A DNA stretch of 54,276 nucleotides from a virus. The notes under the pieces are model-generated. The model searched no databases and was not told where the DNA came from. It saw only the letters and a list, made by a program, of their open reading frames with translations. Shown piece by piece: positions 1-54,276 of this stretch. The position numbers and the translations under genes are program-made. How positions within the stretch are numbered: the stretch's first letter is position 1; each line of letters opens with the position of its first letter. The DNA lies in the IMG/VR virus record IMGVR_UViG_3300029720_000017; one strand, written 5' to 3'.

Positions 1-166
1 CCTTTCTTAACCGATAGTGTCCATATCCGCCTGATAGATGGTTTCCACAGCCTCGCCCAGCTGCTGCGTCAGGCTGTCTATCTCGTTGTTGGCTTCCTCC
101 AGTGCCGTCAGCACCTCTTTGCCGTCACGGTAGAACTTGCCCTCCGTGTACGTGTCACCCATGCCC
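1..166. repeat. terminal overlap copy 1, identical to 54111-54276
   Basis: The string cctttcttaaccgatagtgtccatatccgc... occurs at 1 and again at 54111, and identity runs to the window end. Confidence 0.95.
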
Positions 167-273
167 ACCGGCTTGTCACCGGTGTACACGGCGGAGGGAA
201 AGAACTGCTCGTTCCGCTTGTCCATTTCGATGATGTTGATAACAACACCGTTTTCAACCAATGCGTATCTCAT
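7..273 (-). CDS. hypothetical small protein next to the tail fibres, with a C-terminal coiled-coil
   Basis: ATG at 273 with AAGGAG 8 nt upstream. The N-terminus MRYALVENGVVINII is a type common in small fibre-adjacent phage proteins. Last gene before the junction. Confidence 0.6.
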   Translation of the reverse strand: MRYALVENGVVINIIEMDKRNEQFFPSAVYTGDKPVGMGDTYTEGKFYRDGKEVLTALEEANNEIDSLTQQLGEAVETIYQADMDTIG

Positions 274-276
274 ATC

Positions 277-573
277 TCACGCTCCTTTTGTCAGCGTCAC
301 AGGCCCCTCTCCACTTACGATGTCGCCGAAAGAGGTCGTGCCGCCCTCGCTGCCTATCGCCACGTCGTAGGTGCCATCCAGCACCGCCGTGGCGCTTTTG
401 CCGTCTGCTGTGGTCACTGTTGCCGCCGTGGGCTTGTCAAAGGTCGCCTGTCCGCTTTCCAGCAGCACAACGCTCCCGTCGTCCCTCATGCTGTGCCGTG
501 CCGTGTAGCTGACCGGGAAGTACACCGTACCCCCGCTGATGCCCACTGCGATGGGTTTTCCTGTAATAGCCAT
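277..573 (-). CDS. hypothetical tail-fibre-cluster protein (98 aa)
   Basis: I chose the internal ATG at 573 because AGGAGG lies 6 nt upstream and the upstream gene stops at 585. The ORF-track start at 615 would overlap that gene. Confidence 0.6.
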   Translation of the reverse strand: MAITGKPIAVGISGGTVYFPVSYTARHSMRDDGSVVLLESGQATFDKPTAATVTTADGKSATAVLDGTYDVAIGSEGGTTSFGDIVSGEGPVTLTKGA

Positions 574-584
574 GCAGCACCTCC

Positions 585-1712
585 TTACTGTTTTGTCGCG
601 TTGCTCGCCAGCCACGCGCGGAATTCATCGGACGCTGTTGCTCCGGTGGGGAACGTTAGCACAGCGGGCTGACGGTCTTTTGTATTTTGCCATTCATTGG
701 TGTAAAAGTCATATACTGCAAGGTACTGTTCAGTCGCATCGGTGGAACGCCAAATTCCGAAAAAGGAAGCCGTTGTAGTAGGCAGACCAACCACACGAAC
801 ACCCTTTGCATTGTAGCTTGCAACCGTATAACCCGGCATGGTGAAATTCACCAGTTCTTTGATGGCGGTTGCGGGCTGATAAATCCGGTTATTCATAACC
901 CACGTCCCAGCCAACTCCGGCAGCTCCACGCTCTCACGGAAACACATGATACCGGAACCGCCAGACGCCCCGTGAATATACTTTGTGGAAGTCACTGTTG
1001 CGCCGCCGCCACCGCCACCACCGGTGTTAGCCATACCAGCTGCTGCTGCCTGACTTCCTGTGCCGGATATCCAGCCGCCTGTACCTCCACCACCAGCACC
1101 GCCCGCAGACACTACCGCACTTTGCGCAGACATATACCGCCCACCACCGCCGCCGCCAGCGTACAGTTTACCAAAGCTTTCGCCAAATTCGCGCGTTGTG
1201 AAACCCTGTCCGTTTCCGCCAGTTGCACTCGACGGATATCCAACTTCACCATTATTTCCGTCAGAGCCGCCGGAGCCGTAATCTGAATTAGAGGAAACGC
1301 CACCACCTCCGCCGGAGCCACCCTTACCTCCCTGTACACCTGCATACACGCCGCCATTCACGGTGTAAGCACCAAAGCCAGTCACTCCACCTGGGCGGTT
1401 GGGTGCAACGCCGCCAGCTCCAATGGCCACTTCAAATGAATCATTAGCCTTAACGATAATACTTCGCACGGTTCTGGTATAACCACCGCCGCCGCCTCCG
1501 AACCCGGAAGCCTGCGCGGATGTGCTAATATAACCAGACGCGCCGCCGCCAACCATAAATAGGTCGATAACTTTCGGCTCAAGGAACACAATAGTTCCAC
1601 TCGTCAGCAGCTCTACCACGCCATCTTTTCGCACCACGTAGTCCCCTGTGTAGGTAAATTTCATCTTCGGCTTACCACCGGCACAAACAGGGGAACCATA
1701 GATTGTGCTCAT
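585..1712 (-). CDS. glycine-rich tail fibre / host-recognition protein
   Basis: 375 aa with repeated poly-Gly blocks (FGGGGGGY, GGKGGSGGGGG, AGGGGGGRY, NTGGGGGGGAT) and a non-Gly C-terminal domain. Located in the fibre cluster. Confidence 0.6.
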   Translation of the reverse strand: MSTIYGSPVCAGGKPKMKFTYTGDYVVRKDGVVELLTSGTIVFLEPKVIDLFMVGGGASGYISTSAQASGFGGGGGGYTRTVRSIIVKANDSFEVAIGAGGVAPNRPGGVTGFGAYTVNGGVYAGVQGGKGGSGGGGGVSSNSDYGSGGSDGNNGEVGYPSSATGGNGQGFTTREFGESFGKLYAGGGGGGRYMSAQSAVVSAGGAGGGGTGGWISGTGSQAAAAGMANTGGGGGGGATVTSTKYIHGASGGSGIMCFRESVELPELAGTWVMNNRIYQPATAIKELVNFTMPGYTVASYNAKGVRVVGLPTTTASFFGIWRSTDATEQYLAVYDFYTNEWQNTKDRQPAVLTFPTGATASDEFRAWLASNATKQ

Positions 1713-1734
1713 TTGAAAATCTCCCTTCCGTGTA

Positions 1735-2445
1735 TCAATTCTGATACACCATCATTTTTGTCGCTTGAATTGTCATAGTGGTCGTAGGTGCCTTACCCAG
1801 AGAAGTGACTACAACAGTACCATCAGTATTTTCCACTGTCATAACGGTGACACCAGCCTCATTGAGAGCAGATATCTGTTCAGGCGAGGGCTGCAAATCA
1901 TACTTGTACTTAGGGTTTTCACCTATGAGCACCGTCTGAGTAAACTCACTGGAGGACACCTCCGTCCATGTGGTAGATAGAGTGATAGACAGAAGAATGA
2001 CCTTCGGCTCATAATCAGCGGGTTCAGGAGGCTCACTGGCACCTTCATAAGTGTATATAAACACCAATCTCAGAGCCATAGCCACGCTGGGAGTTCCACC
2101 AATACAAGTCACGATAATGTTACCATCTACGTTATTAGCCTGCATGAGAGTCACACCATCGTTGACAATCTGTGCGAGTTGCTCCACTGTGAGTGAGACG
2201 TCCACCCGGTAATGAGTGTCTTGACCGGTAAGAACGGTCTGTGTATAGGGGTCTTCTCCTGACCAAGAGGTGGACAGCGTAACAGTTTCTTCAAATACCT
2301 TGGGTTGATATGAAGCTACACCGACTGCTCGCTGTCCATCTGCTTGGTAGAAGACTTTGCCCTCACTAACACTCGCCGGGGTCGCCGTCGTATCGGTGAC
2401 GTCCATCAATGTCTCACCGAAGTACTCTACCCGGCTGTTAGCCAC
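1735..2445 (-). CDS. tail fibre-like protein with an internally duplicated ~88-aa domain
   Basis: GTG start at 2445 with GGAG 10 nt upstream. Residues ~45-135 and ~145-232 are clearly homologous to each other and to the C-terminus of the 3618-4664 product. Confidence 0.65.
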   Translation of the reverse strand: MANSRVEYFGETLMDVTDTTATPASVSEGKVFYQADGQRAVGVASYQPKVFEETVTLSTSWSGEDPYTQTVLTGQDTHYRVDVSLTVEQLAQIVNDGVTLMQANNVDGNIIVTCIGGTPSVAMALRLVFIYTYEGASEPPEPADYEPKVILLSITLSTTWTEVSSSEFTQTVLIGENPKYKYDLQPSPEQISALNEAGVTVMTVENTDGTVVVTSLGKAPTTTMTIQATKMMVYQN

Positions 2446-2450
2446 TCACA

Positions 2451-3038
2451 TCACGCTCCAATCGTTACGGTCTGACCGCCAGCAGGATTGTCGGCGTAAG
2501 AAATGGGAACACCGTTCACCACCACTTCAGTCAAGTGGTCGTAGCCTTCATCGGGCAGAACAGAGAACTGGTCTTTGGCAGGAGTAACGGTCTTCTTCTG
2601 GCCGTTCACCAGCTCACCAGCGTAGTCACCAGTGACACCGAGGATTTCAACACCGCTCTTGATGTTGCCCGCAATCAGCTTGGCAGCTTCAGTTTCGTCC
2701 AGACCAGCAGTACCGGAACCATCATGGTAGCCAGCCGGGATGGGAACGGTGACGCCCTTCTGAGTAACTTTCAGGGCAACAGCGCCCTTGTTAGGCATAG
2801 TACCAGTGACCTTCTGGCCGCCGACATACGCGGTCTTACCCAGCAGAATTTCCGCAGCAGTTGCAGTCGCATTGGAAGTATCGGAGTCGAAGGTACAAGT
2901 ACCAACAACAGGAGCACCAGTCTTGTCATGAGCGGTGATACCCTTCAGCAGCTTGTCAGCAGTAACGTTGTCGCCTGTCAAGTCCATCAGTACCTGACCA
3001 TAGAAGATTATTTTGGAATTGTACTTGGTTTCGGGCAT
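2451..3038 (-). CDS. tail fibre-like protein
   Basis: AGGAGG RBS. The N-terminal motif FYGQVLMDLTGDNVTADKLLKGITAHDKTGAPVVGT resembles the N-terminus of the 1735-2445 product and recurs internally (LLGKTAYVGGQKVTGT, IKSGVEILGVTGD). Confidence 0.6.
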   Translation of the reverse strand: MPETKYNSKIIFYGQVLMDLTGDNVTADKLLKGITAHDKTGAPVVGTCTFDSDTSNATATAAEILLGKTAYVGGQKVTGTMPNKGAVALKVTQKGVTVPIPAGYHDGSGTAGLDETEAAKLIAGNIKSGVEILGVTGDYAGELVNGQKKTVTPAKDQFSVLPDEGYDHLTEVVVNGVPISYADNPAGGQTVTIGA

Positions 3039-3042
3039 TTTG

Positions 3043-3312
3043 TTATCCTCCTATTGTAATAGTTTTGCCACACGAAGGGTTATCAACGACGTAACGCGGG
3101 ATGGCTTTGAACGTTACATCGTTCTTCATGAGTTTATCCTTGGTCAGTAGTACAGAATCCTCCAGCCCCGGATACAGCTCGTATGAACCCTTGTACACCT
3201 CAGAGGCCACTCCTGTAACCACACCAAAATCGATGTCAAACAGGTACTCTTGAGGAGTGAATTGAGCTTCAAACAGGTTGTCTACCGCCGTGAACTGGAC
3301 ATCAACTATCAT
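3043..3312 (-). CDS. hypothetical fibre-cluster protein (89 aa)
   Basis: ATG at 3312 lies 9 nt after AGGAGG, whereas the ORF-track GTG at 3321 abuts the RBS. The C-terminus DNPSCGKTITIGG resembles the C-terminus DNPAGGQTVTIGA of the 2451-3038 product. Confidence 0.6.
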   Translation of the reverse strand: MIVDVQFTAVDNLFEAQFTPQEYLFDIDFGVVTGVASEVYKGSYELYPGLEDSVLLTKDKLMKNDVTFKAIPRYVVDNPSCGKTITIGG

Positions 3313-3616
3313 CCAGCTCACCCTCCTTCAACACATCCTCCACGCTACAACTTATGATACCGGAATTCAACCGAGAGGAGCCAATACCCACTCTCAACTG
3401 AATCTTTACTGGATACACCGCCTTGAACAGAGCTGTTTCCTCTTCTGTAAGAGTAACCGAAATGGAGTTATCTCTAAGAGTGACATCCTCAAGGTGTTTC
3501 TCCATCAAAATGGTATCAGCCTGTTCATAAACGATAGACAGCAAAGTGATGGTAGAAGGGTCAAAAGGGACGGTGAAGATATGCGTCGGAGTAGTGTACC
3601 GTCCAACTCTTGCCAT
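3302..3616 (-). CDS. hypothetical baseplate/fibre-associated protein
   Basis: GGAGGTG RBS and tight packing in the tail module. No motif I can name. Confidence 0.55.
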   Translation of the reverse strand: MARVGRYTTPTHIFTVPFDPSTITLLSIVYEQADTILMEKHLEDVTLRDNSISVTLTEEETALFKAVYPVKIQLRVGIGSSRLNSGIISCSVEDVLKEGELDDS

Positions 3617-3617
3617 A

Positions 3618-4664
3618 TTACATCACCTCCGTCAGTGTTGCTTGTATGGTTAGGTCTATAGAGGGCTTGTTTTTCAGAGCCTTGGCTGTGAATACACCAT
3701 TGATATTGTCTACCTTGAGAGCCAAAACACCATCTTCAACGATTTGCATAATAATCGTATCATCTGGCTGGAGGTCTACCAAATCATTAGCTGTACCCGA
3801 AGGGATGCTCACAATCTGAGTATAGGGGGATTCACTGCCAACCCAGCCAGCAGCTGTCATGCTGATAGTTACCTTACGAGGCTTGAGAGCTGTTTTTGCC
3901 TTGGGGATACCAGAATCGACCAGATTACCAGAAGAGTCAAGGCTCGGAAGATTACCTTCCGTCGCGTTGACTACCTTATCCGCCTTGGTATCATCCAAGT
4001 CATCAATCAGGTTGAGTAAGTGTCCAGCCGTATCAGCGTCCAGGATGTCCTTAATGGTTGCAAACCATGCCCGGAAGTCAGCCTCATTGACGGTCTTGAA
4101 CTGATTCAAGTCGCTCTGAATCTGATTGTACAGGGTAGTCGTGTCCACTTGAGTAACCGCGCCAGTAACGATACCACAGATGGCGGTGTTCATACGAGTG
4201 TCCTCGATTGCGGCCTGAGTGATAGTCGTCGCTCCTGCATTTACATTTACGATAGCCACACACAGGTCATAGTAGTCGGCCGTTCTTACAGGGCTGGGAG
4301 CCACAGCAGACGCGCCAGGATTGCCCTGAATTTTGTAAGCCTTGACTACACGACCGGCCTTGTCCCACCGAATAATGATGGCATCCTTACGGTTGAGAAC
4401 ACCATCTGCAACACCGATGTCAAAGGAGATGGCCGCAGTATTCTCATAGGTGTAGCCATTGATGTATCCATAACCGGGCTGTAACAGCACCGTCATATTG
4501 GGACTGGGTGCCGCAGTTACCTGCAAGCCAGTGCTTGGATTGGGGAAGACTCCGTTGGCTATGAAGCGGGAGAAATACGCAGCGAAGTCTTCTGCAAGAT
4601 ATTCTCTGTCATAGTTTCCGCTGGAGTCTGCTACTGCATTGAAAAATCCGCTTTTCTCAGCCAT
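3618..4664 (-). CDS. tail fibre / receptor-binding protein
   Basis: The N-terminus GFFNAV..YDREYLAEDFAAYFSRFIANGVF is a type seen in Firmicutes siphophage fibre/baseplate proteins. It also has a coiled-coil neck and a C-terminal copy (aa 261-346) of the domain duplicated in the 1735-2445 product. Confidence 0.6.
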   Translation of the reverse strand: MAEKSGFFNAVADSSGNYDREYLAEDFAAYFSRFIANGVFPNPSTGLQVTAAPSPNMTVLLQPGYGYINGYTYENTAAISFDIGVADGVLNRKDAIIIRWDKAGRVVKAYKIQGNPGASAVAPSPVRTADYYDLCVAIVNVNAGATTITQAAIEDTRMNTAICGIVTGAVTQVDTTTLYNQIQSDLNQFKTVNEADFRAWFATIKDILDADTAGHLLNLIDDLDDTKADKVVNATEGNLPSLDSSGNLVDSGIPKAKTALKPRKVTISMTAAGWVGSESPYTQIVSIPSGTANDLVDLQPDDTIIMQIVEDGVLALKVDNINGVFTAKALKNKPSIDLTIQATLTEVM

Positions 4665-5770
4665 TACATCATCCTCACTTTCAGTTTCTGTGTCAAGGTG
4701 AGAGGTCCAAACCCGAATGTCAAGTTCAGGGACTCACCCTTGGAGCTATAAGAGTGCTCAGCCTCAGTGATAATGGCGTCAAGCTGGATACCCAGCTGAG
4801 AGTCAAACACTGTGACCTTGTCACCGAGGAAATAATCAACACCATACCGAATGTTTCCTTGGGTGTTGATTGTTCCGTCGAAGCTCTCTACCCTTCGGCA
4901 CTCAGCCAGCTTCTCCGAGCCGCGCTGTTTGAGGACTTCAAGGTATTCTTCTGCTGTCATTGCCATACCATTGTTATCGGTACTTTGAAGGTCTCTGGCA
5001 TCTACAAAGATTTCTTTACGGGACTTCCCGCTTACTTCACCGACCGTGGTATAGGTACGCTCAATTCCTTCGCCCTCACCAGCTATAAGAGCCACATTAC
5101 GAGAGTCTTGGGTATTGAGATTGTACTCGGACTCCAGCATGTTTTCAAAGAGGTAAGAGAACAGACATGGAGCTACTTCCGTCTGGTTGATAGTTCTGTC
5201 TGTACCCTTGTACACTTTGAAGACCATTCTTTTATTCGGGAGCTCCAGCCGCAGCTGGAAGCCCAAGTTGTCAGGACTACACAGAGCAATCAGATTGTCT
5301 CCCACTACTCCGCCAGTGTCCTGCAGAGCGGTCTTTACACCGAGCTGAACTGCCTTATCCGCATCCAGAGCCACGATGTCCGAGATAGCGCGGGCAGCGA
5401 TAGTCGGCGCGGTGACGTGTTTTTCCACCATATCGTACGCTATATCGCTCGGGAAGCCCGACTTAGTGTATAACCCCCAGCATATCCTCCGGAACAAAAA
5501 TTCCTCAAGCAAGTTGCCCTTCACGGTCAGTTCCGGGACGCCTTTGGAACTGATGGTTTTCTGCACCACTCCGATGATACCGGCGATACCCTTGTCCATG
5601 TCAAACAGAACAATTCGCTCTTCCTGTACCAGTGTAGTATTCGTGCTGTCAAGAGGGAGATTGAGCTGGAAAGTACCGAGGGAGCAGTACCCCTCTGTAT
5701 AAATGACTGCTACCGGATTAGAGAGAAAGCCTTGGAGTTCGTAGTCCTGTGTAAGGATTGCAATATCCAT
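4664..5770 (-). CDS. tail-tip protein, Siphovirus Gp37-like
   Basis: The N-terminus MDIAILTQDYELQGFL..GTFQLNLP...ELTVKGNLLEEFLFRRI matches my recollection of the ReqiPepy6 Gp37-like family. It lies directly after Dit. Confidence 0.6.
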   Translation of the reverse strand: MDIAILTQDYELQGFLSNPVAVIYTEGYCSLGTFQLNLPLDSTNTTLVQEERIVLFDMDKGIAGIIGVVQKTISSKGVPELTVKGNLLEEFLFRRICWGLYTKSGFPSDIAYDMVEKHVTAPTIAARAISDIVALDADKAVQLGVKTALQDTGGVVGDNLIALCSPDNLGFQLRLELPNKRMVFKVYKGTDRTINQTEVAPCLFSYLFENMLESEYNLNTQDSRNVALIAGEGEGIERTYTTVGEVSGKSRKEIFVDARDLQSTDNNGMAMTAEEYLEVLKQRGSEKLAECRRVESFDGTINTQGNIRYGVDYFLGDKVTVFDSQLGIQLDAIITEAEHSYSSKGESLNLTFGFGPLTLTQKLKVRMM

Positions 5771-6651
5771 TACTTCTGCACCTCCAGATACCCGGTATCA
5801 TAGTACACCTCCACAGAGAGGTTTACCACACCCTCTTCCGCGCCATAACGGATATAAGTTTCTCCCACCGGAAGGGAGAAAAAGGTGGAGCTGAGGTCAA
5901 GAAGATTGAATGCATTGGTTTCTACACCGTTGGAGATTTTCTTGACCGTCTTGTTGTTAGGCACTGTACTGACTCGGAGGGTCTCATCAGCCTCCATTGT
6001 CTCAACCAGTCGAATCTTCTCCTGAGTGAGGATATTGAGGATGTAGGGATTTTTGACAGTGCCAGAGGCTTCAAACGTTACCACAAACCCGCACGGCATG
6101 GAGCCATCGTTGTTCAGAGCTGTGATACTGGCTGGACTCCGTAGACCCATGATGATACCCTTGTCTTTAGGGATAATCAGCGGGAAATGGAACTTGGGCA
6201 GCCAGTCAGCAATGAGAACGTTGGTGCCGTTCTCCGTATGGAACAGAGGGTCAGGGCAGAACAGCGAAATCATGAACTTACACAGGACTTCATTGTTGGT
6301 ACTGATGTCTGTGCCATAGGAGATAGTTTTGGTGGGAATACCATCAATCTGGTACTCCTCGTAATGGAGTCGAAGCTGCTGCAAAGGATTGACAAACCGA
6401 TTGAGGAAATTTTTCCTTCTGGTCATGTCAGCCTGAGAGTCAGCCACCACCCAACCGATGATGTTGATGGTACGAGACTCGAGAGTAGTGCCTGTCACAT
6501 ACACGCCCACCTGATTGATGTACTTGTATGTGTTGCGGGAGCTCTGGATAGTTCCAAAGTCCGCGCTGTCCAGTACGTACTCACGATTGCTGATGTTTAT
6601 GGGAAGGGAGGTGCCTATGGACAGATTTTCGAGAACAATACTTTCAATCAT
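5770..6651 (-). CDS. distal tail protein (Dit, phage tail family)
   Basis: 293 aa immediately downstream of the tape measure, with an AGGAGGTG RBS. Size and position are typical. Confidence 0.7.
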   Translation of the reverse strand: MIESIVLENLSIGTSLPINISNREYVLDSADFGTIQSSRNTYKYINQVGVYVTGTTLESRTINIIGWVVADSQADMTRRKNFLNRFVNPLQQLRLHYEEYQIDGIPTKTISYGTDISTNNEVLCKFMISLFCPDPLFHTENGTNVLIADWLPKFHFPLIIPKDKGIIMGLRSPASITALNNDGSMPCGFVVTFEASGTVKNPYILNILTQEKIRLVETMEADETLRVSTVPNNKTVKKISNGVETNAFNLLDLSSTFFSLPVGETYIRYGAEEGVVNLSVEVYYDTGYLEVQK

Positions 6652-6663
6652 GTAGACACCTCC

Positions 6664-8964
6664 TTACACCAAACCTTCAGCGAGTTCTATCTTGACCCGC
6701 TTGAATTCACGCGCCGCAGTCACCGGGTCAATGGCTTCGGGCGAGTAGAAGTTGAATGTGTCACCATTGGACTCACCGTATCTTTGGTTTTCCTGCTTGG
6801 TCAGGATACGTTCACCCTGATGTACCCGCACGGTCATGTCACGAGGAACATAATCCAAACCAGAAGCATAAGAACCTCTAACCCCACTTGTGGCATCGCT
6901 GTATCCTTCCTTGGCTGCACCGAAGATGCTCTTGATTTTCTGAACCACACCATCAATCCAAGAAGAGATTTTCTGCCAGATGGATTTCAGGCCGTCCCAC
7001 AAACCAGTGAAGATATCAGCGCCAATCTGGAACAGTGCCTTGGGTAGAGTTTTCAAGTAGTTGATTGCCTTGGTAAACCACTCCTTGAATTTGCCGGGGA
7101 GCTTTTTCAATCCTTCAACAAACGCCTTGAGGAAGTTGGCGATGGCTTCCTTAGCCTTGTTGTAGATATCAACAGCCCACTGAACGATACGATTGAAAGC
7201 CTCAACCAGCCATTCCCAGATGCGACCGGGGAGCTCCGAGAACCATGTACCGATGTCAGAAATAATCTGAGGAATTGCTTCCTTGAGATGATTCCACATA
7301 TCAGTAGTCCACTGGACAACCTTACCCACAGCGAAGCCCAACCAGTATGCAATCCGTTCAGGAAGGGTAGCAAACCAGTTCACTACTTCATCAAGGAACT
7401 GACCAATTTTGGTAGGCAAGTTCTTGAAGAACGAGATGACATCCTGGATGGCTTGGTCAAACCAGTCCACAACTGCATTGAATACAGCTTTAATCCCTTC
7501 CCACAGGTCTATCCAAAACTGACGGAACTCCTCACAGTTGTTCCACAGGTAGATGAAAGCAGCCACCAGAGCTGCGATTGCTGTGATTATCAACCCTATG
7601 GGATTTGCTGCCATAATAGCATTCAACCCTGCAAATAAGGTTTGTAACTTTGGAAGTAGGGCAATGATTCGTGTTACAAAGCCAACTACTTTACCCAAGA
7701 TAAGGAGGACTGGACCAACAACAGCAGTGATTTTGAGGATGTTGATAATCACTTGTTTCTGCTTATCTGTAAGGCTTGAAAGCCAGCCAATAACTTTCTG
7801 AAGTGTCTGATTGAGAGAGTCAAGCATAGGAGTCAACAGCTCTCCAAAGGATGCCGCAAGGTTTTGAGCGCTGTTGCGAAGCATAGCCAACTTAGATTCA
7901 GTTGTTCCATACCGGGTCTCCGCTTCGTTTACCAGAGCTGTATTCTCTTCCCATGCCTTGTTTGCAGTATCAATAGAGTCTGCAAGCAGGTCAGAAGCCA
8001 AACCCAGAGACTTCAACATATTGGACTGACGGATACCAGTCAAACCGAGGTTATCAAGTACCAATACAGCGGACTCGCCGCTCTCGTCCAGTTTACCCAA
8101 CCCTGTGATAAAAGACTGGATAGCAGTTATTGGAGAAGTTTCCCAAGCGGTTGCAAATTCTTTGGAAGTCATGCCGGAGACTCGAGCGAACTCAGCCAGC
8201 TTTTCTCCTCCAGTTGCTACGGCTTTTTCAATCTCATTGAAGGTCTGTGTCATAGCAGTACCACCAGCCTCGGCCTCGATACCAACAGAAGACATAGCCG
8301 TAGCCAGAGCCATCAACTCAGCTTCCGTAAGACCAGCCAGTTTACCACCAGCAGCCAATCTATTGGTCATAGCCACAATCTCAGACTCAGTGGTAGCAAA
8401 ATTGTTACCCAAATCAACGATTGTTGCACCGAACCGAGAGACATCCTCGCTGGAGGTGCCCATGATGTTCATTACTCGCGCAATAGAAGTAGCTGCCTCT
8501 TCCGAGCTCAGGTTGGTTGCATCTCCCAGCATCACCATGGTCTTCGTGAACTGAAGCAAGCTGTCTGTGCCACGGACACCCAGCTGACCAGCCACTTCCA
8601 TAACACCGGCAATCTCAGAGGCCGACTGAGGCATGGTACTACTCATCTTTTTGATACCATCGCTTAGAGCAGCGAACTCTTCTTCCGTGGCATCCACGGT
8701 CTTACGAACACCGGTAAATGCGGACTCAAAGTCGACCGCTGCTTTCGTAGCTACCGTTCCCAATCCAGCAAGAGGAACAGTAACGTTCTTGGTCAAGGTC
8801 TTACCAGCAGAGGTGAACGCAGAACCAAGTCCTGTTAATTTATCTGTTACAGTTGCTCCTTCACTCTTAAATACGTTCAGCTGAGATAGAGCGCCCTTAA
8901 TGCCATCCTTAAAGCTGGTTGTATCAAGCAGAAGATAGCCAACTGCACTTCCGAGATTTATCAA
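6664..8964 (-). CDS. tail tape measure protein
   Basis: 766 aa with a TP901-type core (MPQSASEIAGVMEVAGQLGVRG), a long helical/TM-rich centre and W-rich repeats. TTG start with AAGGGGGTG upstream. Confidence 0.9.
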   Translation of the reverse strand: MINLGSAVGYLLLDTTSFKDGIKGALSQLNVFKSEGATVTDKLTGLGSAFTSAGKTLTKNVTVPLAGLGTVATKAAVDFESAFTGVRKTVDATEEEFAALSDGIKKMSSTMPQSASEIAGVMEVAGQLGVRGTDSLLQFTKTMVMLGDATNLSSEEAATSIARVMNIMGTSSEDVSRFGATIVDLGNNFATTESEIVAMTNRLAAGGKLAGLTEAELMALATAMSSVGIEAEAGGTAMTQTFNEIEKAVATGGEKLAEFARVSGMTSKEFATAWETSPITAIQSFITGLGKLDESGESAVLVLDNLGLTGIRQSNMLKSLGLASDLLADSIDTANKAWEENTALVNEAETRYGTTESKLAMLRNSAQNLAASFGELLTPMLDSLNQTLQKVIGWLSSLTDKQKQVIINILKITAVVGPVLLILGKVVGFVTRIIALLPKLQTLFAGLNAIMAANPIGLIITAIAALVAAFIYLWNNCEEFRQFWIDLWEGIKAVFNAVVDWFDQAIQDVISFFKNLPTKIGQFLDEVVNWFATLPERIAYWLGFAVGKVVQWTTDMWNHLKEAIPQIISDIGTWFSELPGRIWEWLVEAFNRIVQWAVDIYNKAKEAIANFLKAFVEGLKKLPGKFKEWFTKAINYLKTLPKALFQIGADIFTGLWDGLKSIWQKISSWIDGVVQKIKSIFGAAKEGYSDATSGVRGSYASGLDYVPRDMTVRVHQGERILTKQENQRYGESNGDTFNFYSPEAIDPVTAAREFKRVKIELAEGLV

Positions 8965-8976
8965 GGTTTCACCCCC

Positions 8977-9249
8977 TTACGTGTATTGAGAGTAGAGGTC
9001 ACTGAACGAACGGTACTTTGTACGGAACACAGGCTCCTCCTCTGAGTCTATCTTATTCATAATGTATGCACAAGCTTCATCAAAACAGTAGGCCGTGTAC
9101 TCATCCAAAGCACCCATCAATTCAGAGGGTCTCACCTTGTACCGTTGAGCGATACCGAGAATTCTCAGTATGTCACGACTCCCCACGAAAGGGCTGGAGT
9201 GCCTTGATACCCTGCTGGGTGTAGTTGAAGATGAACATGTACTGCTCAT
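8977..9249 (-). CDS. tail assembly chaperone extension (gpT-like), expressed only by frameshift from the 9173-9559 frame
   Basis: The ORF overlaps the 3' end of the gpG-like gene and ends 10 nt before the tape measure start. It has no RBS of its own. Its frame is +1 relative to gpG. Confidence 0.6.
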   Translation of the reverse strand: MSSTCSSSTTPSRVSRHSSPFVGSRDILRILGIAQRYKVRPSELMGALDEYTAYCFDEACAYIMNKIDSEEEPVFRTKYRSFSDLYSQYT

Positions 9250-9559
9250 CAGTCAGCTCCACACCAACTTTCTGAAGCTGTTCATAGGTCGGCTCAATGA
9301 ACGCAGCCGCGCACAGAACGTCAACTACACTCAATACGTCCTTCATAACGGAATCATCAGTTGCATCCACACCACCCTTGATGAACAGAGAATTGGCCGT
9401 GCTCAACAGAGCATTGGGAATCTTGCCGGACTTGGCGAGAGCCATCATAGAGGGTCTACGCAGCCGAGCTACGAAGGGCTGACCCTCAGCAAAGGGCGGG
9501 AGCTGTACGATAGCACCCCGACCATACTCCTGAAGAGATTCCAGAGAGGTAATGTCCAT
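9173..9559 (-). CDS. tail assembly chaperone (gpG-like)
   Basis: 128 aa between the major tail protein and the tape measure, with an AGGAGGTG RBS. An overlapping downstream ORF lies in another frame. Confidence 0.75.
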   Translation of the reverse strand: MDITSLESLQEYGRGAIVQLPPFAEGQPFVARLRRPSMMALAKSGKIPNALLSTANSLFIKGGVDATDDSVMKDVLSVVDVLCAAAFIEPTYEQLQKVGVELTDEQYMFIFNYTQQGIKALQPFRGES

Positions 9560-9573
9560 AGAAATACACCTCC

Positions 9574-10173
9574 TTAACCCGCAGCCTTGGGCAGCTCATC
9601 GGGACCGATGTAACTGATTTTGTAGGGAGCCTGACCATCGGCCGGAGCAGAGTTGATGGTGTACTCGGGGGCGCGGAAAGCACCGTCCTGAGAGTTGAGC
9701 TGGATGGGAGTACCCTGACAATTCGGGTATGCAATCTTCTCGTACCCGGTCAGAATGCCCGCAGCATTGTAGATGGCGGAATAGGCGTTGATGGTAACGA
9801 CCTTGCCCTTCTCCTTGGAGCCAGCCACAGGAGGAGTGTAGGAGCTCACGCCGAAGCCCTTATCCTCGTCACCCTCAGCAGTATGCTCAGCAGTCGTCCA
9901 GTACTTGACCGTGCCACCCTGCAGAATCTTGACCTGCTCGGGGTTGAAGACGTTATCGGTCAGGACGATGGTGTTACCAGTGATGGTAGTGACCGTGGGC
10001 TTCTGAGCAATCAGACGACCCTTGACCACCAGCTTCACGGCGTCCTGGGTATCCGCCTGAACAGTGACCTGAATCTGGGAGGCCGTATCCAGAATGAGCT
10101 CGTTGGTGCCGTCGTCCAGAGTTACCAGAGCGACATCAATAGTGGGGATTTCATTGCCCTTTTTGATAGCCAT
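9574..10173 (-). CDS. major tail protein
   Basis: 199 aa directly upstream of the chaperone pair, with a strong RBS. Composition is beta-rich and typical of siphophage tube proteins. Confidence 0.75.
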   Translation of the reverse strand: MAIKKGNEIPTIDVALVTLDDGTNELILDTASQIQVTVQADTQDAVKLVVKGRLIAQKPTVTTITGNTIVLTDNVFNPEQVKILQGGTVKYWTTAEHTAEGDEDKGFGVSSYTPPVAGSKEKGKVVTINAYSAIYNAAGILTGYEKIAYPNCQGTPIQLNSQDGAFRAPEYTINSAPADGQAPYKISYIGPDELPKAAG

Positions 10174-10184
10174 ATTGTACCTCC

Positions 10185-10547
10185 TTAGTTGTTGTAGTAT
10201 TTACGATAATTGACGTACCGTGTTGATACCATGTGACCCTTGACGGAGTCATCATAGAAGGACGGTGTCCGATAGTGCATGGATTTCACCATCGGAAACA
10301 ATTCTTTCATAGCAGCTTCAACAGAGTCGACATAAGTCTCCAGAGTTGTAAACTGGTCTTTCGGTACATAACACAGTACGTCATACAGGTTTTGTGTGGT
10401 GCTGAATCCTTGGAATTGAGTTGTACCCTCGTCCCGGAGCACCAGATAGGGCTTGATGCATTCACCCTGATGCTGCGCGGGGGTGTATACATCGAAGCCT
10501 TTGCTCTTCAAATGCTTGAAGATGTCTTTATAGCGCGTATTTTCCAT
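10185..10547 (-). CDS. tail terminator / tail completion protein
   Basis: 120 aa between the gp10-like gene and the major tail protein. Called by position. Confidence 0.5.
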   Translation of the reverse strand: MENTRYKDIFKHLKSKGFDVYTPAQHQGECIKPYLVLRDEGTTQFQGFSTTQNLYDVLCYVPKDQFTTLETYVDSVEAAMKELFPMVKSMHYRTPSFYDDSVKGHMVSTRYVNYRKYYNN

Positions 10548-10918
10548 TACAGTTTACCCAGCCTTTCAAGGAGTCGTTGGAATCCCGGCATTATCTCATT
10601 GTTACCGACATAGTTGATTGTTGGGTCAATGATTGCGAACCGTTTCTCATGTGCCAGCTCCAACCAAATACCGTAATCAACACCGTGAGCCAGAGATAAC
10701 TCATATCCCTTCTCAACCTTGTAAGAGGAGCCTGTAAGACGCTGTCGTGCGTGTCCGGTACGGTCTGTCCATGGGCGGTGCTGCTTGGCATAGTTCTGGA
10801 GCTTGAGAGCAGAGGTCTGAGCATACGCTGAAATAGCGGCATCCGACTTGCTCTCAAATTTCTCCATTCCTTTGACGAGGTCAGAGATGTCGAGGTTAAA
10901 ATCAAACCCGTTAGGCAC
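10547..10918 (-). CDS. HK97 gp10-family neck protein
   Basis: I chose the GTG at 10918, which lies 9 nt after AGGAGG. The product begins VPNGFDFNLDISDLVKGMEKF and contains WTDRTGHARQRL, typical of the gp10 family. The longer ORF-track start would overlap the upstream gene by 120 nt. Confidence 0.6.
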   Translation of the reverse strand: MPNGFDFNLDISDLVKGMEKFESKSDAAISAYAQTSALKLQNYAKQHRPWTDRTGHARQRLTGSSYKVEKGYELSLAHGVDYGIWLELAHEKRFAIIDPTINYVGNNEIMPGFQRLLERLGKL

Positions 10919-11282
10919 CTTCTTGAACCTCCTCCAAGTAAACCTCGCAGACAATACCCGACTCAGACACGTCCTTGATTTCACCGATGTTGTACTTTTT
11001 ACCCCTGATAGAGCATGTGTACTCGGTATCAATCATATCAACAGCTTCACGCAGACACAAAATCATGGGATCTGCTTTGGAACGAATAACTGCGCCATCA
11101 ACAGCGGACTTCTTCAGGTAGGAAACGTTCTCGTGATAAATCCCCTTGAACGTTACTGTGGATACGGCCACACCGGTGGGCTCCCCGAAGTCGTTCTTAC
11201 CTTCCTTGTCAAATACAAACCATTGACCTTGGGTATTGATGCACCGCCGAACTTTGTTCAGCTGGAAATTGGAAGCATACAT
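10911..11282 (-). CDS. head closure / head-tail adaptor protein
   Basis: 123 aa. Position and size match the SPP1 gp16-type. Confidence 0.5.
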   Translation of the reverse strand: MYASNFQLNKVRRCINTQGQWFVFDKEGKNDFGEPTGVAVSTVTFKGIYHENVSYLKKSAVDGAVIRSKADPMILCLREAVDMIDTEYTCSIRGKKYNIGEIKDVSESGIVCEVYLEEVQEGA

Positions 11283-11540
11283 TTAGAACGCTCCTTTCAG
11301 AATACCCGAGTTGTTGGGTCTGTACTTGGCAGCCAGCCGCCGGAAGTACTTGGAGCTGTCCGCAGCACTCAACCCGGACACCTGCAAAGTAGTATCTTCA
11401 GCCTTGATGAGCAAACACTGATACGCCGTCAGGTCGTAATTGCCGCCATTCTCCCGCAGATAGAAGTCGAGCTGTTCATCCGTGAAGAAGGGGATGTCTG
11501 CTTCTCGCAGTACAATCTTCAGGTCTTCAATGTTACTCAT
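11283..11540 (-). CDS. head-tail connector protein (gp6/gp15-like)
   Basis: 85 aa, positioned after the capsid gene. Confidence 0.45.
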   Translation of the reverse strand: MSNIEDLKIVLREADIPFFTDEQLDFYLRENGGNYDLTAYQCLLIKAEDTTLQVSGLSAADSSKYFRRLAAKYRPNNSGILKGAF

Positions 11541-11549
11541 ACAGTTACC

Positions 11550-11924
11550 TCAGCTTTCCCGGTGCTGCTTGATGAGAAGCCGCAGCTCTTTCTTGGAACG
11601 AATACCGTCATGGTCGATACCCAGCTGGTCGGCATAGTCGCAGAGCTCTTCGAAGCCCAGCTCACTCAGAGGGATTTCGGAATAGTCAACAGGCTCGTCG
11701 TCCTCTTCTTCATCCTCCAGCTCGTCATCTTCCAGACCATCCTCTTCGTCCTGAGCAGAATCATCGAGGTGGGGCATTTCCGGAGCCGGGGGGTAGTTAT
11801 CTACCCCCAGCTCGGAAGTGACCGCTTCGTCCTCGAGAGGACGGAATCCTGCGGATTTATACATACACTCGTATGCACCGCGAGAGACCATCAGGGTAGT
11901 TACCCCATTCGTGATGCGAAGCAT
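11550..11924 (-). CDS. acidic protein with a Rho_N/SAP-like C-terminal motif
   Basis: ATG at 11924 follows AAGGAGGTG. It has an acidic D/E tract and the C-terminus LSELGFEELCDYADQLGIDHDGIRSKKELRLLIKQ. Confidence 0.55.
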   Translation of the reverse strand: MLRITNGVTTLMVSRGAYECMYKSAGFRPLEDEAVTSELGVDNYPPAPEMPHLDDSAQDEEDGLEDDELEDEEEDDEPVDYSEIPLSELGFEELCDYADQLGIDHDGIRSKKELRLLIKQHRES

Positions 11925-11938
11925 ACGGTCACACCTCC

Positions 11939-12979
11939 TTAAGACGCGATGACGTCCAGGATGTACACGCTGTCCGCAGACTCGAAGGAGGGCAGACAAA
12001 TCATGGTGACCTTGGTCTCCACGTTCACGGGGTCGGTCTTCTGGACAGTGGTAACAGCCACGCCAGTGTCAGTGATAGACACGTTGGCGGCACCAGTACC
12101 CATCAGGTCGGACTCCTCGGGAGTGGTACCGAACCACGTATTACCCAGAGTGCCCTCGGGGAACAGGACGACGGTGTCATCAGGTACAAACTGAGTAGCC
12201 GTACCGGCATCGTTCTTGTAACGCTTGCCGTAGACGATGAGCTCCAGACCCAGCTCATCCATCAGGTACTGGCTCAGGCGGGCATCGGACAGGGCAGAGA
12301 CCTGACCATTGGACAGGACGAAGATGGACTTGATGATTTTCTCGTTAACACGCAGGTAGCCCCACGTCTTACGAGTGCAGACACCACGAGTGGGACGCAC
12401 ACCAGTGTCATCCTCAATCTTGTCCATGGCCTTACGCATATCCTCAATGGGGTCAGAAGTCGTGGTGCTCCAGGAAGTAGTCACCTCGGACTTGTGGTCA
12501 CTGGGGATACCGTAGTCGTAGTTGTACGCCTGACCGTTGGCAGTGATAGCGATGGCACCAGTGGTCAGAGCCATCATTCTCATCTGCTCACGGCGGGCAC
12601 GAGCGCCCTCCAGCAGATGCATCTCGTCGGCGAACACACGATTCATGACGGCATCGATGTACGCCTGATTGCCGGTCTCCATGACCATATTCAGCTGCTG
12701 ACGCAGCTCTTCGTCGATGTAGGTGCTCTCCTTGAAGAAGGGCATCTCAGCAGACAGCTTGTCGAAGCCGATACGCGGACGAGGCACCGCGCCGACATCG
12801 AATGCGGAGGGCTTCAGCACGACGGGCAGACCGTTGGCACCCTTAATCCAGTCGAGCTTCAGACCCAGCTTCTTGTCAGCGGGGAACAGCTCCTCGCCCA
12901 GATAGGGAGGCATGTCCTGACGGTGCTCTTCCCAGTAGGAAGTCAGCTCCGGGGCTTTGACGAGGTCAAAAATAGTCAT
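11939..12979 (-). CDS. major capsid protein, lambda gpE-like family
   Basis: 346 aa. MTIFDLVKAPELTSYW...LFPADKKLGLKLDWIKGANGLPVVLKPSAFD matches the Phage_cap_E pattern as I recall it. Confidence 0.8.
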   Translation of the reverse strand: MTIFDLVKAPELTSYWEEHRQDMPPYLGEELFPADKKLGLKLDWIKGANGLPVVLKPSAFDVGAVPRPRIGFDKLSAEMPFFKESTYIDEELRQQLNMVMETGNQAYIDAVMNRVFADEMHLLEGARARREQMRMMALTTGAIAITANGQAYNYDYGIPSDHKSEVTTSWSTTTSDPIEDMRKAMDKIEDDTGVRPTRGVCTRKTWGYLRVNEKIIKSIFVLSNGQVSALSDARLSQYLMDELGLELIVYGKRYKNDAGTATQFVPDDTVVLFPEGTLGNTWFGTTPEESDLMGTGAANVSITDTGVAVTTVQKTDPVNVETKVTMICLPSFESADSVYILDVIAS

Positions 12980-13001
12980 CTTGTAATTCTCCTTTCTTTG
13001 G

Positions 13002-13400
13002 TTACTTCAGGAAGGTGATGTTCTTCATCTCACTCTTCCGGGTCGCCGTGATGAGCGCGGCAGTGGTGGTGTCCAGCTTGTTCAGGTCAACGAAGCCCCA
13101 AATCAGCAGGGTGCCGTTGTTGTCACCGTTGGTAACGTCAACGTCATGCAGCAGAACGCCAGTAGCGGCCTTGCCGTCGTTGCCAGCAGAGGTAGCATCC
13201 TTGGCCTGAACAAAAGCCGTTTCACGAGCGGTCAGGTCACCACTCAAGGGAGTGCCCGCAGGGACAATCTTCTTGCCATCGCGGGTGACAGAGTAGGCGT
13301 CATCGACCACGATACTGACAGACATCTGGTTCTGAACGTTGAACAGAATCTGTACAGGAGCCGCGCCGGTGACTTTGGTAATGCCGGTGTTGTTGAACAT
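13002..13400 (-). CDS. head decoration-like protein
   Basis: 132 aa immediately upstream of an E-type capsid gene, the usual place for a decoration protein. Confidence 0.45.
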   Translation of the reverse strand: MFNNTGITKVTGAAPVQILFNVQNQMSVSIVVDDAYSVTRDGKKIVPAGTPLSGDLTARETAFVQAKDATSAGNDGKAATGVLLHDVDVTNGDNNGTLLIWGFVDLNKLDTTTAALITATRKSEMKNITFLK

Positions 13401-13415
13401 TTTGTTTCCTCCTTA

Positions 13416-14093
13416 TCAGTTTTTGAAATAGTTGCTCTTACCGCCGGAGGTCTTGTGTGCCTTTGCGAGTCGGGCACCCAAACCCTCTTCATCGGTGGAT
13501 TTACGATTGGAACCTCTGGTGGAACCACCTGTTCCAGTGTTCTTCTGGGTCTCACCAAACATCGTGGGGTACTTGGTCTTCAGCTCTTCCAGCACCTTGG
13601 TGATGGGCTTTTCCTCCGTCACCTTGGGAGCCGCCAGTGTAATGATGTCATCAACGCAGTCGGGATTTACCCCGGCCGACAGTGCAGCGACCTTCATTTC
13701 CAGCTGAGTTGCCTTGGCATTGGCTTCGTCACGAGCAGCCTCCGCAGCCTTTTTCGCTTCTGCATCCAGCTGCTGCTGGGTCTTACCCGCGTCAAGAGTC
13801 TTCTTGATGGTGGCCATCTGAGTTTTGAAGTCCTTGTCGTCCTTGTACTCCAAACCCAGCTCTTTCAGGATAGCCTGTCTTGCAGTACGCTTCTCATTTG
13901 CCATCATAGCATTGAGCTGCTCCTGTGTGTAGGACTTTCCCTCTTGCTGCTGATTGTTCTGATTGCCCTGAGTATTCTGCTGACCGCCTTCACCGCCACC
14001 AGAGTTACCCTGAGAGCCACCGTCGCCACCTTCTCCGCCCTCAGCGAAGAATTGGAGACCAATGTGCTTGAGACTCATAGATTCCTGTTTCAT
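13416..14093 (-). CDS. scaffolding protein with an L27-like LQFFA N-terminal motif
   Basis: The N-terminus is MKQESMSLKHIGLQFFAEGG, followed by a G/Q-rich linker and a long coiled-coil. It lies upstream of the capsid genes. Confidence 0.7.
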   Translation of the reverse strand: MKQESMSLKHIGLQFFAEGGEGGDGGSQGNSGGGEGGQQNTQGNQNNQQQEGKSYTQEQLNAMMANEKRTARQAILKELGLEYKDDKDFKTQMATIKKTLDAGKTQQQLDAEAKKAAEAARDEANAKATQLEMKVAALSAGVNPDCVDDIITLAAPKVTEEKPITKVLEELKTKYPTMFGETQKNTGTGGSTRGSNRKSTDEEGLGARLAKAHKTSGGKSNYFKN

Positions 14094-14120
14094 AGTGATT
14101 CCTCCTTGTAATACCCATGC

Positions 14121-14522
14121 TCACCGTGCATGGTAACGGTAATCCAGTTGATGAATTTCGCCCTCAATCTGGTAAAGGGCACCATCAAGCTGTTTTGCGA
14201 GCTCAGCCCGCATGCAGCTCAATTTACTATCAATCTTGCCAATTCTGTAGGCAAGCTTCATGGGGACGGGCTTGTTCATGGCGAAGAACTTTGCCCTCTT
14301 GAGGTACAGCTCCTTGGCCTCGGAAAGAACTTCCTTGGTGAACTGGTCATCCACCTGTACGATGGACTCCTTACCGCAGCAGGGGCAGGTCAGAACCGTC
14401 ATTGTGATGTCCCGGCCTTTCTCATTCAGCAGGAATGTGGCATGCACCACCTTCTCGGAAATGTTGCCGGAGACCTCAACCATGGCGTGACACAAATCAC
14501 ACCGGGTAACATTTGTTTTCAT
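14121..14522 (-). CDS. zinc-ribbon protein (CxxH...CPCC), hypothetical
   Basis: GGAGGA RBS. Contains CDLCH and CPCCG pairs and is the first gene after the promoter at 14566-14594. Confidence 0.6.
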   Translation of the reverse strand: MKTNVTRCDLCHAMVEVSGNISEKVVHATFLLNEKGRDITMTVLTCPCCGKESIVQVDDQFTKEVLSEAKELYLKRAKFFAMNKPVPMKLAYRIGKIDSKLSCMRAELAKQLDGALYQIEGEIHQLDYRYHAR

Positions 14523-14540
14523 ACCGTCCTCCAGAAAAGA

Positions 14541-14553
14541 ATACTAATAGTAT
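14541..14553. promoter_or_regulatory. palindromic site ATACTAATAGTAT downstream of the 14566 promoter
   Basis: Same arms, with one change in the spacer. It lies between the -10 and the RBS of gene 14121-14522. Confidence 0.55.
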
Positions 14554-14565
14554 AATTCTACCACA

Positions 14566-14594
14566 ATTATACTCTTAGTTATCGAAAAAGTAAA
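14566..14594 (-). promoter_or_regulatory. internal promoter for the scaffold/capsid genes (TTTACT-N17-TATAAT)
   Basis: agtaaa at 14589-14594 and attata at 14566-14571. Confidence 0.7.
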
Positions 14595-14619
14595 GCCCTC
14601 CTGTGGGAAAAGGAGGGCT
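14594..14619 (-). terminator. intrinsic terminator ending the ARH moron
   Basis: Stem agccctcc/ggagggct with a 10-nt loop. On the minus strand it is followed by TTTACTTTTT. Confidence 0.7.
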
Positions 14620-14652
14620 TTTCAGAGTTATAATTCTCTCAGGAATTCAGTT

Positions 14653-15486
14653 TTATACCAGCCACGCAGCCACGTGAGAAAGCTCGTCTGAAACGGTCTT
14701 CTCGAGGACCTCGAGCCACTGTGAGGGGATGGCAGAGTAACCATATAGGGCACCGGCGAGACCACCAGCGAGAGCCGCTATCGTGTCAGCGTCGCCACCG
14801 TCGTTCACGGCACCGAAGATGGCCTCCCGGAAGTCTCTCGTGTTATTTACCCAATACAGGGCATTGTTCAGAGTATTTATAACATGACCAGTAGGTTCCA
14901 TGTGAACACAGGGAGGAATCGCCCGGTCATCCATCATGTTGTTCACTGCCCGATAATACTTTACGATAGCTTCATCGCACACATCATTGGTATGGGTGAG
15001 CTTGGACTGTTCCCGTGCCAGACTGAGGTCTTTGGCAAGGCAGGGCACCAGACACCGCATCAGGCCACCGTTACCATAGTCCTGACGGCCACGCTTGCGC
15101 TGACGTTCCATATTCCTAACACTCCAAATGTCCCATCTGTGTCCTCTGTTCCCGGAGATGGCTGCATGACAGGTACTGCCAACATCAATCGGACCATCGT
15201 CCAACCAGTTCTCAAAGTTCTTGGCAATCTGAGTCATTCGACCGCTGAAAGTCAGCCTGTCCATCATGCCTCTTGCCACACAGAGCATCATCTGTGTATC
15301 ATCAGTAACCATACCGATGTCAATATTCAGCCAGCCACCACCGATGATGTCAGTCACCTGACCATACTGCTTCTTGATGCCCTCAGCGGTCATGAACTCC
15401 GTCGTGGCACCCATAGCATCACCGATGGCAAACCCATACAGGGCACCCATTATCTTGTCAATTCTCTTATTCTCATTCGTGTTCAT
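14653..15486 (-). CDS. ADP-ribosylglycohydrolase (ARH/DraG family)
   Basis: Contains GALYGFAIGDAMGATTEF near the N-terminus and GGDADTIAALAGGLAGALYG near the C-terminus, both family hallmarks. Confidence 0.85.
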   Translation of the reverse strand: MNTNENKRIDKIMGALYGFAIGDAMGATTEFMTAEGIKKQYGQVTDIIGGGWLNIDIGMVTDDTQMMLCVARGMMDRLTFSGRMTQIAKNFENWLDDGPIDVGSTCHAAISGNRGHRWDIWSVRNMERQRKRGRQDYGNGGLMRCLVPCLAKDLSLAREQSKLTHTNDVCDEAIVKYYRAVNNMMDDRAIPPCVHMEPTGHVINTLNNALYWVNNTRDFREAIFGAVNDGGDADTIAALAGGLAGALYGYSAIPSQWLEVLEKTVSDELSHVAAWLV

Positions 15487-15670
15487 ACTTAGGACAACCT
15501 CCTCCCAGCAGGGTATCTACCAACTTTACCGTGTACCTTTTGCACCGAGACACATTCCCCAGCACCTTGGTATCATCCAGTCTGTATATGCAGTCCTTGC
15601 ATATCAAGTCCTTATTGGAGATACCCATAACTGCCTGACTCTCAGACTCTATACGTTCTTTCATGCTCAT
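15473..15670 (-). CDS. small Cys-rich hypothetical protein
   Basis: AGGAGG RBS 7 nt upstream. Contains CKDC...C...C and overlaps its neighbours at both ends, consistent with translational coupling. Confidence 0.55.
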   Translation of the reverse strand: MSMKERIESESQAVMGISNKDLICKDCIYRLDDTKVLGNVSRCKRYTVKLVDTLLGGGCPKYEHE

Positions 15671-15948
15671 AGTACAGCCTCCTTACTGCCAACGACCATC
15701 GTACAATTCCTCGACGGCCATATCACGCCAATACACATTCCGGCGAATCCAACCGTTACTCTGATGGGTCCAACCTCAATGAAGTCGCTCTCAATATCGA
15801 TAAAGGTTGTCTCGTCCTTTACATTCTTGCCTATGAGAACCGTGGGGTACTTCTTCTCATTGTCCATCAGCTCAATCAATTCAGCATAAGAATTGAAGTT
15901 GATGTACATAGACTTGTTCTCAGCGACCTCTACAGCAATATTTTCCAT
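15667..15948 (-). CDS. hypothetical protein, first gene of the ARH moron
   Basis: The second ATG at 15948 lies 7 nt after GGAGG, whereas the first ATG at 15954 abuts the RBS. It is directly downstream of the promoter at 15998-16026. Confidence 0.55.
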   Translation of the reverse strand: MENIAVEVAENKSMYINFNSYAELIELMDNEKKYPTVLIGKNVKDETTFIDIESDFIEVGPIRVTVGFAGMCIGVIWPSRNCTMVVGSKEAVL

Positions 15949-15997
15949 GCTCATTCCTCCAAGTAGAATTTACAGGCTCTTCTCACCTGTCACCCCT

Positions 15998-16026
15998 ATT
16001 ATAACTCCGTTCCTTGGAAAAGTAAA
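15998..16026 (-). promoter_or_regulatory. moron promoter (TTTACT-N17-TATAAT)
   Basis: agtaaa at 16021-16026 and attata at 15998-16003. It abuts the MuF-ART stop codon. Confidence 0.7.
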
Positions 16027-16029
16027 GCA

Positions 16030-17634
16030 CTATTTTTGATTTTTGACCAAAATTTCCATAAACACACGAATTACAGAGTTTCTGTGACCATCGGACTCCT
16101 CAATCTTGTTTATACGCACCGTTGTACCGGCATTGAGTAACGTTTCACCCTCGCCTGTACCGAACTGAGAAATGGACATGATAGAGGACGCCTGTGTACC
16201 CTTGGGAGCATAGAAAACAATCTCGACATCCCCTCCAAACCCCTTATTCCAGTCAGAAGAGGTACTGGTAAATCCAGCATATTGGCCAACCTTGCCTTGA
16301 AACAGCTTGTTCAAAGACTTAACTGACATCCCTTCTAATATGCTCTTATTATCAAAAAAGTCTCCATCAAGAAAACCAGCCAAGTCTCCAAGGTCTGTAC
16401 CGCGACGCAGTATTAAATCCTTTTCCAAAGCAGCTTTCTTCAGTGCAGATTGACACCGCTGTATGTCACCAGCGTACCAATCACCATGCTTATTATCAGC
16501 AGCCTCTTTACCTCTCTTCGCAGCAGTACGCAGCCAACCATTCATCTCTTTATAGCTACTACCTGTGTATTCTCTCAAGGAAGCCTTTTCTGCCTCGGTA
16601 AATCTTTCAAAGGCCGACTCTTCCATTTCCAACATTCCCGACGTAGTTTGACGTTCAAACAGACTTATCCACTCCTTAGAGGAAGGAATTTTCTGTATGT
16701 TGGTACCGGACTGTACATTGTCCTTAACTTCGGAGGCGATACCGCCCATACCCTCAATCCACTTATCCAAAGACGGGTCAGCCTTACCTTCAACCCAGTC
16801 AGCCAACCGGTCTGCGATTTCAGTCATACTCTGCGGAATGTATGCCTCAAAGGTACACATGCCGTTAGGGTGGTCAAGAGGGAGACTATCTTTGGGAAAG
16901 TGTTTACCATCTCGCTCCATACATACTTCACAGGTACGATTGCCCCCCGCAGACAACCAGACGTAATCCTCAACGAAGGGATTGTTTTTGGTAGTTCGTA
17001 CAAAGGCTTGTTGATAGGCGTGAGACACCATTGTACGAGCCAACCGTTGAGCATTGTAGTCAACTCTCTTGGCCGCGCCGGGGTACACCTTAGACCAGTC
17101 CCAGTCTTTTCTTGCTTCAGGATTCAGGTACTTCTCCAAATCCTTGGCTATGTCATAGGCACTCTTATTCTCTGCGATACCTTGTGCTACAACTGCGTTT
17201 ATATTGTACTGAGTCTTCATGTGATTTTTCCACAGGGCACGGCTCAGGCTCCACTTCCCCTCGTAGAGCTGACCACTTGCTACCGACTTAACAATGTCAG
17301 CCGGAACAAAACTGTATGCACCTTTAATCCCAAGACCCAGTTTATCTACGAATTTACCATTGTCGTCTACCACGGCCTGAGCCGCTGACTTCATATTGCC
17401 CTCAATCTCGCCCTTGAGAGACATCTCTGCTTTCTTGAGCTCCTTCTCGAGCTCCTTCTGTAAGTTCTTCAAGTGTTCCTCGTACAGAGGGGCAGAGGGT
17501 GTCTTAGGCAGCGTTTTGGCCTTTTTAGCAACGGATTTCGCAGCATTCTTATAGATGTCTACGATGTGCTTCTGCTGCTCTTTTGTAAGCTTTACTCTCT
17601 CCAGCTCAGCTGTATTCAGGTTAAACGTTGCCAT
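16030..17634 (-). CDS. MuF/SPP1 gp7-like head morphogenesis protein fused to a C3-like ADP-ribosyltransferase domain
   Basis: MuF core: AQRLARTMV...NRTCEVCMERDGKHF...HPNGMC. The C-terminal domain has YTGSSYKEMNGWLR, LRRGT (R), FTSTS (STS) and GEGETLL (ExE). Confidence 0.8.
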   Translation of the reverse strand: MATFNLNTAELERVKLTKEQQKHIVDIYKNAAKSVAKKAKTLPKTPSAPLYEEHLKNLQKELEKELKKAEMSLKGEIEGNMKSAAQAVVDDNGKFVDKLGLGIKGAYSFVPADIVKSVASGQLYEGKWSLSRALWKNHMKTQYNINAVVAQGIAENKSAYDIAKDLEKYLNPEARKDWDWSKVYPGAAKRVDYNAQRLARTMVSHAYQQAFVRTTKNNPFVEDYVWLSAGGNRTCEVCMERDGKHFPKDSLPLDHPNGMCTFEAYIPQSMTEIADRLADWVEGKADPSLDKWIEGMGGIASEVKDNVQSGTNIQKIPSSKEWISLFERQTTSGMLEMEESAFERFTEAEKASLREYTGSSYKEMNGWLRTAAKRGKEAADNKHGDWYAGDIQRCQSALKKAALEKDLILRRGTDLGDLAGFLDGDFFDNKSILEGMSVKSLNKLFQGKVGQYAGFTSTSSDWNKGFGGDVEIVFYAPKGTQASSIMSISQFGTGEGETLLNAGTTVRINKIEESDGHRNSVIRVFMEILVKNQK

Positions 17635-17653
17635 AAGACACCCTCCTCAGTAG

Positions 17654-19063
17654 TTAATTCTCACCCAACAACTTTTTCCAAGTTGCCTCGCCCACAATAC
17701 CGTCTACAGACAAACCAGCGTGGGACTGGAATGCCCTCACAGACGACTCCGTACCAGAACCAAACTCACCGTCAGCGCCATACCCGCCGCAGTTGTAGCC
17801 ATAACCCAGAAGCAGCGTCTGCAGGACAGCCACTTTACCGGCCTTGGCACCATTTTGGAGCTCAGGGAAACCGATAGTGACACAGTCCTTCTGCACCGGC
17901 TCAGGAGTGGGCTCAGGCTCAGGAACATAGGTCAGACCACAGAACTCACACAGAGCCTTGCAATCTGCCACCGCACATTCCTTCATGTGGAGATGGAACC
18001 ACTCTGCATCATCCACATTGTCATGGAATACGTGCTCCTGGTAGACTGCCCATGCCTTGGTATCCTCCAGCTCATGCAGGTCACCACGAACCGTAGTCTT
18101 GCAACCGTAGGGATAGAACTCCTTACGATACTTGACCATCAGCTCTGCCAGCTTCTTCCCGTTGGGACTGTCCGGATGGTACATGGAGGTGAAACCCTTG
18201 GCTTTGCCGCGACCAGTCGGTCCAGTGGTGCTTCCGTTGGTGTGGGATACATAGTGGATTTTCGCACCCCACTGATTGGACTCCTTGATGGCGCGGTACA
18301 TATACACCTCGCCGTCCTCATTGGACATAGGCGTCCGGCGCGGACCTCTCTTGGTGTCAAAGCCACAGCGCTCCAGCATGGGCTGCAAAATGTCCATGAA
18401 CTCGTTATTCTCCAACGTTTCATAGCACTGTTTACCATCAGGTCGAGCATAGCAGCACTCGTTCGCACGGTGATACGCAGGGCTGAGGTAAATCTTGGGC
18501 TTCTTTACCGGAGGCGTGGTATCGTCCTCAGTGTTCGTGTAGTCAGGGTATCCGAAGGTATACGTGGACTTGGTCGTGTACTCTTTCTCATACACGCCAC
18601 CGCCATTGGGAATGACACCGGCATCGGGATTGGTGTTACCCTCAATGGAACGGAACCTCTTTCCATTCACCCAAGAGACAATACCGGTATGGTCCTCACC
18701 GAAGAACACCTGAGCACCAACCTGAGGAGTGCTGCCGAGTCTACCAATAGCCTTGAAGAACCCCTTGGAGTACTTGCAGCCAGCACCAGTAGAGTCAGAG
18801 GGCTGATTCAACAGCCGCTTGGCTTCGTCTACTCCAAATGCCTGTACAAAGCACCAGTCTACAAAACAGTCACACCATGCATACCCCTGTTTCGGACCGT
18901 TGTAGAAGTGAGGGATGGCATCAAGGTCTCTGGCATACTTGGTGAAGTTCCTGTAACCAGCGTTGGCCGTCTTGCTATCAAGATACTTCGCCTCATCGGT
19001 GACTTTCTCCAGATAACCCAACTCGGCCTGAGCTATCTGGAGAACCTTTGCCGCGCTGCTCAT
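17654..19063 (-). CDS. three-domain endolysin: CHAP-like, MurNAc-L-Ala amidase-like and PG_binding_1
   Basis: The N-terminus GYAWCDCFVDW...HTGIV is CHAP-like. There is a central amidase-like region. The C-terminus GADGEFGSGTESSVRAFQSHAGLSVDGIVGEATWKKL is a peptidoglycan-binding repeat. The start overlaps the holin stop (ATGA). Confidence 0.8.
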   Translation of the reverse strand: MSSAAKVLQIAQAELGYLEKVTDEAKYLDSKTANAGYRNFTKYARDLDAIPHFYNGPKQGYAWCDCFVDWCFVQAFGVDEAKRLLNQPSDSTGAGCKYSKGFFKAIGRLGSTPQVGAQVFFGEDHTGIVSWVNGKRFRSIEGNTNPDAGVIPNGGGVYEKEYTTKSTYTFGYPDYTNTEDDTTPPVKKPKIYLSPAYHRANECCYARPDGKQCYETLENNEFMDILQPMLERCGFDTKRGPRRTPMSNEDGEVYMYRAIKESNQWGAKIHYVSHTNGSTTGPTGRGKAKGFTSMYHPDSPNGKKLAELMVKYRKEFYPYGCKTTVRGDLHELEDTKAWAVYQEHVFHDNVDDAEWFHLHMKECAVADCKALCEFCGLTYVPEPEPTPEPVQKDCVTIGFPELQNGAKAGKVAVLQTLLLGYGYNCGGYGADGEFGSGTESSVRAFQSHAGLSVDGIVGEATWKKLLGEN

Positions 19064-19275
19064 GCAGCCTCCTTAAGACCCTTGTTGTAGCTTGCGGAAC
19101 TGAACCCCAACACCGCGCCGAGGAACACCGTGATGCAGGAAATGGTGCTCACAATCTGCTCGGCATACGGCCAGCCCCAAACCCCGGCCAGACCGGAGTA
19201 CAGGGCGGAGATGGCGGGCAGGACGATAATCACCACCCACTTCAGGACGTCGTACATTTTGTTGCTCAACTTCAT
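19060..19275 (-). CDS. holin, Dp-1-like family
   Basis: From the second ATG (19275, 7 nt after AGGAG) the product starts MKLSNKMYDVLKWVVIIVLPAISALY, which resembles the pneumophage Dp-1 holin. Two TM segments. Confidence 0.7.
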   Translation of the reverse strand: MKLSNKMYDVLKWVVIIVLPAISALYSGLAGVWGWPYAEQIVSTISCITVFLGAVLGFSSASYNKGLKEAA

Positions 19276-19319
19276 GTTCATTCTCCTTTCATTATGTTAC
19301 AGCTTTCGCCAAGAGAGAC

Positions 19320-20879
19320 TTATTCATTGACAGGAGGCTCCTCTTCTTCCTCTTCCTCAGGATTGTTCTCACCGGTGCCCTGAGGGGGCTCAGTATTCAG
19401 CTCCATAAAGGCATCCTCCAAAATCTGGCGCTCAAGGGCAATCTGCCGCAGCTCCTCATCGGCCTCTTCGTCTGTAAGGTTGCGCCATTTCTTCATGTAG
19501 GCTTTCTTGGACATCGTCTGGGCATTGACCTCAGCCAAATCCACCTGTTTCTCCTCGGACTCATCCTCGGGGAGGGGGTACTGATTGTCAACGCGGACGG
19601 TATAGTCCACATCAGGTAACTGCTCTTCAATGTACTTGGCACCGGCTTCAGGATACAGACGAGCACCCTCAATAATGCACCGAACCATCAGCTCCAGAGC
19701 AGGACGCCACACCAGCATCTTGTCTTCGCAGCGGACAATCAGGTCCCAGTAGATGGCCTTGAGAGTCTTACCGGAAGATACAACACCCTTCAGAGCCTCA
19801 GGGCTGACATTGGGGACGGCACACTGTTCGTGAGTCATGCTCTTGATACGGTCAAGGGTCGTACCCAGAGCCGCGCTGTAACTCATCGGGGAATCCAGAA
19901 CGCCTACCTGTGCTGCACGGTCTGTGGCCTGATTCTGGTCGGATGCGATATCCCAGAAAGCACCCGCAGAAATACTCAAGCTCTTGGTACTCTCAGGGGA
20001 GGCATCCACCGTGTACCGGATAGGATTCATGCCCTTGCGCTCTGCATCCATATCAGCAGCGGCCAACTTACTGTACCATGCCTCATACTCGCTGAGCAGC
20101 TCAACCTCGGACATACCAATCAGGTCACCAGTCAGACCGTCGTTGACGATGACACAAGCAGGAATGAACTCGAACAGAGTGGCAGTCGGCTCAGACAGAG
20201 TCTCAATGAGTTCGCCCATGCCATTGTAGATTTCCTCAGAGTACCAGCACACACCATTCTCCAGCCAGTACTTCTTCTTGTAGATACGCTGGTCTTGCTT
20301 GGACTTCTCGTCGTTGATGCCGTAGAAAGCCACGATTTTGGTGAGCTTGTTGTAATCTTGAGGGTCAACGTCATACACGAACTCAAGGCTCGGAAGGAAG
20401 CTGACCTGCATACCCTCCTCTGTGTTGACATTGAACATCAGAGCTACCCGCTTACCGATGAAGCAGTCTTTTGCAGCCTGAACCAGCGCAGAACGGAAGT
20501 TGTTTTCCTTCAGCACACTATCCACCAGCTCCTGATAGATGGTGGCTGCTTCCTTGGCTTTTTCTCTCTGCTCTTTGGTATCACCCAAATCCACATCCAC
20601 AAACAGGTCAGGGGACTTGGAGAACAGAAAACGCGCTTCCTTGTCTATCAAGGCTCTTGTGATTTTGTACCGCAGGTCTGCCGGAGTGTAGTCCTTTGTA
20701 CTCTCAACAGGGTACTGGACACCTTTCTCGTAGGTATCATACAGCTGTATGATTTTATACATATCCCGCAGAACGGCGGAACCATACATGCCCTCCAACT
20801 CGGCCTTGATAAGCGAGGAGGGGACATTCAACAGGCGGGACACCTCTATGGAGACATCCCTGTTTACGCTTGCTGCCAT
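19320..20879 (-). CDS. portal protein, SPP1 gp6-like
   Basis: 519 aa immediately after terL with overlapping start/stop and an acidic C-terminal tail. Confidence 0.8.
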   Translation of the reverse strand: MAASVNRDVSIEVSRLLNVPSSLIKAELEGMYGSAVLRDMYKIIQLYDTYEKGVQYPVESTKDYTPADLRYKITRALIDKEARFLFSKSPDLFVDVDLGDTKEQREKAKEAATIYQELVDSVLKENNFRSALVQAAKDCFIGKRVALMFNVNTEEGMQVSFLPSLEFVYDVDPQDYNKLTKIVAFYGINDEKSKQDQRIYKKKYWLENGVCWYSEEIYNGMGELIETLSEPTATLFEFIPACVIVNDGLTGDLIGMSEVELLSEYEAWYSKLAAADMDAERKGMNPIRYTVDASPESTKSLSISAGAFWDIASDQNQATDRAAQVGVLDSPMSYSAALGTTLDRIKSMTHEQCAVPNVSPEALKGVVSSGKTLKAIYWDLIVRCEDKMLVWRPALELMVRCIIEGARLYPEAGAKYIEEQLPDVDYTVRVDNQYPLPEDESEEKQVDLAEVNAQTMSKKAYMKKWRNLTDEEADEELRQIALERQILEDAFMELNTEPPQGTGENNPEEEEEEEPPVNE

Positions 20880-22192
20880 TATGATTCTCCTTTCCGACTA
20901 TTTCTGGGCAGATACTTGATATCTGCGACCTCATACACGTCCAAAGCATACCAGATAGCCGAGAAGGTATGAGGGTCTATGTTAAACTCGTCATAAACGA
21001 GATTGCCTTGGTTGTCCTTGGCATAGGTCAGAGTACGAAGTTCTCGTATCGTGTTGGGACAGTTGGGACTGCAGATGATACGCCGGAAGCGCTTGACCTT
21101 CCTTGTATTCGCCAGTCTTGAGCCCGCCCATTTGTGGCACCCACGCATCCTGAAACCGGATTGACGATAAAAAGCGATGGCTTTGGGGTCTTCACAGTCG
21201 GCGATAATTTGTACCTTGTCCAGTCCATCCTTTTTGAGCTCCTTTTCCGTCTTGTCGTCTGTCATCTTGTTCTTGTAGTACTCATAATAGATGTACAGAA
21301 CCTTGGCTGCATCGTCCACAGCACACTTGATTACAGCATTGTAAGACTCTTCAAATCCAAAGTCCATACCACAGAACCGGAATTTCTCAGGGATACCCTT
21401 CACCGCTGCAATCACCTCAGCATGGCTCTTGGCAACCTCAAACTGAGGCAGTACCTGTCTACCGTTCAGACCGAAGCGACCAAGACGAGCCACCCTATAC
21501 AGGTCAGGGTCATACTCCCTCATCTCATTCAGAGTGTCAATGTAGGACTGAGGGAGGAACAGGTTGTCATCGGCGACGCTATGGTGATAATAGACCCCGT
21601 TCTTGACGATGGTACGCCGCTTGTACAGCAGCTCGTCGTCTAAGACAACATGTTCCCGCCCCTCTTCGTCTACGCGCTTGAAGAAGTGAGTGTAGACCCA
21701 GTTTTCCGTACCGACGGGATTTGTGCTCAGGATGAAGTGCAGAGGCAAGGTGGGGTGACGCAAACGACCGAGGAGTTCTTTGTAACCGTCGTACTTGATT
21801 TCAGAGCACTCCTCAAGCCATACAATCGTCACACCGTTGATGGACTTCAGCTTGGAGGGCTTATCCATTCCCTTGAAGATGATTTTGCTACCGTTGGGGA
21901 ACCGTATACCGAGCGGAGAGGTCGTGCAGCGCACTTTCTTGGCACTCTGACCAACCAAATCCAGCTCATCAAGGATTTCCACCAGCAGGTCGTAGCAGGA
22001 CTCTCTCAGGGTATCATACACCTCACGCACAACCAGCACCTTGCGCTTCTCCATAAGGCACTTGAAAATGATTTTACAGGCGATGTGATAAGACTTGGAC
22101 GAGCCATACCCTCCTACAAGGAGGTACTTACTGTAATCCCAGTCCCAGATGAAATTTTCAAACCGAGGATTGACCTCCTTGTAGAGTTCCAT
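20879..22192 (-). CDS. terL: terminase large subunit, PBSX family
   Basis: Walker A-like [17 protein letters not shown] (Walker B-like), and length and order typical of PBSX-type TerL. Confidence 0.85.
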
Positions 22193-22202
22193 GGCTTACC
22201 CC

Positions 22203-22598
22203 TTACTTCTTTTTCTTGGCCTTTGTGATGGTGGTCTTAGTCTTGTACATATCCGAAACTGAGCCAAACTTTTTGGGTCCCGTCATATAAGTTTCCTGGA
22301 CTATGTAGGTATTTCCCTTGTTACCCTGCTTGATATAGGTATACGTCTTGGAGCCATCAGCATTCACAACCGTTTTACCGGTATCAATGGTGCTGCCTAT
22401 GCTCTTGTAGATACGCTCATTGGTGCCCTGAACCGTGTATCTGGTATCGGATTCTTTGACTGTTACGGACTCGCCCTTGGTGTAAGTTCCACTGAGAGTC
22501 TGTACAGTGTTACCTCCGGAGGCTCCTCCTCCACCACCCTTGCCGCCGCCACCACCACGGCCTCCAAAGAATTGCAGATTGATTTTCAGCATGGTCAT
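22203..22598 (-). CDS. hypothetical protein with a ribosomal-protein-L27-like N-terminus
   Basis: M(TM)LKINLQFFGGRGGGGGKGGGGG, then a beta-rich body and a KKKK tail. It sits between DUF4417 and terL. Confidence 0.6.
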   Translation of the reverse strand: MTMLKINLQFFGGRGGGGGKGGGGGASGGNTVQTLSGTYTKGESVTVKESDTRYTVQGTNERIYKSIGSTIDTGKTVVNADGSKTYTYIKQGNKGNTYIVQETYMTGPKKFGSVSDMYKTKTTITKAKKKK

Positions 22599-22624
22599 CG
22601 TCCTCCTTATTATATAAGTGTGTT

Positions 22625-23299
22625 TTACAGGCCAGCCCGATACTTGTCGATTCTGACCTTCATTTCGCTTTCCTGATGCACATAAGGGATACCTCCAACC
22701 CGCTGACGGATGTCATCGTCAATGACACCATACAGAATCAGCTGACTGGGCTTGAGTCGCTTGAGCATCTCGCTGAATCCCCGATTGAACAGCATCCTCG
22801 CATTGGAATTTTGCATGCAGCCTACCGTGGATACACAGATACAGGAACCCTCAGGCATACCATCGAAGCAGTATTCAAAAGACTCTTCGTCGCTCCACTG
22901 AGCAGAGGGTACAACCCGAATGCCCAGAGAATTCATGTAAGAAGCCAACCACATATTTCTGTAGTAGTTCCAGATACGCATGGCACGAGGCATTGTCGTG
23001 TACTGGCTGAGGTCAGGCTGGATAATACCCTTGTACTGACCGAGGATGCCAGCATAGAAGTCCGGATTGTCCCAAACCCTCTCAATATACTGGTCAGGCA
23101 GGTAGAAATGAACCAGCTCGTCCTCTCTATCTACCATGTTTTCGGGCTTGGTACAGTAGTTAAACCCGATGAGGTGCTGCTTGTCCAGCTTCTTGAACTT
23201 CACCCCCGGAATTTTAGGTACATCATACCGTCCAACCAACTCCGGAGAGAATTTCTTTGTCTTCATAAAGTGTAGGAAGTCCTTTTCGCCAATAACCAT
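22625..23299 (-). CDS. DUF4417 domain protein
   Basis: LVHFY..D...ERVW..PD...PDLSQYTTMP...IWNYYRNMWLASY...GIRVVPSAQWSDEESFEYCFDGMP matches my recollection of DUF4417. Confidence 0.65.
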   Translation of the reverse strand: MVIGEKDFLHFMKTKKFSPELVGRYDVPKIPGVKFKKLDKQHLIGFNYCTKPENMVDREDELVHFYLPDQYIERVWDNPDFYAGILGQYKGIIQPDLSQYTTMPRAMRIWNYYRNMWLASYMNSLGIRVVPSAQWSDEESFEYCFDGMPEGSCICVSTVGCMQNSNARMLFNRGFSEMLKRLKPSQLILYGVIDDDIRQRVGGIPYVHQESEMKVRIDKYRAGL

Positions 23300-24006
23300 C
23301 AGTTGTCATCTCCTTTCGCTTTTGCTCGGACTACGTTGATTGTAATGGAGTCATCTCCATCGCCCTCTTCAAGCAGCTTTTTCTTCATGTTGAACTCATC
23401 CAGACGCAGCTTCATCTCTCGGCTCATCTTGTCAATCTCAGCTCTCTCCCTGGAAGTTACCCACTTGGCACCATAGGCACAATCAAGGACATGCCTTGCA
23501 CCGCCTTGACCGTCTCTATCATACAGGCGGCTTTCAACATACTCCTCAATACGCTGTCTTGCGGTATTCAATACACGCGCAAAAGTACTCATATCATCTG
23601 TGTCACAGCGCATTTCATCCAGAATGTTGTCTATAGCGCCACCTCTATATTCCATCATCGTTGTAGTTGAGAGTCCAAGGGCTCTTGCAAATCCTGAGAC
23701 CGTGTATGGACGGACTTGTACCCTGACAGGGCGACCATCCTCACCCATTACAATCTCACCATTCTTGTTAAATGTGTAACCCATGCAAGACTCAAAATAA
23801 GCCTCACACTTGGCTTGCAAATCTTCAACCGACAGAAACAGAGCTCTTCTACCGGGATTGTCAGTCATGCCTCTTTTCAAGGGCAACCGAATCCCTCTGA
23901 AGTCCAGTACCACATGTCTGGCGTCCAGCCAGCGTGACCGTATGACCGGATGTGCCGGGGCGTCGATAATCACTTTATGAATCCGTTCCTTCGCACGAGT
24001 GGCCAT
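23299..24006 (-). CDS. terS: terminase small subunit
   Basis: ATG at 24006 lies 8 nt after AGGAGG. RPYTVSGFARALGLSTTTMMEY and ARQRIEEYVESRLY are terS-like HTH/core motifs. First gene of the late block. Confidence 0.7.
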   Translation of the reverse strand: MATRAKERIHKVIIDAPAHPVIRSRWLDARHVVLDFRGIRLPLKRGMTDNPGRRALFLSVEDLQAKCEAYFESCMGYTFNKNGEIVMGEDGRPVRVQVRPYTVSGFARALGLSTTTMMEYRGGAIDNILDEMRCDTDDMSTFARVLNTARQRIEEYVESRLYDRDGQGGARHVLDCAYGAKWVTSRERAEIDKMSREMKLRLDEFNMKKKLLEEGDGDDSITINVVRAKAKGDDN

Positions 24007-24038
24007 CACGTTCACCTCCTTTCCAATTTCGACGAATA

Positions 24039-24051
24039 ATACTAAAAGTAT
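24039..24051. promoter_or_regulatory. palindromic site ATACTAAAAGTAT in the terS leader
   Basis: Exact 5+3+5 palindrome about 40 nt downstream of the terS promoter -10. Confidence 0.6.
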
Positions 24052-24084
24052 TCATCGTACTGCTCAATCGTTTTCCACAGTCCA

Positions 24085-24113
24085 ATTATACTACTTCTCG
24101 TGAAAAAAGTAAA
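24085..24113 (-). promoter_or_regulatory. late-block promoter upstream of terS (TTTACT-N17-TATAAT on the minus strand)
   Basis: agtaaa at 24108-24113 and attata at 24085-24090 on the plus strand, with a 17-nt spacer. Confidence 0.7.
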
Positions 24114-24172
24114 CCATTTTATTTTATAAGTTATGCTCCTCAATAAAAGTTTCTCTGCGAGAAATAAAAATA

Positions 24173-24185
24173 ATACTAAAAGTAT
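24173..24185. promoter_or_regulatory. palindromic site ATACTAAAAGTAT upstream of the terS promoter
   Basis: Exact copy, with its centre 134 bp from the site at 24039-24051. Confidence 0.6.
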
Positions 24186-24219
24186 AATTCTTGAGCCCTC
24201 ATGATGCGATTTTCGGGTC

Positions 24220-24647
24220 AAAAATAGTCGGAAATTGTAGAGTTCCGACTATTTTTATTTCAAAAATAGGCGGAAAATTATGAGCCTCAAGATACAAGGA
24301 TTTATTGAGAATTACTCCGCCAGGAAAAGCAAAAACGGTCGGATTCGTCCCAAGCATGTCCACATTTTCCATTGAGGCATCCTCCGCCTATTTTTACACC
24401 CCCTTACTTCATTATGCGAGAAAAATAAATTATAAATAATAAGAAGAGTATAATAAGTACATATAATTTATATAAATAAATCCGGGAAAAATCGGGCGAC
24501 CGACTGCTCAATGTGATTCCACACTTTCTGCGCCTATTTTTGCGAATTTCTGATTACTCCGTCGAGTAATTCTCAATAACGTGTAATAATATATTTCCGT
24601 TTCTCCGACCGTTTTCCGACTATTTTTCTCATAATTCCGACCGTTTT
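24220..24647. repeat. array of 11-12-bp CCG(A/C)C(T/C/G)(A/G)TTTT motifs in both orientations, with nested inverted repeats
   Basis: aaaaatagtcgg at 24220; ccgactattttt at 24245 and 24616; aaaaataggcgg at 24262; aaaaacggtcgg at 24331; ccgcctattttt at 24384; gcgcctattttt at 24530; ccgaccgtttt at 24605 and 24637. Inverted repeat tattgagaattactc at 24303 and its reverse complement at 24564. Confidence 0.8.
24418..24484. other. extreme AT-rich tract (possible DNA unwinding element)
   Basis: aaaaataaattataaataataagaagagtataataagtacatataatttatataaataaa. Confidence 0.5.
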
Positions 24648-24767
24648 CCATTTCCCCACCGAGTAATCCTCAAGTCCTCAAGCCCGCTCCCGCTACACTT
24701 TCTCCACCTTATCCACACCTTTCCGAAAATTTTCTCAAAAATTTTCCAAAAATTTTGCAAAAAGGGC

Positions 24768-24796
24768 TTTACTTTTGCATCCGGAGGAGTTATAAT
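24768..24796 (+). promoter_or_regulatory. early promoter P1 (TTTACT-N17-TATAAT) with an upstream A/T-tract UP-like element
   Basis: TTTACT at 24768-24773 and TATAAT at 24791-24796. aaaatttt-type tracts at 24726-24762. Confidence 0.75.
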
Positions 24797-24961
24797 TGTG
24801 TCACAAAGTTGAGCTGAGGATAAAACAGAATGCTCCCTGAGCAATATCCTCCCTCTTTCGGGCAGGTGCGCTAAACAGCTGCGAAAGGCAACCTCAGCTC
24901 AACTTCACCCCACACCACTTCACACCACTTCTAAACAGTTCGAATCTGAAAGGAGACCACT

Positions 24962-25171
24962 ATGCTGAACTCTATCAAAGACCTCTGGAATGTTATTGAG
25001 AATGACCCCACTTACGACGGCTGTGCCGTAGACCTGCCGAGTGGAAAGTGCATCGGCACCACCTCTGGTGGCTGGCAGCCTGTTCTGTACTCCAGTCCCG
25101 AGGACGACCATCCCACTCACATCACTTGGGAACAGGCTCTCAAGCTGTACAACGAAGAGTTCAATGCCTAA
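24962..25171 (+). CDS. hypothetical early protein
   Basis: RBS context tctgaaaggagaccactATG. First gene after the promoter at 24768. Confidence 0.6.
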   Translation: MLNSIKDLWNVIENDPTYDGCAVDLPSGKCIGTTSGGWQPVLYSSPEDDHPTHITWEQALKLYNEEFNA

Positions 25172-25184
25172 TAGGAGGACAGCC

Positions 25185-25502
25185 ATGAACACCAACATCC
25201 GTTACCTCATCAAAGTCACCGCCACAGCGCGTCCCAACAATCCTGACTTCGCTGGGGAAGTACATACTGCCTACTATGGCAAAGACCAGAAGCTCATCGC
25301 CGGGACTTACACTTACATGAGCTCCACTCCAATGAAAGGAGATGTCCTTTCCTATGGCTACAGAGTAACTCCTTCTAAGCATGCTCTGGACTTCTGGAAC
25401 GTTACAATGAACACCCCCATCGGGGACAACCCCATCTTTTGGGACTACAAGGCCGAGGTCGTCAAGTACGACCTCGCCTCCCAGAGCCTCATCACACTGT
25501 AA
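25185..25502 (+). CDS. hypothetical early protein (105 aa)
   Basis: ATG 6 nt after AGGAGG. This is the internal start of ORF 25041-25502. Confidence 0.6.
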   Translation: MNTNIRYLIKVTATARPNNPDFAGEVHTAYYGKDQKLIAGTYTYMSSTPMKGDVLSYGYRVTPSKHALDFWNVTMNTPIGDNPIFWDYKAEVVKYDLASQSLITL

Positions 25503-25540
25503 CCACTCCACCCCGCCCAAATCTGAAAGGAGACCACACT

Positions 25541-25963
25541 ATGTCTACCACCGCCCGCCATACCATCGCCAACAACGTTGACCTGCACATGAGAGTCCTC
25601 AAGCGCAGATACGAGGACATCGTCGCTTATGGCAAAGACGCCACCAATGACCTCCGCGTTGCGTACAACATCTACAACCAGACTATGAACATGTACCGTC
25701 TATTCCGTAAGGTTCCTGCATACGACAATGACCCCGGAGCTGCCGCACTCAGTTGTGCTGTGAACGAGGCCGTGAAGAAGAACCTGCAAGAGATTGAGGA
25801 CATCCTGTTCCGCTTCTATGGTATCAACTACTACTCCGCACTGGGGCATTTTGGCTGGTATCACACCGTTAATGAATCTCTCATTCCCAGAGACCAGCAG
25901 CCGGAGCTCATTCGTAACTTCCCTTGTTCCATCTGCTTCCCTACCAAGGAGGACAATGACTAA
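25541..25963 (+). CDS. hypothetical early protein (140 aa)
   Basis: RBS context tctgaaaggagaccacactATG. Confidence 0.6.
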   Translation: MSTTARHTIANNVDLHMRVLKRRYEDIVAYGKDATNDLRVAYNIYNQTMNMYRLFRKVPAYDNDPGAAALSCAVNEAVKKNLQEIEDILFRFYGINYYSALGHFGWYHTVNESLIPRDQQPELIRNFPCSICFPTKEDND

Positions 25964-26085
25964 TGGACACCATCACCTTCATCCTTACATACGCCGGAGC
26001 TGCTGCCATAGCGTACCTCATCACACGTCTCATCACTGCGATAGACCACCCCACCACCCACAACCGAAAGGAGCGTACAAGATGA
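25963..26085 (+). CDS. small single-TM protein (40 aa)
   Basis: My own reading gives MDTITFILTYAGAAAIAYLITRLITAIDHPTTHNRKERTR. Start and stop overlap the neighbouring genes (TAATG and ATGA). Confidence 0.45.
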   Translation: MDTITFILTYAGAAAIAYLITRLITAIDHPTTHNRKERTR

Positions 26086-26327
26086 CCACCAGACTTCCCG
26101 ACCTAACTTACCCGAGTTACAAGGCGCGATACAGACACCCCATCACTGGAAATACTCTGCCCTGCTCCCTCGCTTACAACCCTGCTCTTAAGCGCCTGAC
26201 CATTCACCCGCTGGGCTCCAACCTCAGCCCGATACACTATGCTGACATCTCTCCCGAGGACTATGATGCCATCGTTACAGAGTTGAAGTCCTTCGGCAAT
26301 GATGCGACCATTCTCATGTTCGGGTGA
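26082..26327 (+). CDS. hypothetical early protein (81 aa)
   Basis: AAAGGAG RBS and ATGA coupling. Confidence 0.55.
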   Translation: MTTRLPDLTYPSYKARYRHPITGNTLPCSLAYNPALKRLTIHPLGSNLSPIHYADISPEDYDAIVTELKSFGNDATILMFG

Positions 26328-26587
26328 TGCCTATGGATGACTTCAAGTTCGCTCTCAAACCGGGGCAGCCTAAACCACCCTGTCCATACCCCTGCCCTCA
26401 GCGCACAACCACCTGTCACTCCACCTGTTCCAAGTGGCTCACATACGAGCACGACCTTCATGAGTTCCGTAAGACACAGAAGAATCCCTCGGACACTATA
26501 TACACCGGGAGTTACACCCGTGCGGGAATCACCCGGAATCGGGCACTTTCCAAGGAAATTTCGCGTGGGAAGCTCCGCCGGGGATAA
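26327..26587 (+). CDS. Cys-rich hypothetical protein
   Basis: TGATG overlap with the upstream gene. Contains CPYPCPQRTTTCHSTC. The start (26324, 26327 or 26333) is uncertain. Confidence 0.5.
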   Translation: MPMDDFKFALKPGQPKPPCPYPCPQRTTTCHSTCSKWLTYEHDLHEFRKTQKNPSDTIYTGSYTRAGITRNRALSKEISRGKLRRG

Positions 26588-26647
26588 CTACGTACCTCAC
26601 CCCTCGCGTACCGTCTCGAGGATTATAAGATGAAAGGAGACCACCGC

Positions 26648-26938
26648 ATGAATTTTATCCCGATGACCTATTCCCAGCTGACCGACCTGTACCTTACCCC
26701 TCCCCAATATGCCAAGATGCACGACCTCAAGGCCGAGCTCACCAAGTTCCTCGAGCTCAATTCTTACTCTGCCAAGGTCGAGCTGGAGCCGGGGGAATAC
26801 AAGAGTTACCTCAGCGCACAGAGTGCTCTCTTCTCCGCTGCGAGCCGATGGAAGATGCCTATTCAGGTTACGGTCATTCGCGGGGAGCTGTATCTCATCA
26901 ACCTCAACATCAAACCACACAAGGAGGCCACAACATGA
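26648..26938 (+). CDS. hypothetical protein, paralogue of 26935-27216
   Basis: RBS tgaaaggagaccaccgcATG. The C-terminus WKMPIQVTVIRGELYLINL parallels FNMPIRVRIINNELYLINT in the next gene. Confidence 0.6.
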   Translation: MNFIPMTYSQLTDLYLTPPQYAKMHDLKAELTKFLELNSYSAKVELEPGEYKSYLSAQSALFSAASRWKMPIQVTVIRGELYLINLNIKPHKEATT

Positions 26939-27216
26939 ACTTCACCGAATTCTTTGATGACTCTACGCAGTTGCCTACTCCCGTTAGAAACAAGACCTGT
27001 TACACCGACCTGCACAACATCCTCAAGTACTTCTTGTACATCGACACCTACGCAGTCAAGGTCGAGAACTGGCCGCACAATAGCATGTTCTCAGCCCGAG
27101 CGAGTATCTACCGAACCATAAAGAGATTCAACATGCCCATACGCGTTCGTATCATCAACAACGAACTGTACCTTATCAACACTCTGAAGGAGGACAACAA
27201 CCATGCACATTCTTGA
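26935..27216 (+). CDS. hypothetical protein, paralogue of 26648-26938
   Basis: AAGGAGG RBS. See the shared motifs listed for 26648-26938. Confidence 0.6.
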   Translation: MNFTEFFDDSTQLPTPVRNKTCYTDLHNILKYFLYIDTYAVKVENWPHNSMFSARASIYRTIKRFNMPIRVRIINNELYLINTLKEDNNHAHS

Positions 27217-27538
27217 GAACATCCAGACCCTGTCAGAATTTCTGACCAAGGAGACCTATCTCATCCTTGAGAACAGATTCCGTAACAAGCCCAGACCCAT
27301 CCGTCGCACTGTGTACAAGTTCAGCACAGACATCGTCAAGTACGAGGGGATGAAACTCCCATTCCTCGGTAACGAAACGGTCGTGGCATTTTACGATGAT
27401 GGCAACGACATTGAGCCGACCATGTTCGTGTCTGACAACTTCTATACCCTGTACCACACCAGCTCCCTGTGGAAGACCATCCAAGAGGACTGTAAGATGG
27501 CTTACGACCTCAACCATATCCAGCTCATTGATTTTTAA
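27203..27538 (+). CDS. hypothetical early protein
   Basis: AGGAGG RBS, 111 aa. Confidence 0.6.
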   Translation: MHILENIQTLSEFLTKETYLILENRFRNKPRPIRRTVYKFSTDIVKYEGMKLPFLGNETVVAFYDDGNDIEPTMFVSDNFYTLYHTSSLWKTIQEDCKMAYDLNHIQLIDF

Positions 27539-27552
27539 GGAGGACAACAAAC

Positions 27553-27861
27553 ATGAAAGCTAAACAGTATGCAAGCGAGTACATCGCCAAGCTCAACCAC
27601 TCCAAGACCGAAGAGGAAATCAACCACGCCACCGTAGAGCTGCTCGTCCAGCTGATGAAAGAGGGTGAAGACCTCAAGCAGAAACGTCATGTTCGGTTCG
27701 ACAGGGGCTTCCTACCCATCTGCAAAGAGCTCAATCAGAAGTGGAACGTCATCGCTGACCTCGTCGAGAAAGAGATGGGTATGACGGTTCTGGTACCTAA
27801 CGCATACAGGGACTTCCTGTTCCTGAAAATCCCCGGTATGGAGGAAGCGTGGAGAAAGTGA
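27553..27861 (+). CDS. hypothetical early protein
   Basis: AAGGAGG RBS, 102 aa, helical. Confidence 0.6.
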   Translation: MKAKQYASEYIAKLNHSKTEEEINHATVELLVQLMKEGEDLKQKRHVRFDRGFLPICKELNQKWNVIADLVEKEMGMTVLVPNAYRDFLFLKIPGMEEAWRK

Positions 27862-28037
27862 GTGAATCCACCCTGCTGAGATACGGGTCGGTGCTGAAGA
27901 GTAACAACTTTACCACCTCCCGAGGGTTCTACACCATTCGCATCATCAGCTACGAGGGTCAGTTGTATTTCCACAAGATGAAAGATGGAAATCTGGTTGA
28001 GCTTATCAACCTTACAGAAATGGAGAAACGAGTATGA
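27849..28037 (+). CDS. hypothetical small protein
   Basis: Start is GTG at 27849 or 27858 and is not resolved. Confidence 0.4.
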
Positions 28038-28279
28038 CGACTATAAACATTGGGTACAGCAACTTCGTCAATGCCGACCATGTAGTTGCTATCGTCAGTC
28101 CGGAGTCAGCGCCTATCAAGCGCATGGTGCAGGAGGCTAAAGACTCTGGCCGCTGTGTAGACGCCACCTACGGACACCGCACCAGAGCCGTGCTGGTCAT
28201 GGACAATGGAGCTATCGTCCTGTCAGCGGTCCAACCTGCAACCATCATCAATCGCAACGGTCAGAAGGAGGACAAGTGA
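28034..28279 (+). CDS. remA: RemA/DUF370-family regulator homologue
   Basis: [65 protein letters not shown] is near-collinear with B. subtilis RemA as I recall it ([38 protein letters not shown]). Confidence 0.85.
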
Positions 28280-28470
28280 TGAAACCTATTCCTTTTGATA
28301 AGCGGGTATGCGTCTGTGGAGGAACACAATTCCACATGATGCCCAGAACGTTCCTCAACGGTCAAACCGCTGTTGGATTGTACTGTTCTGAGTGCGGACA
28401 GTGGCAGAAGTGGATGAACAAGAAAGACCGTAGTAGATTTGAAGCTCTACAATACAAGGAGGAGAAGTGA
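28279..28470 (+). CDS. zinc-ribbon protein (CxC...CxxC)
   Basis: Contains CVCGG and CSECG. ATG follows GTG at a TGATG junction. Confidence 0.55.
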   Translation: MKPIPFDKRVCVCGGTQFHMMPRTFLNGQTAVGLYCSECGQWQKWMNKKDRSRFEALQYKEEK

Positions 28471-28751
28471 TGAAAGAGTATATTGACCGGGCAGAGTACA
28501 GAGAAAGACTTAGCGACCTCGAAAGCTGGTGCCAAGACCTCAGAAAGCCGGGGCTGACACAAGCGTTGCAGATGTTCGACGAAATTCCTGCCGCTGATGT
28601 AACAGAAGTAATACCCTGCAGAGAGTGCAAGCATTACGACATGGGCGTATGCCTGAAAATCTACTCGGATGGTAACGTGCATACAGAGGCGTGGCAGAGC
28701 CGTAAGCCGGACGACTTCTGCTCCTACGGCGAGAGAAAGGAAACAGAGTAA
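28470..28751 (+). CDS. Cys-motif protein (CxxC...C...DFC), family also at 38649-38969
   Basis: Contains IPCRECKHYDMGVC...PDDFCSYGERK. Confidence 0.55.
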   Translation: MKEYIDRAEYRERLSDLESWCQDLRKPGLTQALQMFDEIPAADVTEVIPCRECKHYDMGVCLKIYSDGNVHTEAWQSRKPDDFCSYGERKETE

Positions 28752-29074
28752 TGGACGCTGTGAAGTTTATCGAGGAGCGCAGAAGAATGTGTAAGGATAC
28801 CAGAAGGTACTCACCTATTATGCTCGAGGGAATTTCGCCCAAGGACATTGTAAAAGAAGTAGAGGACTGGTCTGCTGCACACCCCAAAAAGACACGCCAG
28901 GACGTATTTCTGGAGCAGTGGCCGGAGGCAGTGCTTACTGAAGACGGTGTCATATCGATATGTCCGATTACAGTCTCTGCTGCTTACAGAAACAAAACTG
29001 GTGGCTGCGCCTCCCCAACACGCCCACAATGTGATGTCTGCTGCCGCGAGTTCTGGACAAAGGTGGTGGAGTAA
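28751..29074 (+). CDS. Cys-motif protein, paralogue of 29806-30015
   Basis: Contains ICPITVSAAY...C...CDVCCREFW. Confidence 0.55.
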   Translation: MDAVKFIEERRRMCKDTRRYSPIMLEGISPKDIVKEVEDWSAAHPKKTRQDVFLEQWPEAVLTEDGVISICPITVSAAYRNKTGGCASPTRPQCDVCCREFWTKVVE

Positions 29075-29205
29075 TGGACAACCTCTTACAGAATCTTGCT
29101 TCAGCATTATGGATTGTCATAGGCATTCAGGTTCTTGTCTGGCTGAAGCATTGGAACAAGAAGTTCAGTGAGCTGTACGATGAGCTGAAAGGGGAGATGA
29201 AGTAA
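29074..29205 (+). CDS. small TM protein (43 aa)
   Basis: My own reading gives MDNLLQNLASALWIVIGIQVLVWLKHWNKKFSELYDELKGEMK. TAATG junctions at both ends. Confidence 0.4.
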   Translation: MDNLLQNLASALWIVIGIQVLVWLKHWNKKFSELYDELKGEMK

Positions 29206-29369
29206 TGGCAAGCAATATGGAGGACTATTGGGGTAACGAAATCAGGTCGTATAAAAGGCAATTGCACACAGGACCCGACGATACACATGACTGGTGGAAA
29301 TGGAGAGAGTTCCTGAAGTTGGGACGAATCATGAACGCCGAAATTAAATGCAAAGTGAGGATGTCATGA
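29205..29369 (+). CDS. small hypothetical protein (54 aa)
   Basis: My own reading gives MASNMEDYWGNEIRSYKRQLH... Coupled junctions. Confidence 0.4.
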   Translation: MASNMEDYWGNEIRSYKRQLHTGPDDTHDWWKWREFLKLGRIMNAEIKCKVRMS

Positions 29370-29545
29370 TGGGAGAGCACAAGCATAATCCCACGGCCAT
29401 AGCAGCCAAGAATGGCGAACTACCACCGAAGAAGAAACCTATGGGCACGGCGGAGAGTAGGGCGTGGGTGTATACATGGATACGAGAGCATACACCATTA
29501 GGAATTATGCAACAAGAGATAAGGAGAAACTCTTATGATATGTAA
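29366..29545 (+). CDS. small hypothetical protein (59 aa)
   Basis: ATG follows GTGAGGA. This is the internal start of ORF 29348-29545. Confidence 0.45.
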   Translation: MMGEHKHNPTAIAAKNGELPPKKKPMGTAESRAWVYTWIREHTPLGIMQQEIRRNSYDM

Positions 29546-29804
29546 CTGTAGAATATGCATAGAGAACGAGGACGGTTACTGCTCTTGCTCAAGCTGTGTA
29601 ACCATTTCTGAAGATGGTAGCTGTGAGACAGAGAAAAGGAAGAGTGATGATAAGCCTACTGCTCATCTGGAGGGTGCTCGTTGGAAGTACTTCCGGAAAC
29701 AGGGGATAGCTGTCTGTACTGCTTGCAGCTTCGAGCGGAAACTTGATGACAACTTCGGTAGAGCTATGGCTTGTCCAAACTGTGGTGCAAGAATGGAGGA
29801 GTAA
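29535..29804 (+). CDS. Cys-rich zinc-ribbon protein
   Basis: AAGGAG RBS. Contains CNCRIC...CSCSSC...CTAC...CPNCG. Confidence 0.55.
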   Translation: MICNCRICIENEDGYCSCSSCVTISEDGSCETEKRKSDDKPTAHLEGARWKYFRKQGIAVCTACSFERKLDDNFGRAMACPNCGARMEE

Positions 29805-29805
29805 C

Positions 29806-30015
29806 ATGTCTGAGCCTTACATCACCAGAAAGCAGAAACTGTTGGAGCTCTTTCCTAATACAGAACTCTTGGAGAATGGTGCTCCCAATATCTGCCCGCT
29901 GAGAGTCTCTAAACAATACCAGATGGCTCTTCCTAAGGAATGCCTTGCAGAGACCATGAAGTGTGAGGACTGCTTACAGAGCTTCTGGCAGGGACGATAC
30001 ACAGGAGGCGACTAA
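29806..30015 (+). CDS. Cys-motif protein, paralogue of 28751-29074
   Basis: Contains ICPLRVSKQY...C...CEDCLQSFW. GGAGGAG RBS. Confidence 0.55.
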   Translation: MSEPYITRKQKLLELFPNTELLENGAPNICPLRVSKQYQMALPKECLAETMKCEDCLQSFWQGRYTGGD

Positions 30016-30028
30016 TGGAGGAACGGAA

Positions 30029-30187
30029 ATGAAAGCAGCAACCATCATTCTCAGTATCTGTTGCTTTATAGGGTTCTTGAGCCCCCTGTACTACAGACTG
30101 GCTGAAAAGACACCCTTGTGGGCTCTAATCATACTCTTTGTGCTCGGAAGCTCATTAGCAATCTACATCAATCTTTTGGAGGCCTGA
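30029..30187 (+). CDS. small two-TM membrane protein (52 aa)
   Basis: GGAGGAA RBS. Sequence MKAATIILSICCFIGFLSPLYY...LWALIILFVLGSSLAIYI. Confidence 0.5.
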   Translation: MKAATIILSICCFIGFLSPLYYRLAEKTPLWALIILFVLGSSLAIYINLLEA

Positions 30188-30188
30188 T

Positions 30189-30374
30189 ATGAAGACAATG
30201 GTTGTATTCAGTAGAGAAGATTTTGAGGGCTTATCAGCTCTGCTTCAGAACGCTGTACATGATGCTGAAGTCCTTGAAAAGAACAACTCAAGTTACCTTA
30301 CCAGTAGACTGATAGACACTCTGCATAACGTACAACAATACTTGAAGGAGGACAACGACAATGGAGATGACTAA
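30189..30374 (+). CDS. hypothetical small protein
   Basis: GGAGG RBS, 61 aa. Confidence 0.5.
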   Translation: MKTMVVFSREDFEGLSALLQNAVHDAEVLEKNNSSYLTSRLIDTLHNVQQYLKEDNDNGDD

Positions 30375-30882
30375 GCGGATTGTAGAAATCATGAAGGTTC
30401 TTAGAAAACTCGGTATGCACGAAAATCTAATCGGGTTCCTCTATACTGTTACCGCCGTGGATGCCATACTCAATAGTGACCATGTGCTTCGGACCATGGA
30501 AATCTATGAAGCGGTAGAAGAGGCAGTTGGAATCCCTGCCAGCCGAGTGGAACGAAGCATTCGTCACTCGATAAAGACCCTATATGCAACCTCAAAGACA
30601 GTTCGGAATTCCCTAATCTTGGGGACGTCCTGTTGTTCATACAAGGACATCCCTTCCAATTCAACCTTCCTGTCTTCTGTAGCCAACTACATCCGTATGC
30701 AGGAGTATGAGGACACTAACAGAGTCACCTACTATTCCCGGCCTATAAACGCTGATGGAGACCCTGTATTTGCTCCTGACCTTGCGGAAAGGAAGTACGT
30801 AGCTGGATGGGGTGGTGGAGCGGAAACTGGTAGATACTGCCCCAATTTAACGGAGGTGATTACCCGTGATATAGAAGCCTGA
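30361..30882 (+). CDS. Spo0A C-terminal (DNA-binding) domain protein with no receiver domain
   Basis: LGMHENLIGFLYTVTAVDAIL...IYEAVEEAVGIPASRVERSIRHSIKTLY parallels Spo0A-C (HIKGYLYLREAI...ASRVERAIRHAIEVAW). It starts directly at that domain and has a ~60-aa unrelated C-terminal tail. Confidence 0.8.
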   Translation: MEMTKRIVEIMKVLRKLGMHENLIGFLYTVTAVDAILNSDHVLRTMEIYEAVEEAVGIPASRVERSIRHSIKTLYATSKTVRNSLILGTSCCSYKDIPSNSTFLSSVANYIRMQEYEDTNRVTYYSRPINADGDPVFAPDLAERKYVAGWGGGAETGRYCPNLTEVITRDIEA

Positions 30883-30921
30883 TTTATCTGATATAATGAA
30901 GCGTCTGTCTGAGTAGAGATG

Positions 30922-30958
30922 CCCCTGATGGGAGAAATCCTGTCAGGGGTACTCTTTT
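30922..30958 (+). terminator. intrinsic terminator after the Spo0A-C gene
   Basis: Stem cccctga/tcagggg followed by tactctttt. Confidence 0.6.
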
Positions 30959-30999
30959 GGAGATTTTTGAAAATTTTTCAAGAAATTTTGTAAAAGGAC

Positions 31000-31028
31000 T
31001 TTACTTTTGTAAAAGATGGAGTTATAAT
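31000..31028 (+). promoter_or_regulatory. promoter P2 (TTTACT-N17-TATAAT)
   Basis: TTTACT at 31000 and TATAAT at 31023. Its ~80-bp context is near-identical to that of P5. Confidence 0.75.
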
Positions 31029-31073
31029 TGTATCATAAATCAAGAATAACACCACTTCAAGGAGGACTATAAA

Positions 31074-31244
31074 ATGTTTGTTATTATGAAGAATGGTAAG
31101 TACACCAAAGATTTCACCAATGGAGAAAAGCTGACATCCAACTATTCTTGGGCAGAGAAGTTCACCAGCAAGAAAGCCGCTACCATTATTGCTCAGCAGT
31201 ATGGTAAAAACCATGGTAAGGGATTCAAGGTTGTAGAGATTTGA
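31074..31244 (+). CDS. small basic hypothetical protein (56 aa)
   Basis: My own reading gives MFVIMKNGKYTKDFTNGEKL... AAGGAGG RBS. First gene after the promoter at 31000. Confidence 0.5.
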   Translation: MFVIMKNGKYTKDFTNGEKLTSNYSWAEKFTSKKAATIIAQQYGKNHGKGFKVVEI

Positions 31245-31316
31245 CCCAACTGATGAGAGCTGGATTGTAACCAGCAGAAACCGAATCACAACACCTATTC
31301 CAAGGAGGATATAAAG

Positions 31317-31685
31317 ATGGTTACGATTTACAAGGACAAGCGCACCAACAGACTGTGGGCACTGGATGAGATGCTCACGATGGGCACCAAGGTTCACATG
31401 GTTCCTCTTACCGGTAAAGAGGACAAGTTCGTTTCTCAAAGCACTCTCAAGCGCTGGTATACCAAGTGGGATGAGGCCAACATGGTCGTGGAGCTCAAGG
31501 CGTTCACCGGAATGACCCTTGGCTGGTTCAAGGTCGAAGAAGAGACCAAGGACACCATCAGTTTCTGGACCAAGGCAAACAAGTACCTGACCTTCGACAA
31601 GAAGACTGACGCTCAAGTAAACGCCAAGAATCCCAAGTTCGCTAACCACATCGGGATGACCTATGGTTATCCCACCGTATTCTAA
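31317..31685 (+). CDS. hypothetical protein
   Basis: AAGGAGG RBS, 122 aa. Confidence 0.6.
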   Translation: MVTIYKDKRTNRLWALDEMLTMGTKVHMVPLTGKEDKFVSQSTLKRWYTKWDEANMVVELKAFTGMTLGWFKVEEETKDTISFWTKANKYLTFDKKTDAQVNAKNPKFANHIGMTYGYPTVF

Positions 31686-31698
31686 GGAGGACAATACA

Positions 31699-32358
31699 AT
31701 GGCTAATATGGACAAGATTGCTGACAAGATTCAAAAGCTGCTCAATCTGGCGGGAAACAATCCCAATGAGGAAGAGGCTCAGGCTGCTCTCCTAAAGGCT
31801 CAGGAGCTCATGGCTCAGTACAACGTGGATATGGAGGCTCTTGGTGACAAGGAGAAAATCAAGTACTCCTTCGAAGTCTCTAACGTCAAGGCCAACCCCA
31901 GAGCCAGAAAGCTGCTCAACATCATCGCCGATGCTTTTGCTTGCAAGGCTCTCATCTCCGCTGGCCGTCACTGTGGCTTCTTTGGACGGGAGGATAATGC
32001 CAAGGCCGCCAAGGAGTGTATGGAGTTCATGCATCGTACCATGGAGCGTGGTATCAACCGGGTCTGCAAGGAGCACGGTCTTAAGTCCTCAGCTGTGGCC
32101 GGTGCCTCTGACATTTATAATGGGTATGCAGCTGGATTCCTCTCTGGTCTTAAAGAGACTGTGGATGCTCAGACCGTGGCTCTGGCCGTGGTTGTTACTC
32201 AGGACGTCAAGGACGCCTTTGCTAACCGTTTCCCCAACATCGGACAGTTCAAGGGGAAGAATACCACATGGAATCCTGCTTACAAGGATGCTTTTTACTC
32301 TGGTGTGGCTGATGGCCGTTCCGCTATGGGGAAGCGCTCCCTGAAGGCTGGGAACTAA
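31699..32358 (+). CDS. DUF2786-type protein
   Basis: ATG follows AAGGAGG. KIQKLLNLAGNNPNEEEAQAALLKAQELMAQY is the DUF2786 signature. Confidence 0.7.
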   Translation: MANMDKIADKIQKLLNLAGNNPNEEEAQAALLKAQELMAQYNVDMEALGDKEKIKYSFEVSNVKANPRARKLLNIIADAFACKALISAGRHCGFFGREDNAKAAKECMEFMHRTMERGINRVCKEHGLKSSAVAGASDIYNGYAAGFLSGLKETVDAQTVALAVVVTQDVKDAFANRFPNIGQFKGKNTTWNPAYKDAFYSGVADGRSAMGKRSLKAGN

Positions 32359-32383
32359 ACATGAAAAGGTACGAAAGGGGTAG

Positions 32384-32456
32384 AATGAGACAGGAATTAT
32401 GAGGAAATTCACCCAAATTCTTGTCTCATTTCCCGGATTTTCCGGCTTTCTTTTTC
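32384..32456 (+). terminator. possible terminator region after the DUF2786 gene
   Basis: Stem aatgagaca/tgtctcatt with a long loop, then ccgg-atttt-ccgg and ctttcttttt. Confidence 0.4.
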
Positions 32457-32475
32457 TGGCCGGAGGAGTTATAAT
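32447..32475 (+). promoter_or_regulatory. promoter P3 (TTTCTT-N17-TATAAT), weaker -35
   Basis: ggaggagTTATAAT is shared with P1. The -35 matches in 4 of 6 positions. Confidence 0.55.
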
Positions 32476-32505
32476 TACCTACAGATTGAGCGAGGAGGAT
32501 GAATA

Positions 32506-33102
32506 ATGGATTTTAACTTTGCTGTAAAGAACAGGAGTGAAGAGGAGCGTATACAGCTGCTTCAGAGCACCCTTGTGATGAGCGGAATCAGTCCTAAGAG
32601 CTTTCCTATGGATTGGCTTGCCAGTACTGACTACTTCCGTGCCCCGGCCTCTAAGAAGTTTCATGCAGCATACCCCGGAGGCCTGTATGAGCATAGTCTG
32701 AACGTCACCTATAAACTGCTCCAATTCACTGAAGCTGGTCTGTGTTCTCCGTGGGGACGGCCGGAAAGTCCTATCATTGTAGGTATGCTGCATGACGCAA
32801 CCAAGATTGGACGGTATGCAGAATTCAAAGAGGTCAACCCCGATACTGGAGAGATGGAGATTTTCTACAAGGACAATCCCGACTACGTAAACCTCGGCGG
32901 ACATGGAAATGACTCTGTTCTCAAGCTCAAGCAGGTCATGAGGCTCACGGAGGAAGAGGAGCTGTGTATCAGGTATCACATGGGTGCTTATGAGACCGAT
33001 GATTGGGACGGCTTTGACAAGGCCATCCGCAAGTTCCCGAACGTACTATTCACCCATACCGCTGACATGTATGCCTCCAAGTGCATGGAGGTGACTCCGT
33101 GA
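32506..33102 (+). CDS. HD-domain phosphohydrolase
   Basis: Contains KKFHAAYPGGLYEHSLNV and GMLHDATKIG (H...HD...D pattern). Confidence 0.7.
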   Translation: MDFNFAVKNRSEEERIQLLQSTLVMSGISPKSFPMDWLASTDYFRAPASKKFHAAYPGGLYEHSLNVTYKLLQFTEAGLCSPWGRPESPIIVGMLHDATKIGRYAEFKEVNPDTGEMEIFYKDNPDYVNLGGHGNDSVLKLKQVMRLTEEEELCIRYHMGAYETDDWDGFDKAIRKFPNVLFTHTADMYASKCMEVTP

Positions 33103-34133
33103 GGAACAAGCCGGGGGACATTCCCTACCTCGGCGTTCGCAAGGAGCTGGTACTGACGGCTGAGCCTACCTTAGATGAGGAAGTCCTGCTACACCTGTAT
33201 CGGTTCATCACTCGGCGGTATAAAGTCCATATCAAGAAGGACATCCAAGGTCTACCAGCTCCTTGGACAAAAGACCCGGTCATACAGAACTATCGGTTTA
33301 CCAATGTCAGACGGGAGCATGACAAGGAAACTCGTTGGCTGATACAAAATATCGTCAACAATCCAAACGTTACCTATGAGGACAAGCTCCTCAACTGCGT
33401 GCTTTTCCGACTCTACAATAAACATGAAACATCAGAGCTGCTATCTCAACCTATTCCCTTTACTCATATTATAGAGAAGAACGGTGTATGGGATCCGGAT
33501 TCCTATCGAGCACTCTTTGCCGCACAGGATTGCATATACCCTGAGCGAGTTTTCTTTACTGGAGTGTTCATGGTGAGTGGGTTGCTTCGTATCGCTAACC
33601 AGTACACTCCCGAAGGAACGGACGAAGAGGACACCAGAATGCGACCTCTGTGGCTTCTGAGACATCTGGTAGACCTGCACTTACCCGACCGGATAAAACG
33701 CTGCAAGACGGCTCGAGAGGTCTGCAGAGTCCTTTCTCGAATTGATGGTATTGGGGTGTTCCTTGGGTACCAGATGTTCGTGGATATGACCTACATACCG
33801 GAGTTCCCTTTCAGTGAGAACGAGTACGTAGTGGCTGGCCGTGGTTGTCAAAGGGGCTGCGAGTATCTGTTTGAAGACTCCGATGACATGACTTACGAAG
33901 AGTGTATCTTTTGGCTGCGAGACCATCTTGAGGACATCTTTGCCGAGCATACAAAGGGAAAATTTAGCTGCAAGACCCTGTTCCATGACCTCCCTCCTTA
34001 TGACCAGCAGTTCAATGTCATGAGCATAGAGAATTGTCTGTGCGAACTCAGTAAATACACCAGAGTTCTACGTAAAGAGGGAAGACCAAGAAAACGTTAT
34101 CAAGGAGGACAAGATGAAAAAGACAAGAAATGA
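33099..34133 (+). CDS. candidate DNA base-hypermodification enzyme (aGPT-pyrophosphorylase-like)
   Basis: GTG at 33099 lies 5 nt after GGAGGTG with a GTGA overlap. The motif PWTKDPVIQNYRFTNVRREHDKETRW matches my recollection of the alpha-glutamyl/putrescinyl-thymine pyrophosphorylase family signature. This assignment needs an HMM check. Confidence 0.5.
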   Translation: MRNKPGDIPYLGVRKELVLTAEPTLDEEVLLHLYRFITRRYKVHIKKDIQGLPAPWTKDPVIQNYRFTNVRREHDKETRWLIQNIVNNPNVTYEDKLLNCVLFRLYNKHETSELLSQPIPFTHIIEKNGVWDPDSYRALFAAQDCIYPERVFFTGVFMVSGLLRIANQYTPEGTDEEDTRMRPLWLLRHLVDLHLPDRIKRCKTAREVCRVLSRIDGIGVFLGYQMFVDMTYIPEFPFSENEYVVAGRGCQRGCEYLFEDSDDMTYEECIFWLRDHLEDIFAEHTKGKFSCKTLFHDLPPYDQQFNVMSIENCLCELSKYTRVLRKEGRPRKRYQGGQDEKDKK

Positions 34134-34716
34134 GCTGCGACGAGACCGGATTTATGACATCATCATAACCATTGTGATGGTACTGGTGCTCATTGCCGTG
34201 GGTATCCAAATCGGTGCTTGGATTGAAAATGCCAAGTATGAGCCCAAGGAGAGCAAACAGGTCTACTACGAAGCCAGTGATTGTGCCTTTGAGATGCCTG
34301 AAGACCCACTGGAGACTTATCTCATTGAACGAGCAATCATGGCCAAGCCTACTCCCGCTGTAATGGGTTATGACTATGATTATGTGTGTCGTGTTGTTAT
34401 GGCTGAGACCGGGGGCGAGTACAATGAAGACCTTACACTGGCAGTATGTCAGGCTATTGCCAATGCCGCTGTAGAAAACAACTGGACTCCCGAGGAAGTC
34501 TGTATCAAGTACAAGTACACCAGACCCCACGAGTATACCAGTGACTTCATTCAAAACATCTGTGACCGAGTGTTTATTCAGGGCGAAGTATATGAGGCCT
34601 CTGGAAATGCTCAGGTTTTCTACAATCCCAGTTATGGTCACAGCAGCTACCATGAGAGTCAGAGCTTTGTGTGTGAAATTGGTGGTGTTCGGTTCTTTGA
34701 GAGGGTGAGTGTATGA
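34114..34716 (+). CDS. membrane-anchored cell-wall hydrolase, SleB-like (Hydrolase_2)
   Basis: N-terminal TM segment IYDIIITIVMVLVLIAVGIQIGAW. The catalytic-domain motifs VCRVVMAETGGE, LAVCQAIANA, VFYNP and IGGVRFF parallel SleB C-terminal motifs. Confidence 0.65.
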   Translation: MKKTRNELRRDRIYDIIITIVMVLVLIAVGIQIGAWIENAKYEPKESKQVYYEASDCAFEMPEDPLETYLIERAIMAKPTPAVMGYDYDYVCRVVMAETGGEYNEDLTLAVCQAIANAAVENNWTPEEVCIKYKYTRPHEYTSDFIQNICDRVFIQGEVYEASGNAQVFYNPSYGHSSYHESQSFVCEIGGVRFFERVSV

Positions 34717-35531
34717 TACCTGTATTCGTACCTTCCTACAAGCGTCCCAAGGCTAAATTCCTTGTACGCGCCATGGAGCAGGAATTTCCTCTGTATGTCT
34801 TTGTGCGTAAAGAGGAGAGGGATGCCTACGCATGGATAAAGGAGCGCCCTGATACTACTCTGGTATTGCTGTCCAACGTTTCTAACATTGGTGAGACTCG
34901 CAGAGCCATGTTCCGCTATGCTGTACACCATCGGATACCTAAAATCATCATGGTGGACGATGACGTTACCCGTTTAGACTTGTCTATGGTTGACCCGGTA
35001 TCCGGAAGGGTAAAGGCTTCCGGCAATGTGACTGGTCATACTGAGAGCTGGAACAAGGTCATTACTCGGTTTGAAAATCTCTGGGGTAAACAGGCCATGT
35101 TCGGTGCCTCTTATAGACCCTTCAGTTGGTCTATGTCTGAGGAGGAAATTCTCAAGCTGAGTAGAGGTCAGCTTCAGCAGGTCGTTGGTATCAATGTCAA
35201 ACAGATTTACAAGGCTGGCCTGAATTATCAGAGCAATACAGTCGTTGGAAATGAAGACCTGTTCCTCCAGCTGGAGTGCTATCAGCAGGGATTGGAGTGT
35301 GTCAAAACCAATGCTATTCAGTATGACTGTCCCGCTATGGGTGCCGGAGAAGGAGGCTGTAATGCTTCGGAGCTCGGTTCTCTTGCAGAAAAGCAGAGAG
35401 TCAGGGTAGAGGCATTTCTCAAGGCATGTAATAATTCTCCCGCTGTACGAGTGGCTACTACCAGAAGCGGGATTGAGAGTATCAAGTTCAACTGGAAAGA
35501 GATAAACAAGATGATGGAGGGAGTACTATGA
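34713..35531 (+). CDS. GT-A-like glycosyltransferase (candidate DNA glycosyltransferase)
   Basis: MIPVFVPSYKRP at the N-terminus and IIMVDDDV (DxD-type). The genomic context is nucleotide-metabolism genes. Confidence 0.5.
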   Translation: MIPVFVPSYKRPKAKFLVRAMEQEFPLYVFVRKEERDAYAWIKERPDTTLVLLSNVSNIGETRRAMFRYAVHHRIPKIIMVDDDVTRLDLSMVDPVSGRVKASGNVTGHTESWNKVITRFENLWGKQAMFGASYRPFSWSMSEEEILKLSRGQLQQVVGINVKQIYKAGLNYQSNTVVGNEDLFLQLECYQQGLECVKTNAIQYDCPAMGAGEGGCNASELGSLAEKQRVRVEAFLKACNNSPAVRVATTRSGIESIKFNWKEINKMMEGVL

Positions 35532-36004
35532 ATACAAACAGTTGGTTGGATATGGCGGAGATGTACGCTCAGAAGAAGAGCGGTTGTAACAAAGTCGCCG
35601 TAGGTTGTGCCATTGTTAGTCCTGACCGGAGGCAGCTTTTGACTCTGGGAGCAAATCAGGCCATGCCTGACCTGTGCAAGTCGGAGCGTGGCTGTCTGCG
35701 GATGGAGCTCTATGGTGAAGACAGTAAAGCACACCGGAACTCTGGTGATTGCAGAGCCATTCACAGTGAGATTGATGCCATCTCTGGCGCGGCTGAGTGG
35801 GGTGTGTCTCTGCGTGGGGCTATTGCCTTTGTTACTCGGTATCCTTGCGAAAGTTGTGCCAAGGCACTGATTCGTGCCGGTATCAAGGAAGTCTACTATG
35901 GCGGGACTGCTACTGTGAGCGAATATACCAGATACCTGTTCGAGATGTACAAAGTCCGATGCTATCATATTACAGGCTGGCGTGAAGACCTGTCTGACCG
36001 ATAA
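35528..36004 (+). CDS. dCMP deaminase (ComEB/T4 cd-like)
   Basis: HSEIDAI (HxE) and YPCESCAKALIRAGIKEVYY (PCxxC) zinc-deaminase motifs. Confidence 0.8.
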   Translation: MNTNSWLDMAEMYAQKKSGCNKVAVGCAIVSPDRRQLLTLGANQAMPDLCKSERGCLRMELYGEDSKAHRNSGDCRAIHSEIDAISGAAEWGVSLRGAIAFVTRYPCESCAKALIRAGIKEVYYGGTATVSEYTRYLFEMYKVRCYHITGWREDLSDR

Positions 36005-36017
36005 GGAGGAGAATACC

Positions 36018-36521
36018 ATGGCAGATGTAAAGCTAAATCGAGACCAATTGAATGTGCTGGCGAAAGCAAGAATGACCTATGGTGATACTGCACAGATTCT
36101 GGTATCCAATGAGGAGCTCTGTGAGCTGGCTGCGGTATGTGCCAAGTTCCCTCGCTATGAGTCCCCTAACAAGGCTCGAGAAGAGCTCTATGACAAGGCT
36201 GTGGATGAGGTGGCTGACGTCATCATCGTCCTTGACCACATCATCAACATCTTTGGTGTAAAGGACACTGACCTGAGTGCCCGCATCAATGGCAAGATTG
36301 CTCGTTTGACAAACTGGTTGAACAAATCCACCTCTATGGAGCAGACTACCATAGATAGAAACGTCCCTCAGGATGACCCGGAGCAATTATCTCTCTTTGA
36401 GACGATGGGTTGTCCCTGTGTGGGGTGTAGCTACTACAAGAATTTCCTGGAGCTGAAGCTCGGTGGGAAGTGCTATGAGTGCCGAGGAACTGGCAAAAAC
36501 TTCAATCCAAGGGAGGACTAA
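36018..36521 (+). CDS. MazG-like nucleoside triphosphate pyrophosphohydrolase
   Basis: ATG follows AAGGAGGAG. EELCELAA...DEVADVIIVLDHI is the all-alpha MazG EExxE...D pattern. A C-terminal CxxC...CxxC tail is appended. Confidence 0.65.
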   Translation: MADVKLNRDQLNVLAKARMTYGDTAQILVSNEELCELAAVCAKFPRYESPNKAREELYDKAVDEVADVIIVLDHIINIFGVKDTDLSARINGKIARLTNWLNKSTSMEQTTIDRNVPQDDPEQLSLFETMGCPCVGCSYYKNFLELKLGGKCYECRGTGKNFNPRED

Positions 36522-36524
36522 TCC

Positions 36525-38462
36525 ATGCCCATGACATTGAGCGAGTTCAATCGCTTGATAGGACAAGACTCATACGTCCGCTGCATGGGTAAAAAGCGGC
36601 TGGACACAGCGATTGTGAATGAAGCTGCTGCAGATGCTCATCTGTTCTCCGGAGGTCAGATTGGCTGGTGGGTTCGTACCGGATACATAGTCGTTGACAT
36701 AGACGAGGGTAAAGCAGAAGCTCTTAAAGTCATCAAGGCTCTTGGTCTCAAGACTCTGATGGCGAAGACTCCAAAGGGGTTGCATCTGTATTTCAAATGT
36801 GATAAGGAATACCCTCAGAAGGTCGGTATGGTTCTGCCCTGTGGTCTGAAGTGTGACTTCCGTTGTGCAAACAAGGGGTACGTGATTCTTCCGTGGGGTA
36901 CAGATGGTCGTTCCTTCAACAAGTGCCGACAGATTGCAGAGCTCCCGCCGGAGTGGACACCTATGGTCAACCGGAAGGAGACCCTCCTTGGACTGAAGGA
37001 TGGCGATGGCCGGAATGCTACCTTATTTGCACATTTGATGGCATACAAAAATCGTGGAGCAGACGATGACCAGATTGAGCGCATAGCGCACGTCATAAAC
37101 CAGTATATCTTTGACGAGCCTATGGCGGATAAGGAACTGGAGCGTATCATAGAGAATACCAAGAACTATGAAGCGGCCAAGCAGTTCGACAATCCGTATC
37201 TCCTGTACAATGGCAAGGGCATTCCCAATGGCGTGAACTACCGAGCCATTTGTGATGCCTTTGTCAATCGAGGGGACATCTTTGTTCTGGGTGGTGAATG
37301 CTACCAGTACAAGGAGGGTGTATACTCTGAGGCCAGCAGCTTCGTTCGGAATGCTATCAAGGACATGATTGTGGTTGACAACCTCATTACTCAGACCCGC
37401 ATAATGGAAGCCTATCGGCTCATCACTGATGATACACGGTTACAGAGGACAGCACTGGAACTCAACCGGGACAAGAATCTCATCAACTTCCAGAACGGTG
37501 TATGGGACATAGAACGGAAAGTGCTACTTCCACATGATAGCAAGTATCTTCAGACTCTGCAGATACCTCATGAGGTCGGGGAGTACGTACCCTTTAAGGA
37601 GACCCGGCTCTATGACTTCTTCCAGAAGACTAAACTTCCTAAGGAAGACATCAAGATGCTGCTCAAGTACATGGCCTACTGTCTAACCTTGGACTACGGT
37701 CTGAAGACCTTTATGATTCTCTGTGGTCAGTCCAATACAGGTAAATCAGTTCTCATCCGGTTCTTTGAGACGCTGGTTGGTAAACAAAACGTGTCCTCTT
37801 TGAGTATGCATGAGCTCAACATGAGGTTTTATCCGGCTCAGCTCTATAACCGGCTATTGAATTCCTGTGCTGATAACTCTTCACTTCCTTTGTCCTCAAT
37901 TGAAAATTTGAAGAAGATTACTGGTGGTGACCAGATAATGCACGAGCGCAAAGGTAAAGAGCCATTCTTCTTTGTGCCGTTCTGCAAGCTGATTTTTTCC
38001 TTCAACCAGCTCCCGCTCCAGTTGGAAGAGAAATCCAATGCATTCTATAAGCGCATGAGAATTCTGTTTATGAATAGGGAGCTGTTCTTGAACAACGAAT
38101 ACGTCAATGACCTGTGCAGTGAAGAAAGTGTCTCTCAGATAATTCCCTACCTGTTACACCTACTTCCACTGAAGGAGATTCCTCGTACAAGTATGAGTGA
38201 CCGGTATGTGGAAGCCTTGCGTCAGGATAGTGATAGCATTCATGCATTCGTTTCCAATCATTGCGAGCTCGGTAATGACTGCATAGTGGAGAAGAATGCT
38301 CTGTATGAAGCCTATTGTCGGTTCTGTATTGATACAGGGCGAGAAAGCCATAAAAAGCACGCATTCGCTCGTAACATGAGAGCCAGAGGCTTTAAGGATT
38401 TGAGAGACAGTAAATCCCGGGACTATGTCTGGTCCGGTATTGCTTTAAAGAAAGGGGTGTAA
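36525..38462 (+). CDS. primase-polymerase / P4-D5-type primase-helicase
   Basis: Prim-Pol motifs VVDID and GLHLYF, a PriCT-like region (GRNATLFAHLMAYK) and Walker A CGQSNTGKS. Confidence 0.85.
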   Translation: MPMTLSEFNRLIGQDSYVRCMGKKRLDTAIVNEAAADAHLFSGGQIGWWVRTGYIVVDIDEGKAEALKVIKALGLKTLMAKTPKGLHLYFKCDKEYPQKVGMVLPCGLKCDFRCANKGYVILPWGTDGRSFNKCRQIAELPPEWTPMVNRKETLLGLKDGDGRNATLFAHLMAYKNRGADDDQIERIAHVINQYIFDEPMADKELERIIENTKNYEAAKQFDNPYLLYNGKGIPNGVNYRAICDAFVNRGDIFVLGGECYQYKEGVYSEASSFVRNAIKDMIVVDNLITQTRIMEAYRLITDDTRLQRTALELNRDKNLINFQNGVWDIERKVLLPHDSKYLQTLQIPHEVGEYVPFKETRLYDFFQKTKLPKEDIKMLLKYMAYCLTLDYGLKTFMILCGQSNTGKSVLIRFFETLVGKQNVSSLSMHELNMRFYPAQLYNRLLNSCADNSSLPLSSIENLKKITGGDQIMHERKGKEPFFFVPFCKLIFSFNQLPLQLEEKSNAFYKRMRILFMNRELFLNNEYVNDLCSEESVSQIIPYLLHLLPLKEIPRTSMSDRYVEALRQDSDSIHAFVSNHCELGNDCIVEKNALYEAYCRFCIDTGRESHKKHAFARNMRARGFKDLRDSKSRDYVWSGIALKKGV

Positions 38463-38671
38463 TGATGGAAAGAAAGCCTGTTCCCGGATTTGAAGGGAGC
38501 TACGAAATAGATGCCAATGGTGCTGTGTACAACATGAAGGGACATCCTATAAAGCCCACCAGCACCCCCTATGGAGCTGCTGTTGACCTTTGTGCATACG
38601 GACAGAGGGAGCTGCTGCTCATAGCAGATATTCTCAAGGAGGTTTTCCATGGCAAGAATCACAGTGCTTGA
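38462..38671 (+). CDS. NUMOD4-only remnant of an HNH homing endonuclease
   Basis: PVPGFEGSYEIDANGAVYNMKGHPIKP is a NUMOD4 motif. The ORF is 69 aa with no nuclease domain. Confidence 0.55.
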   Translation: MMERKPVPGFEGSYEIDANGAVYNMKGHPIKPTSTPYGAAVDLCAYGQRELLLIADILKEVFHGKNHSA

Positions 38672-38969
38672 TGCCTACCGTGTAGCGATTAAGACCTTGG
38701 AGGGTCTGCCTGATAAGAGTCTGGTCAGTAAGACCGGAAAAAGAGTCACAATTCATGAGGTCGCAGGGGTTCTCCGTACGGTTGCCCACTGGTGCTACCC
38801 TGAGCTGTCCTCTGAGGACATCCAGAAGGTCGTCAGGTGTGAAAAGTGCGAGCACTATCATCGTTACCGTAAGAAGAGTGAGTACAAGTCTCCCATTGTA
38901 TACATGTGTGATATCGACAAGGTTCGTCGTCCGCCGGACTTTTTCTGTAAGGATGGTGTAGAGAAATGA
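38649..38969 (+). CDS. Cys-motif protein (CxxC...C...DFFC)
   Basis: Contains VRCEKCEHY...YMCDIDKVRRPPDFFCKDGVEK, the same family as 28470-28751. Confidence 0.55.
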   Translation: MARITVLDAYRVAIKTLEGLPDKSLVSKTGKRVTIHEVAGVLRTVAHWCYPELSSEDIQKVVRCEKCEHYHRYRKKSEYKSPIVYMCDIDKVRRPPDFFCKDGVEK

Positions 38970-39328
38970 AACAGAAGATAGGGCGTGTCGGCTCTACAGA
39001 AGAGCCTATTTCTGATGCTCAGGTTGTGTTTCATGCTGTTTACAACCTTCTGTATGAAAAGATAGAGCAGGAGCCGAACAAGGGTATTGTCGTTTCCAAG
39101 GGCAATCCCAACCAACGAAAAGTCTCTTGGTCTAAGGTGCTGCGAATGGCTCACATGCTTGAAGACTTCTTTGCTCTGAGGAGTCAGCGCTGTGGGGAAG
39201 AAGTCTGCCAGACCTGTAAGTACTGGGAATCCATTTCTGAGGTATCTCCTTGGATGGGAGCCTGTAAAAAGTACACAAAACGCATGCACGCATTAGAGCG
39301 TTGTAAGAAATGGAGGGAGTCCTCATGA
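38966..39328 (+). CDS. Cys-motif hypothetical protein
   Basis: Contains VCQTCKYW...GACKKY...RCKKW. Confidence 0.5.
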   Translation: MKQKIGRVGSTEEPISDAQVVFHAVYNLLYEKIEQEPNKGIVVSKGNPNQRKVSWSKVLRMAHMLEDFFALRSQRCGEEVCQTCKYWESISEVSPWMGACKKYTKRMHALERCKKWRESS

Positions 39329-41031
39329 GTTACCAGTATGCCACAATCGATATTGAGACTACCGGTCTTAACCGTTACAAGGACTCCATCACGTGGATTG
39401 GTGTGGGTCTTGCGAAAACCATTGATGATGACCTGTCCAAAATTCTCATCTATGACGGCACCTCCAAGTCGGACATGCAAAAGTTTCGCAACGTGATGAA
39501 GCACGTCAGGGAAGCCAAGGCCAAGACAGTGTTTCAGAACGGAAAGTTCGATACTCTGTTTATCGAGCAGCAGCTCGGTCTGAAAATCCCTATTCATGAG
39601 GATACCATGCTCATGGGAACTGCCTATGACCTCGTAGCTGAGCATGGTCTGAAGAAGATGGCTCAGGCGTACCTCGGCGTCCCTGACTGGGATATCTCCA
39701 AGAAGGAAAAGCTCGGTGGAGACCGGGAAACTGTTGTCCCATACCTAAAATGCGACGTCAAGTACACATGGCAGCTTTTCCAATACCTGTGTGCTCACAT
39801 GAATTCCCAGCAGATGAAAATCTATACAGACCTGCTTCGTCCTGCTTACAGGGCATACCGAGACATCGAACGGAATGGCCTGTACCTTGACCTGAGTGCC
39901 CTGAAGTCCGTACAGAAGAAGTACGGTGACGAGGAGAAGCGGCTTGCCAAGGAGCTCAAGGCTCACCATGACATCAATTGGAATAGCTCTGCTCAGGTTG
40001 CTCATGCGCTGTTTGACCTTGATGGTATACCGTCTCTGTACAAAACAGGCAAAGGTGCTCCTTCTGTGGCTGCGGATGTCTTGAAGGAACTGTCTATGCA
40101 GGGATATGAAGTTCCCAAGCTGTTACTCCAGTACAAAGACGCTGCTACCAGAAATAAAATGTTCCTCAACCGATGGGAAAGTGACTGCTATGAAAGTAGG
40201 ATACACCCAAACTTCAACCTCACCAATGTAGTCTCAGGCCGTACCAGCTGTAACAATCCCAACCTCCAGCAAGTTCCCAGAACAAAGGATATCAGAGGTC
40301 TGTTTGCAGGTGCCCCCGGTATGATTCTTTTTGAGGCTGACTACTCACAGTTGGAGTTGAGAATAGCTGCCCACTATGCCAATGAGAAGACCATGCTGAA
40401 CATCTACCGTAACAATGGTGATATCCATACAGAGACTGCCAAGCTGTTCACTAATGGTCGCGAGCCTACTAAGGAAGAGCGCGGCAAGGCCAAGGCCGTG
40501 AATTTCGGTTTTCTGTATGGTATGCAGGCCAAGAAGTTCGTGAAGTACGCCTTAGACAGCTACGGACAAACCTTCACTCAGCACGAGGCCGAGCACATCC
40601 GTGACCTGTTCTTTGCCAAGTACTCTCGCCTATTGCCATGGCATAAGGAACAAGAAGCACTCTGCGAGATGCAGGGTGGTGTAGCTAATATGTTCGGCCG
40701 GTTCCGTCGTCTGCCCCTGATTTACTCAGGGAACAAGTGGGAACGCGCCAGTGCTGCCCGTCGTGCTATCAATACCCCGGTTCAAGGCTCTGGCTCTGAC
40801 CTTCTCATTTCTGCTGTAACTCAAATCAACAAGGAGCTCAAGGGGATTGCATGGGTCGGAGCTACCGTACACGACTCCATCATTGGAGAGTGCCGTGAAG
40901 AGGACAAGGAATTCGTGGATAAGACCATCCGCCGGATTATGAAGCACCCTCCTGTCTTGGACAAGTTTGGAGTGGAGCTGCGTGTCCCCTTGGATGTGGA
41001 CATTGGATGGGGTCCTTGGGGAACTCACTAA
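39325..41031 (+). CDS. polA: family A DNA polymerase with a 3'-5' exonuclease domain
   Basis: Exo I ATIDIETTG; motif A DYSQLELRIAAH; motif B RGKAKAVNFGFLYGM; motif C TVHDSI. ATG follows GGAGGGAG. Confidence 0.9.
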   Translation: MSYQYATIDIETTGLNRYKDSITWIGVGLAKTIDDDLSKILIYDGTSKSDMQKFRNVMKHVREAKAKTVFQNGKFDTLFIEQQLGLKIPIHEDTMLMGTAYDLVAEHGLKKMAQAYLGVPDWDISKKEKLGGDRETVVPYLKCDVKYTWQLFQYLCAHMNSQQMKIYTDLLRPAYRAYRDIERNGLYLDLSALKSVQKKYGDEEKRLAKELKAHHDINWNSSAQVAHALFDLDGIPSLYKTGKGAPSVAADVLKELSMQGYEVPKLLLQYKDAATRNKMFLNRWESDCYESRIHPNFNLTNVVSGRTSCNNPNLQQVPRTKDIRGLFAGAPGMILFEADYSQLELRIAAHYANEKTMLNIYRNNGDIHTETAKLFTNGREPTKEERGKAKAVNFGFLYGMQAKKFVKYALDSYGQTFTQHEAEHIRDLFFAKYSRLLPWHKEQEALCEMQGGVANMFGRFRRLPLIYSGNKWERASAARRAINTPVQGSGSDLLISAVTQINKELKGIAWVGATVHDSIIGECREEDKEFVDKTIRRIMKHPPVLDKFGVELRVPLDVDIGWGPWGTH

Positions 41032-41121
41032 AATAGTGCGAAAACTGTAGAAAAACAAAGACCAGGGATGAGAGATAAAGCCAGTCAGCAAAATTTCCTC
41101 AAAAATACTCAATTTTGGGGC

Positions 41122-41150
41122 TTTACTTTTTCAATCCGCCATGTTATAAT
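41122..41150 (+). promoter_or_regulatory. promoter P4 (TTTACT-N17-TATAAT)
   Basis: TTTACT at 41122 and TATAAT at 41145. Confidence 0.7.
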
Positions 41151-41211
41151 ACACAATGTAAACAGGAGCTGACCGCTTCAACAAAACAATAATCTTAAGG
41201 AGGATACAACA

Positions 41212-41658
41212 ATGTTGGATGTCAAGAAGGGCGATAAGGTCATCGTCAAGGGTTTTACCGGTATCAAGCTGTGCGTTTCTGAGGTCGCTGAGGCTACCAA
41301 GAAGACCATCACTGTCCTGAAGAAGGATGGCAGCGAGATGGTCTTTGACCGTAAGACCTGCAAGCAGATTAACGTCGAGGAGGGTAAGGAGAAGTACGCC
41401 AACTCCGTCATGGAGGATGATGGCAGTTATGTCGCTCCTTCTACCAAGAAGGTCGTCAAGAAGAAGGGCAAGAAGGTCGCCAAGCCTGTCACCAAGAAGG
41501 CCAAGCCTGAGCCCGAAGACGATGAGGATGAGGACGACGAGGAGGAAGAGGAAGTCAAGCCCGCCAAGAAGTCCAAGCCCGCCAAGAAAGCAGCCAAGAA
41601 GTCCAAGAAGGTCGTTGAGGAAGACGACGATGACGACTTCGAGGATATGGATGACTGA
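41212..41658 (+). CDS. small protein with a polyampholyte K-rich/acidic C-terminal tail
   Basis: AAGGAGG RBS and own promoter. The N-terminal ~75-aa globular part is followed by KKVVKKKGKKVAKP..EDDEDEDDEEEEE..KKSKPAKKAAKKSKK..DDDDDFEDMDD. Confidence 0.7.
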   Translation: MLDVKKGDKVIVKGFTGIKLCVSEVAEATKKTITVLKKDGSEMVFDRKTCKQINVEEGKEKYANSVMEDDGSYVAPSTKKVVKKKGKKVAKPVTKKAKPEPEDDEDEDDEEEEEVKPAKKSKPAKKAAKKSKKVVEEDDDDDFEDMDD

Positions 41659-41886
41659 TTCAACGGCTGGGGGCCTCTAATGCAGCTCAAGACTGGTGGG
41701 AAAGCCTTTACTGGCGAGTAACTCGGTGTACACCACTCAAAAGTGTACCTCGCTTGAACGGTGACAAGCCCGTGTAAATGCAGAGTCGAGGAGTGCGTGT
41801 GTTGAACCCCCACACGCCATATAACGGGAGGCTCCGTCTTGCCGCCTTTCTGGGAGGTAGAGAGTCGACGGCGGAGCCTCTTCTAT

Positions 41887-41961
41887 GCAGATGTAGCTCA
41901 ATGGTAGAGCATTCGGCTGTTAACCGAAGGGTTGTTGGTTCGAGCCCAACCGTCTGCGCCA
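41887..41961 (+). tRNA. tRNA-Asn: tRNA-Asn (anticodon GUU), CCA encoded
   Basis: Hand-folded cloverleaf. Acceptor GCAGATG/CGTCTGC, D stem GCTC/GAGC, anticodon stem TTCGG/CCGAA with loop CTGTTAA, variable loop GGGTT, T arm GTTGG-TTCGAGC-CCAAC, discriminator G and CCA. Confidence 0.85.
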
Positions 41962-42138
41962 CCGTCGGTACAGCACGACGGCCAATACTCTTTCCCCTAC
42001 TGGAAGCTGTGACCGTAAGTAAGTTCTGACCTCGGTCAGAGAGTACAGCTCACCTGCGTAATCTGGGTGCTCCGAAACCAATCGGCAGGTCTATTTCTAT
42101 GAAGGGAGGAAAGAACCATACATATCAGCTATTCCAGG

Positions 42139-43071
42139 ATGTCCACTTACCTCAACTGTCCTTATCAGCACTGGTTACGATACGTCAGACGGCTGGAGAA
42201 GAAAGCGCCGGAAAGACCTCTGTACTTCGGCACTGATTTCCACAAGCTGCTGGAACTTCGGAACGACCCAGCTGCATTGAAGGAGGCCAAGCAAGTCATC
42301 AAGGATACCTACTACGAGTTACCGGCTTCACAGCAGGGTGTACTCGGTGAGAACTACATTGATGACCTGTTTACCATCTTTAAGGACTATCGACGTCTGT
42401 ACAAGGACGTTCGTCAGCCTCAAGTCACCGAAAAGGAATTCGAGCTGGAAGTTGGACGTATAAACAACGAGCCTATTATCTTTGTTGGGAAGATTGACGA
42501 GCTGTACCTCATGAAGAGACAGGGAGTCAAGTACATCACCATCGGTGAACACAAGACGTTCACCAACAAGCCAAACGCCGAAACCTTGGTTATGAACACA
42601 CAGAAGTGTCTCTACGCAAAGGCGGCGTATCTTTTGAAGGGTGTATTACCTGACAAGGTAAAATGGGATTACATTAAGTCCACTCCAGCGGCTGAGCCGA
42701 TTTGGCTTGAGAAGACAGGACGGTTCAGTGAGGCTACGTCCACCAAAATCACTCCTATGAGCTGGCGGCGAGCCTGTAAGAGTAGAAACATCATTGACCC
42801 AGAAATTCTCCATAAAGGAGACCGATACAAGGACAACATCACAGAGTTCTTCTTCCAAGTTGAGCTCCCCATAGACCCGAAGATGGTGGATATCATCTGG
42901 GATGGGTATCTGTATACCGCCCAGAACATCATCCGTTGCGGGGCTAATAACAAGACTCATAATGTTACCCGGAACTGCTCTTGGTGTAGTTACCATGACA
43001 TCTGTTATGCCGAGATGACCGGGGGTGACGTTGAGTATACTATCGCAAAAGACTTTGTAGAGAAGGAGTGA
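42139..43071 (+). CDS. Cas4/RecB-like PD-(D/E)XK exonuclease with a 4-Cys cluster
   Basis: N-terminal Cys in YLNCPYQHW, GKIDELY...GEHKT (D...ExK) and the C-terminal CSWCSYHDIC. The true start may lie upstream of the ATG (see findings). Confidence 0.75.
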   Translation: MSTYLNCPYQHWLRYVRRLEKKAPERPLYFGTDFHKLLELRNDPAALKEAKQVIKDTYYELPASQQGVLGENYIDDLFTIFKDYRRLYKDVRQPQVTEKEFELEVGRINNEPIIFVGKIDELYLMKRQGVKYITIGEHKTFTNKPNAETLVMNTQKCLYAKAAYLLKGVLPDKVKWDYIKSTPAAEPIWLEKTGRFSEATSTKITPMSWRRACKSRNIIDPEILHKGDRYKDNITEFFFQVELPIDPKMVDIIWDGYLYTAQNIIRCGANNKTHNVTRNCSWCSYHDICYAEMTGGDVEYTIAKDFVEKE

Positions 43072-43075
43072 TTCC

Positions 43076-43813
43076 ATGGGTCTATTAGACTCCGCTGTCG
43101 ACATCCACGAACTCGGTCAACGTAATTTCTGGGTGCTGTACGGCAAATCCAACAGCGGCAAGACGTATGTCGCATCCACATTCCCCAAGCCCCTGCTGTA
43201 TGTACAGATAGGTGATGATGGCTCCAACACGATTGCTCATGTGGATGGTATAAAGGCCATCTCCATTGAGAATGTGGAGCAGTTCAAAACACTCTGTGAA
43301 GAGCTCAAGAAAGACAAGAAGTACGCAACCATTGTTGTTGATACATTTTCCATGGTGGTCAACGAATGGGTGCAGCAGAAGGTCACTACCAAGGGCAAGA
43401 AGATGACTCAGCAGCTCTGGGGCGACCTGAAGACCGAACAGGAGGAGCTCATCAAGTCCCTTCATCGGTTAGCAAAGAAGCACATTGTCGTGGCTACCTG
43501 CCATGAGAGCATGGATGCAATCGAGGGTATGGAGGACGAGATTACCCCGGACATCCGTCCGTCTGTGTCCAAGGGTGCTCGTACCTACCTTGAGGGCATG
43601 GCTAACTACGGTATCCACACAACTAAAATCGTCAAGGAAGTCACCAAGGGTAACGAGACCAAGGAAGTTGTCAAGTATGCAGCCGACATCGGTCCCAATC
43701 CTTACTACTGGACCAAGCTCCAGATTGACCCGAGTGTCAAAGTTCCCAAGCGTATCATCAATCCGACCTACGACAAGTTCATGGAAGTCATTGGGTCGGT
43801 TGACAATAACTAA
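43076..43813 (+). CDS. Sak4-like RecA-fold ATPase (AAA_24)
   Basis: Walker A GKSNSGKT and Walker B IVVDTFS. It lies between a nuclease and a DUF669 gene, as in many phage recombination modules. Confidence 0.7.
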   Translation: MGLLDSAVDIHELGQRNFWVLYGKSNSGKTYVASTFPKPLLYVQIGDDGSNTIAHVDGIKAISIENVEQFKTLCEELKKDKKYATIVVDTFSMVVNEWVQQKVTTKGKKMTQQLWGDLKTEQEELIKSLHRLAKKHIVVATCHESMDAIEGMEDEITPDIRPSVSKGARTYLEGMANYGIHTTKIVKEVTKGNETKEVVKYAADIGPNPYYWTKLQIDPSVKVPKRIINPTYDKFMEVIGSVDNN

Positions 43814-43830
43814 TTTTGGAGGTACCTACT

Positions 43831-44505
43831 ATGAGCAGAAGAATGAAAGTCGATATGACCGGTGTTGAGAGTTACTCTCGTTGCCCGGAGGGTCAGTTCC
43901 CCGCCAAGCTGGTCAAGCTGGAAGAATGCAGCATTCAGGGTTCTGGTGACGATGGTCTCAAGGCCAAGTTTAAAGTCACCAGTGGTTCTGGCAAGGGCAG
44001 TAACGTCTTTGAGACCTTCTCTCTGGCCGAAAAGGCTCTGTGGAAGCTGAAGATGATGCTGGAGGCCATGGGTATGAAGGCTGTCGGCAAGATGACCCTT
44101 GATTTGGACAAGCTGGAGGGCAAGTCCGTCGGTATCGAGGTCGTCCATGATGAGTACAATGGCCGTAAACAGGCCAAGATTGCTCAGTACCTCAAGCTGA
44201 GCGAGCTGGAGGATACTGAGGCCGATGAGGATGATGAGGACGATGACGATGAAGATGAGGATGAGGAGCCGGTGAAGAAGCCCGCCAAGAAAGCTCCCAC
44301 CAAGAAGTCCAAGAAGCAGCCCGAGCCTGAGGATGACGACGAGGACGAAGATGAGGATGACGATGATGAGGACGAGGAAGAGGAAAAGCCCGCCCCCAAG
44401 AAGTCCTCTAAGAAAGCTCCTGCCAAGGCTTCCAAAAAGACCAGCAAGAAGTCCAAAAAGGACGAAGACGATGACGAGGACGACTGGGAGGACGATGAGG
44501 ACTAA
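43831..44505 (+). CDS. DUF669-type (SSB-like) protein with a long polyampholyte tail
   Basis: ATG follows GGAGGT. The N-terminal ~120 aa are DUF669-like. The tail alternates D/E runs with KKPAKKAPTKKSKK blocks and ends DDWEDDED. Confidence 0.65.
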   Translation: MSRRMKVDMTGVESYSRCPEGQFPAKLVKLEECSIQGSGDDGLKAKFKVTSGSGKGSNVFETFSLAEKALWKLKMMLEAMGMKAVGKMTLDLDKLEGKSVGIEVVHDEYNGRKQAKIAQYLKLSELEDTEADEDDEDDDDEDEDEEPVKKPAKKAPTKKSKKQPEPEDDDEDEDEDDDDEDEEEEKPAPKKSSKKAPAKASKKTSKKSKKDEDDDEDDWEDDED

Positions 44506-44563
44506 TCCCATCTGACTTCTACCGGGGGAGGGGTGACCCTCCCCCAATACAAGGAGGAACACT

Positions 44564-44905
44564 ATGGACAAGATTACAATCCATTCCGAGCTTTGCACAG
44601 AGATGCATGCCCTGTACAAGCACAAAAATGCTGACTACGGAGATAGCTTTGCTCGGCTCCGAAAGCGTTACCCGAACTTTGTGTGTATGCGGCTGTTTGA
44701 CAAGCTCAACCGTCTGGACACCATCATCCAGCCGGGGTATGAGTGTAAGGTGTCTGACGAGAAAATTGAGGACACCCTGATGGATATCGCCAACTATGCT
44801 ATCATGGAGCTGACTGAGCGTAGAGCTGAACGCCCTTTCGCTGAAGAAGTGATGAGACGAGCTCGTAATAGCGAGCCTGTGGTCATCAAGAACACCGATA
44901 TCTGA
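44564..44905 (+). CDS. DUF1599 / nucleotide-modification-associated domain 1 protein
   Basis: KHKNADYGDSF....MRLFDKLNRL is the DUF1599 pattern. It lies directly upstream of the ThyA homologue. Confidence 0.65.
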   Translation: MDKITIHSELCTEMHALYKHKNADYGDSFARLRKRYPNFVCMRLFDKLNRLDTIIQPGYECKVSDEKIEDTLMDIANYAIMELTERRAERPFAEEVMRRARNSEPVVIKNTDI

Positions 44906-44918
44906 TAGGAGGAAAATC

Positions 44919-45635
44919 ATGGCTGTAACTGTATTCAATGCAAAAACCGTAAACGAGGCTTGGGAACAGGCTTTCGAGGCTCTGAAGGCTCAGGCCAATG
45001 AGGGCTTCAATGATACCTCTCGCGATGGAGGGGTTGTGGGTGAGATTACCGATGCAGTCTTCTGCATTGAAGACCCCACTCGCAACATCGTGACCAGTCC
45101 CATTCGCAAGATGCCTATGCGCTATGCCGTGGGCGAGCTTGCATGGTATCTATCTGGCTCCAACAAGGCTTCCGACATCGGTCGCTTTGCTAAGAAGTGG
45201 CTGGAAATTTCTGACGACGGCGAGACCAACAACTCCGCGTATGGTTATCGTATTTTCACAAAGTTCGGCTTTGACCAGTGGAAGCACGTCAAGAACATGC
45301 TGCAGAAAGACCCCAACTCCCGTCAGGCAGTTATCCACATCAAGGACGCTGATAACAAACTTACCAAGGATACCCCATGCACGGTCTATCTGCAGTTCTT
45401 CATTCGGAATGGCAAGCTGAATCTCTCTGTTCACATGCGCTCCAATGACATCTGGATGGGTGTACCCTATGACATGTTCAGTTTCTGTTTCCTGCAGATG
45501 AAGATGGCTATGGAGCTGGGGGTTGAGATTGGTGAGTATCATCATTATGCCGGTTCTTTGCACATGTATGCTCGGGACTGGGAAGCCGCCAAGAAGAACA
45601 TGGGTGAGGTCTGCTGTACTGAGCTGAAGAGGTGA
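44919..45635 (+). CDS. thymidylate-synthase-fold pyrimidine C5 transferase, probably dCMP-specific (hydroxymethylase or methylase)
   Basis: PCTVYLQFFIRNGKLNLSVHMRSNDIWMGVPYDMFSF aligns residue by residue with E. coli ThyA [37 protein letters not shown]. An Asp replaces the specificity-determining Asn. Confidence 0.75.
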   Translation: MAVTVFNAKTVNEAWEQAFEALKAQANEGFNDTSRDGGVVGEITDAVFCIEDPTRNIVTSPIRKMPMRYAVGELAWYLSGSNKASDIGRFAKKWLEISDDGETNNSAYGYRIFTKFGFDQWKHVKNMLQKDPNSRQAVIHIKDADNKLTKDTPCTVYLQFFIRNGKLNLSVHMRSNDIWMGVPYDMFSFCFLQMKMAMELGVEIGEYHHYAGSLHMYARDWEAAKKNMGEVCCTELKR

Positions 45636-45639
45636 CCTG

Positions 45640-46014
45640 ATGTCATACAACAGGATTACCAAGGGACCAGAGCTCATTAAAGTGATGGTCAAAATCCTTG
45701 ACGAGAACAAGGACATACTGGTATGGGACCATTTCTGTTACGCGCCCAAAGACCTGTACCTCAAGTTCTTGGAAAACCGGGGCATTGAGCGATTCGAGAT
45801 GGCAGAGTACCTCCAGCGTTGGTGCCTGTTGGACTTCAACTGTGATTTGCCTATGACCAGAGCGCAAGACATAACCGTGCTCAAGGAACTGATACTGGAC
45901 AAGTACTCCAAAATCTTCCCTTACCTGTCTCGTCCGAGCAAGACAGACCGGCAAGGGTGGATTAGAGTGTGGCTGTCCGAACACATGGAAAGAGAAATGA
46001 GGAAAAAGAAATGA
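45640..46014 (+). CDS. hypothetical protein
   Basis: GAGGTGA RBS, 124 aa, no motif I can name. Confidence 0.55.
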   Translation: MSYNRITKGPELIKVMVKILDENKDILVWDHFCYAPKDLYLKFLENRGIERFEMAEYLQRWCLLDFNCDLPMTRAQDITVLKELILDKYSKIFPYLSRPSKTDRQGWIRVWLSEHMEREMRKKK

Positions 46015-46397
46015 TTGACAAGAGTACCTACAATGAGGGTGCCCTGTTCCCTCAGATTGCTGCTGTGGACTTTGATGGTCTGCTGGTGGAGAACAAGTTT
46101 CCCGAGATTGGTGAAATTCGTCAGCCGATGTTCAATGCCGTAAAGTGCCTCCAGGAAAACGGCTGGAAAATCATCCTGTGGAGCTGCCGTACCGGGGATA
46201 TGCTGAAGGACGCTGTGGAGTTCTGTGTTCAGCACGGTCTCGTTCCTGATGCTGTGAATGAAAACCTCAAGGAAGTTCAAGAATACTTCGGCGGCGATAC
46301 TCGTAAGGTCTTTGCCAACATGTACTTGGATGACCGGAGTGCAAATTACCGGAGCGACCTTGGAGTATTCGCAACTATCCCACCGGAGACTCTGTAA
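46011..46397 (+). CDS. HAD-superfamily phosphatase-like protein
   Basis: ATG at 46011 with an ATGA overlap. AAVDFDGLL is a DxDx(T/V/L)-type motif I. Small capless fold size. Confidence 0.5.
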   Translation: MIDKSTYNEGALFPQIAAVDFDGLLVENKFPEIGEIRQPMFNAVKCLQENGWKIILWSCRTGDMLKDAVEFCVQHGLVPDAVNENLKEVQEYFGGDTRKVFANMYLDDRSANYRSDLGVFATIPPETL

Positions 46398-46399
46398 TC

Positions 46400-46753
46400 A
46401 TGAAAGAGAGCAGCTTTCAGAGCAGAGCACTCCAGTACCTCAACTCCATACCGGGGTGCAGGGCTGAGAACGTTTCTGGTAATGCTATGCAGTCCGGTAG
46501 ACCCGACATCAACGGCTGCTACTGTGGCCGTATGTTCAAGCTGGAACTGAAGGTTCCTGACCACAAGAATGTAGCCACCAAGAAACAGGAACTGGAGCTC
46601 CAGAAGTGGGCAGCTGCGGGTGCTGTTGTGGGTGTTATCTACTCTATGGAGTCTCTCAAGAAATTCATGGAGTGCTTAGAGCACCCTGTTTACCCTGTCC
46701 GTGAGAAACGGTTCAAAGAGGAGAATGGTTGTGAGTCTTGGTTCAAGCTCTAA
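46400..46753 (+). CDS. VRR-NUC domain nuclease
   Basis: GRPDINGCY...FKLELK (D...ExK), with an SNF2 helicase immediately downstream as is usual for phage VRR-NUC. Confidence 0.7.
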   Translation: MKESSFQSRALQYLNSIPGCRAENVSGNAMQSGRPDINGCYCGRMFKLELKVPDHKNVATKKQELELQKWAAAGAVVGVIYSMESLKKFMECLEHPVYPVREKRFKEENGCESWFKL

Positions 46754-48155
46754 CTTCATACTCAAGACCAAGCCTTGGGCACACCAGCTCAAGGCTCTTG
46801 AGTATCTATACCCTCGGGACGCTGCTGCTCTGTATACCAAACCGGGCAGCGGCAAAACCAAAATCATGATTGACCTCATTGTCAACCGAGGGTTCAAGCG
46901 TGTATTAGTAGTAGCTCCTAAAAAGCCCTGTGAAGTGTGGAAGCCTCAGATACAGCTACACTCTGACATCCCGCCGGAAAACATACATGAATTGTATTCT
47001 CTCAGCGGGAAGAAGAAGGCTGAGCTGCTAAAGACCTTCAAGACTGTACAACCGGGCGAGGGCTGCTCCATCTTCATCTGTAACTATGATTCCGTCTGGC
47101 AAAAGCCTGTTGATAAAGTCTGGTTCTACAAGAAGCTGGGAATTGACTGCGTTATCTGCGATGAGAGTCACCGCATCAAGTCTCCATCAAGCAAGTGTTC
47201 CTGTTTCCTTGCTCGTCTCGGAAAGGTTGTTCCGCATCGGTATCTACTGACCGGTACACCGCTGGCTGAAAATCCTATGGATGTGTATGCTCAGTACAGA
47301 TTCCTTGACCGGTCTATCTATGGTACCAACTACCGAGCATTCTGTGAGCAGTACCAGAATATTGACATCAACCTGAGTGCTCGTGTTGGCTTTCCAATTC
47401 TGGACAAGAAGCAGCCTTATAAAAACCTTGATGACCTCAAGGAGAAGATGTTCAGTTGCGCTTTCTATATGAACTCTACGGTCAAGCTCCCAAAAACGAC
47501 CAGAATGGTTGTCAAGATACCCATGCCCGCCGGATTGGAGTACTTGTACAAGGAGCTTGATAAAGAAGGTGCTCTGGAGATGGAAGAGGGCTTCTTGACC
47601 GTGAACAATGCTCTGTCCATGGTCATACGGAAACAGCAGGTAACAAGTGGGTATCTCCCTCTGGAACGAGATGATGGTACAACCGAGCTCAAGCGTATCA
47701 GTACATATAGGCGTACATTTTTATACAAGTTCCTCAAGCAGTTACCGGAGTCAGAGCCTGTTGTCATCTTTGCGAAGTTCCAAAAAGACCTGTATTCTAT
47801 CCGCAAGGTCGCAGAACGTCTTGGTTGCGGGTATTCAGAGGTGTCTGGCCGGGAAAATACCCTCAGGGACTGGAAGTCTGGAAAGACCCGAGTTCTGGGT
47901 GTACAGTATACAGCAGGGTCAGAGAGTATTGACCTCACTCGTGCTCATCTCTGTATATTCTACACCCTTGACCACTCTTTGGGGAAGTATGAGCAAGCGC
48001 GGGCACGAGTACATAGACCGGGTCAAGAGAGCCCATGCATTTACTACCACTTCACCGCTGTGATGTCTTCCGGTCGGACGGTTGACCAAGACATTGTACA
48101 ATGTTGGAAAGACAAGAAAAATTACATAGACCTTATCATGAGAGGAGCCTTGTAA
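46725..48155 (+). CDS. SNF2-family helicase
   Basis: Contains PWAHQLKALEYL, GSGKT, DESHRIK and a C-terminal helicase domain. The start is ATG 46725 or GTG 46731; the latter has better RBS spacing. Confidence 0.85.
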   Translation: MVVSLGSSSNFILKTKPWAHQLKALEYLYPRDAAALYTKPGSGKTKIMIDLIVNRGFKRVLVVAPKKPCEVWKPQIQLHSDIPPENIHELYSLSGKKKAELLKTFKTVQPGEGCSIFICNYDSVWQKPVDKVWFYKKLGIDCVICDESHRIKSPSSKCSCFLARLGKVVPHRYLLTGTPLAENPMDVYAQYRFLDRSIYGTNYRAFCEQYQNIDINLSARVGFPILDKKQPYKNLDDLKEKMFSCAFYMNSTVKLPKTTRMVVKIPMPAGLEYLYKELDKEGALEMEEGFLTVNNALSMVIRKQQVTSGYLPLERDDGTTELKRISTYRRTFLYKFLKQLPESEPVVIFAKFQKDLYSIRKVAERLGCGYSEVSGRENTLRDWKSGKTRVLGVQYTAGSESIDLTRAHLCIFYTLDHSLGKYEQARARVHRPGQESPCIYYHFTAVMSSGRTVDQDIVQCWKDKKNYIDLIMRGAL

Positions 48156-48177
48156 ATACAGGGTTCCTCTTTATTTT
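48141..48177 (+). terminator. intrinsic terminator overlapping the SNF2 stop codon
   Basis: Stem agaggagcc/gggttcctct (9 bp, one G-U pair) followed by ttatttt. Confidence 0.6.
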
Positions 48178-48209
48178 GAAAATTTTCTCAAAATTTTTGT
48201 AAAAAGTGC

Positions 48210-48238
48210 TTTACTTTTCCAAAAGATAGAGTTATAAT
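48210..48238 (+). promoter_or_regulatory. promoter P5 (TTTACT-N17-TATAAT)
   Basis: TTTACT at 48210 and TATAAT at 48233. Upstream A/T tracts. Confidence 0.75.
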
Positions 48239-48286
48239 TGTATCATAAATTAAATCAACCCCCTCAATTCTGAAAGGAGCTCTACA

Positions 48287-48685
48287 ATGAAAAACGATAT
48301 GATTAAAATCACCTGCATCGATGGCACTAACTTCCTGACTTCTCTGGATTACACCACTGAAAAGATGACTGAGCTGATTGATGAGTCCAGCAAACAGATG
48401 CCGGAAAGAAAGCTGTCCTACAAAGTATTCAAGTCCGGCGAGATGCCTCTGGAGGAGCTGCCCGAACTGATTCAGACTCAAGTCAAATCCGTTCTTCGTG
48501 CGTATCCCCGCTGCACGGTGACTTATGAATATGGCAAGTTCTCCGTCAGCGCCGGTTGCTGTATCAAGAATCACTACAACTTTGACCACTATGTGGCTGG
48601 GACTTACTGGGACAGCGATGTCTACACCCTCGAGGAGCGTCGGCAGAACTACAAAGAAGAGTTCGGATATGCACCTTGCTTCTAA
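48287..48685 (+). CDS. hypothetical protein
   Basis: RBS context tctgaaaggagctctacaATG. First gene after the promoter at 48210. Confidence 0.6.
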   Translation: MKNDMIKITCIDGTNFLTSLDYTTEKMTELIDESSKQMPERKLSYKVFKSGEMPLEELPELIQTQVKSVLRAYPRCTVTYEYGKFSVSAGCCIKNHYNFDHYVAGTYWDSDVYTLEERRQNYKEEFGYAPCF

Positions 48686-48787
48686 GCTGTACCAAGATGT
48701 TTCTGATATGGAAATTCGCTTTTGGAAATACACTATTTAGAAGAAAGCGAGCAGAACTACATTGAAGAACTTTAAGGAGGTAACACC

Positions 48788-49675
48788 ATGAAAGAGTACA
48801 CCGTCAAGAACAATGATTTCACCGAATTCGACATCAATCCTGACCTGACCTTGGACAGAGTTGACCGTAATGGTACCCACTACTACACCAATAACCGTTG
48901 CCCCAAGTGCGGCGGAGAGAAGTACATCTCCTATTACACCCATGTTGACGGCGGTGTTTGCTTCCTCTGCGGCGGTACTGGTGTTCATCCCACCAAGGTG
49001 GTCGTCAGAACCGAAGAGTACGCCGCCAAGCTGGATGCCAAGCGTCTGGAGAAAGCTCGCAAGACTGCTGGAGCTCGGAATGCCGAGTACCTTCATCGTC
49101 AAGGCTTCAACGCCGATGGTATGACTTGGGTAGTCATGGGTGAGACCTATTCTCGCAAGGACGAGCTGAAGGCCGCTGGTTGTAAGTGGAGTCCTGAGTT
49201 CGGCTGGCACTTTGACCACGAGACCGAGCAGTTTGACACGGTTGTAGTGACCATCCGTACCATGATTCCGTACTTTGAGGACGAGAATGGTCAGCCTTGC
49301 ACTTCCGCTATCGGTCAGTACTCCGTTGACGGAACTCTGTATTTCCTCCGCTCCGAGTTCATTATGGACTACATGAAGTCCCTCCGCGAACAGTACATCG
49401 CTGACCACGCTCCTAAGACCGAGCATTTCGGTAACGTGGGTGATAAGGTGGAGCGAGAGGTCAAGCTCGTTCGTCGCGCTGGGTTCGACACTATGTGGGG
49501 AACGACCTTTGTGTACACCTTTGTGGACTCCGATGGTCATCAGTTCATCTGGAAGACTGGCTGTTACCTTGACCAGTCTGAGGGCAGCACCCTCACCGTC
49601 CGGGGTACGATTAAAGCCCACTCCGAGTACCGGGGTGCGCGGCAAACTGAGCTCACCCGGTGCCGAGTCGCGTAA
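48788..49675 (+). CDS. DnaJ-type zinc-finger (CxxCGG x2) protein with an OB-like C-terminal domain
   Basis: Contains CPKCGGEK and CFLCGGTG. The C-terminus FGNVGDKVEREVKL...LTVRGTIKAHSEYRGARQTELTRCRV is OB-fold-like. Last gene of the plus block. Confidence 0.6.
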   Translation: MKEYTVKNNDFTEFDINPDLTLDRVDRNGTHYYTNNRCPKCGGEKYISYYTHVDGGVCFLCGGTGVHPTKVVVRTEEYAAKLDAKRLEKARKTAGARNAEYLHRQGFNADGMTWVVMGETYSRKDELKAAGCKWSPEFGWHFDHETEQFDTVVVTIRTMIPYFEDENGQPCTSAIGQYSVDGTLYFLRSEFIMDYMKSLREQYIADHAPKTEHFGNVGDKVEREVKLVRRAGFDTMWGTTFVYTFVDSDGHQFIWKTGCYLDQSEGSTLTVRGTIKAHSEYRGARQTELTRCRVA

Positions 49676-49784
49676 ATCTCGTTCTTCCGAATTCCTCTCA
49701 TCCTATTTCGAGTCCGAGAGGAAGGGGGTGGTAAACTACTACCCCCGATTTCGGAGGACGCCTCGAGGATTTTAGACCAAAGAA

Positions 49785-49810
49785 ACTCCCCCACCACACG
49801 GCGGGGGAGT
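49785..49810. terminator. bidirectional terminator between the convergent blocks
   Basis: Stem actccccc/gggggagt (8 bp). T-rich on both strands after the stem. Confidence 0.65.
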
Positions 49811-49950
49811 ACTTTATTGAACACCATGGGGTGGCAGGGGGACAATTCGGTGCTCCTCCTCGCTCCACACGAACATCTCCGTACCGGGCTGCACCGTACA
49901 GACAGGAGCGTACTTGTTAGGTGATACCCTCACGAAGAGCTGTGGAGGGT

Positions 49951-50556
49951 TCAGCACAGAATCTTTCCTACATCCTTGCACTTTTCCTCATACCTCTCAT
50001 GATATTCTTCCTGAAGCATACCAACGTAACCGAAGTCATAGTCAGCAGCTTTCAGTTCAATGCAGAGTCGTTCCAGATACTTCAGCTCCAAGTCCACGTC
50101 GCACACGAGGCAATTGATTTCGTTGAAGTCGGCTACACAACCCCAGTCAAGCAGCATTCTCGCGCTTTTCTCATACAGGGCTTTGGTATCCGTCTCCCAC
50201 TCCTTGTACTGCTCCATGGCTCTCTGCACGGCCTGTTTCCTCACCGCAGGGGTGACGGCCATACGATTGTACTGGTACCAGTCATAGGGGATGATGTCAA
50301 CTGGCTCCACGTCCTCGTTGGGAAGCAGCATGCCATGATGGTTGATGTAGTACCGCTTGAGTTTGCGGTGCATACAGGACTCCTCCAGATACTGGTACTC
50401 GTGCATCCGTTTGAAGCCTCTCAGACCAAGAAAATCGAAGAGGTCAGCCATGTCGTTGTGGAACATGAGAGCTAAGACCTGACGGGAGTTTACCGCAGTG
50501 AACAGTTCTTTGACATCCTTGGGACTGTACTCTGCAATAGACAGTTTTCCGTTCAT
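49951..50556 (-). CDS. ferritin-like four-helix-bundle protein
   Basis: ALMFHNDMADLFDFLGLRGFKRMHEYQYLEESCMHRKLKRYYI resembles ferritin helix A/B (..GF....Q..EE..H..K). AGGAGG RBS. Confidence 0.45.
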   Translation of the reverse strand: MNGKLSIAEYSPKDVKELFTAVNSRQVLALMFHNDMADLFDFLGLRGFKRMHEYQYLEESCMHRKLKRYYINHHGMLLPNEDVEPVDIIPYDWYQYNRMAVTPAVRKQAVQRAMEQYKEWETDTKALYEKSARMLLDWGCVADFNEINCLVCDVDLELKYLERLCIELKAADYDFGYVGMLQEEYHERYEEKCKDVGKILC

Positions 50557-50753
50557 ACTTGTCCTCCTTCCAGCTTGCTGAGCAGCAGGTCAATCTTCTC
50601 ATCTTGAATGGAAAGGTGTTTATGGATGTCGTCAACCGCAGCTTGGACGGCCTTACTCATCGTACTTTGGTCAACGTTTTCACCATAGTTGGCTACACCA
50701 ATTAGAAACGAGATGATTGCCAGTGCATCAAGCAAAGTCAACTGTTCTTTCAT
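50553..50753 (-). CDS. small protein with an N-terminal hydrophobic helix plus coiled-coil
   Basis: ATGA coupling at both ends. Sequence LLDALAIISFLIGVANY, then a helical region. Confidence 0.5.
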   Translation of the reverse strand: MKEQLTLLDALAIISFLIGVANYGENVDQSTMSKAVQAAVDDIHKHLSIQDEKIDLLLSKLEGGQV

Positions 50754-51178
50754 TCCTTGACCACTTCCATAGCGACGTTCATGGTGTTGACGGTCTGGCT
50801 GTTTACATAGATGCTCAGGATACTTTCACCCTGACCGCAGAATACACGTACCGGGGCTGTGAAGCCGAAGTTGACGATACCGTTCTCAGCCGCAGAAGAG
50901 GTCTGAACTGCACCGGGCACCAAGTTACCATCCTGATACAGAGAGACAGTAATCTGACCTTCAGCAGAAGCTGTCAGAGTCGCGTTAACGCTCACGGTGT
51001 AGTAACCAGCAGCCCTCTCGTTGCTGTCGCAGCAACCCGCATTCTTCAGCACGACCGTGTTGTTTCTCAGCCGAATGCAGCGTCCAAACTGACGAGTAGT
51101 GTTGGTCAGAGGCAGGATGTTACCCGCCTGAACTTCTTGTACACCTGTAAAAGTGTAGTAACCGAGAGATTTAGCCAT
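50750..51178 (-). CDS. C1q/TNF-like (BclA C-terminal-domain-like) jelly-roll protein
   Basis: Pattern AGNILPLTNTTRQFG.CIRL..NTVVLKNAG.YTVSVNATL...ITVSLYQDGNLVPGA...ILSIYV resembles BclA-CTD-type beta sandwiches. No collagen repeats. Strong RBS. Confidence 0.4.
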   Translation of the reverse strand: MAKSLGYYTFTGVQEVQAGNILPLTNTTRQFGRCIRLRNNTVVLKNAGCCDSNERAAGYYTVSVNATLTASAEGQITVSLYQDGNLVPGAVQTSSAAENGIVNFGFTAPVRVFCGQGESILSIYVNSQTVNTMNVAMEVVKE

Positions 51179-51206
51179 TGTATTGTACCTCCTTTATAAT
51201 GAAATA

Positions 51207-51232
51207 GGCGGGGCAGCTATTGCCACCCCGCC
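51207..51232 (-). terminator. hairpin (attenuator or terminator) inside the six-gene module
   Basis: Stem ggcgggg/ccccgcc. On the minus strand it is followed by tatttcatt. Confidence 0.5.
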
Positions 51233-51271
51233 AGAGTTCCTCGCCAAACAGGGCGTATTAACAGGATTTAC

Positions 51272-51934
51272 TTAGACCGCGGGAGAATACGAACAACCAC
51301 AGGTGTTGGCCGTATAGGGAGAGCAGGTGATGTACGCAGGACGCGCTACCGGCTGAAGCCGGTTGACCAGATACATGTTCTGGAGCAGCTGGCTGTTCTC
51401 GAACTTACTGTCCTGCAGCTTGTCACGCAGCTCCTGGATGGTGTTAGCGGTCATCATAGCGCGGGTCGCATCACCATCAGCCTTGATTGCATTGACGATG
51501 TCACAGGTGTTGCGAGCGTTCTCGTACTTGACGGAGTCAATGTTACGATTGGTCTCGCAGCAGCAGCTCTGCTGAGCGAACCGATTGTCAGAGAAGCCCT
51601 GAGCAATCTGGCTCTGCAGACTGTTCATGCCCTGAAGCATGGTAGTGTTCATGGCGTAGAAGCCATCACACAGACCATTGGACAGGCCACGTACACCGTT
51701 CTGCAGGTCGTTGAAGTTGAAGTCCTGGCACAAGTCAGCTCTGGTCAGAGCACCCTGAGCAGCCGCGCCGTTGCCGAAGCCGAAGCCACCGCCACCCCAC
51801 GCCAGCAGGAAGAACAGGAAGAAGACCCACACCCAAGTGCCACCGGCACCTCCAAACATGCTACCGTCGGTGTTGCGATTCTGGAGAGCCATGACATCAG
51901 CCACGGACATCCCACTACCAGTTTCCATACCCAT
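51272..51934 (-). CDS. membrane protein with a Gly-flanked TM segment and conserved Cys motifs
   Basis: Contains GGAGGTWVWVFFLFFLLAWGGGGFGFG (YjcZ-like), then LCQDFNFNDL, LCDGFYAMN, SCCCETN and a C-terminal CSPYTANTCGC. Confidence 0.6.
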   Translation of the reverse strand: MGMETGSGMSVADVMALQNRNTDGSMFGGAGGTWVWVFFLFFLLAWGGGGFGFGNGAAAQGALTRADLCQDFNFNDLQNGVRGLSNGLCDGFYAMNTTMLQGMNSLQSQIAQGFSDNRFAQQSCCCETNRNIDSVKYENARNTCDIVNAIKADGDATRAMMTANTIQELRDKLQDSKFENSQLLQNMYLVNRLQPVARPAYITCSPYTANTCGCSYSPAV

Positions 51935-51963
51935 TGTAGATACCTCCTTGTTAAAATTTTATC

Positions 51964-52179
51964 TCAACCCAGCGGGAACTGGGATTGAAACTGAGCCCAC
52001 ATCTGGTCAAAGTCCAGACCTCTCTGCTTACAGAGATTCATACAGGTCTGCTTGAGCTGCTCCGGGGATTTACCCTGAGCCATCTGCTGTGCCTGACGGA
52101 ACATAGGATTAGAGCCAAACTGCTTGGACATAAAGGACATGGGATTCATCATAGCACCCATCATCTGGAACGGATTCAC
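51964..52179 (-). CDS. small Met/Gln-rich protein
   Basis: GTG start 8 nt after AGGAGGG, with a GTGA overlap. Sequence MNPFQMMGAMMNPMSFMSKQFG... Confidence 0.5.
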   Translation of the reverse strand: MNPFQMMGAMMNPMSFMSKQFGSNPMFRQAQQMAQGKSPEQLKQTCMNLCKQRGLDFDQMWAQFQSQFPLG

Positions 52180-52643
52180 TGTTTATTCCCTCCTTTCAGC
52201 TTCTGCTCAATCTTAGAGAGCTTTTCCGTCAGCCCCTGTACCGCTGCATTAAAGTCCTCCTCCCGGACGTATCCTGACAGGTCAACGGTCTGCGGAGAGG
52301 CCTCGACGGGCTTTGCTACCGGGGTGTCTACACTGTACCGCTGGAAGATGATGTTGCCATCAAGACCGAGCTGCTTAGTGTAGATTTTGCCATGCGCCTT
52401 GTCAGGGAACACAAACAGAGACCCATCGAAGTCAATCATGGCGGCATTGGCCTCCTCCTCGTTGGATACCGGTCTACCCTTGAGGATAGGAGCCGCAGGG
52501 GTCTGAGGCTGCTGAGGCGGTTGCTGAGGGAAACTGTTACCCATCTGAGGGTACTGAGCCTCCATCATCTGAAGCCTCTGCTGAGCGCTTTGCATGGCCG
52601 GATTGTTGTACGGATAGGGAGTCATAGGTGCCATAGGATACAT
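52176..52643 (-). CDS. Pro/Gln-rich protein, hypothetical
   Basis: AGGAGGT RBS. The N-terminal P/Q/M-rich ~55 aa are followed by a globular part and a C-terminal coiled-coil. First gene of the six-gene module. Confidence 0.6.
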   Translation of the reverse strand: MYPMAPMTPYPYNNPAMQSAQQRLQMMEAQYPQMGNSFPQQPPQQPQTPAAPILKGRPVSNEEEANAAMIDFDGSLFVFPDKAHGKIYTKQLGLDGNIIFQRYSVDTPVAKPVEASPQTVDLSGYVREEDFNAAVQGLTEKLSKIEQKLKGGNKQ

Positions 52644-52677
52644 AGAAATTACCTCCTGTCTGGTATATTCTACCTCT

Positions 52678-52740
52678 ATTATACCTCGTCTGAATTGGCA
52701 GGAGTATACTAAAAGTATTCGTCAAGAATACTAAAAGTAT
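52678..52740 (-). promoter_or_regulatory. promoter lacking a -35 (TATAAT only), with two ATACTAAAAGTAT palindromes upstream
   Basis: attata at 52678-52683. At the -35 position the sequence reads TACTCC. Palindrome cores lie at 52706-52718 and 52728-52740. Confidence 0.55.
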
Positions 52741-52751
52741 AATTTTGGGCA

Positions 52752-52785
52752 TAAAAAGAACACCACCCTGTATAGAGTGGTGTTC
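52752..52785 (-). terminator. intrinsic terminator after the sigma-like gene
   Basis: Stem gaacaccac/gtggtgttc (9 bp) followed on the minus strand by TTTTTAT. Confidence 0.7.
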
Positions 52786-52790
52786 CTTAT

Positions 52791-53021
52791 TTAGAAAAGT
52801 TTGGACAGCTTGGAGAGAGCTTTGACGTGTCTTTTCTTGATTGTGATTTCCGCATATCCAAGTGTATCACCGATGTAGCGGAAGTCCTTGCCTTTGAGGT
52901 AGTGGAGCCTCAATATCTCCTTGTCCTCATCCGATAGGGTGGATTCGTTCAACAGGTCATCGAAGCGTCTCACACTTGGGATAGCCTCAAGGCGTTTCCT
53001 TGTATCAAGGTGAGTGCTCAA
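52791..53021 (-). CDS. sigma-70 region-4-like HTH protein (76 aa), candidate transcription regulator
   Basis: TTG start 6 nt after AAGGGGTG. LSDEDKEILRLHYLKGKDFRYIGDTLGYAEITIKKRHVKALSKL is a region 4.2-type HTH. Confidence 0.65.
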   Translation of the reverse strand: MSTHLDTRKRLEAIPSVRRFDDLLNESTLSDEDKEILRLHYLKGKDFRYIGDTLGYAEITIKKRHVKALSKLSKLF

Positions 53022-53103
53022 TCAAAACACCCCTTACTTGTACCGGCCACAGGTGGGGCAGCGACTCTGTCCCTTACCTGTACTCTTGCCTCCGATACCT
53101 GTT

Positions 53104-53520
53104 TTACCCGAGGGACTCGACTTCGTCACTGAGGCTCCCTTGCTCGGGCTGTATGTTCTGGTTCTCGTTGTTGTCACTGTTATGGTCTGCTTCGCCATAG
53201 TTTACCTCCTCAGAATTGCCTTGGACGTATTTGGCACTCTCACCAGATTGGAAAACGTTGTTACCGCTACCCTCTCCGGTGTCTTGCTCAACTGTCGTTG
53301 TAACCGTTTCAGTTGTGGTCATGTTCTTCTCGTACTGCACAAATATGATGCAGATAACGAGGTTGACCAGTATACTGACGATGAGAATCAACCGCAGCCA
53401 GAAGTCCTCGCGCCGCTTTGATTCCAGCATGGTCATCACGATGTGGTTGAGAGCTATGCTTTGGTCAAGGGCGTCTTCTTCAGTCTTCATGGTTTCCAAG
53501 TCCTGGATAGGAATGTCCAT
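53104..53520 (-). CDS. XhlA-like membrane protein with a long hydrophilic tail
   Basis: ATG at 53520 lies 9 nt after AGGAG. A helical N-terminus is followed by FWLRLILIVSILVNLVICIIF, comparable to XhlA ..W.LRLI.. plus TM. Confidence 0.45.
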   Translation of the reverse strand: MDIPIQDLETMKTEEDALDQSIALNHIVMTMLESKRREDFWLRLILIVSILVNLVICIIFVQYEKNMTTTETVTTTVEQDTGEGSGNNVFQSGESAKYVQGNSEEVNYGEADHNSDNNENQNIQPEQGSLSDEVESLG

Positions 53521-53833
53521 GCATTTCAACTCCTGTCTGTTTGATATAGTTCAGAATCTCAATGAGTACATCGTGCGTATTGTTGAGGTCACTGAGATTG
53601 TGGAACAGCGTTTTAATCTGCTCTTCATGAGAGTTGACCAAAAGGGCGAGGCTCTGCTGGCTGTTCTTTATCTCTTTGACATCGGTTTTCAACTCTGCAA
53701 TACCGGCTACTGCTTGATTGAGCTTTTGTACGACCTCGCCGTCGGCTTTGGCACGGCTGTTCATACCCACAACAAAGGTTGCAATACCAATCACACAGGC
53801 AATGATACTACAGATGAACAAAGTTGTCTCCAT
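53480..53833 (-). CDS. N-terminally anchored coiled-coil protein with an XhlA-like motif
   Basis: TM segment LFICSIIACVIGIATFVVG, then ELKTDVKEIKNSQQSL (compare XhlA ELKNDVKEIKDDL). AAAGGAGGA RBS. Confidence 0.45.
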   Translation of the reverse strand: METTLFICSIIACVIGIATFVVGMNSRAKADGEVVQKLNQAVAGIAELKTDVKEIKNSQQSLALLVNSHEEQIKTLFHNLSDLNNTHDVLIEILNYIKQTGVEMHGHSYPGLGNHED

Positions 53834-53865
53834 AGGTATTGTCCTCCTTTCTTCAGTTTTACCCT

Positions 53866-53894
53866 ATTATACTCCTCTGAAACGGAAAAGTAAA
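53866..53894 (-). promoter_or_regulatory. promoter for the XhlA-like/sigma-like unit (TTTACT-N17-TATAAT)
   Basis: agtaaa at 53889-53894 and attata at 53866-53871. Confidence 0.7.
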
Positions 53895-53918
53895 GGGGAA
53901 TTTTCGCTTTGGAAAGGA

Positions 53919-54101
53919 TTACAGTGGGGACATTTCGTTAGGCTTTTCAGTGGAGTACACTTCTCCTATAAGAGAAGACAGCTCCGTGTACTGGTCGTCC
54001 GTGATGCGCCCCACGGCGTAAAACACGTCGCACTTCTGCTGTGCCTCTTCACGGGTCTTGTAAAACCGCTTGTTGATGAGCTTCGTCATAATGTTATACA
54101 T
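53919..54101 (-). CDS. XkdX-like small protein
   Basis: 60 aa. DVFYAVGRITDDQYTELSSLI resembles the XkdX family (..G.IT.EEY..IT). It follows gene 7-273 across the junction. Confidence 0.45.
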   Translation of the reverse strand: MYNIMTKLINKRFYKTREEAQQKCDVFYAVGRITDDQYTELSSLIGEVYSTEKPNEMSPL

Positions 54102-54110
54102 AGTCGTTCT

Positions 54111-54276
54111 CCTTTCTTAACCGATAGTGTCCATATCCGCCTGATAGATGGTTTCCACAGCCTCGCCCAGCTGCTGCGTCAGGCTGTCTATCTCGTTGTT
54201 GGCTTCCTCCAGTGCCGTCAGCACCTCTTTGCCGTCACGGTAGAACTTGCCCTCCGTGTACGTGTCACCCATGCCC
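54111..54276. repeat. terminal overlap copy 2, identical to 1-166
   Basis: Same as copy 1. It duplicates the 3' 160 nt of the CDS at 7-273. Confidence 0.95.

Follow-up and report, generated by a model that had tools for sequence, protein, structure and literature searches.

Does the ADP-ribosyltransferase (ART) that a gut Clostridia phage carries at the end of a predicted head protein form a writer-eraser pair with the ADP-ribosylhydrolase (ARH) encoded downstream, and, if so, what do the two small genes between them contribute? We addressed this in a window of 54,276 nt, the whole stretch of virus record IMGVR_UViG_3300029720_000017, which is a complete, circular genome (166-bp terminal overlap), and by comparison with related phage loci. 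We think it rather probable that the locus is a MuF polymorphic-toxin cassette of a "two-antidote" type, in which a specific inhibitor is combined with a universal eraser. It is a further example of a known layout and not a new kind of system, and its novelty is modest: the family of the four-cysteine partner is undescribed, and the cassette sits in a complete phage genome in which no integrase was found.

Organization of the locus

The features listed in an earlier note on this DNA are all present, with coordinates that were exact or off by 2-3 nt (Table 1). Genes are ordered TerL, portal (19320-20879), holin, endolysin, MuF-ART, cassette, scaffold, decoration protein and capsid, which places the MuF-ART gene downstream of the portal gene and within the head module, with two lysis genes (holin and endolysin) inserted between portal and MuF.

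Table 1. Predicted features of the MuF-ART locus, with positions in the window.
Feature	Position	Strand	Assignment or basis
MuF-ART gene, 534 aa	16030-17634	minus	MuF/gp7 head protein with C-terminal ADP-ribosyltransferase
ART catalytic domain, residues 341-523	16066-16614	minus	Pfam, motifs, AF2
Cassette promoter	15998-16026	minus	sigma-70-type consensus scan
Small accessory gene, 93-95 aa, frameshifted	15667-15954	minus	DNA alignment with relatives
65-aa four-cysteine gene	15473-15670	minus	co-occurrence with ART-type MuF
ARH gene, 277 aa, DraG/Tri1/ARH1 family	14653-15486	minus	Pfam, DraG match
Intrinsic terminator	14592-14621	minus	11-bp stem and T-run
Second phage promoter copy, outside the cassette	14566-14594	minus	motif match
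133-aa Cys-rich (CpXC-like) gene, outside the toxin system	14121-14522	minus	homologues in cassette-less loci

A predicted writer and a predicted eraser

The MuF-ART protein combines a Phage_Mu_F domain (PF04233) at residues 144-255 (33.4 bits against a curated Pfam cut-off of 29.6) with an ADPrib_exo_Tox domain (PF03496) at residues 341-523 (E 1.9e-26); the MuF part spans approximately residues 1-300 and is followed by a helical linker. It also matches PHROG 1657 "head morphogenesis" (1.7e-58) and scores 38.6 bits with TIGR01641, slightly below the cut-off of 39.65. There are more than 3,340 homologues, and the best 120 of these are nearly all two-domain (MuF + ART) proteins. The R / STS / ExE triad that had been read from the letters is intact, in the form of R410-R411-G412, S457-T458-S459 and E495-G-E497; R410-R411-G412, S457-T458 and E495/E497 are invariant across 27 homologues (47-90% identity), and the motifs align with those of C3, Certhrax and Lmo0066 in phmmer comparisons. 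An AlphaFold2 model of residues ~320-531 (pLDDT ~85-94) has its best PDB match in 8za7_B (TM 0.85, normalised to the target), which is the toxin of a Listeria ART-ARH pair and was crystallised with its ARH immunity protein; the C3 exoenzymes align with the model at TM ~0.75. The label "C3-like" given to the domain is apt at the family level, but its third motif is the arginine-type ExE and not the QxE of C3. Because of this motif and the arginine-type hydrolase partner, we infer arginine specificity, with the ART likely to mono-ADP-ribosylate protein arginines once inside a newly infected cell.

The ARH is recognized by the Pfam model ADP_ribosyl_GH (PF03747, E 9e-50) and matches DraG (2woc, E 4.8e-41), Tri1 (6dre, 2.2e-28) and Lmo0067 (3.1e-18). 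Its description as a DraG/ARH-type hydrolase with both Asp-rich metal motifs is confirmed by the conservation of D23, E30, T61-D62-D63-T64, D101, T164-H165 and D232/D234/T235, which are invariant in 13 sequences (39-86% identity); the alignment with DraG retains the GATxEF, TDDT and GGDADT motifs, together with D101, the counterpart of the Asp that is mutated in entry 2woe. Assignment as a DraG or Tri1 ortholog was rejected, as both NCBIfam equivalog cut-offs are missed (TIGR02662, 190 bits against 337; NF041672, 124 bits against 490), and the enzyme is a family member only.

Comparison across related phage loci

We compared 68 loci with related capsid genes and a retained MuF-to-scaffold region, of which 18 have an ART-type MuF and 50 have others. 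A small four-cysteine ORF lies behind every ART-type MuF gene (18/18; 16 called by HMM at E<=1e-3 and two divergent ones by eye) and an ARH behind eight, and neither gene occurs in any non-ART locus (0/50). Every complete ARH-bearing locus in these phages has the ARH one to three genes downstream of an ART-type MuF. The proposed writer-eraser pair is thus supported by comparative genomics, the ARH being found only behind ART-type MuF genes. As a constant partner of the ART, the ARH was rejected, being absent from ten ART-type loci that keep the four-cysteine gene.

Relatives whose capsids are 63-100% identical vary at the MuF gene, displaying either a short MuF (~300 aa) or one of several ART variants; other MuF C-termini among them include an HExxH-type domain (a weak ATLF match, metallopeptidase-like) and further extensions. 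Relative to the window, locus L090 is 99.7% identical in the capsid, 98% in the 133-aa gene, 96% in the ARH and 95% in the MuF N-domain; its ART domain is 65%, its 65-aa gene 62% and its 93-aa gene 48% identical. In L090, then, the toxin domain and the small genes have been exchanged as one unit with the ARH retained. Locus L010 displays the opposite pattern, with the ART and the 65-aa gene 100% identical to those of the window and the ARH 91%. We accordingly favor the view that the ARH acts as a generic, interchangeable enzymatic immunity (eraser).

Promoters, terminator and borders of the cassette

The predicted cassette promoter (TTTACT-17-TATAAT) begins 4 nt past the MuF-ART stop codon and is one of eight copies in the window of GCTTTACTTTT-N12-GT(T/A)TAAT, against 0.29 expected by chance. 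Of the other ART-type relatives read, nearly all, distant ones included, have a promoter in this place as well, so that the suggested promoter driving the three downstream genes is borne out as a prediction and the promoter-to-terminator layout is conserved. The strong terminator expected after the ARH gene was likewise found as a predicted hairpin (-21.8 kcal/mol, z = -4.6 against shuffles). The second promoter copy, whose -35 element overlaps the T-run of this terminator, is predicted to restart transcription into the 133-aa gene and the scaffold and capsid genes. In cassette-less loci with a short MuF, homologues of the 133-aa gene (PHROG 1315 at 1.5e-5; weakly annotated as CpXC in L100 and L101) stand between the MuF and scaffold genes; as a conserved head-module gene of those relatives, it lies outside the toxin system.

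The cassette had been called a moron, and it does have its own predicted promoter and terminator, but the variable unit starts in-frame inside the MuF gene, at the ART domain. Nor is it set apart by base composition (GC 0.45-0.50 against about 0.50 genome-wide, with no deviation), and the terminator and the promoter that follows it are backbone elements common to cassette-less relatives: in one of these (L015), the same hairpin and promoter come directly after a short MuF gene.

Proposed mechanism: self-protection or timing

By homology with SPP1 gp7, the MuF part would place the toxin inside the capsid at the portal, and the MuF-ART protein would exit the particle together with the DNA; this packaging and injection is predicted from the MuF domain alone. 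The ART would then modify arginines of the newly infected cell's proteins. As synthesis of the toxin would precede packaging and take place in the cytoplasm of the producer, the phage would need protection, and two putative antidotes are encoded directly downstream under a dedicated promoter. The 65-aa protein, specific to its own ART variant, most likely binds and blocks the ART, whereas the ARH would strip ADP-ribose from modified targets whatever the ART variant. Toxicity of the ART and reversal of its modification by the ARH are predictions, and the ART, instead of killing, may serve host takeover in the manner of T4 Alt.

Such a takeover role opens a second explanation, which we hold to be possible but doubtful, namely that the main purpose of the cassette is timing and not protection of the producer. 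The injected ART would be an Alt-like early modifier of the host, and the 65-aa inhibitor and the ARH, expressed from their own early-type promoter, would act minutes into infection, ending and erasing the modification. The genome is consistent with this: it is complete and encodes PolA, a primase and DNA-hypermodification functions of its own, a set typical of virulent phages, and a search of ORFs of at least about 170 aa outside the tail module yielded no integrase or recombinase domain. The phage group has been assigned to Clostridia MAGs, and relatives are stand-alone contigs of ~50-55 kb. Lysogeny may be absent, and, as no lysogeny genes were seen, the classical reason for immunity genes, the protection of lysogens, may not apply, which counts against the self-protection reading. 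In addition, a 45-nt stretch with an A/T element that precedes the cassette promoter resembles its counterparts at the replication-module promoters of the plus strand at 48210 and 31000 (alignment score 10 against -6.6 +/- 3.7 for shuffles), a likeness absent at other structural-module promoters; weak PHROG matches to Alt-like ARTs fall in the linker region of the MuF-ART protein, and T4 Alt is itself packaged and injected. Yet all eight promoters have one core motif in common, which gives no sign of a temporal class, and there is no terminator between the MuF-ART gene and the cassette, so that late read-through would also express the latter. Moreover, the eraser is missing from ten ART loci, and a timing role is compatible with self-protection during assembly and does not exclude it. 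We retain self-protection by two antidotes as the preferred reading.

The small proteins

The earlier suggestion that the two small proteins may be added immunity or targeting factors has good comparative support for the 65-aa protein as an immunity factor, through co-occurrence, co-variation and joint swap; the 93-aa gene is optional and broken. The latter reads 95 aa from its first ATG and 93 aa from a better-placed second ATG. The ORF is thus present as described, but it carries a 1-nt deletion at about 15770/15771 (DNA alignment with L010, L090 and L026), which leaves the last ~35 residues out of frame in the window. Intact homologues are conserved proteins of 80-90 aa ending ...NGWIRRNVYWRD..EELY.GRW. 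The gene is seen in few ART loci only, its product has no match in Pfam, PHROG, NCBIfam or PADLOC, and it appears to be an optional accessory that is disrupted in this genome.

The 65-aa protein belongs to a family of 124 representative clusters. Its cysteines (C24-x2-C27...C43...C59) suggest that it is probably zinc-binding; the AF2 model (pLDDT 91) is mostly coil, with no PDB, Pfam or PHROG match to the protein. Pro50 is present in 90% of the family, and the window's copy has Leu there. In divergent members (33-38% identity) the order is again portal, MuF-ART, small protein and overlapping ARH; a fifth contig, which starts just upstream of the small gene, has the small gene and the ARH only. 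With the MuF N-domain controlled, distances of the 65-aa protein correlate with those of the ART domain (partial Mantel, n=16, r 0.58, p 0.0005), against r 0.18 (p 0.075) for the reverse partial test. We posit that the protein is a cognate, toxin-specific inhibitor of the ART (structural immunity).

It is improbable, in our estimate, that the 65-aa protein instead serves the ARH as a subunit or activator, regulates the cassette as a zinc-finger protein, or loads the ART into proheads as a chaperone or adaptor. Wherever an ARH gene is present, its start overlaps the gene of the 65-aa protein (by 14 nt in the window), which suggests translational coupling; in one natural protein (P0181, 351 aa) the 65-aa domain is fused to an ARH; and the four-cysteine fold offers no structural match from which to assign a function. 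A chaperone or packaging adaptor would also give the same co-variation with the ART as an inhibitor. On the other hand, the gene is kept in the ten ART-type loci that lack the ARH, and so does not depend on the latter. It also tracks the ART domain and not the MuF N-domain, through which packaging would be mediated, and an orphan copy of the family lies among defence-type genes beside AbiH and away from any MuF gene, a setting more in keeping with an immunity gene than with an assembly factor.

That the ARH counters host ADP-ribosylating systems and adjoins the phage ART by chance or shared regulation is very improbable, for although ARHs occur in jumbo and Streptomyces phages without an adjacent MuF-ART context and phage ARG/macro domains have been proposed as counter-defence enzymes (PMC9503650), no ARH of this phage group was found without an upstream ART-type MuF (none in the 50 non-ART loci, and one such MuF in every complete ARH-bearing locus), the predicted arginine specificity agrees between writer and eraser, and the same pairing has been solved or characterised in Lmo0066/67, Tre1/Tri1 and Bxa/BAH.

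Comparison with known systems

Like the Tre1/Tri1 pair of the Serratia T6SS and Lmo0066/Lmo0067 of Listeria (PDB 8za7), the locus pairs a putative ART toxin with a putative immunity protein of the ARH family; the ART has its best match in Lmo0066 by both sequence and structure, and both Tri1 and Lmo0067 match the ARH. Tre1 and Lmo0066 are secreted effectors, whereas the ART here is part of a phage head protein. Tri1 combines hydrolysis with occlusion of the active site in one larger protein. Tri1 and Lmo0067 measure 366 and 332 aa, against an ARH of 277 aa plus a separate small protein here, and the P0181 fusion recreates the Tri1-like single-chain arrangement. To our knowledge, T4 has no cognate hydrolase or inhibitor of Alt. 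Alt is an ART that is packaged in the phage head and injected along with the DNA (PMC5576092), to which the predicted head-carried ART of this phage is similar, including the weak PHROG similarity in the linker; unlike the protein described here, Alt is not a MuF fusion.

The portal-side MuF, variable C-terminal toxin domains and small downstream ORF are shared with the MuF polymorphic toxins, of which the EFV toxin of Enterococcus faecalis V583 is one. In the survey of Jamet et al. 2017, ARTs make up about 14% of 191 MuF toxins, and the word glycohydrolase does not occur (PMC5576092). Toxin-bearing MuF proteins were found there only in temperate phages, in contrast to the present genome, in which no lysogeny module was seen. 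For the Apk2 MuF toxins, "universal and specific immunities" have been described, in the form of the binder Tis1 and the hydrolase Aph1 (PMC10083569, PMC12226406). Here too, a candidate toxin-specific binder and a universal product-reversing enzyme lie beside a MuF toxin, and the mosaic pattern of L090 fits this split; the chemistry differs, being (p)ppApp synthesis and hydrolysis in Apk2 and, by prediction, protein ADP-ribosylation here.

The closest parallel makes outdated the earlier remark that no characterised MuF-ART/ARH pairing organised as a moron was known to its author: Bxa, a MuF-ART from a Bacteroides stercoris prophage, is neutralised by the adjacent hydrolase BAH, which enzymatically reverses arginine ADP-ribosylation, and by the small non-enzymatic Bsi, which binds the toxin, while a third small ORF at the locus had no detected effect (Alexei et al., J Biol Chem 2024, PMC11699363). 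Compared by published description, both loci have a MuF-ART in the head-morphogenesis region, an adjacent ARH, a small partner and a further small ORF. They differ in that Bxa has 869 aa with a middle domain, against 534 aa here; in that Bsi is globular, alpha-helical and of at least 94 residues, against a 65-aa, four-cysteine, mostly coil partner (again compared by description); in that BAH lies between two small ORFs, judged by locus tags, whereas our ARH comes last; and in that Bxa belongs to a prophage of a Gram-negative host, against a complete, integrase-less genome of a Clostridia-assigned group. In gene content, with its MuF-ART, neighbouring ARH and small, presumably non-enzymatic partner, the locus fits the dual-immunity type of Bxa/Bsi/BAH.

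The MuF-ART protein and its hydrolase

The first 166 bases of the window are an exact repeat of its end (1-166 and 54111-54276), a direct overlap by which we take it to be a complete circular phage assembly with a unit length of ~54.1 kb. The 534-aa MuF-ART protein of its head module combines a Phage_Mu_F domain (residues 144-255, exceeding the curated Pfam cut-off) with a C-terminal ADP-ribosyltransferase (ART) domain (Pfam ADPrib_exo_Tox, residues 341-523, E 1.9e-26) and matches a head-morphogenesis PHROG family at 1.7e-58. In phmmer alignments its LRRGT, FTSTS and GEGE motifs correspond to the R, STS and (Q/E)xE motifs of Lmo0066, C3 and Certhrax, and no substitution of these motif residues occurs among 27 homologues (47-90% identity). 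In an AlphaFold2 model, confidence is high over the ART domain (pLDDT ~85-94) and low over the MuF part; the top structural match of the ART model is 8za7_B (TM 0.85), from an entry titled 'ART-ARH type toxin effector-immunity protein pair of Listeria monocytogenes', with the C3 exoenzymes next (about 0.75). The third motif is ExE, as opposed to the QxE of C3. In R-S-E ARTs, an ExE third motif points to arginine as the acceptor, and accordingly we propose arginine as the acceptor for this ART.

The three-gene cassette downstream ends in a 277-aa ADP-ribosylhydrolase (ARH), a member of the ADP_ribosyl_GH family (Pfam, E 9e-50) whose nearest relatives are DraG (2woc, 4.8e-41), followed by Tri1 (6dre, 2.2e-28) and Lmo0067 (3.1e-18), and which falls short of the equivalog cut-off in the NCBIfam models for DraG and for Tri1. 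Its metal-binding and catalytic motifs (GATTEF, TDDT, PIDVG, TH and GGDADT) are invariant in 13 sequences of 39-86% identity, and the PIDVG Asp is the residue mutated in PDB entry 2woe. Annotated GenBank phages yielded no close ARH, the best match being 33% identical (Bacillus phage G). All the features that an earlier note had described here, namely the MuF-ART gene, promoter, three genes, ARH and terminator, are confirmed.

Features of the head module, promoter motif copies and DNA-modification genes in the window
Feature	Coordinates	Strand	E-value
Small terminase	23299-24015	minus	
DUF4417 protein	22625-23299	minus	
Large terminase	20879-22192	minus	
Portal, SPP1-type	19320-20879	minus	
Holin, Dp-1-type	19060-19281	minus	
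Endolysin, CHAP/amidase/PG-binding	17654-19063	minus	
MuF-ART gene	16030-17634	minus	
Cassette gene 1 (93-aa gene)	15667-15954	minus	
Cassette gene 2 (65-aa, four-cysteine)	15473-15670	minus	
Cassette gene 3 (277-aa ARH)	14653-15486	minus	
Terminator	14592-14621	minus	
133-aa Cys-rich (CpXC-like) protein	14121-14522	minus	
Scaffold	13416-14093	minus	
Decoration-like protein	13002-13400	minus	
Major capsid protein	11939-12979	minus	
Promoter motif copy	14566-14594	minus	
Promoter motif copy	15998-16026	minus	
Promoter motif copy	24085-24113	minus	
Promoter motif copy	53866-53894	minus	
Promoter motif copy	24768-24796	plus	
Promoter motif copy	31000-31028	plus	
Promoter motif copy	41122-41150	plus	
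Promoter motif copy	48210-48238	plus	
5-hmdU DNA kinase	33081-34133	plus	2.8e-66
TET-associated glycosyltransferase	34713-35531	plus	
Thymidylate-synthase-like protein	44919-45635	plus	

The lysis genes, coding for the holin and the CHAP/amidase endolysin (together 17654-19281, minus), occupy an unusual position between the portal and MuF genes. This portal-MuF junction is a variable hotspot in related loci (L010, L011, L016, L017 and L090), with a different endolysin in L011, 2-4 kb of other cargo in several loci and five extra small genes in L090. The 133-aa Cys-rich gene lies between MuF and scaffold in most relatives, including those with a short MuF gene; we rejected it as a fourth component of the system because it is kept in relatives without the cassette, and therefore regard it as a backbone gene, an uncharacterised component of the head module.

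A family of four-cysteine proteins accompanies the ART domain

For the comparative analysis, we gathered 8 viral contigs via the ARH, 80 via the capsid protein and more via protein look-ups; co-occurrence was scored in the 68 capsid-related loci that keep the MuF-to-scaffold region. The MuF gene is short (~300-330 aa) or carries a non-ART extension in 50 of these, one such extension weakly matching an anthrax-lethal-factor-like metallopeptidase, and neither an ARH nor a 65-aa protein homologue occurs in any of the 50. The remaining loci (18/68) have an ART-type MuF gene, and in every one of them this gene is followed by a small four-cysteine ORF (an HMM detects 16 at E<=1e-3; L049 and L051 carry divergent ORFs with the same CxxC...C...C layout), with the ARH present in only eight. 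More distant relatives of the 65-aa protein (33-38% identity) again lie between a MuF-ART gene, here of 656-682 aa, and an overlapping ARH gene; a fifth contig begins just upstream of the small gene, so that only this gene and the ARH are visible. Two loci have much longer MuF-ART proteins with large middle regions (1,077 aa in L008, 2447-5680; 1,299 aa in L009, 1650-5549), again with four-cysteine protein(s) and an ARH encoded downstream. The Cys-rich small ORFs of L009 are two in tandem. Comparative genomics thus lends good support to the earlier proposal that the ART and ARH are a putative writer-eraser pair, of which the 65-aa specific partner is probably a third and more fundamental component.

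In a library of 1.8 billion proteins, the 65-aa family comprises 124 representative clusters at 50% identity, with the consensus ...ITN.DL.CKDC..R.DD....GN.S.C..Y..KP..VL.GG.C..Y.KE and four near-invariant cysteines. The model of the window's member is compact, with a mostly non-regular fold (pLDDT 91). Neither it nor the 93-aa protein found a relative in Pfam, PHROG, NCBIfam, PADLOC, PDB sequence search or Foldseek; a PDB match of a small protein to histone H2B (E 0.027) was dismissed as noise. One family member is a natural fusion of the 65-aa domain to an ARH (P0181, 351 aa), and fusions to DUF6508, DUF1643 or an ARH are seen among P0127, P0212, P0157 and P0181. An orphan member (P0328; L102, 4001-4213) adjoins AbiH, a DEAD helicase, DUF4268 and DUF6508, with no MuF gene near. 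Possible interpretations of these members are orphan immunity genes or fusions that combine several immunities. The 65-aa family is a concrete and widespread set of candidate ART inhibitors.

Relative to its counterparts in L010, L090 and L026, the first cassette gene has a 1-nt deletion at ~15770/15771 that puts its last ~35 residues out of frame, and the +1 frame still encodes the conserved C-terminus (...ETHQSNGWIRRNVYWRDMAVEELYDGRWQ). Either the gene is a genuine pseudogene or the assembly is in error here.

The toxin domain and small genes were exchanged as a unit in L090

Divergence of the 65-aa protein tracks that of the ART domain and not that of the MuF N-domain (partial Mantel r 0.58, p 0.0005; reverse test, r 0.18, p 0.075). 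L090 is the clearest case: compared with the window, this related locus has high identity in the MuF N-domain (95%), ARH (96%), 133-aa gene (98%) and capsid (99.7%), but low identity in the ART domain (65%) and in the two small cassette genes (93-aa gene, 48%; 65-aa gene, 62%); thus, the toxin domain and small genes were swapped as one unit while the hydrolase was kept. A second relative, L010, has the opposite pattern, with ART and 65-aa gene 100% identical to those of the window and the ARH 91%. Such patterns would be expected if the small protein recognises its own toxin variant and the hydrolase only the product. We infer that the MuF-ART protein is packaged, is toxic and modifies arginine, that the 65-aa protein acts by binding and that the ARH reverses the modification. 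Natural mosaics such as L090 and the window would permit a direct cross-immunity comparison of the putative specific and generic antidotes.

Transcription signals of the cassette

A promoter-like TTTACT-17-TATAAT (16026-15998, minus) begins 4 nt past the MuF-ART stop codon, and the terminator after the ARH has an 11-bp stem and a T-run (-21.8 kcal/mol, z -4.6). The promoter belongs to a motif, GCTTTACTTTT-N12-GT(T/A)TAAT, also written (G)CTTTACTTTT-N12-GT(T/A)TAAT, of which the genome has 8 copies where chance would give 0.29; copies lie ahead of the cassette, the terminase and scaffold/capsid operons and four further modules, and appear to head every phage transcription unit. Nearly all other ART-type loci that we read have a -35/-10 pair directly past the MuF-ART stop codon, among them the ARH-less group (TTTACA-17-TGgTATAAT), in which a lone small gene lies between the promoter and a hairpin with T-run, and the distant loci L097-L100. 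We therefore regard a promoter-to-terminator unit for the antidote genes as conserved.

The earlier note had regarded the cassette as a moron, and this holds insofar as it is a conserved unit running from promoter to terminator. However, the terminator cannot be taken as a moron's own end, as the short MuF gene of L015, the closest cassette-less relative, is followed by the same hairpin-plus-promoter module; moreover, the variable unit starts in-frame within the MuF gene and the base composition of the cassette is unremarkable. It is better described as a polymorphic toxin-immunity cassette whose antidote genes have a promoter of their own.

Upstream of the cassette promoter, 45 nt are similar to an A/T-rich element that precedes the plus-strand promoters at 48210 and 31000, a similarity that the other head-module promoters lack; the element, GAAAATTTT...CAAAAAT...AAAAAG, is present in the plus-strand copies and in the copy at 16026. 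This likeness is suggestive, and the cassette may be expressed outside the late class.

Lifestyle and host

No integrase or recombinase domain was detected in the window ORFs scanned (those of ~170 aa or more outside the tail module). MuF toxins are regarded as a feature of temperate phages only (PMC5576092, PMC12226406), a view that this complete genome without a detected integrase challenges; if its non-temperate status is confirmed, the presumed role in lysogen competition would have to be rethought in favor of host takeover or self-protection during assembly. The phage encodes PolA, a primase and a SNF2 helicase, and its 5-hmdU DNA kinase, glycosyltransferase and thymidylate-synthase-like genes together suggest DNA with hypermodified thymidine. 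An ORF with a Spo0A C-terminal DNA-binding domain (30361-30882, plus; E 2.4e-17) is suggestive of a Clostridia host that forms spores, and its product may interfere with the control of sporulation. Related contigs of ~53 kb were binned with Lachnospiraceae, Ruminococcus, Butyricicoccus and other Eubacteriales MAGs.

A more far-reaching joint reading, which we consider rather unlikely, unites an undescribed zinc-binding family of ART-specific inhibitors in apparently non-temperate gut Clostridia phages, an early-type cassette promoter and a triad that works as a timer. Four-cysteine ~65-aa proteins would then pair with ExE-type ARTs across a large phage group, and an early-type promoter lying within the late head operon would drive inhibitor and ARH; the injected ART would ADP-ribosylate host arginines in a brief pulse, and the phage would subsequently shut this off and erase the modification. 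Such a timer, if true, would mean that MuF 'toxins' serve not only lysogen warfare but also a programmed takeover of the host during lytic infection.

Relationship to known systems

MuF toxins are a described family; ARTs made up ~14% of the toxins surveyed, and EFV is a member that has been studied (PMC5576092). Bxa, encoded by a B. stercoris prophage, is a MuF-ART that modifies arginine by ADP-ribosylation and is lethal to E. coli; the adjacent hydrolase BAH neutralises it enzymatically and the small protein Bsi does so by binding, a third small ORF being without effect (PMC11699363). The Apk2 MuF toxins have the same split between specific binders and a universal hydrolase (PMC12226406). 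The earlier statement that no MuF-ART/ARH pairing had been characterised is therefore out of date: the Bxa/Bsi/BAH arrangement, characterised in 2024, is that of the window cassette, and the system of the window is of an already characterised kind. The small partner is set apart by description, Bsi being reported as globular, alpha-helical and at least 94 aa, as opposed to the four-cysteine protein of 65 aa.

No annotated GenBank phage is close to that of the window, the nearest capsids (65% identical) being those of Clostridium phages CS266P1-4, which have short MuF genes. Clostridium phage phiCD24-1 (L001) has a MuF-ART as in the window, but with a cysteine-free small-ORF family and no ARH. 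In the region 3616-5896 of L001, the MuF-ART gene precedes a cysteine-free 58-aa ORF, a 79-aa fragment that duplicates an ART domain's C-terminal half, and a further two small ORFs, an arrangement resembling the classic orphan toxin-tip/immunity arrays, with another immunity family. In the abundant uncultured gut Clostridia phages, the design of a specific binder plus a universal eraser, shown for Bxa in Bacteroides and for Apk2, probably recurs.

Follow-up and report, generated by a model that had tools for sequence, protein, structure and literature searches.

We propose, at slightly better than even confidence, that the phage DNA analysed here (the window, 54,276 nt) specifies a T-even-like pathway of 5hmC replacement followed by sugar transfer, in which a PF18723 protein would act on a 5-hydroxymethyl-pyrimidine without a kinase; the bases, the sugar and the reaction are predictions. 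The kinase-less gene set is not a unique pathway: it also occurs in cultured actinophages and pelagiphages (PMC9599517), and so represents one version of a module that is recognised although uncharacterised. The original statement that the set matches no known pathway went too far, as the combination of a GT-A enzyme and a ThyA homologue had already been catalogued as leading to glycosylated pyrimidines (bioRxiv 2023.12.21.572611). The phage may make an undescribed DNA modification, which is compatible with the data but not required by them.

Organization of the locus

All six open reading frames predicted for the block are present at their expected coordinates, and the genes are as tightly coupled as described, with junctions of -4, -20, -4, -4 and +13 nt (overlaps of 4 to 20 nt at four junctions) and a GGAGG-type ribosome site ahead of each of the six starts. 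The relevant features are as follows.

32433..32455, + strand: terminator-like hairpin CCGGATTTTCCGG with T-rich tail, closing the upstream DUF2786/DUF7168 gene (pattern scan)
32465..32476, + strand: promoter-like extended -10 motif GGAGTTATAAT(T) (motif enrichment in the window)
32506..33102, + strand: HD-superfamily metal-dependent phosphohydrolase, 198 aa (PHROG 28876, E 4.5e-26; conserved motifs)
33099..34133, + strand: PF18723 protein (HMUDK_hel; formerly aGPT-Pplase clade 1), 344 aa (Pfam E 2.8e-66)
34114..34716, + strand: membrane-anchored protein, 200 aa, one N-terminal hydrophobic helix (Kyte-Doolittle; PHROG 18750)
34713..35531, + strand: TAGT/JGT-like GT-A DNA glycosyltransferase, 272 aa (Pfam PF20691, E 1.2e-11; PHROG 842)
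35528..36004, + strand: dCMP deaminase, 158 aa (Pfam PF00383, E 1.2e-15; PHROG 174, E 4.3e-29)
36018..36521, + strand: MazG-like all-alpha NTP pyrophosphatase, 167 aa, Cys-rich C-terminal tail (PHROG 2245, E 7.8e-10)
44564..44905, + strand: DUF1599 (nucleotide modification associated domain 1) protein (Pfam PF07659, E 6.4e-10)
44919..45635, + strand: predicted ThyA-fold dCMP 5-hydroxymethylase, 238 aa (Pfam Thymidylat_synt, E 9.2e-28)

A terminator-like hairpin and a promoter-like motif were recovered ahead of the block, where they had been predicted. The motif GGAGTTATAAT at 32465-32475 occurs six times in the window against 0.61 expected, a count reached by none of 100 shuffles, and its 31-nt context is repeated at 30999-31029. 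The hairpin is weak evidence on its own because the scan found as many such sites in the region as shuffling predicts. The block had also been described as a self-contained operon, but the primase gene starts 3 nt past the MazG-like stop and the following terminator/promoter pair lies at ~41.1 kb. In the overall explanation that we hold to be somewhat probable, the six genes would lie at the promoter end of a long early/replication transcription unit.

Nucleotide-pool enzymes, hydroxymethylase and glycosyltransferase

The predicted identities of the HD phosphohydrolase, the dCMP deaminase and the MazG-like pyrophosphatase were all borne out, the first and last from PHROGs and motifs only. The HD hydrolase matches Pfam HD weakly (E 0.012) and keeps H53, H63, H96-D97, H158 and D187 in 29 relatives; a search for similarity to the YfbR-like HD protein of phage M6 found none. 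The HSE.DA and PCE.CA motifs of the deaminase are kept in 48 homologues, and the EEL.ELA ... DE.ADV motifs of the MazG-like protein, a candidate dCTPase/dUTPase for which Pfam and PDB searches returned no match, in 45. Its start needs revision: judging from the call in a 98%-identical relative, it is most likely the ATG at 36018 and not the GTG at 35982.

The ThyA homologue sits 11 kb downstream of the six-gene block, directly 3' of the DUF1599 gene, which is itself conserved in 21 related loci. Its closest PDB entries are those of MilA, a CMP 5-hydroxymethylase (E 4e-32). Aligned to the thymidylate synthase 6auj, it has the changes L143D and N177D and keeps C146 and D169, and the L143D/D169/N177D signature also occurs in 28 relatives. 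By the diagnostic residue rules for ThyA-fold enzymes (PMC13326640), the Asp at the N177-equivalent position agrees with the earlier view of this protein as dCMP-type.

The gene predicted to encode a GT-A-like glycosyltransferase proved to belong to the TAGT family, the PF20691 match scoring 45.4 bits against a cut-off of 27.5. Residues R11, D82-D83-D84 and E181-D182, kept in 32 homologues, fit the published R...DDD...EDY/F active-site motifs of GT-A enzymes, which have been found associated with ThyS homologues (bioRxiv 2023.12.21.572611).

The PF18723 protein and the missing kinase

The 344-aa protein contains the peptide PWTKDPVIQNYRFTNVRREHDKETRW, from which membership in the aGPT-pyrophosphorylase family had been suggested. 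The superfamily assignment stands, with a significant match to a base-modification family, but the protein belongs to clade 1 (PF18723), whereas transferase activity has been shown for clade 2 (PF18724 ADDT), to which it has no match. The gene has a GTG start that overlaps the HD stop, and the protein ends in an AT-hook-like GRPRK tail and is 24% identical to M6 gp55 (E 3e-13). The AF2 model (pLDDT 88) matches SP10 gp186 and PhiW-14 gp72 in BFVD; its best PDB match is 8z2n, a 5-PmdU glycinyltransferase, and it bears a weak resemblance to solved structures of AADTs (TM 0.37-0.43, E 0.15). The protein keeps 28 of 30 family-conserved positions, N312, C315 and E316 among them, the two changes being A156V and P248R. 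Across 69 diverse members, conservation is 90% or more at the Cys that pairs with the catalytic Cys of AADTs and at the polar residues near it, and the PF18723 ENCxC aligns with ETVLC of M6 gp51 at an hhalign probability of 2%. In a gp51 orthologue the catalytic residue is Cys247 (PMC11472151), and the 15599 enzyme binds its metal through a Glu-Thr pair (PMC13458397). In our reading the PF18723 protein is paralogous to the amino-acid:DNA transferases, base-flipping enzymes that depend on a Cys and a metal, and it keeps putative equivalents of their catalytic Cys and of the residues next to it.

A P-loop 5-hm-pyrimidine DNA kinase was looked for across the whole 54-kb window and, in line with the earlier reading, none is encoded, yet most sister phages do have one. 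We compared 20 genomes of the phage family, covering the window in full and the sister contigs for ~10 kb on each side of two anchor genes; sisters counted as kinase-less may carry a kinase farther out. PF18723, the deaminase, the MazG-like protein and the D-type ThyA are present in all 20. Twelve genomes have both kinase and glycosyltransferase, three the kinase only, five the glycosyltransferase only and none neither, so that PF18723 is kept with or without either enzyme. The kinase, a true PF18748 member (E ~1e-24), and its 5' partner x320, a distant PF18723/AADT paralogue (hhalign E 0.004), adjoin ThyA in 15 of 19 sister genomes; in the closest sisters, L006 and L056, they occupy the very place of a 58-nt spacer in the window. 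The pair of kinase and AADT-like transferase is a separate, optional cassette that most sisters carry and the window phage lacks. The layout without the kinase is found again on 7 independent contigs that encode the identical ThyA protein, and PF18723 is kept in three distinct kinase-less branches (five kinase-less genomes). Farther afield, PF18723, ThyA and TAGT occur together in Microbacterium phage Morrigan and Brevibacterium phage LuckyBarnes, where no PF18748 kinase was detected among the tested neighbours, and TS is associated with PPlase1 (plus nucleotidase and glycosyltransferase) without a kinase in pelagiphages (PMC9599517).

Proposed pathway and alternatives

If the enzymes follow the roles of their families, the MazG-like pyrophosphatase would convert dCTP and dUTP to monophosphates, possibly along with the HD hydrolase, and the deaminase would divert part of the dCMP to dUMP, toward thymidylate synthesis. 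The ThyA-fold enzyme would convert dCMP to 5-hydroxymethyl-dCMP, the best-supported step because it is based on active-site residues. T-even phages need a dNMP kinase for 5hm-dCMP. Since a search of the window found none, host or unrecognised kinases would have to supply 5hm-dCTP to the phage PolA. After replication, the GT-A enzyme would use an NDP-sugar as the donor to glycosylate 5hmC in DNA. The most likely target of the PF18723 protein in DNA would be a 5-hydroxymethyl-pyrimidine, or one of its derivatives, in flipped-out form, and in the window lineage the protein would act in the absence of the kinase on whose priming the known transferase chemistry depends. A point against such activity is that the AADT metal site serves a phosphate leaving group.

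It is possible, but unlikely, that PF18723 is not an enzyme here but an accessory that recognises DNA or 5-hm-pyrimidines, presenting the base, and aids the kinase or the glycosyltransferase, whichever is present. The Pfam name 'kinase helical domain' implies such a role, PF18723 accompanies either decoration module, and the GRPRK tail would suit it. In SP10 gp186, the structural match noted above, the kinase carries the clade 1 domain as a C-terminal fusion (PMC5889632, Table 3), and in M6 lysate reconstitution the first transfer step ran without the clade 1 protein gp55, a need for ViI gp160 not being established there (PMC8989533). However, the conservation of the AADT-like Cys and its polar neighbours exceeds what a module that only binds would usually show, phage GT-A enzymes are active in E. 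coli without PF18723 (bioRxiv 2023.12.21.572611), and SP10 has no clade 2 paralogue, which leaves its clade 1 domain as the sole transferase candidate in that phage.

We give a rather small chance to the modified base being a uracil derivative, with the 5hm-dCMP from the ThyA homologue deaminated to 5hm-dUMP by the dCMP deaminase of the block, 5hmU in DNA glycosylated by the JGT-like enzyme in a base-J-like manner and PF18723 acting on it as substrate, as in phages with hypermodified thymidine. Elsewhere PF18723 and the PF18748 kinase have been met in 5hmU phages, nearly all relatives have the deaminase gene no more than ~2 kb 3' of PF18723, and JGT, the closest cellular relative of the GT-A enzymes, uses 5hmU. 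Moreover, dCMP deaminases tolerate 5-substituted dCMP. However, phages that make 5hmU, including M6 and all distant PF18723-linked loci, use an N177-type ThyA on dUMP, and we know of no precedent for a detour through 5hm-dCMP. T-even phages likewise have a dCMP deaminase, which there supplies dTMP, and Morrigan combines a D-type ThyA with PF18723.

Still less probable is that PF18723 is a functionless leftover from an ancestor with the kinase/AADT-like cassette, the pathway being simply 5hmC plus sugar. The L006/L056 cassette at the 58-nt spacer and the A156V and P248R deviations point in that direction, but the reading frame is intact, translationally coupled and conserved at 28 of 30 positions, it is retained in the kinase-less branches and contigs, and it occurs in unrelated cultured phages with PF18748 undetected among tested neighbours. 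It is very improbable that the ThyA homologue resembles RB69 and DLP3 enzymes in being a flavin-dependent 5-hydroxy-dCMP synthase, with the sugar ether-linked directly to 5-hydroxycytosine. In favour, it shares L143D/E and N177D with those enzymes (PMC13326640) and a glycosyltransferase is present, but the diagnostic D169N is missing, the Asp being kept in the window and all 28 relatives.

Relationship to known systems

The source phage is a ~54-kb siphovirus from human-gut metagenomes, and its host is probably a gut Firmicute. The T-even pathway comprises, in T4, the dCTPase gp56, the dCMP hydroxymethylase gp42, the deaminase cd, the dNMP kinase gp1 and alpha- and beta-glucosyltransferases. 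The window shares with it a ThyA-fold enzyme with the dCMP-hydroxymethylase active-site signature, an all-alpha NTP pyrophosphatase, a dCMP deaminase and a predicted post-replicative sugar transfer to the hydroxymethyl group. Unlike T-even phages, this siphovirus has a glycosyltransferase of the GT-A TAGT/JGT type and not the T4 type, no dNMP kinase found in the window, and additional HD hydrolase, DUF1599 and PF18723 genes.

Thymidine hypermodification in M6, ViI, PhiW-14, SP10, PaMx11 and SH-Ab 15599 involves a dUMP hydroxymethylase, 5-HMUDK, AADT/Pplase2 and a clade 1 paralogue. The window has in common with these systems PF18723 as well as a hydroxymethylase of ThyA fold, an HD hydrolase and a dCMP deaminase, and sister phages also have the PF18748 kinase and an AADT-like partner. 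The window itself, in contrast, lacks kinase and AADT, its hydroxymethylase is dCMP-type, its HD protein is unrelated to the M6 YfbR-like protein, and where those systems have an amino-acid transferase it has a glycosyltransferase.

Closer counterparts are HTVC023P-type pelagiphages, in which TS and aG/PT-PPlase1 are 'partner genes' with a 5'-deoxynucleotidase and a glucosyltransferase (PMC9599517), and the phages Morrigan and LuckyBarnes. Like the window, they have a nucleotide hydrolase and one or more TAGT-type glycosyltransferases besides PF18723 and a ThyA homologue, with a kinase undetected among tested neighbours. ThyA typing, which covered the window, Morrigan, LuckyBarnes and IMG/VR loci L092-L110 and left out the pelagiphage homologues, places the window and Morrigan in the Asp (cytosine) type, whereas L092-L110 and LuckyBarnes are of the N177 (uracil) type. 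In pelagiphage-type sets ThyA adjoins PF18723, whereas 11 kb separate them in the window. The metavirome GT-A (JGT-like) pathways (Burke 2021, PMC8256090; Pyle 2023/2024) share the glycosyltransferase family and its active-site motifs, and on many contigs a ThyS homologue replaces MT/TET beside the GT-A enzyme; the tested examples differ in making 5hmC by C5-methyltransferase plus TET, and those sets lack PF18723.

The membrane-anchored protein

The remaining gene of the block had been predicted to encode a TM-anchored SleB-like hydrolase. The anchor stands, with a Kyte-Doolittle 19-residue maximum of 2.87 at residues 16-34, but the SleB likeness found no match in Pfam, NCBIfam or PDB searches, and BLASTP against an approximate CwlJ query gave E 0.71. 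A V..VV..E..GE..AV.Q.I motif is the sole hint of a possible SleB/CwlJ-like domain. The protein matches PHROG 18750, of unknown function (E 1.4e-9), and occurs in only 10 related loci, where its position varies.

Results

The modification block leads a longer transcription unit

The six open reading frames of the original prediction are all present on the + strand, and they are listed here with the sites in the spacer ahead of them and the distal ThyA homologue.

32433-32455, 5-bp G+C hairpin with a T-run (pattern scan), within the 147-nt spacer upstream of the block
32465-32475, GGAGTTATAAT, promoter-like extended -10 motif in the same spacer
32506-33102, +, HD-superfamily hydrolase (PHROG 28876, E 4.5e-26; Pfam HD at just E 0.012)
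33099-34133, +, PF18723 (HMUDK_hel) protein (Pfam 224 bits against a cut-off of 25, E 2.8e-66, profile positions 2-278 of 281)
34114-34716, +, protein with a single N-terminal hydrophobic helix (no Pfam, NCBIfam or PDB match)
34713-35531, +, TAGT-type GT-A DNA glycosyltransferase (Pfam TAGT 45.4 bits against a cut-off of 27.5)
35528-36004, +, dCMP deaminase (HxE and PCxxC motifs; Pfam match)
36018-36521, +, MazG-like protein (PHROG 2245, E 7.8e-10; EExxE...ExxD conserved)
44919-45635, ThyA homologue (best solved relatives are MilA CMP 5-hydroxymethylase entries, E 4e-32)

Gene junctions within the block are -4, -20, -4, -4 and +13 nt, and a GGAGG-type ribosome site lies upstream of every start. 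The pattern scan found 5 hairpin-type sites against 5.0 expected, so the hairpin at 32433-32455 is by itself at chance level. The promoter proposed ahead of the block is plausible, however, because GGAGTTATAAT occurs six times in the window (14624, 15998 on the - strand, 24786, 31018, 32465 and 48228) against 0.61 expected, and none of 100 shuffles reached six sites. The block had also been described as a self-contained operon, which it is not. The primase gene starts 3 nt past the MazG-like stop, and the long + strand gene array is split by hairpin-plus-promoter pairs at 32433-32476 and, after polA, at 41097-41150, with a strong terminator at 48140-48171. This makes the six genes the opening stretch of a long early/replication unit. 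When the operon was compared by megablast with 50,697 phage records, nothing matched.

The H...H...HD...H...D residues of the HD hydrolase are kept in 29 relatives. A relationship to the YfbR-like 5'-nucleotidase of phage M6 was considered and rejected, as the two proteins have no similarity. For the membrane-anchored protein, the proposed SleB-like hydrolase assignment found no family-level support: no significant match to the SleB/CwlJ (Hydrolase_2) family or to a solved member was found in Pfam, NCBIfam or the PDB, BLASTP against an approximate CwlJ sequence gave E 0.71, and the likeness is at the level of a short motif. The C-terminal tail of the MazG-like protein (36420-36521) is rich in cysteine (CPCVGC...CYEC) and resembles a zinc ribbon, a feature that is not conserved across 45 homologues. 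PDB sequence searches with the PF18723 profile and the membrane, MazG-like, HD and TAGT proteins yielded nothing usable, and an NCBIfam search of the unknown genes made no addition.

The PF18723 protein is a clade 1 aGPT-Pplase

The suspected membership of the 33099-34133 product in the aGPT-Pplase family was upheld by its full-length match to PF18723, whose members carry the database annotation 'aGPT-Pplase clade 1'. Among its members are M6 gp55 and ViI gp160, and SP10 gp186 has the clade 1 domain as its C-terminal half, fused to a kinase (Lee 2018 Table 3, PMC5889632). Proven transfer of amino acids or polyamines belongs to clade 2 (PF18724, ADDT), represented by M6 gp51, PaMx11 gp46 and 15599 Pplase2 (PMC11472151, PMC13458397), and when the M6 pathway was reconstituted in lysates the first transfer step ran without the clade 1 protein gp55 (PMC8989533). 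The window protein shares 24% identity with M6 gp55 (E 3e-13) and had no match to PF18724 even at E 10; as a positive comparison, M6 gp51 searched against the same Pfam library matched PF18724 at E 1.4e-46.

An AlphaFold (AF2) model of the PF18723 protein built from 24 homologues had a pLDDT of 88, and its predicted all-alpha fold is common to the SP10 gp186 C-terminus and PhiW-14 gp72, both PF18723 members. In a Foldseek search of BFVD the model matched SP10 F8WQ30 (E 3.5e-13, TMq 0.75) and PhiW-14 C9DG43 (E 3.9e-7); other top viral matches, likewise PF18723 members, were from phiRSL1 and a Microbacterium phage, and ADDT-domain proteins were weaker. Matches in the PDB were weak, with TM scores of 0.26-0.43, the best being the PaMx11 5-PmdU glycinyltransferase (8z2n, E 0.15) and the next an HhH 8-oxoguanine glycosylase (E 0.6).

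A weak profile alignment (probability 2%) places E311-N312-C313-L314-C315 of the window protein on E-T-V-L-C247 of M6 gp51, and F-S-E240-N on D-F-D175-N. In PaMx11 gp46, the gp51 orthologue, Cys247 is the catalytic nucleophile and Asp175 touches the flipped base (PMC11472151), and in the 15599 enzyme a Glu-Thr pair binds the essential metal (PMC13458397). Of the thirty positions that are at least 90% conserved among 69 diverse PF18723 sequences, the window protein has retained 28, with N312, C315, E316, D229 and the R71-R72-E73-x-D75 block among them. The PF18723 proteins of this phage family end in an AT-hook-like GRPRK(K/R)Y sequence (34098-34133 in the window) that M6 gp55 lacks. From these features we infer that the window PF18723 protein is an active, DNA-directed enzyme.

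The window pairs a predicted dCMP-type hydroxymethylase with a GT-A glycosyltransferase

In PDB alignments against thymidylate synthase, the ThyA homologue has Asp in place of both L143 and N177 and retains the catalytic Cys and D169. By published rules, N177D confers cytosine specificity, L143D/E accompanies the formation of hydroxymethyl products, and D169N is diagnostic of 5-hydroxy-dCMP synthases (Lee et al. 2026, PMC13326640). Under these rules the window enzyme carries a dCMP hydroxymethylase signature, which family alignments recover in 28 relatives together with the absence of the 5-hydroxycytosine (5hoC) signature, and the earlier impression that it is dCMP-specific is borne out. One alignment used approximate E. 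coli ThyA and T4 gp42 reference sequences, and the key residues were also read from tool-made PDB alignments. A 5-hydroxy-dCMP synthase of the RB69 gp48 type was rejected because D169N is missing, the Asp being retained in the window and its relatives. A DUF1599 (Nmad1) gene lies directly upstream of the ThyA homologue.

The predicted GT-A-like glycosyltransferase scores above the TAGT cut-off, and its conserved R11, DDD82-84 and ED181-182 correspond to the R...DDD...ED(Y/F) active-site motifs that Pyle et al. defined for GT-A DNA glycosyltransferases (bioRxiv 2023.12.21.572611). Neither a TET/5mYOX protein nor a C5-methyltransferase that might partner the TAGT was found in the window by Pfam annotation and an ORF census. 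Among JGT-like GT-A pathways, the window fits the ThyS-associated subclass of Pyle et al. (bioRxiv 2023.12.21.572611) and not the TET/methyltransferase type. The remainder of the window holds a siphovirus structural, lysis and replication gene set, with no second glycosyltransferase, kinase, methyltransferase or TET.

The kinase belongs to an optional cassette of sister phages

The original prediction noted a missing 5-hmdU DNA kinase. Searches of the window by tblastn, iterated HMMs and a Walker A pattern, and a Pfam census of its other ORFs, found no PF18748 kinase. No tblastn hit from 11 diverse kinase queries was stronger than E 0.15, Walker A matches were confined to AAA_24, primase and terminase-region proteins, and the Walker A scan and Pfam census likewise revealed no P-loop NMP kinase. 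These negative searches led us to reject a kinase concealed elsewhere in the window.

Sister phages were gathered by crossing IMG/VR loci from a ThyA protein search with those from a PF18723 alignment search (a scan with a single PF18723 sequence found only 2 loci, so an alignment-based scan was needed), which gave 19 genomes with both regions visible and coverage of only ~10 kb on each side of each anchor gene. PF18723, the dCMP deaminase, the MazG-like gene and the Asp-type ThyA are present in all 20 genomes, counting the window, and PF18723 co-occurs with a ThyA homologue in distant loci as well. Between DUF669 and DUF1599/ThyA, 15 of the 19 sisters carry a two-gene cassette, at which site the window has only a 58-nt spacer. 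The first cassette gene encodes x320, a protein of ~320 aa with no Pfam match, and the second a P-loop protein that clearly belongs to the PF18748 5-hmdU DNA kinase family (E 7e-24 and 9e-25). The absence of the kinase is thus real in the window, but the kinase is an optional cassette member in the phage family. Examples beside an Asp-type ThyA are as follows.

L006 8130-9661, x320-kinase pair, with the kinase at 9014-9661
L008 7553-9143, x320-kinase pair
L009 7541-9143, x320-kinase pair
L005 16985-18506, x320-kinase pair

The x320 protein is a distant paralogue of PF18723/AADT proteins: its best sub-threshold HMM matches are PF18723 proteins, and hhalign (E 0.004) aligns the same three motifs, placing ies.lC.frK on lENc.CElSK. 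Across the 20 genomes, 12 have both kinase and glycosyltransferase, 3 the kinase only, 5 the glycosyltransferase only (the window, L018 and L026-28) and none neither. PF18723 is not tied to the x320-kinase cassette; in all the genomes its place is among the nucleotide-pool genes.

The DUF669-ThyA site is a variable modification island, judged from its gene content, since relatives also carry radical-SAM/SPASM, FkbM methyltransferase, dUTPase-like and Tmk-like genes there. In some relatives the Tmk-like gene lies directly upstream of ThyA, in the place of the window's DUF1599 gene. The island genes are located as follows.

L028 8645-9619; L016 8508-9515; L023 2657-3307
L009 9146-9571; L005 19359-19847; L016 9520-9996

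The HD-to-MazG block of the window (32506-36521) is only 58-74% identical to that of L003 (9408-13407), which is otherwise among its closest relatives, whereas the flanking DUF2786, primase and polA genes are 93-96% identical, which suggests that the modification block has been exchanged as a cassette.

Host and wider distribution

The closest homologues lie on metagenomic contigs of 45-55 kb. The exact ThyA protein of the window is found on 7 contigs with the same local gene order in all, one of them from a human-gut metagenome, and a 53.6-kb relative was binned with a Lachnospiraceae MAG. The window also encodes homologues of Firmicute sporulation and biofilm regulators.

30361-30882, protein with a Spo0A C-terminal DNA-binding domain (E 2.4e-17)
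28034-28276, RemA-like protein (E 2.3e-32)

A Firmicute host is likely given the binning and these two proteins.

Distant IMG/VR loci have a constant core of PF18723, an Asn-type (uracil) ThyA and a YfbR-like HD protein; in the flanks covered, this core is accompanied by a nearby TAGT or an x320-kinase pair and rarely by both. Among cultured actinophages, PF18723 occurs in Microbacterium phage Morrigan together with an Asp-type ThyA, a TAGT, a MazG-type gene and a gene annotated as thymidylate kinase, and in Brevibacterium phage LuckyBarnes together with an Asn-type ThyA and two TAGT genes; PF18748 had no match among the neighbours tested in either phage. In pelagiphages, TS and aG/PT-PPlase1 are partner genes, at times with a 5'-deoxynucleotidase and a glucosyltransferase (PMC9599517). 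The gene combination had been thought to match no known pathway, and these sets indicate instead that it is recurrent and partly described.

Discussion

The predicted core of the system is of a known kind, namely pre-replicative formation of 5hmC followed by post-replicative glycosylation. The ThyA homologue would convert dCMP to 5hm-dCMP, and the GT-A enzyme, whose family has been shown to glycosylate 5hmC, would place a sugar on 5hmC in DNA, both steps being predicted from active-site residues. If T-even phages are a guide, the MazG-like enzyme (and the HD enzyme) may deplete dCTP and dUTP, the dCMP deaminase may supply dTMP synthesis, and host or unrecognised kinases may raise 5hm-dCMP to the triphosphate. 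The hydroxymethylase signature is common to the window and the T-even pathway, but no phage dNMP kinase for 5hm-dCMP was found in the window. Thymidine hypermodification (Lee 2018/2021) differs in employing a dUMP-type hydroxymethylase with Asn177, where the window has Asp. What sets this variant apart is that its glycosyltransferase is of the GT-A type, that a clade 1 Pplase goes with a cytosine-type hydroxymethylase, and that the kinase is naturally absent.

PF18723 is present with hydroxymethylases of either base specificity, is independent of both decoration modules, has a conserved Cys-centred motif, is fused to a kinase in SP10, and in M6 was dispensable for the first in vitro transfer. 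These five observations fit an enzyme that works on 5-hydroxymethyl-pyrimidines in DNA by attack at C6. We tentatively propose, as a possibility to be held with considerable doubt, that PF18723 is an active, kinase-independent enzyme whose Cys opens the C5 substituent of 5hmC or sugar-5hmC in DNA to install or remove a group. If so, an as yet undescribed cytosine modification would be present in the window phage and in the cultured actinophages that share its gene set, the PF18748 kinase and x320 of the sister phages would act on 5hmC, and the phage family would parallel thymidine hypermodification on cytosine, with decoration cassettes that can be swapped. In PhiW-14 and SP10, an unassigned enzyme turns part of the 5hmU into thymine once it is in the DNA polymer. 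Such a conversion could be the work of a clade 1 paralogue, but it would need an activated substrate that is apparently beyond the window phage.

An alternative is that PF18723 is a non-catalytic recognition module, which we consider unlikely. A route to 5hmU through deamination of 5hm-dCMP is improbable, and it is more doubtful still that PF18723 is a functionless relic, as the protein is conserved and is retained in three distinct kinase-less branches. A 5hoC pathway is contradicted by D169 and is very improbable.

The x320-kinase pair beside a dCMP-type ThyA suggests, from gene content, a kinase-primed hypermodification of cytosine. Our literature search found no characterised 5hmC DNA kinase or 5-PmdC, only a proposal (Burke 2021, PMC8256090). 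Kinase-primed hypermodification may extend to cytosine in this phage family, which keeps a constant core and exchanges the kinase/AADT-like cassette and the glycosyltransferase as modules. More broadly, the clade 1 aGPT-Pplase accompanies pyrimidine hydroxymethylases in Ackermannviridae, M6-like phages, pelagiphages, actinophages and these gut phages. The window is a natural minimal case, with PF18723, a dCMP hydroxymethylase and a glycosyltransferase and without the kinase or transferase of the classic systems, and this opens PF18723 function to direct testing, whether through heterologous expression or with cultured phages that have these genes. Such DNA modifications govern restriction and CRISPR resistance in abundant human-gut phages.

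Additional features of the window and its relatives

The structural module of the window contains two genes on the - strand related to ADP-ribosylation.

16030-17631, -, Mu F-like head protein fused to an ADP-ribosyltransferase exoenzyme domain (E 1.9e-26)
14653-15483, -, separate ADP-ribosylglycohydrolase (E 8.9e-50)

These could be an injected toxin and its reversing enzyme. A DUF4417 protein (22625-23296, -; E 3.3e-49) adjoins the gp3-like small terminase, and the relative L001 has a small radical-SAM-like gene in the corresponding DUF4417/terminase neighbourhood. In L003 (16217-18563), the family A DNA polymerase gene is in two ORFs with an HNH endonuclease gene inserted.

Follow-up and report, generated by a model that had tools for sequence, protein, structure and literature searches.

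A ThyA-fold protein with the active-site signature of T4 gp42, predicted to be a dCMP hydroxymethylase, and its DNA-modification gene neighbors

A probable cytosine-type ThyA-fold protein

The virus record IMGVR_UViG_3300029720_000017 probably encodes a dCMP hydroxymethylase that would feed 5-hydroxymethylcytosine (5hmC) into the phage DNA. This reading, made by sequence comparison, concerns the sole ThyA-fold gene of the window (the whole 54,276-nt stretch analyzed), which is preceded by a strong AGGAGG ribosome-binding site. A preliminary description of the same DNA had proposed that the product is cytosine-specific and does not make dTMP. Our comparisons support a cytosine-specific ThyA-fold enzyme over a thymidylate synthase: the protein has Asp at ThyA position 177 and the T4 gp42 signature, matches MilA best, fails the NCBIfam cut-offs, and falls in the clade of phage VPE25. 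The open reading frames were present as described, and the MazG-like enzyme, the dCMP deaminase and the "aGPT-like enzyme" that the description had invoked are all real, with Pfam or PHROG matches (Table 1). It had also placed the gene between a DUF1599 gene and a HAD phosphatase gene; the former does lie upstream, but the latter is not directly adjacent, as a conserved 124-amino acid ORF (u124) intervenes.

Table 1. Predicted modification-related genes of the window
Feature	Coordinates	Strand	Evidence
DUF1599/NMAD1 protein, 113 aa	44564-44905	+	Pfam 6.4e-10, 39.7 bits (cut-off 25)
ThyA-fold pyrimidine hydroxymethylase, predicted dCMP hydroxymethylase, 238 aa	44919-45635	+	Pfam PF00303 9.2e-28
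u124 ORF, 124 aa, conserved	45640-46014	+	no family match
Small capless HAD-type phosphatase, 128 aa from ATG 46011	46011-46397	+	PDB 2obb, NF046079
MazG-like all-alpha NTP pyrophosphatase with Cys-rich C-terminal tail, candidate dCTPase	35982-36521	+	phrog_2245
dCMP deaminase	35528-36004	+	Pfam dCMP_cyt_deam_1 1.2e-15; phrog_174 4.3e-29
TAGT-family (GT-A, DxD) predicted DNA glycosyltransferase	34713-35531	+	Pfam TAGT 1.2e-11
HMUDK_hel protein, alias "aG/PT-PPlase1"	33081-34133	+	Pfam HMUDK_hel (PF18723) 2.8e-66
HD-domain phosphohydrolase-like protein	32506-33102	+	phrog_28876 4.5e-26; weak Pfam HD 0.012

Active-site residues

The segment singled out in the preliminary description, from PC(H/T) through P(F/Y)(N/D), indeed aligned to E. 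coli ThyA without gaps, and the Asn of PFN (N177) is replaced by D185 (codon GAC, 45471-45473). The Cys, Glu, Arg and His/Tyr needed for catalysis in the ThyA fold are all retained; the catalytic Cys is C154, and the key residues (E. coli equivalents in brackets) are E73, R135 (R126), D151 (L143), C154 (C146), T155 (H147), S175 (S167), D177 (D169), D185 (N177) and H215/Y217. The residues at seven diagnostic positions (E. coli L143, C146, H147, S167, C168, D169 and N177) are D-C-T-S-N-D-D, exactly as in T4 gp42; the reference sequence of the latter was verified at 100% against PDB 1b49. This combination differs from those of ThyA, the dUMP hydroxymethylases (N147/N177), the RB69-type enzymes (D169N) and the XP12 dCMP methylase. 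Because its residues match those of the T4 hydroxymethylcytosine enzyme, the protein would belong to a known type of anti-restriction enzyme. Phage p000y was discarded as a T4-like gp42 control, since it carries the RB69-type D169N signature, and the true T4 gp42 was used instead.

By published criteria, N177D denotes cytosine, L143D/E hydroxymethylation and D169N a 5-hydroxy-dCMP synthase (PMC13326640), and N177 is the top position discriminating cytosine-modified from unmodified contigs (PMC8670742). A sequencing error does not account for the Asp, since both it and the catalytic Cys are kept in 44 out of 44 homologues of related metagenomic loci, down to 43% identity. The pocket is of the deoxyribose type, with S175 (Ser167) and R135 (Arg126'); Ser/Arg are the deoxy-type ribose determinants, versus Ala/Lys in the CMP-specific MilA (PMC5175136). 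The protein ends ∼20 residues past H215-x-Y217, whereas ThyA (EC 2.1.1.45) runs ∼55 residues past H207-x-Y209, and the C-terminal segment of the ThyA/XP12 type, which in ThyA shuts over the folate for hydride transfer, is absent.

Among the best 60 PDB matches listed, the top one was MilA, the Streptomyces rimofaciens CMP 5-hydroxymethylase (PDB 5b6d; 4.3e-32, 114.7 bits), with thymidylate synthases at about 1e-19 and at most 74 bits. The NCBIfam thymidylate synthase equivalogs scored 79-85 bits against cut-offs of 108-327, and every cut-off was failed.

Relationship to known enzymes and systems

In a neighbor-joining (NJ) tree the protein grouped with that of an Agathobaculum phage (bootstrap 100), then with those of VPE25 and ATCCB (76) and of a divergent metagenomic locus, L038 (81). 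The clade is nested in a hydroxymethylase supergroup (100), apart from ThyA and XP12, so that phylogeny, named in the preliminary description as a possible refutation, does not put the protein in ThyA. T4 gp42 falls in another part of the tree, together with the enzyme of Microbacterium phage Golden. Since the window protein and gp42 are not monophyletic, its function is read from convergent or retained residues and not from orthology. The Agathobaculum phage protein is the closest cultured homologue (56% identical); it has the Asp too, and its GenBank name, dUMP hydroxymethyltransferase, is unreferenced. A megablast of region 42000-50000 gave no match to cultured phages.

The homologue of Enterococcus phage VPE25 is 40% identical and has the same signature. 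VPE25 DNA is experimentally cytosine-modified: it is bisulfite-resistant, MspI-resistant and PvuRts1I-sensitive, a glucosyl-5hmC-like pattern (PMC4999554). VPE25/VFW and Lactobacillus phage ATCCB together show about 40-48% identity, and share the signature, the tree clade and a Firmicutes siphophage background with the window. They differ in that a T4-like beta-glucosyltransferase is the partner (its gene adjoins that of the homologue in VPE25 and ATCCB) and in lacking HMUDK_hel, TAGT and u124; DUF1599 was not detected in the regions examined.

T4 gp42 (EC 2.1.2.8; PDB 1b49/1b5e) resembles the window protein in its ThyA fold, the seven diagnostic residues and a short C-terminus, and T4 likewise encodes an all-alpha NTPase, a dCMP deaminase and a DNA glycosyltransferase. 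However, it scored below the 60-bit level of the best 60 PDB matches listed, under the ThyA entries, and is not a sister in the NJ tree. Unlike T4, the window has no gp1-type dNMP kinase, its glycosyltransferase is of the TAGT/GT-A type and not an alpha- or beta-GT, and it carries HMUDK_hel, which T4 lacks. MilA shares Asp177, Asp143 and Thr147, but its Ala176 and Lys133 favor ribose, where the window protein has Ser and Arg, and its role is in antibiotic biosynthesis, not DNA modification. With the hypermodification systems of ViI, M6, PhiW-14 and SP10 (dUMP hydroxymethylase, 5-HMUDK and aGPT-Pplase) the window has in common an HMUDK_hel homologue, a dCMP deaminase and a ThyA-fold hydroxymethylase. 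It differs from them in the cytosine type of that enzyme and in having TAGT in place of a P-loop kinase, aGPT-Pplase2, PLP and radical-SAM enzymes.

The family counts 1829 metagenomic homologues at E≤1e-10, found on ∼50 kb phage contigs, one of which was binned with a Lachnospiraceae MAG. Its abundance and this binning suggest that hmC-type chemistry extends to likely Firmicutes gut phages.

The HMUDK_hel, TAGT, deaminase and MazG cluster

The HMUDK_hel protein matches Vi01 orf00160 and PhiW-14 gp72, which are designated aG/PT-PPlase1 (PMC5889632 Table 3), with 35-46% identity to ViI gp160, and a CE..KY motif (Cys-Glu) is invariant in the family. The 5-hmdU DNA kinase function implied by the Pfam name was rejected, as the protein lacks a Walker A motif and is kin to gp160/gp72, not to the kinases gp67/gp37. 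Walker A motifs occur in the window only in the primase, Sak4, the ORF at 19323-20897 and ORFs of the structural region. The window gave no Pfam match to a P-loop 5-HMUDK kinase or aGPT-Pplase2, the pair that marks a thymidine hypermodification system (Lee et al. 2018/2021). Homologues of the L038 and Golden kinases are absent from it, and a search for PLP and radical-SAM enzymes was likewise negative.

The start of the HMUDK_hel gene is overlapped by the HD-protein gene. The HD protein accompanies HMUDK_hel in the closer relatives and is missing at seven distant HMUDK_hel-bearing loci (L079, L081, L082, L084, L086, L090 and L112); at L055 it occurs, at 43% identity, without HMUDK_hel. TAGT, present in most but not all relatives, matches phrog_842, beta-glucosyl-HMC-alpha-glucosyltransferase (5.2e-13), and its predicted role is to add a sugar to 5-hydroxymethyl groups of the DNA. 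The MazG-like protein matches NTP pyrophosphohydrolase phrog_2245 at 7.8e-10 with conserved EExxE and DExxD motifs, and a profile of its relatives matches B. subtilis YpjD at 0.005. The dCMP deaminase gene adjoins the MazG gene and is conserved in every relative.

Proposed pathway and restriction-site content

In the proposed reaction, dCMP would be attacked at C6 by C154 and would receive at C5 the methylene group of 5,10-methylene-THF. The exocyclic methylene would then be resolved by water instead of hydride, the acidic D151 (ThyA L143) letting the water in, and the products would be 5-hm-dCMP and THF. Cytosine would be selected by D185, through recognition at N3/N4, and the deoxyribose by S175 and R135. 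The dCMP would come from dCTP through the MazG-like protein, acting as a dCTPase, and possibly also through DUF1599. Host or phage kinases would raise 5-hm-dCMP to the triphosphate and the phage PolA would incorporate it, after which the 5hmC in DNA would probably be decorated by the TAGT-type glycosyltransferase, with the HMUDK_hel and HD proteins as possible accessory or alternative post-replicative enzymes. The deaminase may supply dUMP for host dTMP synthesis, like T4 Cd. A search of the window revealed no second ThyA-fold gene, no DNA kinase and no dNMP kinase for hm-dCMP, and this last result counts against the pathway; T4 needs gp1 to phosphorylate hm-dCMP. It also counts against it that the characterized relatives of HMUDK_hel belong to thymidine-hypermodifying phages (ViI, PhiW-14 and SP10).

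GATC occurs twice in the phage DNA where 188 sites are expected, and CTAG is absent where 65 are expected, which suggests that restriction can still act on the DNA at sites containing C. Such near-total purging argues that cytosine modification would be incomplete, or not protective at those sites, and so speaks against the full replacement of cytosine that the preliminary description had raised. Site statistics were discarded as a discriminator between C and T modification, since both bases are present in GATC and CTAG.

Alternative functions

Three other activities were considered for the protein itself. It is very unlikely to be a dUMP hydroxymethylase of the SPO1 gp29 or SP10 type despite its Asp. 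Such an activity would agree with the GenBank name of the Agathobaculum phage homologue, with the HMUDK_hel association and with membership of the same supergroup as the dUMP enzymes, but all dUMP representatives examined (SP10, SPO1-like and ViI-like homologues), and 36 metagenomic ones, have Asn177, and most also have Asn147, where the window protein has Asp and Thr; in addition, papers cited in PMC8670742 and PMC13326640 are the source for N177D and D179N swaps as established specificity switches. The preliminary description had left the product as either hydroxymethyl- or methyl-dCMP, and only the first half of this proposal is upheld: the acidic residue at 143, the short C-terminus, the absence of DHFR from the window ORFs scanned and the presence of hydroxyl-using transferases favor hydroxymethyl over methyl. 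A dCMP methyltransferase yielding 5-methyl-dCMP, as in Xanthomonas phage XP12, is hardly credible. The XP12 enzyme does share Asp177 and likewise has a dCMP deaminase and a HAD hydrolase beside it, but the enzyme retains a C-terminal segment like that of ThyA, carries Asn/Pro instead of Asp/Thr at 143/147, is paired with a DHFR, and branches apart from the hydroxymethylase supergroup in the NJ tree. The least probable identity is a flavin-dependent 5-hydroxy-dCMP synthase of the RB69 gp48 or DLP3 gp80 type: Asp177 and an acidic 143 are common to both enzymes, and glycosyltransferases follow those synthases too (PMC13326640), but the diagnostic D169N, seen as Asn in the RB69-like phage p000y, is missing from the window protein, which has D177 there.

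Alternatively, hm-dCMP could be an intermediate that the deaminase converts to hm-dUMP, so that the DNA would carry 5hmU, hypermodified by HMUDK_hel/TAGT in a re-ordered thymidine-hypermodification pathway. We consider this route unlikely, although several observations agree with it. HMUDK_hel typifies phages that hypermodify thymidine, and its adjacent ThyA-fold partners have Asn177 in 36 of the 37 that can be classified; this prevalence of uracil-type partners gives some weight to the hm-dUMP route, or else to an undescribed cytosine hypermodification. The deaminase is found next to MazG in all relatives, and at L038 a genuine 5-hmdU DNA kinase family protein (PF18748, 7.7e-13) occurs together with an Asp-type hydroxymethylase, TAGT, a deaminase and a thymidylate-kinase-like protein. 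Acceptance of 5-substituted dCMP has been reported for the dCMP deaminases of T-even phages. However, the Asp-type enzyme, MazG and the deaminase all persist in relatives devoid of HMUDK_hel and TAGT, so that the pre-replicative module would work alone, and a dCMP deaminase is also present in bona fide hmC phages such as T4, and in Bacillus phage G. Furthermore, TAGT and phrog_842 relatives act on hmC, and no dTTP-excluding function was identified in the window. Finally, Brevibacterium phage LuckyBarnes has the same TAGT and HMUDK_hel module with an Asn-type hydroxymethylase, which suggests that the base provided by the hydroxymethylase decides what the module acts on.

For the preferred function, a dCMP hydroxymethylase leading to 5hmC in DNA, a tentative extension may be drawn from gene content: the Asp-type enzyme, HMUDK_hel, HD and TAGT might together form a cytosine counterpart of thymidine hypermodification, which we think possible but doubtful. 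If so, the DNA would contain a 5hmC-derived hypermodified base beyond the known glucosyl, arabinosyl and carbamoyl forms, reached either by HMUDK_hel acting on 5hmC in DNA or, in relatives such as L038, by a 5-hmdU DNA kinase family member phosphorylating 5hmC. The Asn-type pairing in LuckyBarnes would then imply that the post-replicative toolkit is base-agnostic, with a single Asn/Asp switch in the hydroxymethylase deciding its target. Literature searches on HMUDK acting on 5hmC returned nothing relevant.

Cytosine-type ThyA homologues offer an entry point to anti-restriction DNA hypermodification. For proteins of the ThyA fold, database labels like "thymidylate synthase", "dUMP hydroxymethyltransferase" or "ThyX" cannot be relied on, whereas the seven-residue signature sorts the known activities. 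The pairing of an Asp-type enzyme with HMUDK_hel, so far tied to thymine hypermodification, would provide an experimental handle on HMUDK_hel activity, and raises the question of whether kinase/transferase hypermodification reaches cytosine.

Genes near the predicted hydroxymethylase gene

The DUF1599 protein scores above the gathering threshold of its family (PF07659, Pfam DUF1599/NMAD1) and is modeled as a four-helix bundle (AF2, pLDDT 81.9). Foldseek matched the model to other NMAD1 proteins in BFVD; in the PDB, phmmer and profile searches found no sequence relatives and Foldseek nothing significant. Fold matches to the all-alpha NTP pyrophosphatases AF_0060, DCTPP1, YpjD and HisE were weak and non-significant, and an hhalign comparison with the MazG-like protein revealed no relationship. 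Literature searches on DUF1599 found nothing relevant, and the gene is missing in some relatives that retain the hydroxymethylase. The u124 ORF has no match in Pfam, PHROG or NCBIfam, and its single-sequence AF2 model (pLDDT 48.7) is too poor for a fold search, but it lies directly 3′ of the hydroxymethylase gene in nearly all relatives, including those without HMUDK_hel and TAGT.

The HAD protein carries a DFDG motif and matches PDB 2obb at 1.6e-18. It reached 1.9e-25 and 89.8 bits with NF046079 (BT0820-family HAD phosphatase), below the 165-bit equivalog cut-off, and no Pfam HAD family reached its cut-off. Bacillus phage YungSlug has a homologue beside a uracil-type hydroxymethylase, and the cytosine-type Lactobacillus phage ATCCB has one too; because homologues accompany both types, the gene was rejected as a discriminator of C and U pathways. 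Its start was placed at 46011 as called in a contig of 95% identity, with a GTG at 45969 as the alternative start.

Genome organization

Structural and packaging genes (e.g. GP3_package) lie on the minus strand of the window, a phage genome, at about 277-24015 and 49951-54276, and the plus strand carries a replication and nucleotide-metabolism block. Positions 44564-46397 are occupied by four tightly packed plus-strand ORFs. AGGAGG ribosome-binding sites precede DUF1599 and the ThyA-fold gene, u124 starts 4 nt after the ThyA-fold stop, and the start of the HAD gene overlaps the u124 stop (ATGA). DUF1599 is thus a direct neighbor of the ThyA-fold gene, as the preliminary description had it, but the HAD gene, also described there as flanking, is set apart by u124. 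The HAD ORF also matched the NCBIfam BT0820-family HAD phosphatase model (1.9e-25, under the model cut-off).

Features of the window
Feature	Position	Strand	Match or remark
DUF4417 protein	22625-23299	-	3.3e-49
Spo0A C-terminal-domain-like protein	30361-30882		2.4e-17
HD phosphohydrolase-like ORF	32506-33102
HMUDK_hel protein	33081-34133		Pfam HMUDK_hel
Variable membrane-anchored ORF, 200 aa	34114-34716		N-terminal transmembrane helix; no Pfam match
TAGT-family glycosyltransferase	34713-35531
dCMP deaminase	35528-36004
MazG-like NTPase	35982-36521
tRNA-Asn(GTT)	41887-41961
DUF1599	44564-44905	+	Pfam 6.4e-10, exceeds its cut-off
ThyA-fold protein, 238 aa	44919-45635	+	Pfam Thymidylat_synt 9.2e-28
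u124, 124 aa	45640-46014	+	No family assigned
Small HAD-type protein	46011-46397 (from ATG)	+	PDB 2obb 1.6e-18

A megablast of positions 42000-50000 against cultured phages found no close relative. A Firmicutes host is hinted at by the Spo0A C-terminal-domain-like protein. A search of 185,579 species-representative genomes gave a single match, L149 (JAZNNW010000016.1, 53.6 kb), a whole-phage-sized contig with an 80% identical hydroxymethylase; this contig was binned in a 'Candidatus Avilachnospira sp.' MAG, which points weakly to Lachnospiraceae as hosts. The window has a single tRNA gene, and its DUF4417 gene lies beside a small-terminase-like gene.

The ThyA-fold protein is a predicted dCMP hydroxymethylase

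The segment singled out in the preliminary description gives a gap-free alignment with E. coli ThyA, and the reported Asn to Asp exchange at N177 was confirmed (D185 here, codon GAC). This Asp and the catalytic Cys are kept in 44 of 44 homologues from related metagenomic loci, the most distant of them 43% identical, so that the Asp is selected and not a sequencing error. N177 and D177 mark uracil and cytosine substrates, respectively, and in a metavirome association study position 177 best separated unmodified from cytosine-modified contigs (PMC8670742). Furthermore, L143 correlates with methyl products and an acidic residue with hydroxymethyl products, and the recently discovered 5-hydroxy-dCMP synthases, which depend on flavin, are recognized by D169N (PMC13326640); deoxyribo and ribo substrates are told apart by Ser167/Arg126 versus Ala/Lys (PMC5175136).

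The protein was aligned with E. coli ThyA and T4 gp42 (each checked over its full length against PDB), MilA (a fragment, from the PDB-search alignment), XP12 dCMP methylase, an RB69-like enzyme, SP10 dUMP hydroxymethylase, SPO1-like and ViI-like homologues, and its closest phage homologues. It matches T4 dCMP hydroxymethylase (gp42) at every diagnostic position, and like gp42 ends soon after the His-x-Tyr motif. Arg135 occupies the Arg126 position.

Residues at E. coli ThyA positions 143, 146, 147, 167, 168, 169 and 177
Protein	Signature	Remark
ThyA	L C H S C D N
Window protein	D C T S N D D
T4 gp42	D C T S N D D
MilA	D C T A N D D
RB69-like	E C T S Q N D
SP10 / SPO1-like	D C N S N D N
ViI-like	D C N S Q D N
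XP12	N C P S S D D	ThyA-like C-terminal segment

The closest solved structure was MilA (4.3e-32, versus ~1e-19 for thymidylate synthases), and the scores missed all NCBIfam thymidylate synthase equivalog cut-offs by far. In a bootstrapped NJ tree, the protein grouped with an Agathobaculum phage homologue (100), then with those of Enterococcus phage VPE25 and Lactobacillus phage ATCCB (76) and of L038, a divergent phage (81). This clade fell within a hydroxymethylase supergroup (100), with ThyA and XP12 outside; placement within bona fide ThyA, named earlier as a possible refutation, was not observed. The clade consists of Firmicutes-phage enzymes that are non-orthologous to T4 gp42. Independent experimental support for the cytosine-type assignment comes from Enterococcus phages VPE25/VFW, whose sole ThyA-fold gene is 40% identical and shares the signature: their DNA is bisulfite-resistant, MspI-resistant and PvuRts1I-sensitive, a glucosyl-5hmC-like behavior (PMC4999554). 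The earlier proposal of a hydroxymethyl- or methyl-dCMP enzyme rather than a dTMP maker is therefore supported, and narrowed to hydroxymethylation. Judged from its sequence, the protein is best filed as a predicted phage dCMP hydroxymethylase, a new member of a known functional class.

Accessory genes and the upstream modification block

The DUF1599 model is a confident four-helix bundle (pLDDT 81.9). Its fold gave nothing significant against PDB, where the top-ranked entries include all-alpha NTP pyrophosphatase folds (AF_0060, E 0.15; HisE domains, DCTPP1 and YpjD), and matched only NMAD1 proteins in BFVD; the modeled fold hints at a nucleotide-binding or NTPase-like protein. The MazG-like protein gave a weak profile match to YpjD (0.005), has conserved EExxE/DExxD motifs and, by analogy with T4 gp56, may be specific for dCTP. 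Its Cys-rich C-terminal tail (CPCVGC...CYEC) is zinc-ribbon-like, and variable or missing in relatives. Homologues of the HAD protein adjoin both a uracil-type (YungSlug) and a cytosine-type enzyme (ATCCB), and in Xanthomonas phage Xp12 (L068, 44377-46980) a HAD hydrolase, an Asp-type ThyA-fold methylase, a dCMP deaminase and DHFR are consecutive. A HAD gene next to a ThyA-fold enzyme recurs across 5mC, 5hmC-type and 5hmU-type phages.

A second modification block lies ~9-12 kb upstream of the four ORFs. Its HMUDK_hel protein is not a 5-hmdU DNA kinase, as the Pfam name '5-hmdU DNA kinase helical domain' would have it: it has no P-loop and no kinase domain. It is a stand-alone protein homologous to ViI gp160 and PhiW-14 gp72, the putative 'aG/PT-PPlase1' class of Lee et al. 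2018 (PMC5889632). A Cys-Glu..Lys-Tyr motif is invariant across an alignment of diverse members, and the Cys-Glu pair is similar to the essential Cys/Glu of aGPT-Pplase2 transferases. No 5-HMUDK kinase, aGPT-Pplase2, dNMP kinase or second ThyA-fold gene was found in the window, nor DHFR among the ORFs scanned. HMUDK_hel with HD and TAGT and no kinase is a variant context. The membrane-anchored ORF between HMUDK_hel and TAGT is found in just some relatives; by eye, its C-terminal region recalls SleB/CwlJ-type cell-wall hydrolases.

Synteny over ~45 IMG/VR contigs revealed two separable modules. The deaminase, MazG, hydroxymethylase, u124 and HAD genes are retained everywhere, and the unit made up of HD, HMUDK_hel and TAGT is dispensable: the L055/56/57/60/61 subgroup of related contigs is without HMUDK_hel and TAGT, and TAGT or HD is missing from some HMUDK_hel-bearing members.

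Cytosine or uracil as the modified base

The preliminary description had also considered that the deaminase might convert hm-dCMP to hm-dUMP. The partners of HMUDK_hel speak for such a route, being overwhelmingly uracil-type: across broadly sampled HMUDK_hel loci, the adjoining ThyA-fold gene is Asn-type in 36 of 37 classifiable cases, and L038 alone (IMGVR_UViG_3300045988_153490; 16985-20650 and 10004-11573) is Asp-type. L038 clusters a 316-aa ORF without known function, a PF18748 5-hmdU-DNA-kinase family protein, TAGT, a thymidylate-kinase-like protein and an Asp-type hydroxymethylase (D-C-T-S-N-D-D), with HMUDK_hel and a dCMP deaminase elsewhere in the locus. An Asp-type enzyme alongside HMUDK_hel nevertheless recurs, in the whole family of the window protein, in L038 and in Microbacterium phage Golden, where the Asp-type ThyA-fold gene and HMUDK_hel are accompanied by a P-loop nucleotide kinase 3. 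Brevibacterium phage LuckyBarnes (L066, 4801-8816) has a uracil-type version of the module seen in the window: after a 517-aa ThyA-fold protein of Asn type come two TAGT-family glycosyltransferases and HMUDK_hel, a gene content that suggests glycosylated 5hmU.

Since TAGT and HMUDK_hel accompany either base type, the presence of HMUDK_hel argues less strongly for 5hmU in this phage, though it still does so, and we consider the deaminase route improbable. A counterpart of thymidine hypermodification that acts on cytosine is also unlikely. In L038, a 'thymine' DNA kinase adjoins the cytosine-type enzyme.

Restriction sites and related database entries

The window has 2 GATC sites (188 expected) and no CTAG (65 expected). 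Comparison with relatives L039, L040, L043, L044, L055, L057, L060 and L112 revealed that near-identical phages diverge sharply: L039 is normal for both sites, L043 purges both, L040 purges CTAG alone, and GATC is purged in L112, L055 and L057. The pattern resembles site purging that varies by strain, even though genes for DNA modification are present; such purging is a signature of ongoing restriction pressure. It suggests that modification is incomplete, context-dependent or unprotective against those enzymes, a caveat on the full replacement of cytosine envisaged earlier.

Several database names are probably wrong (L065, Golden, NC_042117, 1353-1958 and 4944-5750; L001, 3838-4500; L004, 259-975). 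Golden gp47 is entered as 'ThyX thymidylate synthase' but is a ThyA-fold enzyme of Asp type, and gp55, named 'terminase small subunit', matches P-loop nucleotide kinase 3 instead. The Agathobaculum phage 'deoxyuridylate hydroxymethyltransferase' has the cytosine signature, and the 'deoxycytidylate 5-hydroxymethyltransferase' of phage p000y carries the D169N signature, as in 5-hydroxy-dCMP synthases.

Follow-up and report, generated by a model that had tools for sequence, protein, structure and literature searches.

A phage gene cassette encoding a predicted tail-fibre end module, a hydrophobic anchor and an exchangeable head

Six genes, W1 to W6, lie between two terminators on the minus strand of a 54,276-nucleotide viral sequence (IMG/VR record IMGVR_UViG_3300029720_000017; this whole stretch is called the window), from position 52643 to 49951. 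The original prediction was that they may form a phage-encoded surface or spore-associated assembly, or an unrecognised virion decoration system. What do these genes encode, and does the product belong to a spore, to the virion or to the envelope of the infected cell?

Gene content and regulation of the cassette

All six open reading frames were present (Table 1). Each has homologues, arranged alike, in dozens to over 100 independent loci, indicating that W1–W6 are real genes and not chance ORFs. Translational coupling, proposed for the whole set, was supported for W1/W2, W4/W5 and W5/W6, which overlap by 4 nt, whereas W2 and W3 are spaced by 29 nt and W3 and W4 by 93 nt, with a hairpin inside the latter gap. 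The module was indeed undescribed: all PHROG matches were of 'unknown function', Pfam and NCBIfam were essentially empty, and the libraries and literature searched assign no function to any cassette component.

Table 1. Positions of the cassette genes and associated elements in the window.
Feature	Position	Strand	Description
W1	52176-52643	minus	155 aa, P/Q-rich
W2	51964-52179	minus	71 aa, Met/Gln-rich
W3	51272-51934	minus	220 aa
W4	50750-51178	minus	142 aa
W5	50553-50753	minus	66 aa
W6	49951-50556	minus	201 aa
Sig	52791-53021	minus	76-aa sigma-70 region-4-like regulator, directly upstream of cassette
Rho-independent terminator after Sig gene	52752-52785	minus	GAACACCAC-loop-GTGGTGTTC then TTTTT
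Two palindromes ATACTTTTAGTAT	52706-52740	minus	exact 13-bp copies (52706-52718, 52728-52740); putative activator sites of cassette promoter
Promoter core	52667-52694	minus	TATAAT 52678-52683, poor -35; consensus matching only
Two more ATACTTTTAGTAT copies	24039-24051, 24173-24185		upstream of packaging/head/tail operon
Fifth ATACTTTTAGTAT copy	14541-14553		ahead of capsid block
W3-W4 hairpin	51207-51232	minus	GC-rich, 11-bp stem, 9 GC pairs; inside exchanged block
Exchange block	50737-51323	minus	last 17 W3 codons, hairpin, whole W4, first W5 codons
Cassette-closing terminator	49785-49810	minus	11-bp stem, 8 GC pairs, then T-run; between convergent genes

Gene neighbours were counted by unbiased neighbour clustering over 156 W3 loci. 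The order W1-W2-W3-W4 or W4b, followed by DUF7841, W5-W6 or a rubrerythrin-like gene, was found in more than 150 loci. W1 occupied position -2 from W3 in 130 of the 156 loci and W2 position -1 in 78, with a variant in 12 more. Position +1 was taken by W4 in 100 loci and by W4b, an unrelated Cys-rich beta protein, in 38, one or the other being used. W5 was present in 37 loci and W6 in 40; DUF7841 (63 loci) or a 100-aa protein of the rubrerythrin family (10 loci) stood in place of W6 in other cassettes.

Among the phages and prophages that carry the cassette are some from Negativicutes, Treponema, Bacteroidales and Mycoplasmatota bins, and the closest genome bin was Oscillospiraceae; phage contigs are not reliably placed by MAG binning, and the host breadth leans mainly on long contigs (whole cassettes on a 545-kb Phascolarctobacterium contig and a 2.5-Mb Dialister contig) and on cultured coliphages. 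The cassette is a real phage unit, carried by very many phages of gut bacteria with hosts beyond spore-formers. Its genome site varies by phage, following tail and lysis genes in several. In C. perfringens phages the block lies among early genes, between the anti-repressor and Gam/Erf genes. W1–W5 are missing from the 95%-identical relatives phiCP39-O, 13O and 26F, which indicates that they are dispensable for virion making in that lineage. A W6 homologue, gp45 ('contains ferritin domain' in the record), occurs alone in phiCP39-O; W6 can exist without W1–W5 and may lie outside the function of the cassette. No integrase was seen in the annotated parts of the window.

The Sig regulator matched Pfam Sigma70_r4 (E=2e-8, above the family cut-off) and phrog_36, a transcriptional regulator (E=3e-10), and a homologue was encoded at position -3 from W3 in 85 of the 156 loci. 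Two more membrane proteins are encoded upstream of the Sig gene. The predicted terminator behind Sig was recovered by direct reading, a simple scan not listing it, as a GC-rich 9-bp stem with TTTTT behind it; a hairpin and T-run stood at the equivalent place in the Sig-W1 spacers of many related loci. An activator-type promoter, likewise predicted, was supported by two exact ATACTTTTAGTAT palindromes, 22 bp apart from start to start, upstream of TATAAT. The palindrome matched six times in the window (1.03 expected), a number reached in none of 100 shuffles. Many related loci carry (T/G)ATAC(T/A)TT-type repeats between terminator and -10, and the layout of regulator, terminator, repeat and promoter was found there again. 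Through the ATACTTTTAGTAT copies ahead of structural operons the cassette is tied to the late regulon, and on this ground its expression is probably late.

The scan recovered both the internal hairpin, a possible attenuator or RNA-stability element, and the downstream terminator. The latter had been called bidirectional; the tool gave it a score on the minus strand alone, and bidirectionality is plausible because the hairpin lies between convergent genes.

Cassette proteins and exchange of the W4 head

W3, the core protein, consists of an acidic N-tail of about 30 aa, a Gly/Trp-flanked hydrophobic anchor, a helical region with CCC, a long helix and a Pro/Cys-rich C-tail. All motifs quoted earlier (GGAGGTWVWVFFLFFLLAWGGGGFGFG, LCQDFNFNDL, LCDGFY, SCCCETN and CSPYTANTCGC) were found, and the anchor bears out the proposed membrane segment. 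W3 matched phrog_16490 (E=1e-26), and its 5120 relatives formed 1999 clusters at 50% identity. C124-C126 were among the invariant columns of a cross-phylum alignment. A hydrophobic 15-mer preceded CCC in 142 of 159 homologues, with Trp belts and Gly-rich flanks, so that a predicted hydrophobic anchor is the norm of the family; the charge distribution around it does not fix the topology. Because the AF2 model of W3 was unusable (pLDDT 41), we could only infer its trimerisation, stalk and docking.

W1 comprises a disordered P/Q/M/Y-rich N-terminus, a small alpha/beta domain (residues 55-104) and a C-terminal helix (128-151). Its AF2 model (mean pLDDT 67) matched no PDB fold, and 27 uncharacterised phage proteins related to it were found in BFVD. 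W2 contains NPxxM repeats and ends in a small helical part, with weak, scattered Pfam matches to SurA_N (3 of 35 members) and STI1-HOP_DP (2 of 35). W5 combines an N-terminal hydrophobic helix (Kyte-Doolittle 19-residue mean 1.83 at residues 5-23) with a coiled coil.

The guess that W6 is ferritin-like was borne out by profile comparison: this divergent four-helix protein matched the archaeal ferritins 5LS9, 3KX9 and 1S3Q best, significantly over helices A-B (E=2e-4) and with a second, non-significant stretch in the helix C-D region. In the alignment Glu59, Glu121 and Glu157 fall on ferroxidase ligands, whereas the Glu of helix A and the His of helix B are lost from the conserved positions, an invariant His33 appearing instead, so that the di-iron set is only partly kept. 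At 201 aa, W6 is longer than ferritins, and it had no ferritin match in Pfam.

For W4, the proposed C1q/TNF-like jelly roll agreed with a Pfam BclA_C match (E=0.003), which scored under the gathering cut-off (18 vs 38 bits), and with the family profile, whose best match was the F-BclA head in PDB 9H38 (E=2.8e-5). Weaker profile matches were an exosporium protein, TNF, C1q and the phage tail protein 9occ_G (E=0.037). The 142 aa of W4 compare with a 148-aa chain of the BclA head (PF18573; TNF/C1q superfamily), the G-x-Y core motif being aligned. Unlike BclA, W4 lacks both a collagen-like stalk and an exosporium leader, and it is encoded by phages, those of non-spore-formers included. By these matches W4 is a predicted stand-alone head of the BclA-C/C1q type. 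Neither W4 nor W4b has a signal peptide.

Comparison with the phage L007, otherwise 94-97% identical to the window phage, revealed 97% DNA identity down to position 51323, no similarity from there to 50737, and 93.6% identity beyond. At the protein level W3 was 96% identical, W4 only 37% over 41 aa. Apart from this block, only the distal tail genes were non-homologous in the comparison, which covered roughly 9.4 kb. W4 and the W3 tail have been swapped together between near-identical phages.

Relatives of the W3 C-domain in tail fibres

The W3 C-domain forms the C-terminal end of fibre proteins in other phages and on this basis is read as a tail-fibre end module. In P0417, an N-terminal beta region and a long coiled-coil-like shaft precede it, and genes for W4b and DUF7841 follow. 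W1 and W2 are absent where a fibre shaft carries the domain. Clear homology to phage structural families had been named as evidence against an undescribed system; it emerged by half, in that the W3 C-domain is fused to tail-fibre proteins.

W3 relatives turned up in 173 records of phages that infect enterobacteria and related Gram-negative bacteria. In all five loci detailed (T1-like, Seuratvirus, eiAU) the W3-like gene follows a tail-fibre or tail-protein gene, in the T1-like and Seuratvirus coliphages directly downstream of the lateral tail-fibre gene. The phrog_9288 proteins of coliphages (Bas08 bas08_0030, Bas22 bas22_0024) share the core of W3, with the CCCET motif, the helix behind it and a Gly-rich hydrophobic stretch that is much less hydrophobic than the W3 anchor; their genes stand just after the fibre gene in Drexlerviridae, Seuratvirus and eiAU, and in Bas22 the two are fused. 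Unlike the window, the coliphage lateral-fibre loci have no W1, W2, W4, W5 or W6. Downstream lie genes for a MazG-like pyrophosphatase and for proteins of about 170 aa and 85 aa, none with profile similarity to window proteins. One phrog_9288 relative is named 'putative lateral tail fiber chaperone' by the BASEL annotators, a name given in annotation for a predicted function.

Self-cleavage of S74 chaperones is established biology, and in MYRF a self-cleaving ICA of the Peptidase_S74 type is followed by a membrane anchor. In the Seuratvirus Bas22 protein bas22_0024, a fibre part is followed by Peptidase_S74, a Gly-zipper hydrophobic stretch and a W3-like domain. This matches the order DNA-binding part, ICA, TM and luminal domain of MYRF (PMC3742443). 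The analogy suggests that trimerisation-driven cleavage may free the N-terminal part of bas22_0024 from a putative anchor. Window W3 differs from both proteins in having no S74 domain and an N-tail of only 30 aa.

Where the encoded complex may act

An accessory side fibre or decoration of the virion is the alternative that survives best, and we consider it rather unlikely. W3 would be a short trimeric stalk on tail or head, W1 an adaptor, W4 an exchangeable receptor-binding head, and W2, W5 and W6 assembly chaperones, the hydrophobic segment being buried in the assembly or serving membrane penetration on infection. Giant tail or fibre genes usually precede the cassette, the late palindrome is common to it and the structural operons, bona fide fibre proteins end in the W3 C-domain, and the coliphage relative carries the lateral-fibre chaperone label. 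Exosporium fibre tips use the W4 fold, to which the weak match with a tail protein may be added; W4 and distal tail genes are both replaced in a near-identical phage; and export signals are missing from all the partners, as they are from virion proteins. However, about 90% of W3 homologues have a strongly hydrophobic, Trp-belted segment, to our knowledge atypical for external fibre proteins. The same N-terminal parts of W1–W3 are carried by phages that differ widely in architecture and in the phylum of their hosts, so that no common docking partner is evident, and the C. perfringens block, among early genes, is missing from close relatives. On established S74 biology, the Seuratvirus W3-like domain, lying downstream of a self-cleaving chaperone, would be expected to be cut from the mature fibre.

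It is improbable that the cassette serves lysis or egress as a membrane complex acting with holin and endolysin. Such a complex might be spanin-like, antiholin-like or a tether to the wall, in which W4, like the binding domains of endolysins, would recognise variable wall polymers. The N-terminal anchor, helical ectodomain and conserved Cys of W3 recall i-spanins and T4 holin T, and lambda Rz/Rz1 likewise join an N-terminal anchor to a helical Cys-containing domain and are late and near lysis genes. Probable late expression, the two membrane proteins before the regulator, and an Amidase_2 endolysin with small membrane proteins just upstream in several relatives agree with this. Yet the cassette has no lipoprotein partner and is carried by phages of monoderm hosts, where spanins would have no outer-membrane target, and it matched no holin or spanin family in Pfam, PHROG or NCBIfam. 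The window phage already encodes, elsewhere, a CHAP + PG_binding_1 endolysin (originally taken for a SleB homologue) adjoining a Dp-1-type holin. T1-like phages with a W3-like gene own a holin, an endolysin and a unimolecular spanin (TLS paper).

Slightly less probable still is a released, membrane-attacking spike resembling a bacteriocin or fusion protein. Chaperoned W3-W4 trimers freed at lysis would use W4 to attach to other cells, whose membrane the Gly/aromatic N-terminal peptide would then enter, W5 being a small immunity-type membrane protein. The Gly/Trp-rich W3 anchor, with no flanking positive charges, resembles fusion peptides and glycine-zipper toxins; Met-rich W2, with its weak SurA_N and STI1 hints, could keep it soluble; and an exchangeable head and a small hydrophobic protein are encoded nearby. 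This reading is purely analogical: no similarity to toxin, colicin or fusion-protein families was found, W5 is present in a minority of loci (37/156), and the benefit to a virulent phage is not obvious.

A spore-coat or exosporium-like assembly tied to host sporulation is very improbable and already largely refuted by distribution, with cassettes on contigs of non-spore-forming lineages, W3 relatives in enterobacterial phages, apparent co-regulation with virion genes, and no YjcZ or CotJ family match (Pfam, NCBIfam), exosporium leader or collagen repeat in the cassette proteins, against which stand the exosporium-head likeness of W4, the ferritin- or rubrerythrin-like partners, the Oscillospiraceae bin, and the RemA-like and Spo0A_C genes on the phage, both correctly predicted.

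We tentatively favour, as possible if short of probable, an autonomous accessory cassette whose products form a binding complex that is anchored in the membrane, derives from a fibre tip and bears an exchangeable head. Such a late-transcribed block, carried by many unrelated phages, would place W3 in the cytoplasmic membrane of the infected cell and not in the virion. W3 would trimerise, with the CCC motif stapling the trimer; W1 and Met-rich W2 would handle its hydrophobic anchor; and a W4 trimer would dock on its tail and give variable binding specificity. W5 and W6 (elsewhere DUF7841 or a rubrerythrin-like protein) would be replaceable helpers, like assembly factors encoded after fibre genes. 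That the cassette is spread over several phage types and phyla of hosts speaks more for a generic anchor (a lipid bilayer, for example) than for a specific docking site on the virion. One difficulty for this membrane-bound arrangement is that both W4 and W4b lack a signal peptide, so a W3 C-domain outside the membrane would meet them only after holin action, and one facing the cytoplasm would leave no clear ligand. Tail-gene proximity, structural co-regulation and fibre fusions fit a virion part equally well.

T5 Llp and T1/phi80 Cor, small lipoproteins, provide a working analogy as envelope phage proteins encoded beside host-recognition genes, in which specificity has to track the receptor; the cassette has no sequence or architectural similarity to them. 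Under the membrane-anchored reading, a cell-bound copy of the fibre tip would bind a variable ligand, of the envelope or of a competitor phage, as infection ends and, more speculatively, may protect progeny by receptor masking or an exclusion-type mechanism.

Gene content, boundaries and transcription of the cassette

The six genes form a self-contained unit that carries a late promoter motif and is widely portable between phages. The ORFs were found on the minus strand at the positions claimed in the original prediction, and the compositions and motifs quoted for their products were all present in the sequence. The boundaries also held: a hairpin with a T-run marks the end of the unit, a GC-rich hairpin occupies the spacer between W3 and W4, and the upstream terminator, missed by a simple terminator scan, was evident on direct reading. 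Translational coupling had been proposed for all six genes; 4-nt overlaps support it for W1/W2, W4/W5 and W5/W6, but gaps of 29 nt between W2 and W3 and 93 nt between W3 and W4 do not. Cysteine content was modestly raised in the cassette (2.57% vs 1.75% elsewhere), which by itself is no argument.

Cassette genes, their frequency among the 156 W3-holding loci, and other features of the window
Feature	Coordinates	Strand	Type	Loci (of 156)	Position relative to W3
W1, P/Q-rich	52176-52643	-	ORF	130	-2
W2, Met/Gln-rich	51964-52179	-	ORF	78, plus 12 with a variant	-1
W3, core anchor protein	51272-51934	-	ORF		
W4, BclA-C/C1q-like	50750-51178	-	ORF	100	+1
W4b, unrelated Cys-rich beta protein				38	+1
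W5, small hydrophobic	50553-50753	-	ORF	37	usually +2
W6, ferritin-like	49951-50556	-	ORF	40	usually +3
DUF7841 protein (Pfam support)				63	usually +2
Rubrerythrin-family protein, ~100 aa (Pfam support)				10	+2
Regulator (Sig), 76 aa, sigma-region-4-like	52791-53021			85	-3
Upstream terminator	52752-52785				
Internal hairpin	51207-51232				
Hairpin and T-run, cassette end	49785-49810				
Palindromes upstream of packaging/structural operon	24039-24051, 24173-24185				
Palindrome ahead of capsid block	14541-14553				
Membrane protein, 141 aa	53104-53529				
Membrane protein, 117 aa	53480-53833				
Dp-1-type holin, 71 aa	~19060-19275	-			
CHAP + PG_binding_1 endolysin	17654-19063				
Mu-F-like minor head protein	16030-17634				
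ADP-ribosylglycohydrolase	14653-15486				
RemA-like gene, ~81 aa	near 28000	+			
Spo0A C-terminal-domain gene	30361-30882	+			
Thymidine-hypermodification genes	~32500-36000, 44500-45700	+			
Identical 166-nt ends	1-166, 54111-54276				
Small terminal gene	54117-54272				

Two exact copies of ATACTTTTAGTAT lie between the terminator of the regulator gene and W1; after them comes a TATAAT whose -35 element is poor. The same palindrome (ATACT-N3-AGTAT) is present in two copies upstream of the packaging/structural operon and in one further copy ahead of the capsid block. The window contained six hits against 1.03 expected, a number reached by no shuffle. The order of regulator gene, terminator, paired (T/G)ATAC(T/A)TT repeats, -10 and W1 was seen again in many related loci. 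The shared palindrome and the recurring layout suggest that the cassette is transcribed independently, as part of a late regulon; the palindrome copies probably mark this regulon, to which motif sharing would assign the cassette. The sigma-region-4-like regulator is the obvious candidate for binding the palindrome.

Because the first and last 166 nt of the window are identical, the contig is circularly closed (or terminally redundant) and represents a complete phage genome of ~54.1 kb. Proteins of the window were also found with identical sequence on a 54,095-bp ENA scaffold. The small terminal gene is the tail end of a longer ORF that runs on from the window start to ~283. The minus-strand late operon encodes the packaging genes with terminase and portal, then the holin and endolysin, the head genes and tape measure, and finally Dit, a Gp37-like protein and a Gly_rich_2 fibre. 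Past the circular junction lie two small genes, two membrane proteins, the regulator gene and the cassette. Early genes occupy the plus strand and include RemA-like and Spo0A_C genes, a thymidine-hypermodification set, primase, PolA and an SNF2 helicase.

Several further features of the window were observed. The holin and endolysin genes form a lysis pair between the portal and the Mu-F-like head gene, an unusual site for a lysis cassette. The Mu-F-like protein bears an ADP-ribosyltransferase toxin domain (ADPrib_exo_Tox) and lies close to the ADP-ribosylglycohydrolase gene; the two may constitute an injected effector with its antidote. The hypermodification set comprises 5-hmdU DNA kinase domains, TAGT, a dCMP deaminase and a thymidylate-synthase-like gene, and the DNA of this phage is probably hypermodified. 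The Spo0A_C and RemA-like genes, which are not linked to the cassette, suggest interference with host sporulation or biofilm regulation. Each of the two membrane proteins preceding the regulator has one TM helix plus a coiled coil or acidic tail. They accompany the cassette in 24-37 loci and in relatives lie downstream of an Amidase_2 endolysin, so that they are possibly of holin type or accessory to lysis.

Predicted folds and family matches of the cassette proteins

W3 consists of a ~30-aa acidic N-terminal tail, a Trp-belted, Gly-flanked hydrophobic segment, an invariant CCC and a Pro/Cys-rich tail, with a long helix predicted at residues 142-190. Among 159 homologues, the hydrophobic segment was present in 142 and the CCC in 151. 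Positive-inside analysis of the charges flanking the anchor settled no topology. The AF2 model (pLDDT 41, from a 40-sequence alignment) was not usable; the alignment was poor in diversity because both homologue searches returned only relatives at least 63% identical. W1 was modelled with moderate confidence (pLDDT 67): its P/Q-rich N-terminus is disordered and precedes a small alpha/beta domain, and the C-terminus forms a helix. Foldseek comparison of this model with the PDB gave no match below E=0.07 and thus no PDB analogue, and its 27 look-alikes in BFVD were all uncharacterised phage proteins. W2 is rich in Met and Gln and contains NPxxM repeats. Pfam scans of the individual W2 family members gave only weak SurA_N and STI1-DP matches, STI1-HOP_DP being touched by 2 of 35 members at E ~0.02, a hint that W2 may be an STI1/SGTA-type chaperone. 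W5 combines a single hydrophobic helix with a coiled coil.

Profile searches agreed with two of the folds first guessed from the sequence, for W6 only in part. W4 had been likened to a BclA C-terminal domain or jelly roll; its family profile matched PDB entry 9H38 at E=2.8e-5 over 97 profile positions, with weaker matches to a phage tail protein, an exosporium protein, TNF and C1q. The structure 9H38 is the C-terminal head of F-BclA (F-ENA paper, PMC12357932). The match to Pfam BclA_C (PF18573) reached 18 bits (E=0.0028), under the 38-bit cut-off. W4 is thus a predicted stand-alone head of the BclA-C/C1q/TNF type. Unlike BclA-type exosporium filament proteins, it has neither an N-terminal exosporium leader nor a collagen-like GXY stalk, and GXY repeats were found in no other cassette gene. 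For W6, taken to be ferritin-like, ferritins were the best PDB matches (E=0.0015 for the single sequence, E=2e-4 for the profile). The profile alignment covered helices A-B, the C-D region appearing only as a second stretch that is non-significant alone. The di-iron (ferroxidase) set is incomplete: E59, E121 and E157 are kept, but the residues corresponding to the helix-A Glu and helix-B His are variable. W6 had no match in Pfam.

The further likeness to YjcZ-like and CotJ-type proteins found no support, as neither W3 nor W6 matched the NCBIfam or Pfam models of these families at E<=1. Searches of all six proteins against Pfam, NCBIfam, PHROGs and PADLOC gave only PHROGs of 'unknown function', the sub-threshold BclA_C match and noise; neither these databases nor the papers searched assign a function to any part of the cassette. 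None of the proteins belongs to a PADLOC system, the sole match being a coiled-coil-type one between W3 and ZorA2 (15.5 bits, E=0.0016). The W4b profile gave a marginal match to a Gram-positive pilin-like structure in the PDB (E=0.004), and W4b carries a CxxC at its N-terminus. The DUF7841 profile matched nothing in the PDB, and no paper on this family was found in the literature search. In hhalign comparisons of W1, W2, W4, W4b, W5, W6, DUF7841, the rubrerythrin-like protein and three coliphage neighbour families, every pair had a probability below 7%. W4 and W4b, and likewise the alternative downstream proteins, are therefore not detectably homologous, and the W3-like gene is the only element common to the coliphage cluster and the cassette.

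Distribution, head exchange and the link to tail fibres

Relatives of W3 numbered 5,120 in the 90% cluster database and formed 1,999 clusters at 50% identity (E<=1e-3). Neighbours were counted by unbiased clustering over the 156 W3-holding loci, drawn from 80 IMG/VR loci, 70 from genomes or MAGs and several cultured phages. We define the W-cassette as W1-W2-W3-(W4 or W4b)-(DUF7841, W5-W6 or rubrerythrin-like) on one strand, which the window fits with W1-W2-W3-W4-W5-W6. A survey for jelly-roll and ferritin-like genes beside the W3-type gene had been proposed, and both W4 and W6 recurred. The block usually lies downstream of tail or fibre genes of very large size, sometimes separated from them by lysis genes. 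In the C. perfringens phages HMD-PC1, PMQ04 and relatives, by contrast, the block lies between anti-repressor and Gam/Erf genes. It is absent from phiCP39-O, 13O, 34O and 26F despite ~95%-identical flanks, these phages retaining only the W6 homologue gp45 (record note 'contains ferritin domain'). In that lineage, then, W1-W5 count as accessory genes, and W6 can be separated from them. The W6-type gene stands by itself in phiCP39-O (gp45, L167 1368-1895), and W6 may thus have a function of its own.

The nearest host assignment was Oscillospiraceae (79%), with others to Lachnospiraceae, Negativicutes, Gastranaerophilales, Treponema, Bacteroidales and Mycoplasmatota, although assignment by binning is unreliable for short phage contigs. 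The Negativicutes cases include a 545-kb Phascolarctobacterium contig and a 2.5-Mb Dialister contig. Such long contigs, together with the coliphages, suffice to establish that the W3 family is not tied to spore-formers. In one comparison locus (L048 2815-3654 and 7707-8717) and in the L052/L053 group (92-125-kb contigs), genes for a NeuB-family sialic-acid-type synthase and an NAGPA phosphodiester glycosidase flank the cassette, which hints at glycan chemistry nearby.

The C1q-type head is swapped between closely related phages. The phage of locus L007 is 94-97% identical to the window over the regulator, W1, W2, W3, W5 and W6, but there is zero DNA similarity over 51323-50737, which spans the last 17 codons of W3, the hairpin, the whole of W4 and the start of W5. 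At the protein level, W3 is 96% identical, diverging only in its tail, whereas W4 is 37% identical over 41 aa. Elsewhere in the 9.4 kb common to both phages, replacement is confined to the distal tail-gene block. In relatives with W3 69-80% identical, W4 identity falls to ~27-40% and that of the other proteins is mostly 50-87%. W4 thus behaves as an exchangeable specificity element, and its replacement jointly with the W3 tail suggests that this tail may be the W4 docking site.

The C-domain of W3 is a fibre-end module. The W3 relatives in PHROG 9288 came from 173 phage records, including Drexlerviridae, Seuratvirus-type phages, 110-kb Salmonella phages and Yersinia phages; the W3 search also matched Edwardsiella phage eiAU. 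In the loci examined in detail, the W3-like gene directly follows a lateral tail-fibre or tail-protein gene, and in BubbaBully the preceding fibre ends in a Peptidase_S74 intramolecular chaperone. In Seuratvirus KurtStettler, bas22_0024 (L094 3966-5498; record name 'putative lateral tail fiber chaperone') has a W3-like domain fused to an S74-bearing fibre-type protein, in the order coiled coil, beta domain, S74 (residues 208-259), Gly-zipper stretch and CCCET domain. This arrangement (fibre part, self-cleaving S74, Gly-zipper hydrophobic stretch, Cys-rich domain) matches the domain order of MYRF, a eukaryotic membrane-bound transcription factor with a cleavage domain that probably originated in phage tailspikes. 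Another relative, P0417 (557 aa), begins with a beta-rich region, continues as a long coiled-coil-like shaft rich in Ala and Glu, and then carries the W3 C-domain; it lacks a hydrophobic segment. The C-domain is therefore common to proteins of clear fibre architecture. Downstream of the P0417 gene come a truncated W4b and a gene for a DUF7841 protein, and W1 and W2 are missing. This locus indicates that the W3 C-domain, W4 or W4b, and DUF7841 move together on a fibre shaft or a hydrophobic anchor alike, and that W1 and W2 go with the anchor form of W3.

Candidate roles of the cassette

The cassette is best read as being of the tail-fibre-tip or adhesin type, on an unusual anchor with unusual helpers. 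Our tentative preference is for a complex that is membrane-anchored and associated with the cell, rather than for a side fibre on the virion. Four points speak for it: most family members have the hydrophobic anchor; phages that differ greatly in build and host phylum share the same N-terminal parts; the block is dispensable and has no fixed genome site; and the Seuratvirus domain stands behind a self-cleaving chaperone. In such a complex W3 would trimerise, its anchor would sit in a membrane and W4 would dock on W3; its purpose, at a guess, might be receptor masking or competitor exclusion at the end of infection. Against this, W4 has no export signal, and genome position and co-regulation suit a virion part equally well. 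A side fibre on the virion, which these two features fit, comes second and is rather unlikely. The literature searched contained no virion proteome that places the cassette proteins, and the TLS paper resolved seven virion bands and no more.

The same parts could also make up an unrecognised, membrane-acting phage machine, a reading we consider doubtful: a trimeric Cys-knotted spike with a Gly/Trp-rich, fusion-peptide-like W3 N-terminus and an exchangeable W4/W4b receptor-binding head encoded by a gene of its own, which the Met-rich putative chaperone W2 would keep soluble. Its counterparts by analogy would be the TM/SU pair of enveloped-virus spikes or a bacteriocin directed at a receptor. 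Its target might be the membranes of other cells after lysis or the producer's own membrane, where it would serve as a MYRF-like platform releasing fibre parts.

A lysis accessory is improbable; no cassette protein matched a holin or spanin family in Pfam, NCBIfam or PHROGs, and none has a lipobox, so that there is no outer-membrane lipoprotein partner of the spanin kind. A canonical lysis cassette was rejected, as the phage encodes its Dp-1-type holin and endolysin elsewhere. A released spike appears slightly less probable than a lysis accessory. A lysogenic-conversion moron was also rejected, since no integrase was seen in the annotated parts of the window and the late promoter motif is common to virion genes. 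The spore-coat or exosporium assembly first suggested retains hardly any probability: the presence of the W3 family on long contigs of non-spore-formers and in coliphages largely refutes a spore-coat mimic.

The core family amounts to ~2,000 clusters at 50% identity, and the cassette occurs across phages assigned to several bacterial phyla. A block that is swapped between near-identical phages behaves as expected of a host-range or exclusion determinant, which is relevant to gut-phage ecology and phage engineering. Because the core protein is linked to the gene that follows the lateral tail fibre in BASEL T1-like and Seuratvirus coliphages, it can be studied in E. coli, and cultured C. perfringens phages with and without W1-W5 are likewise tractable.
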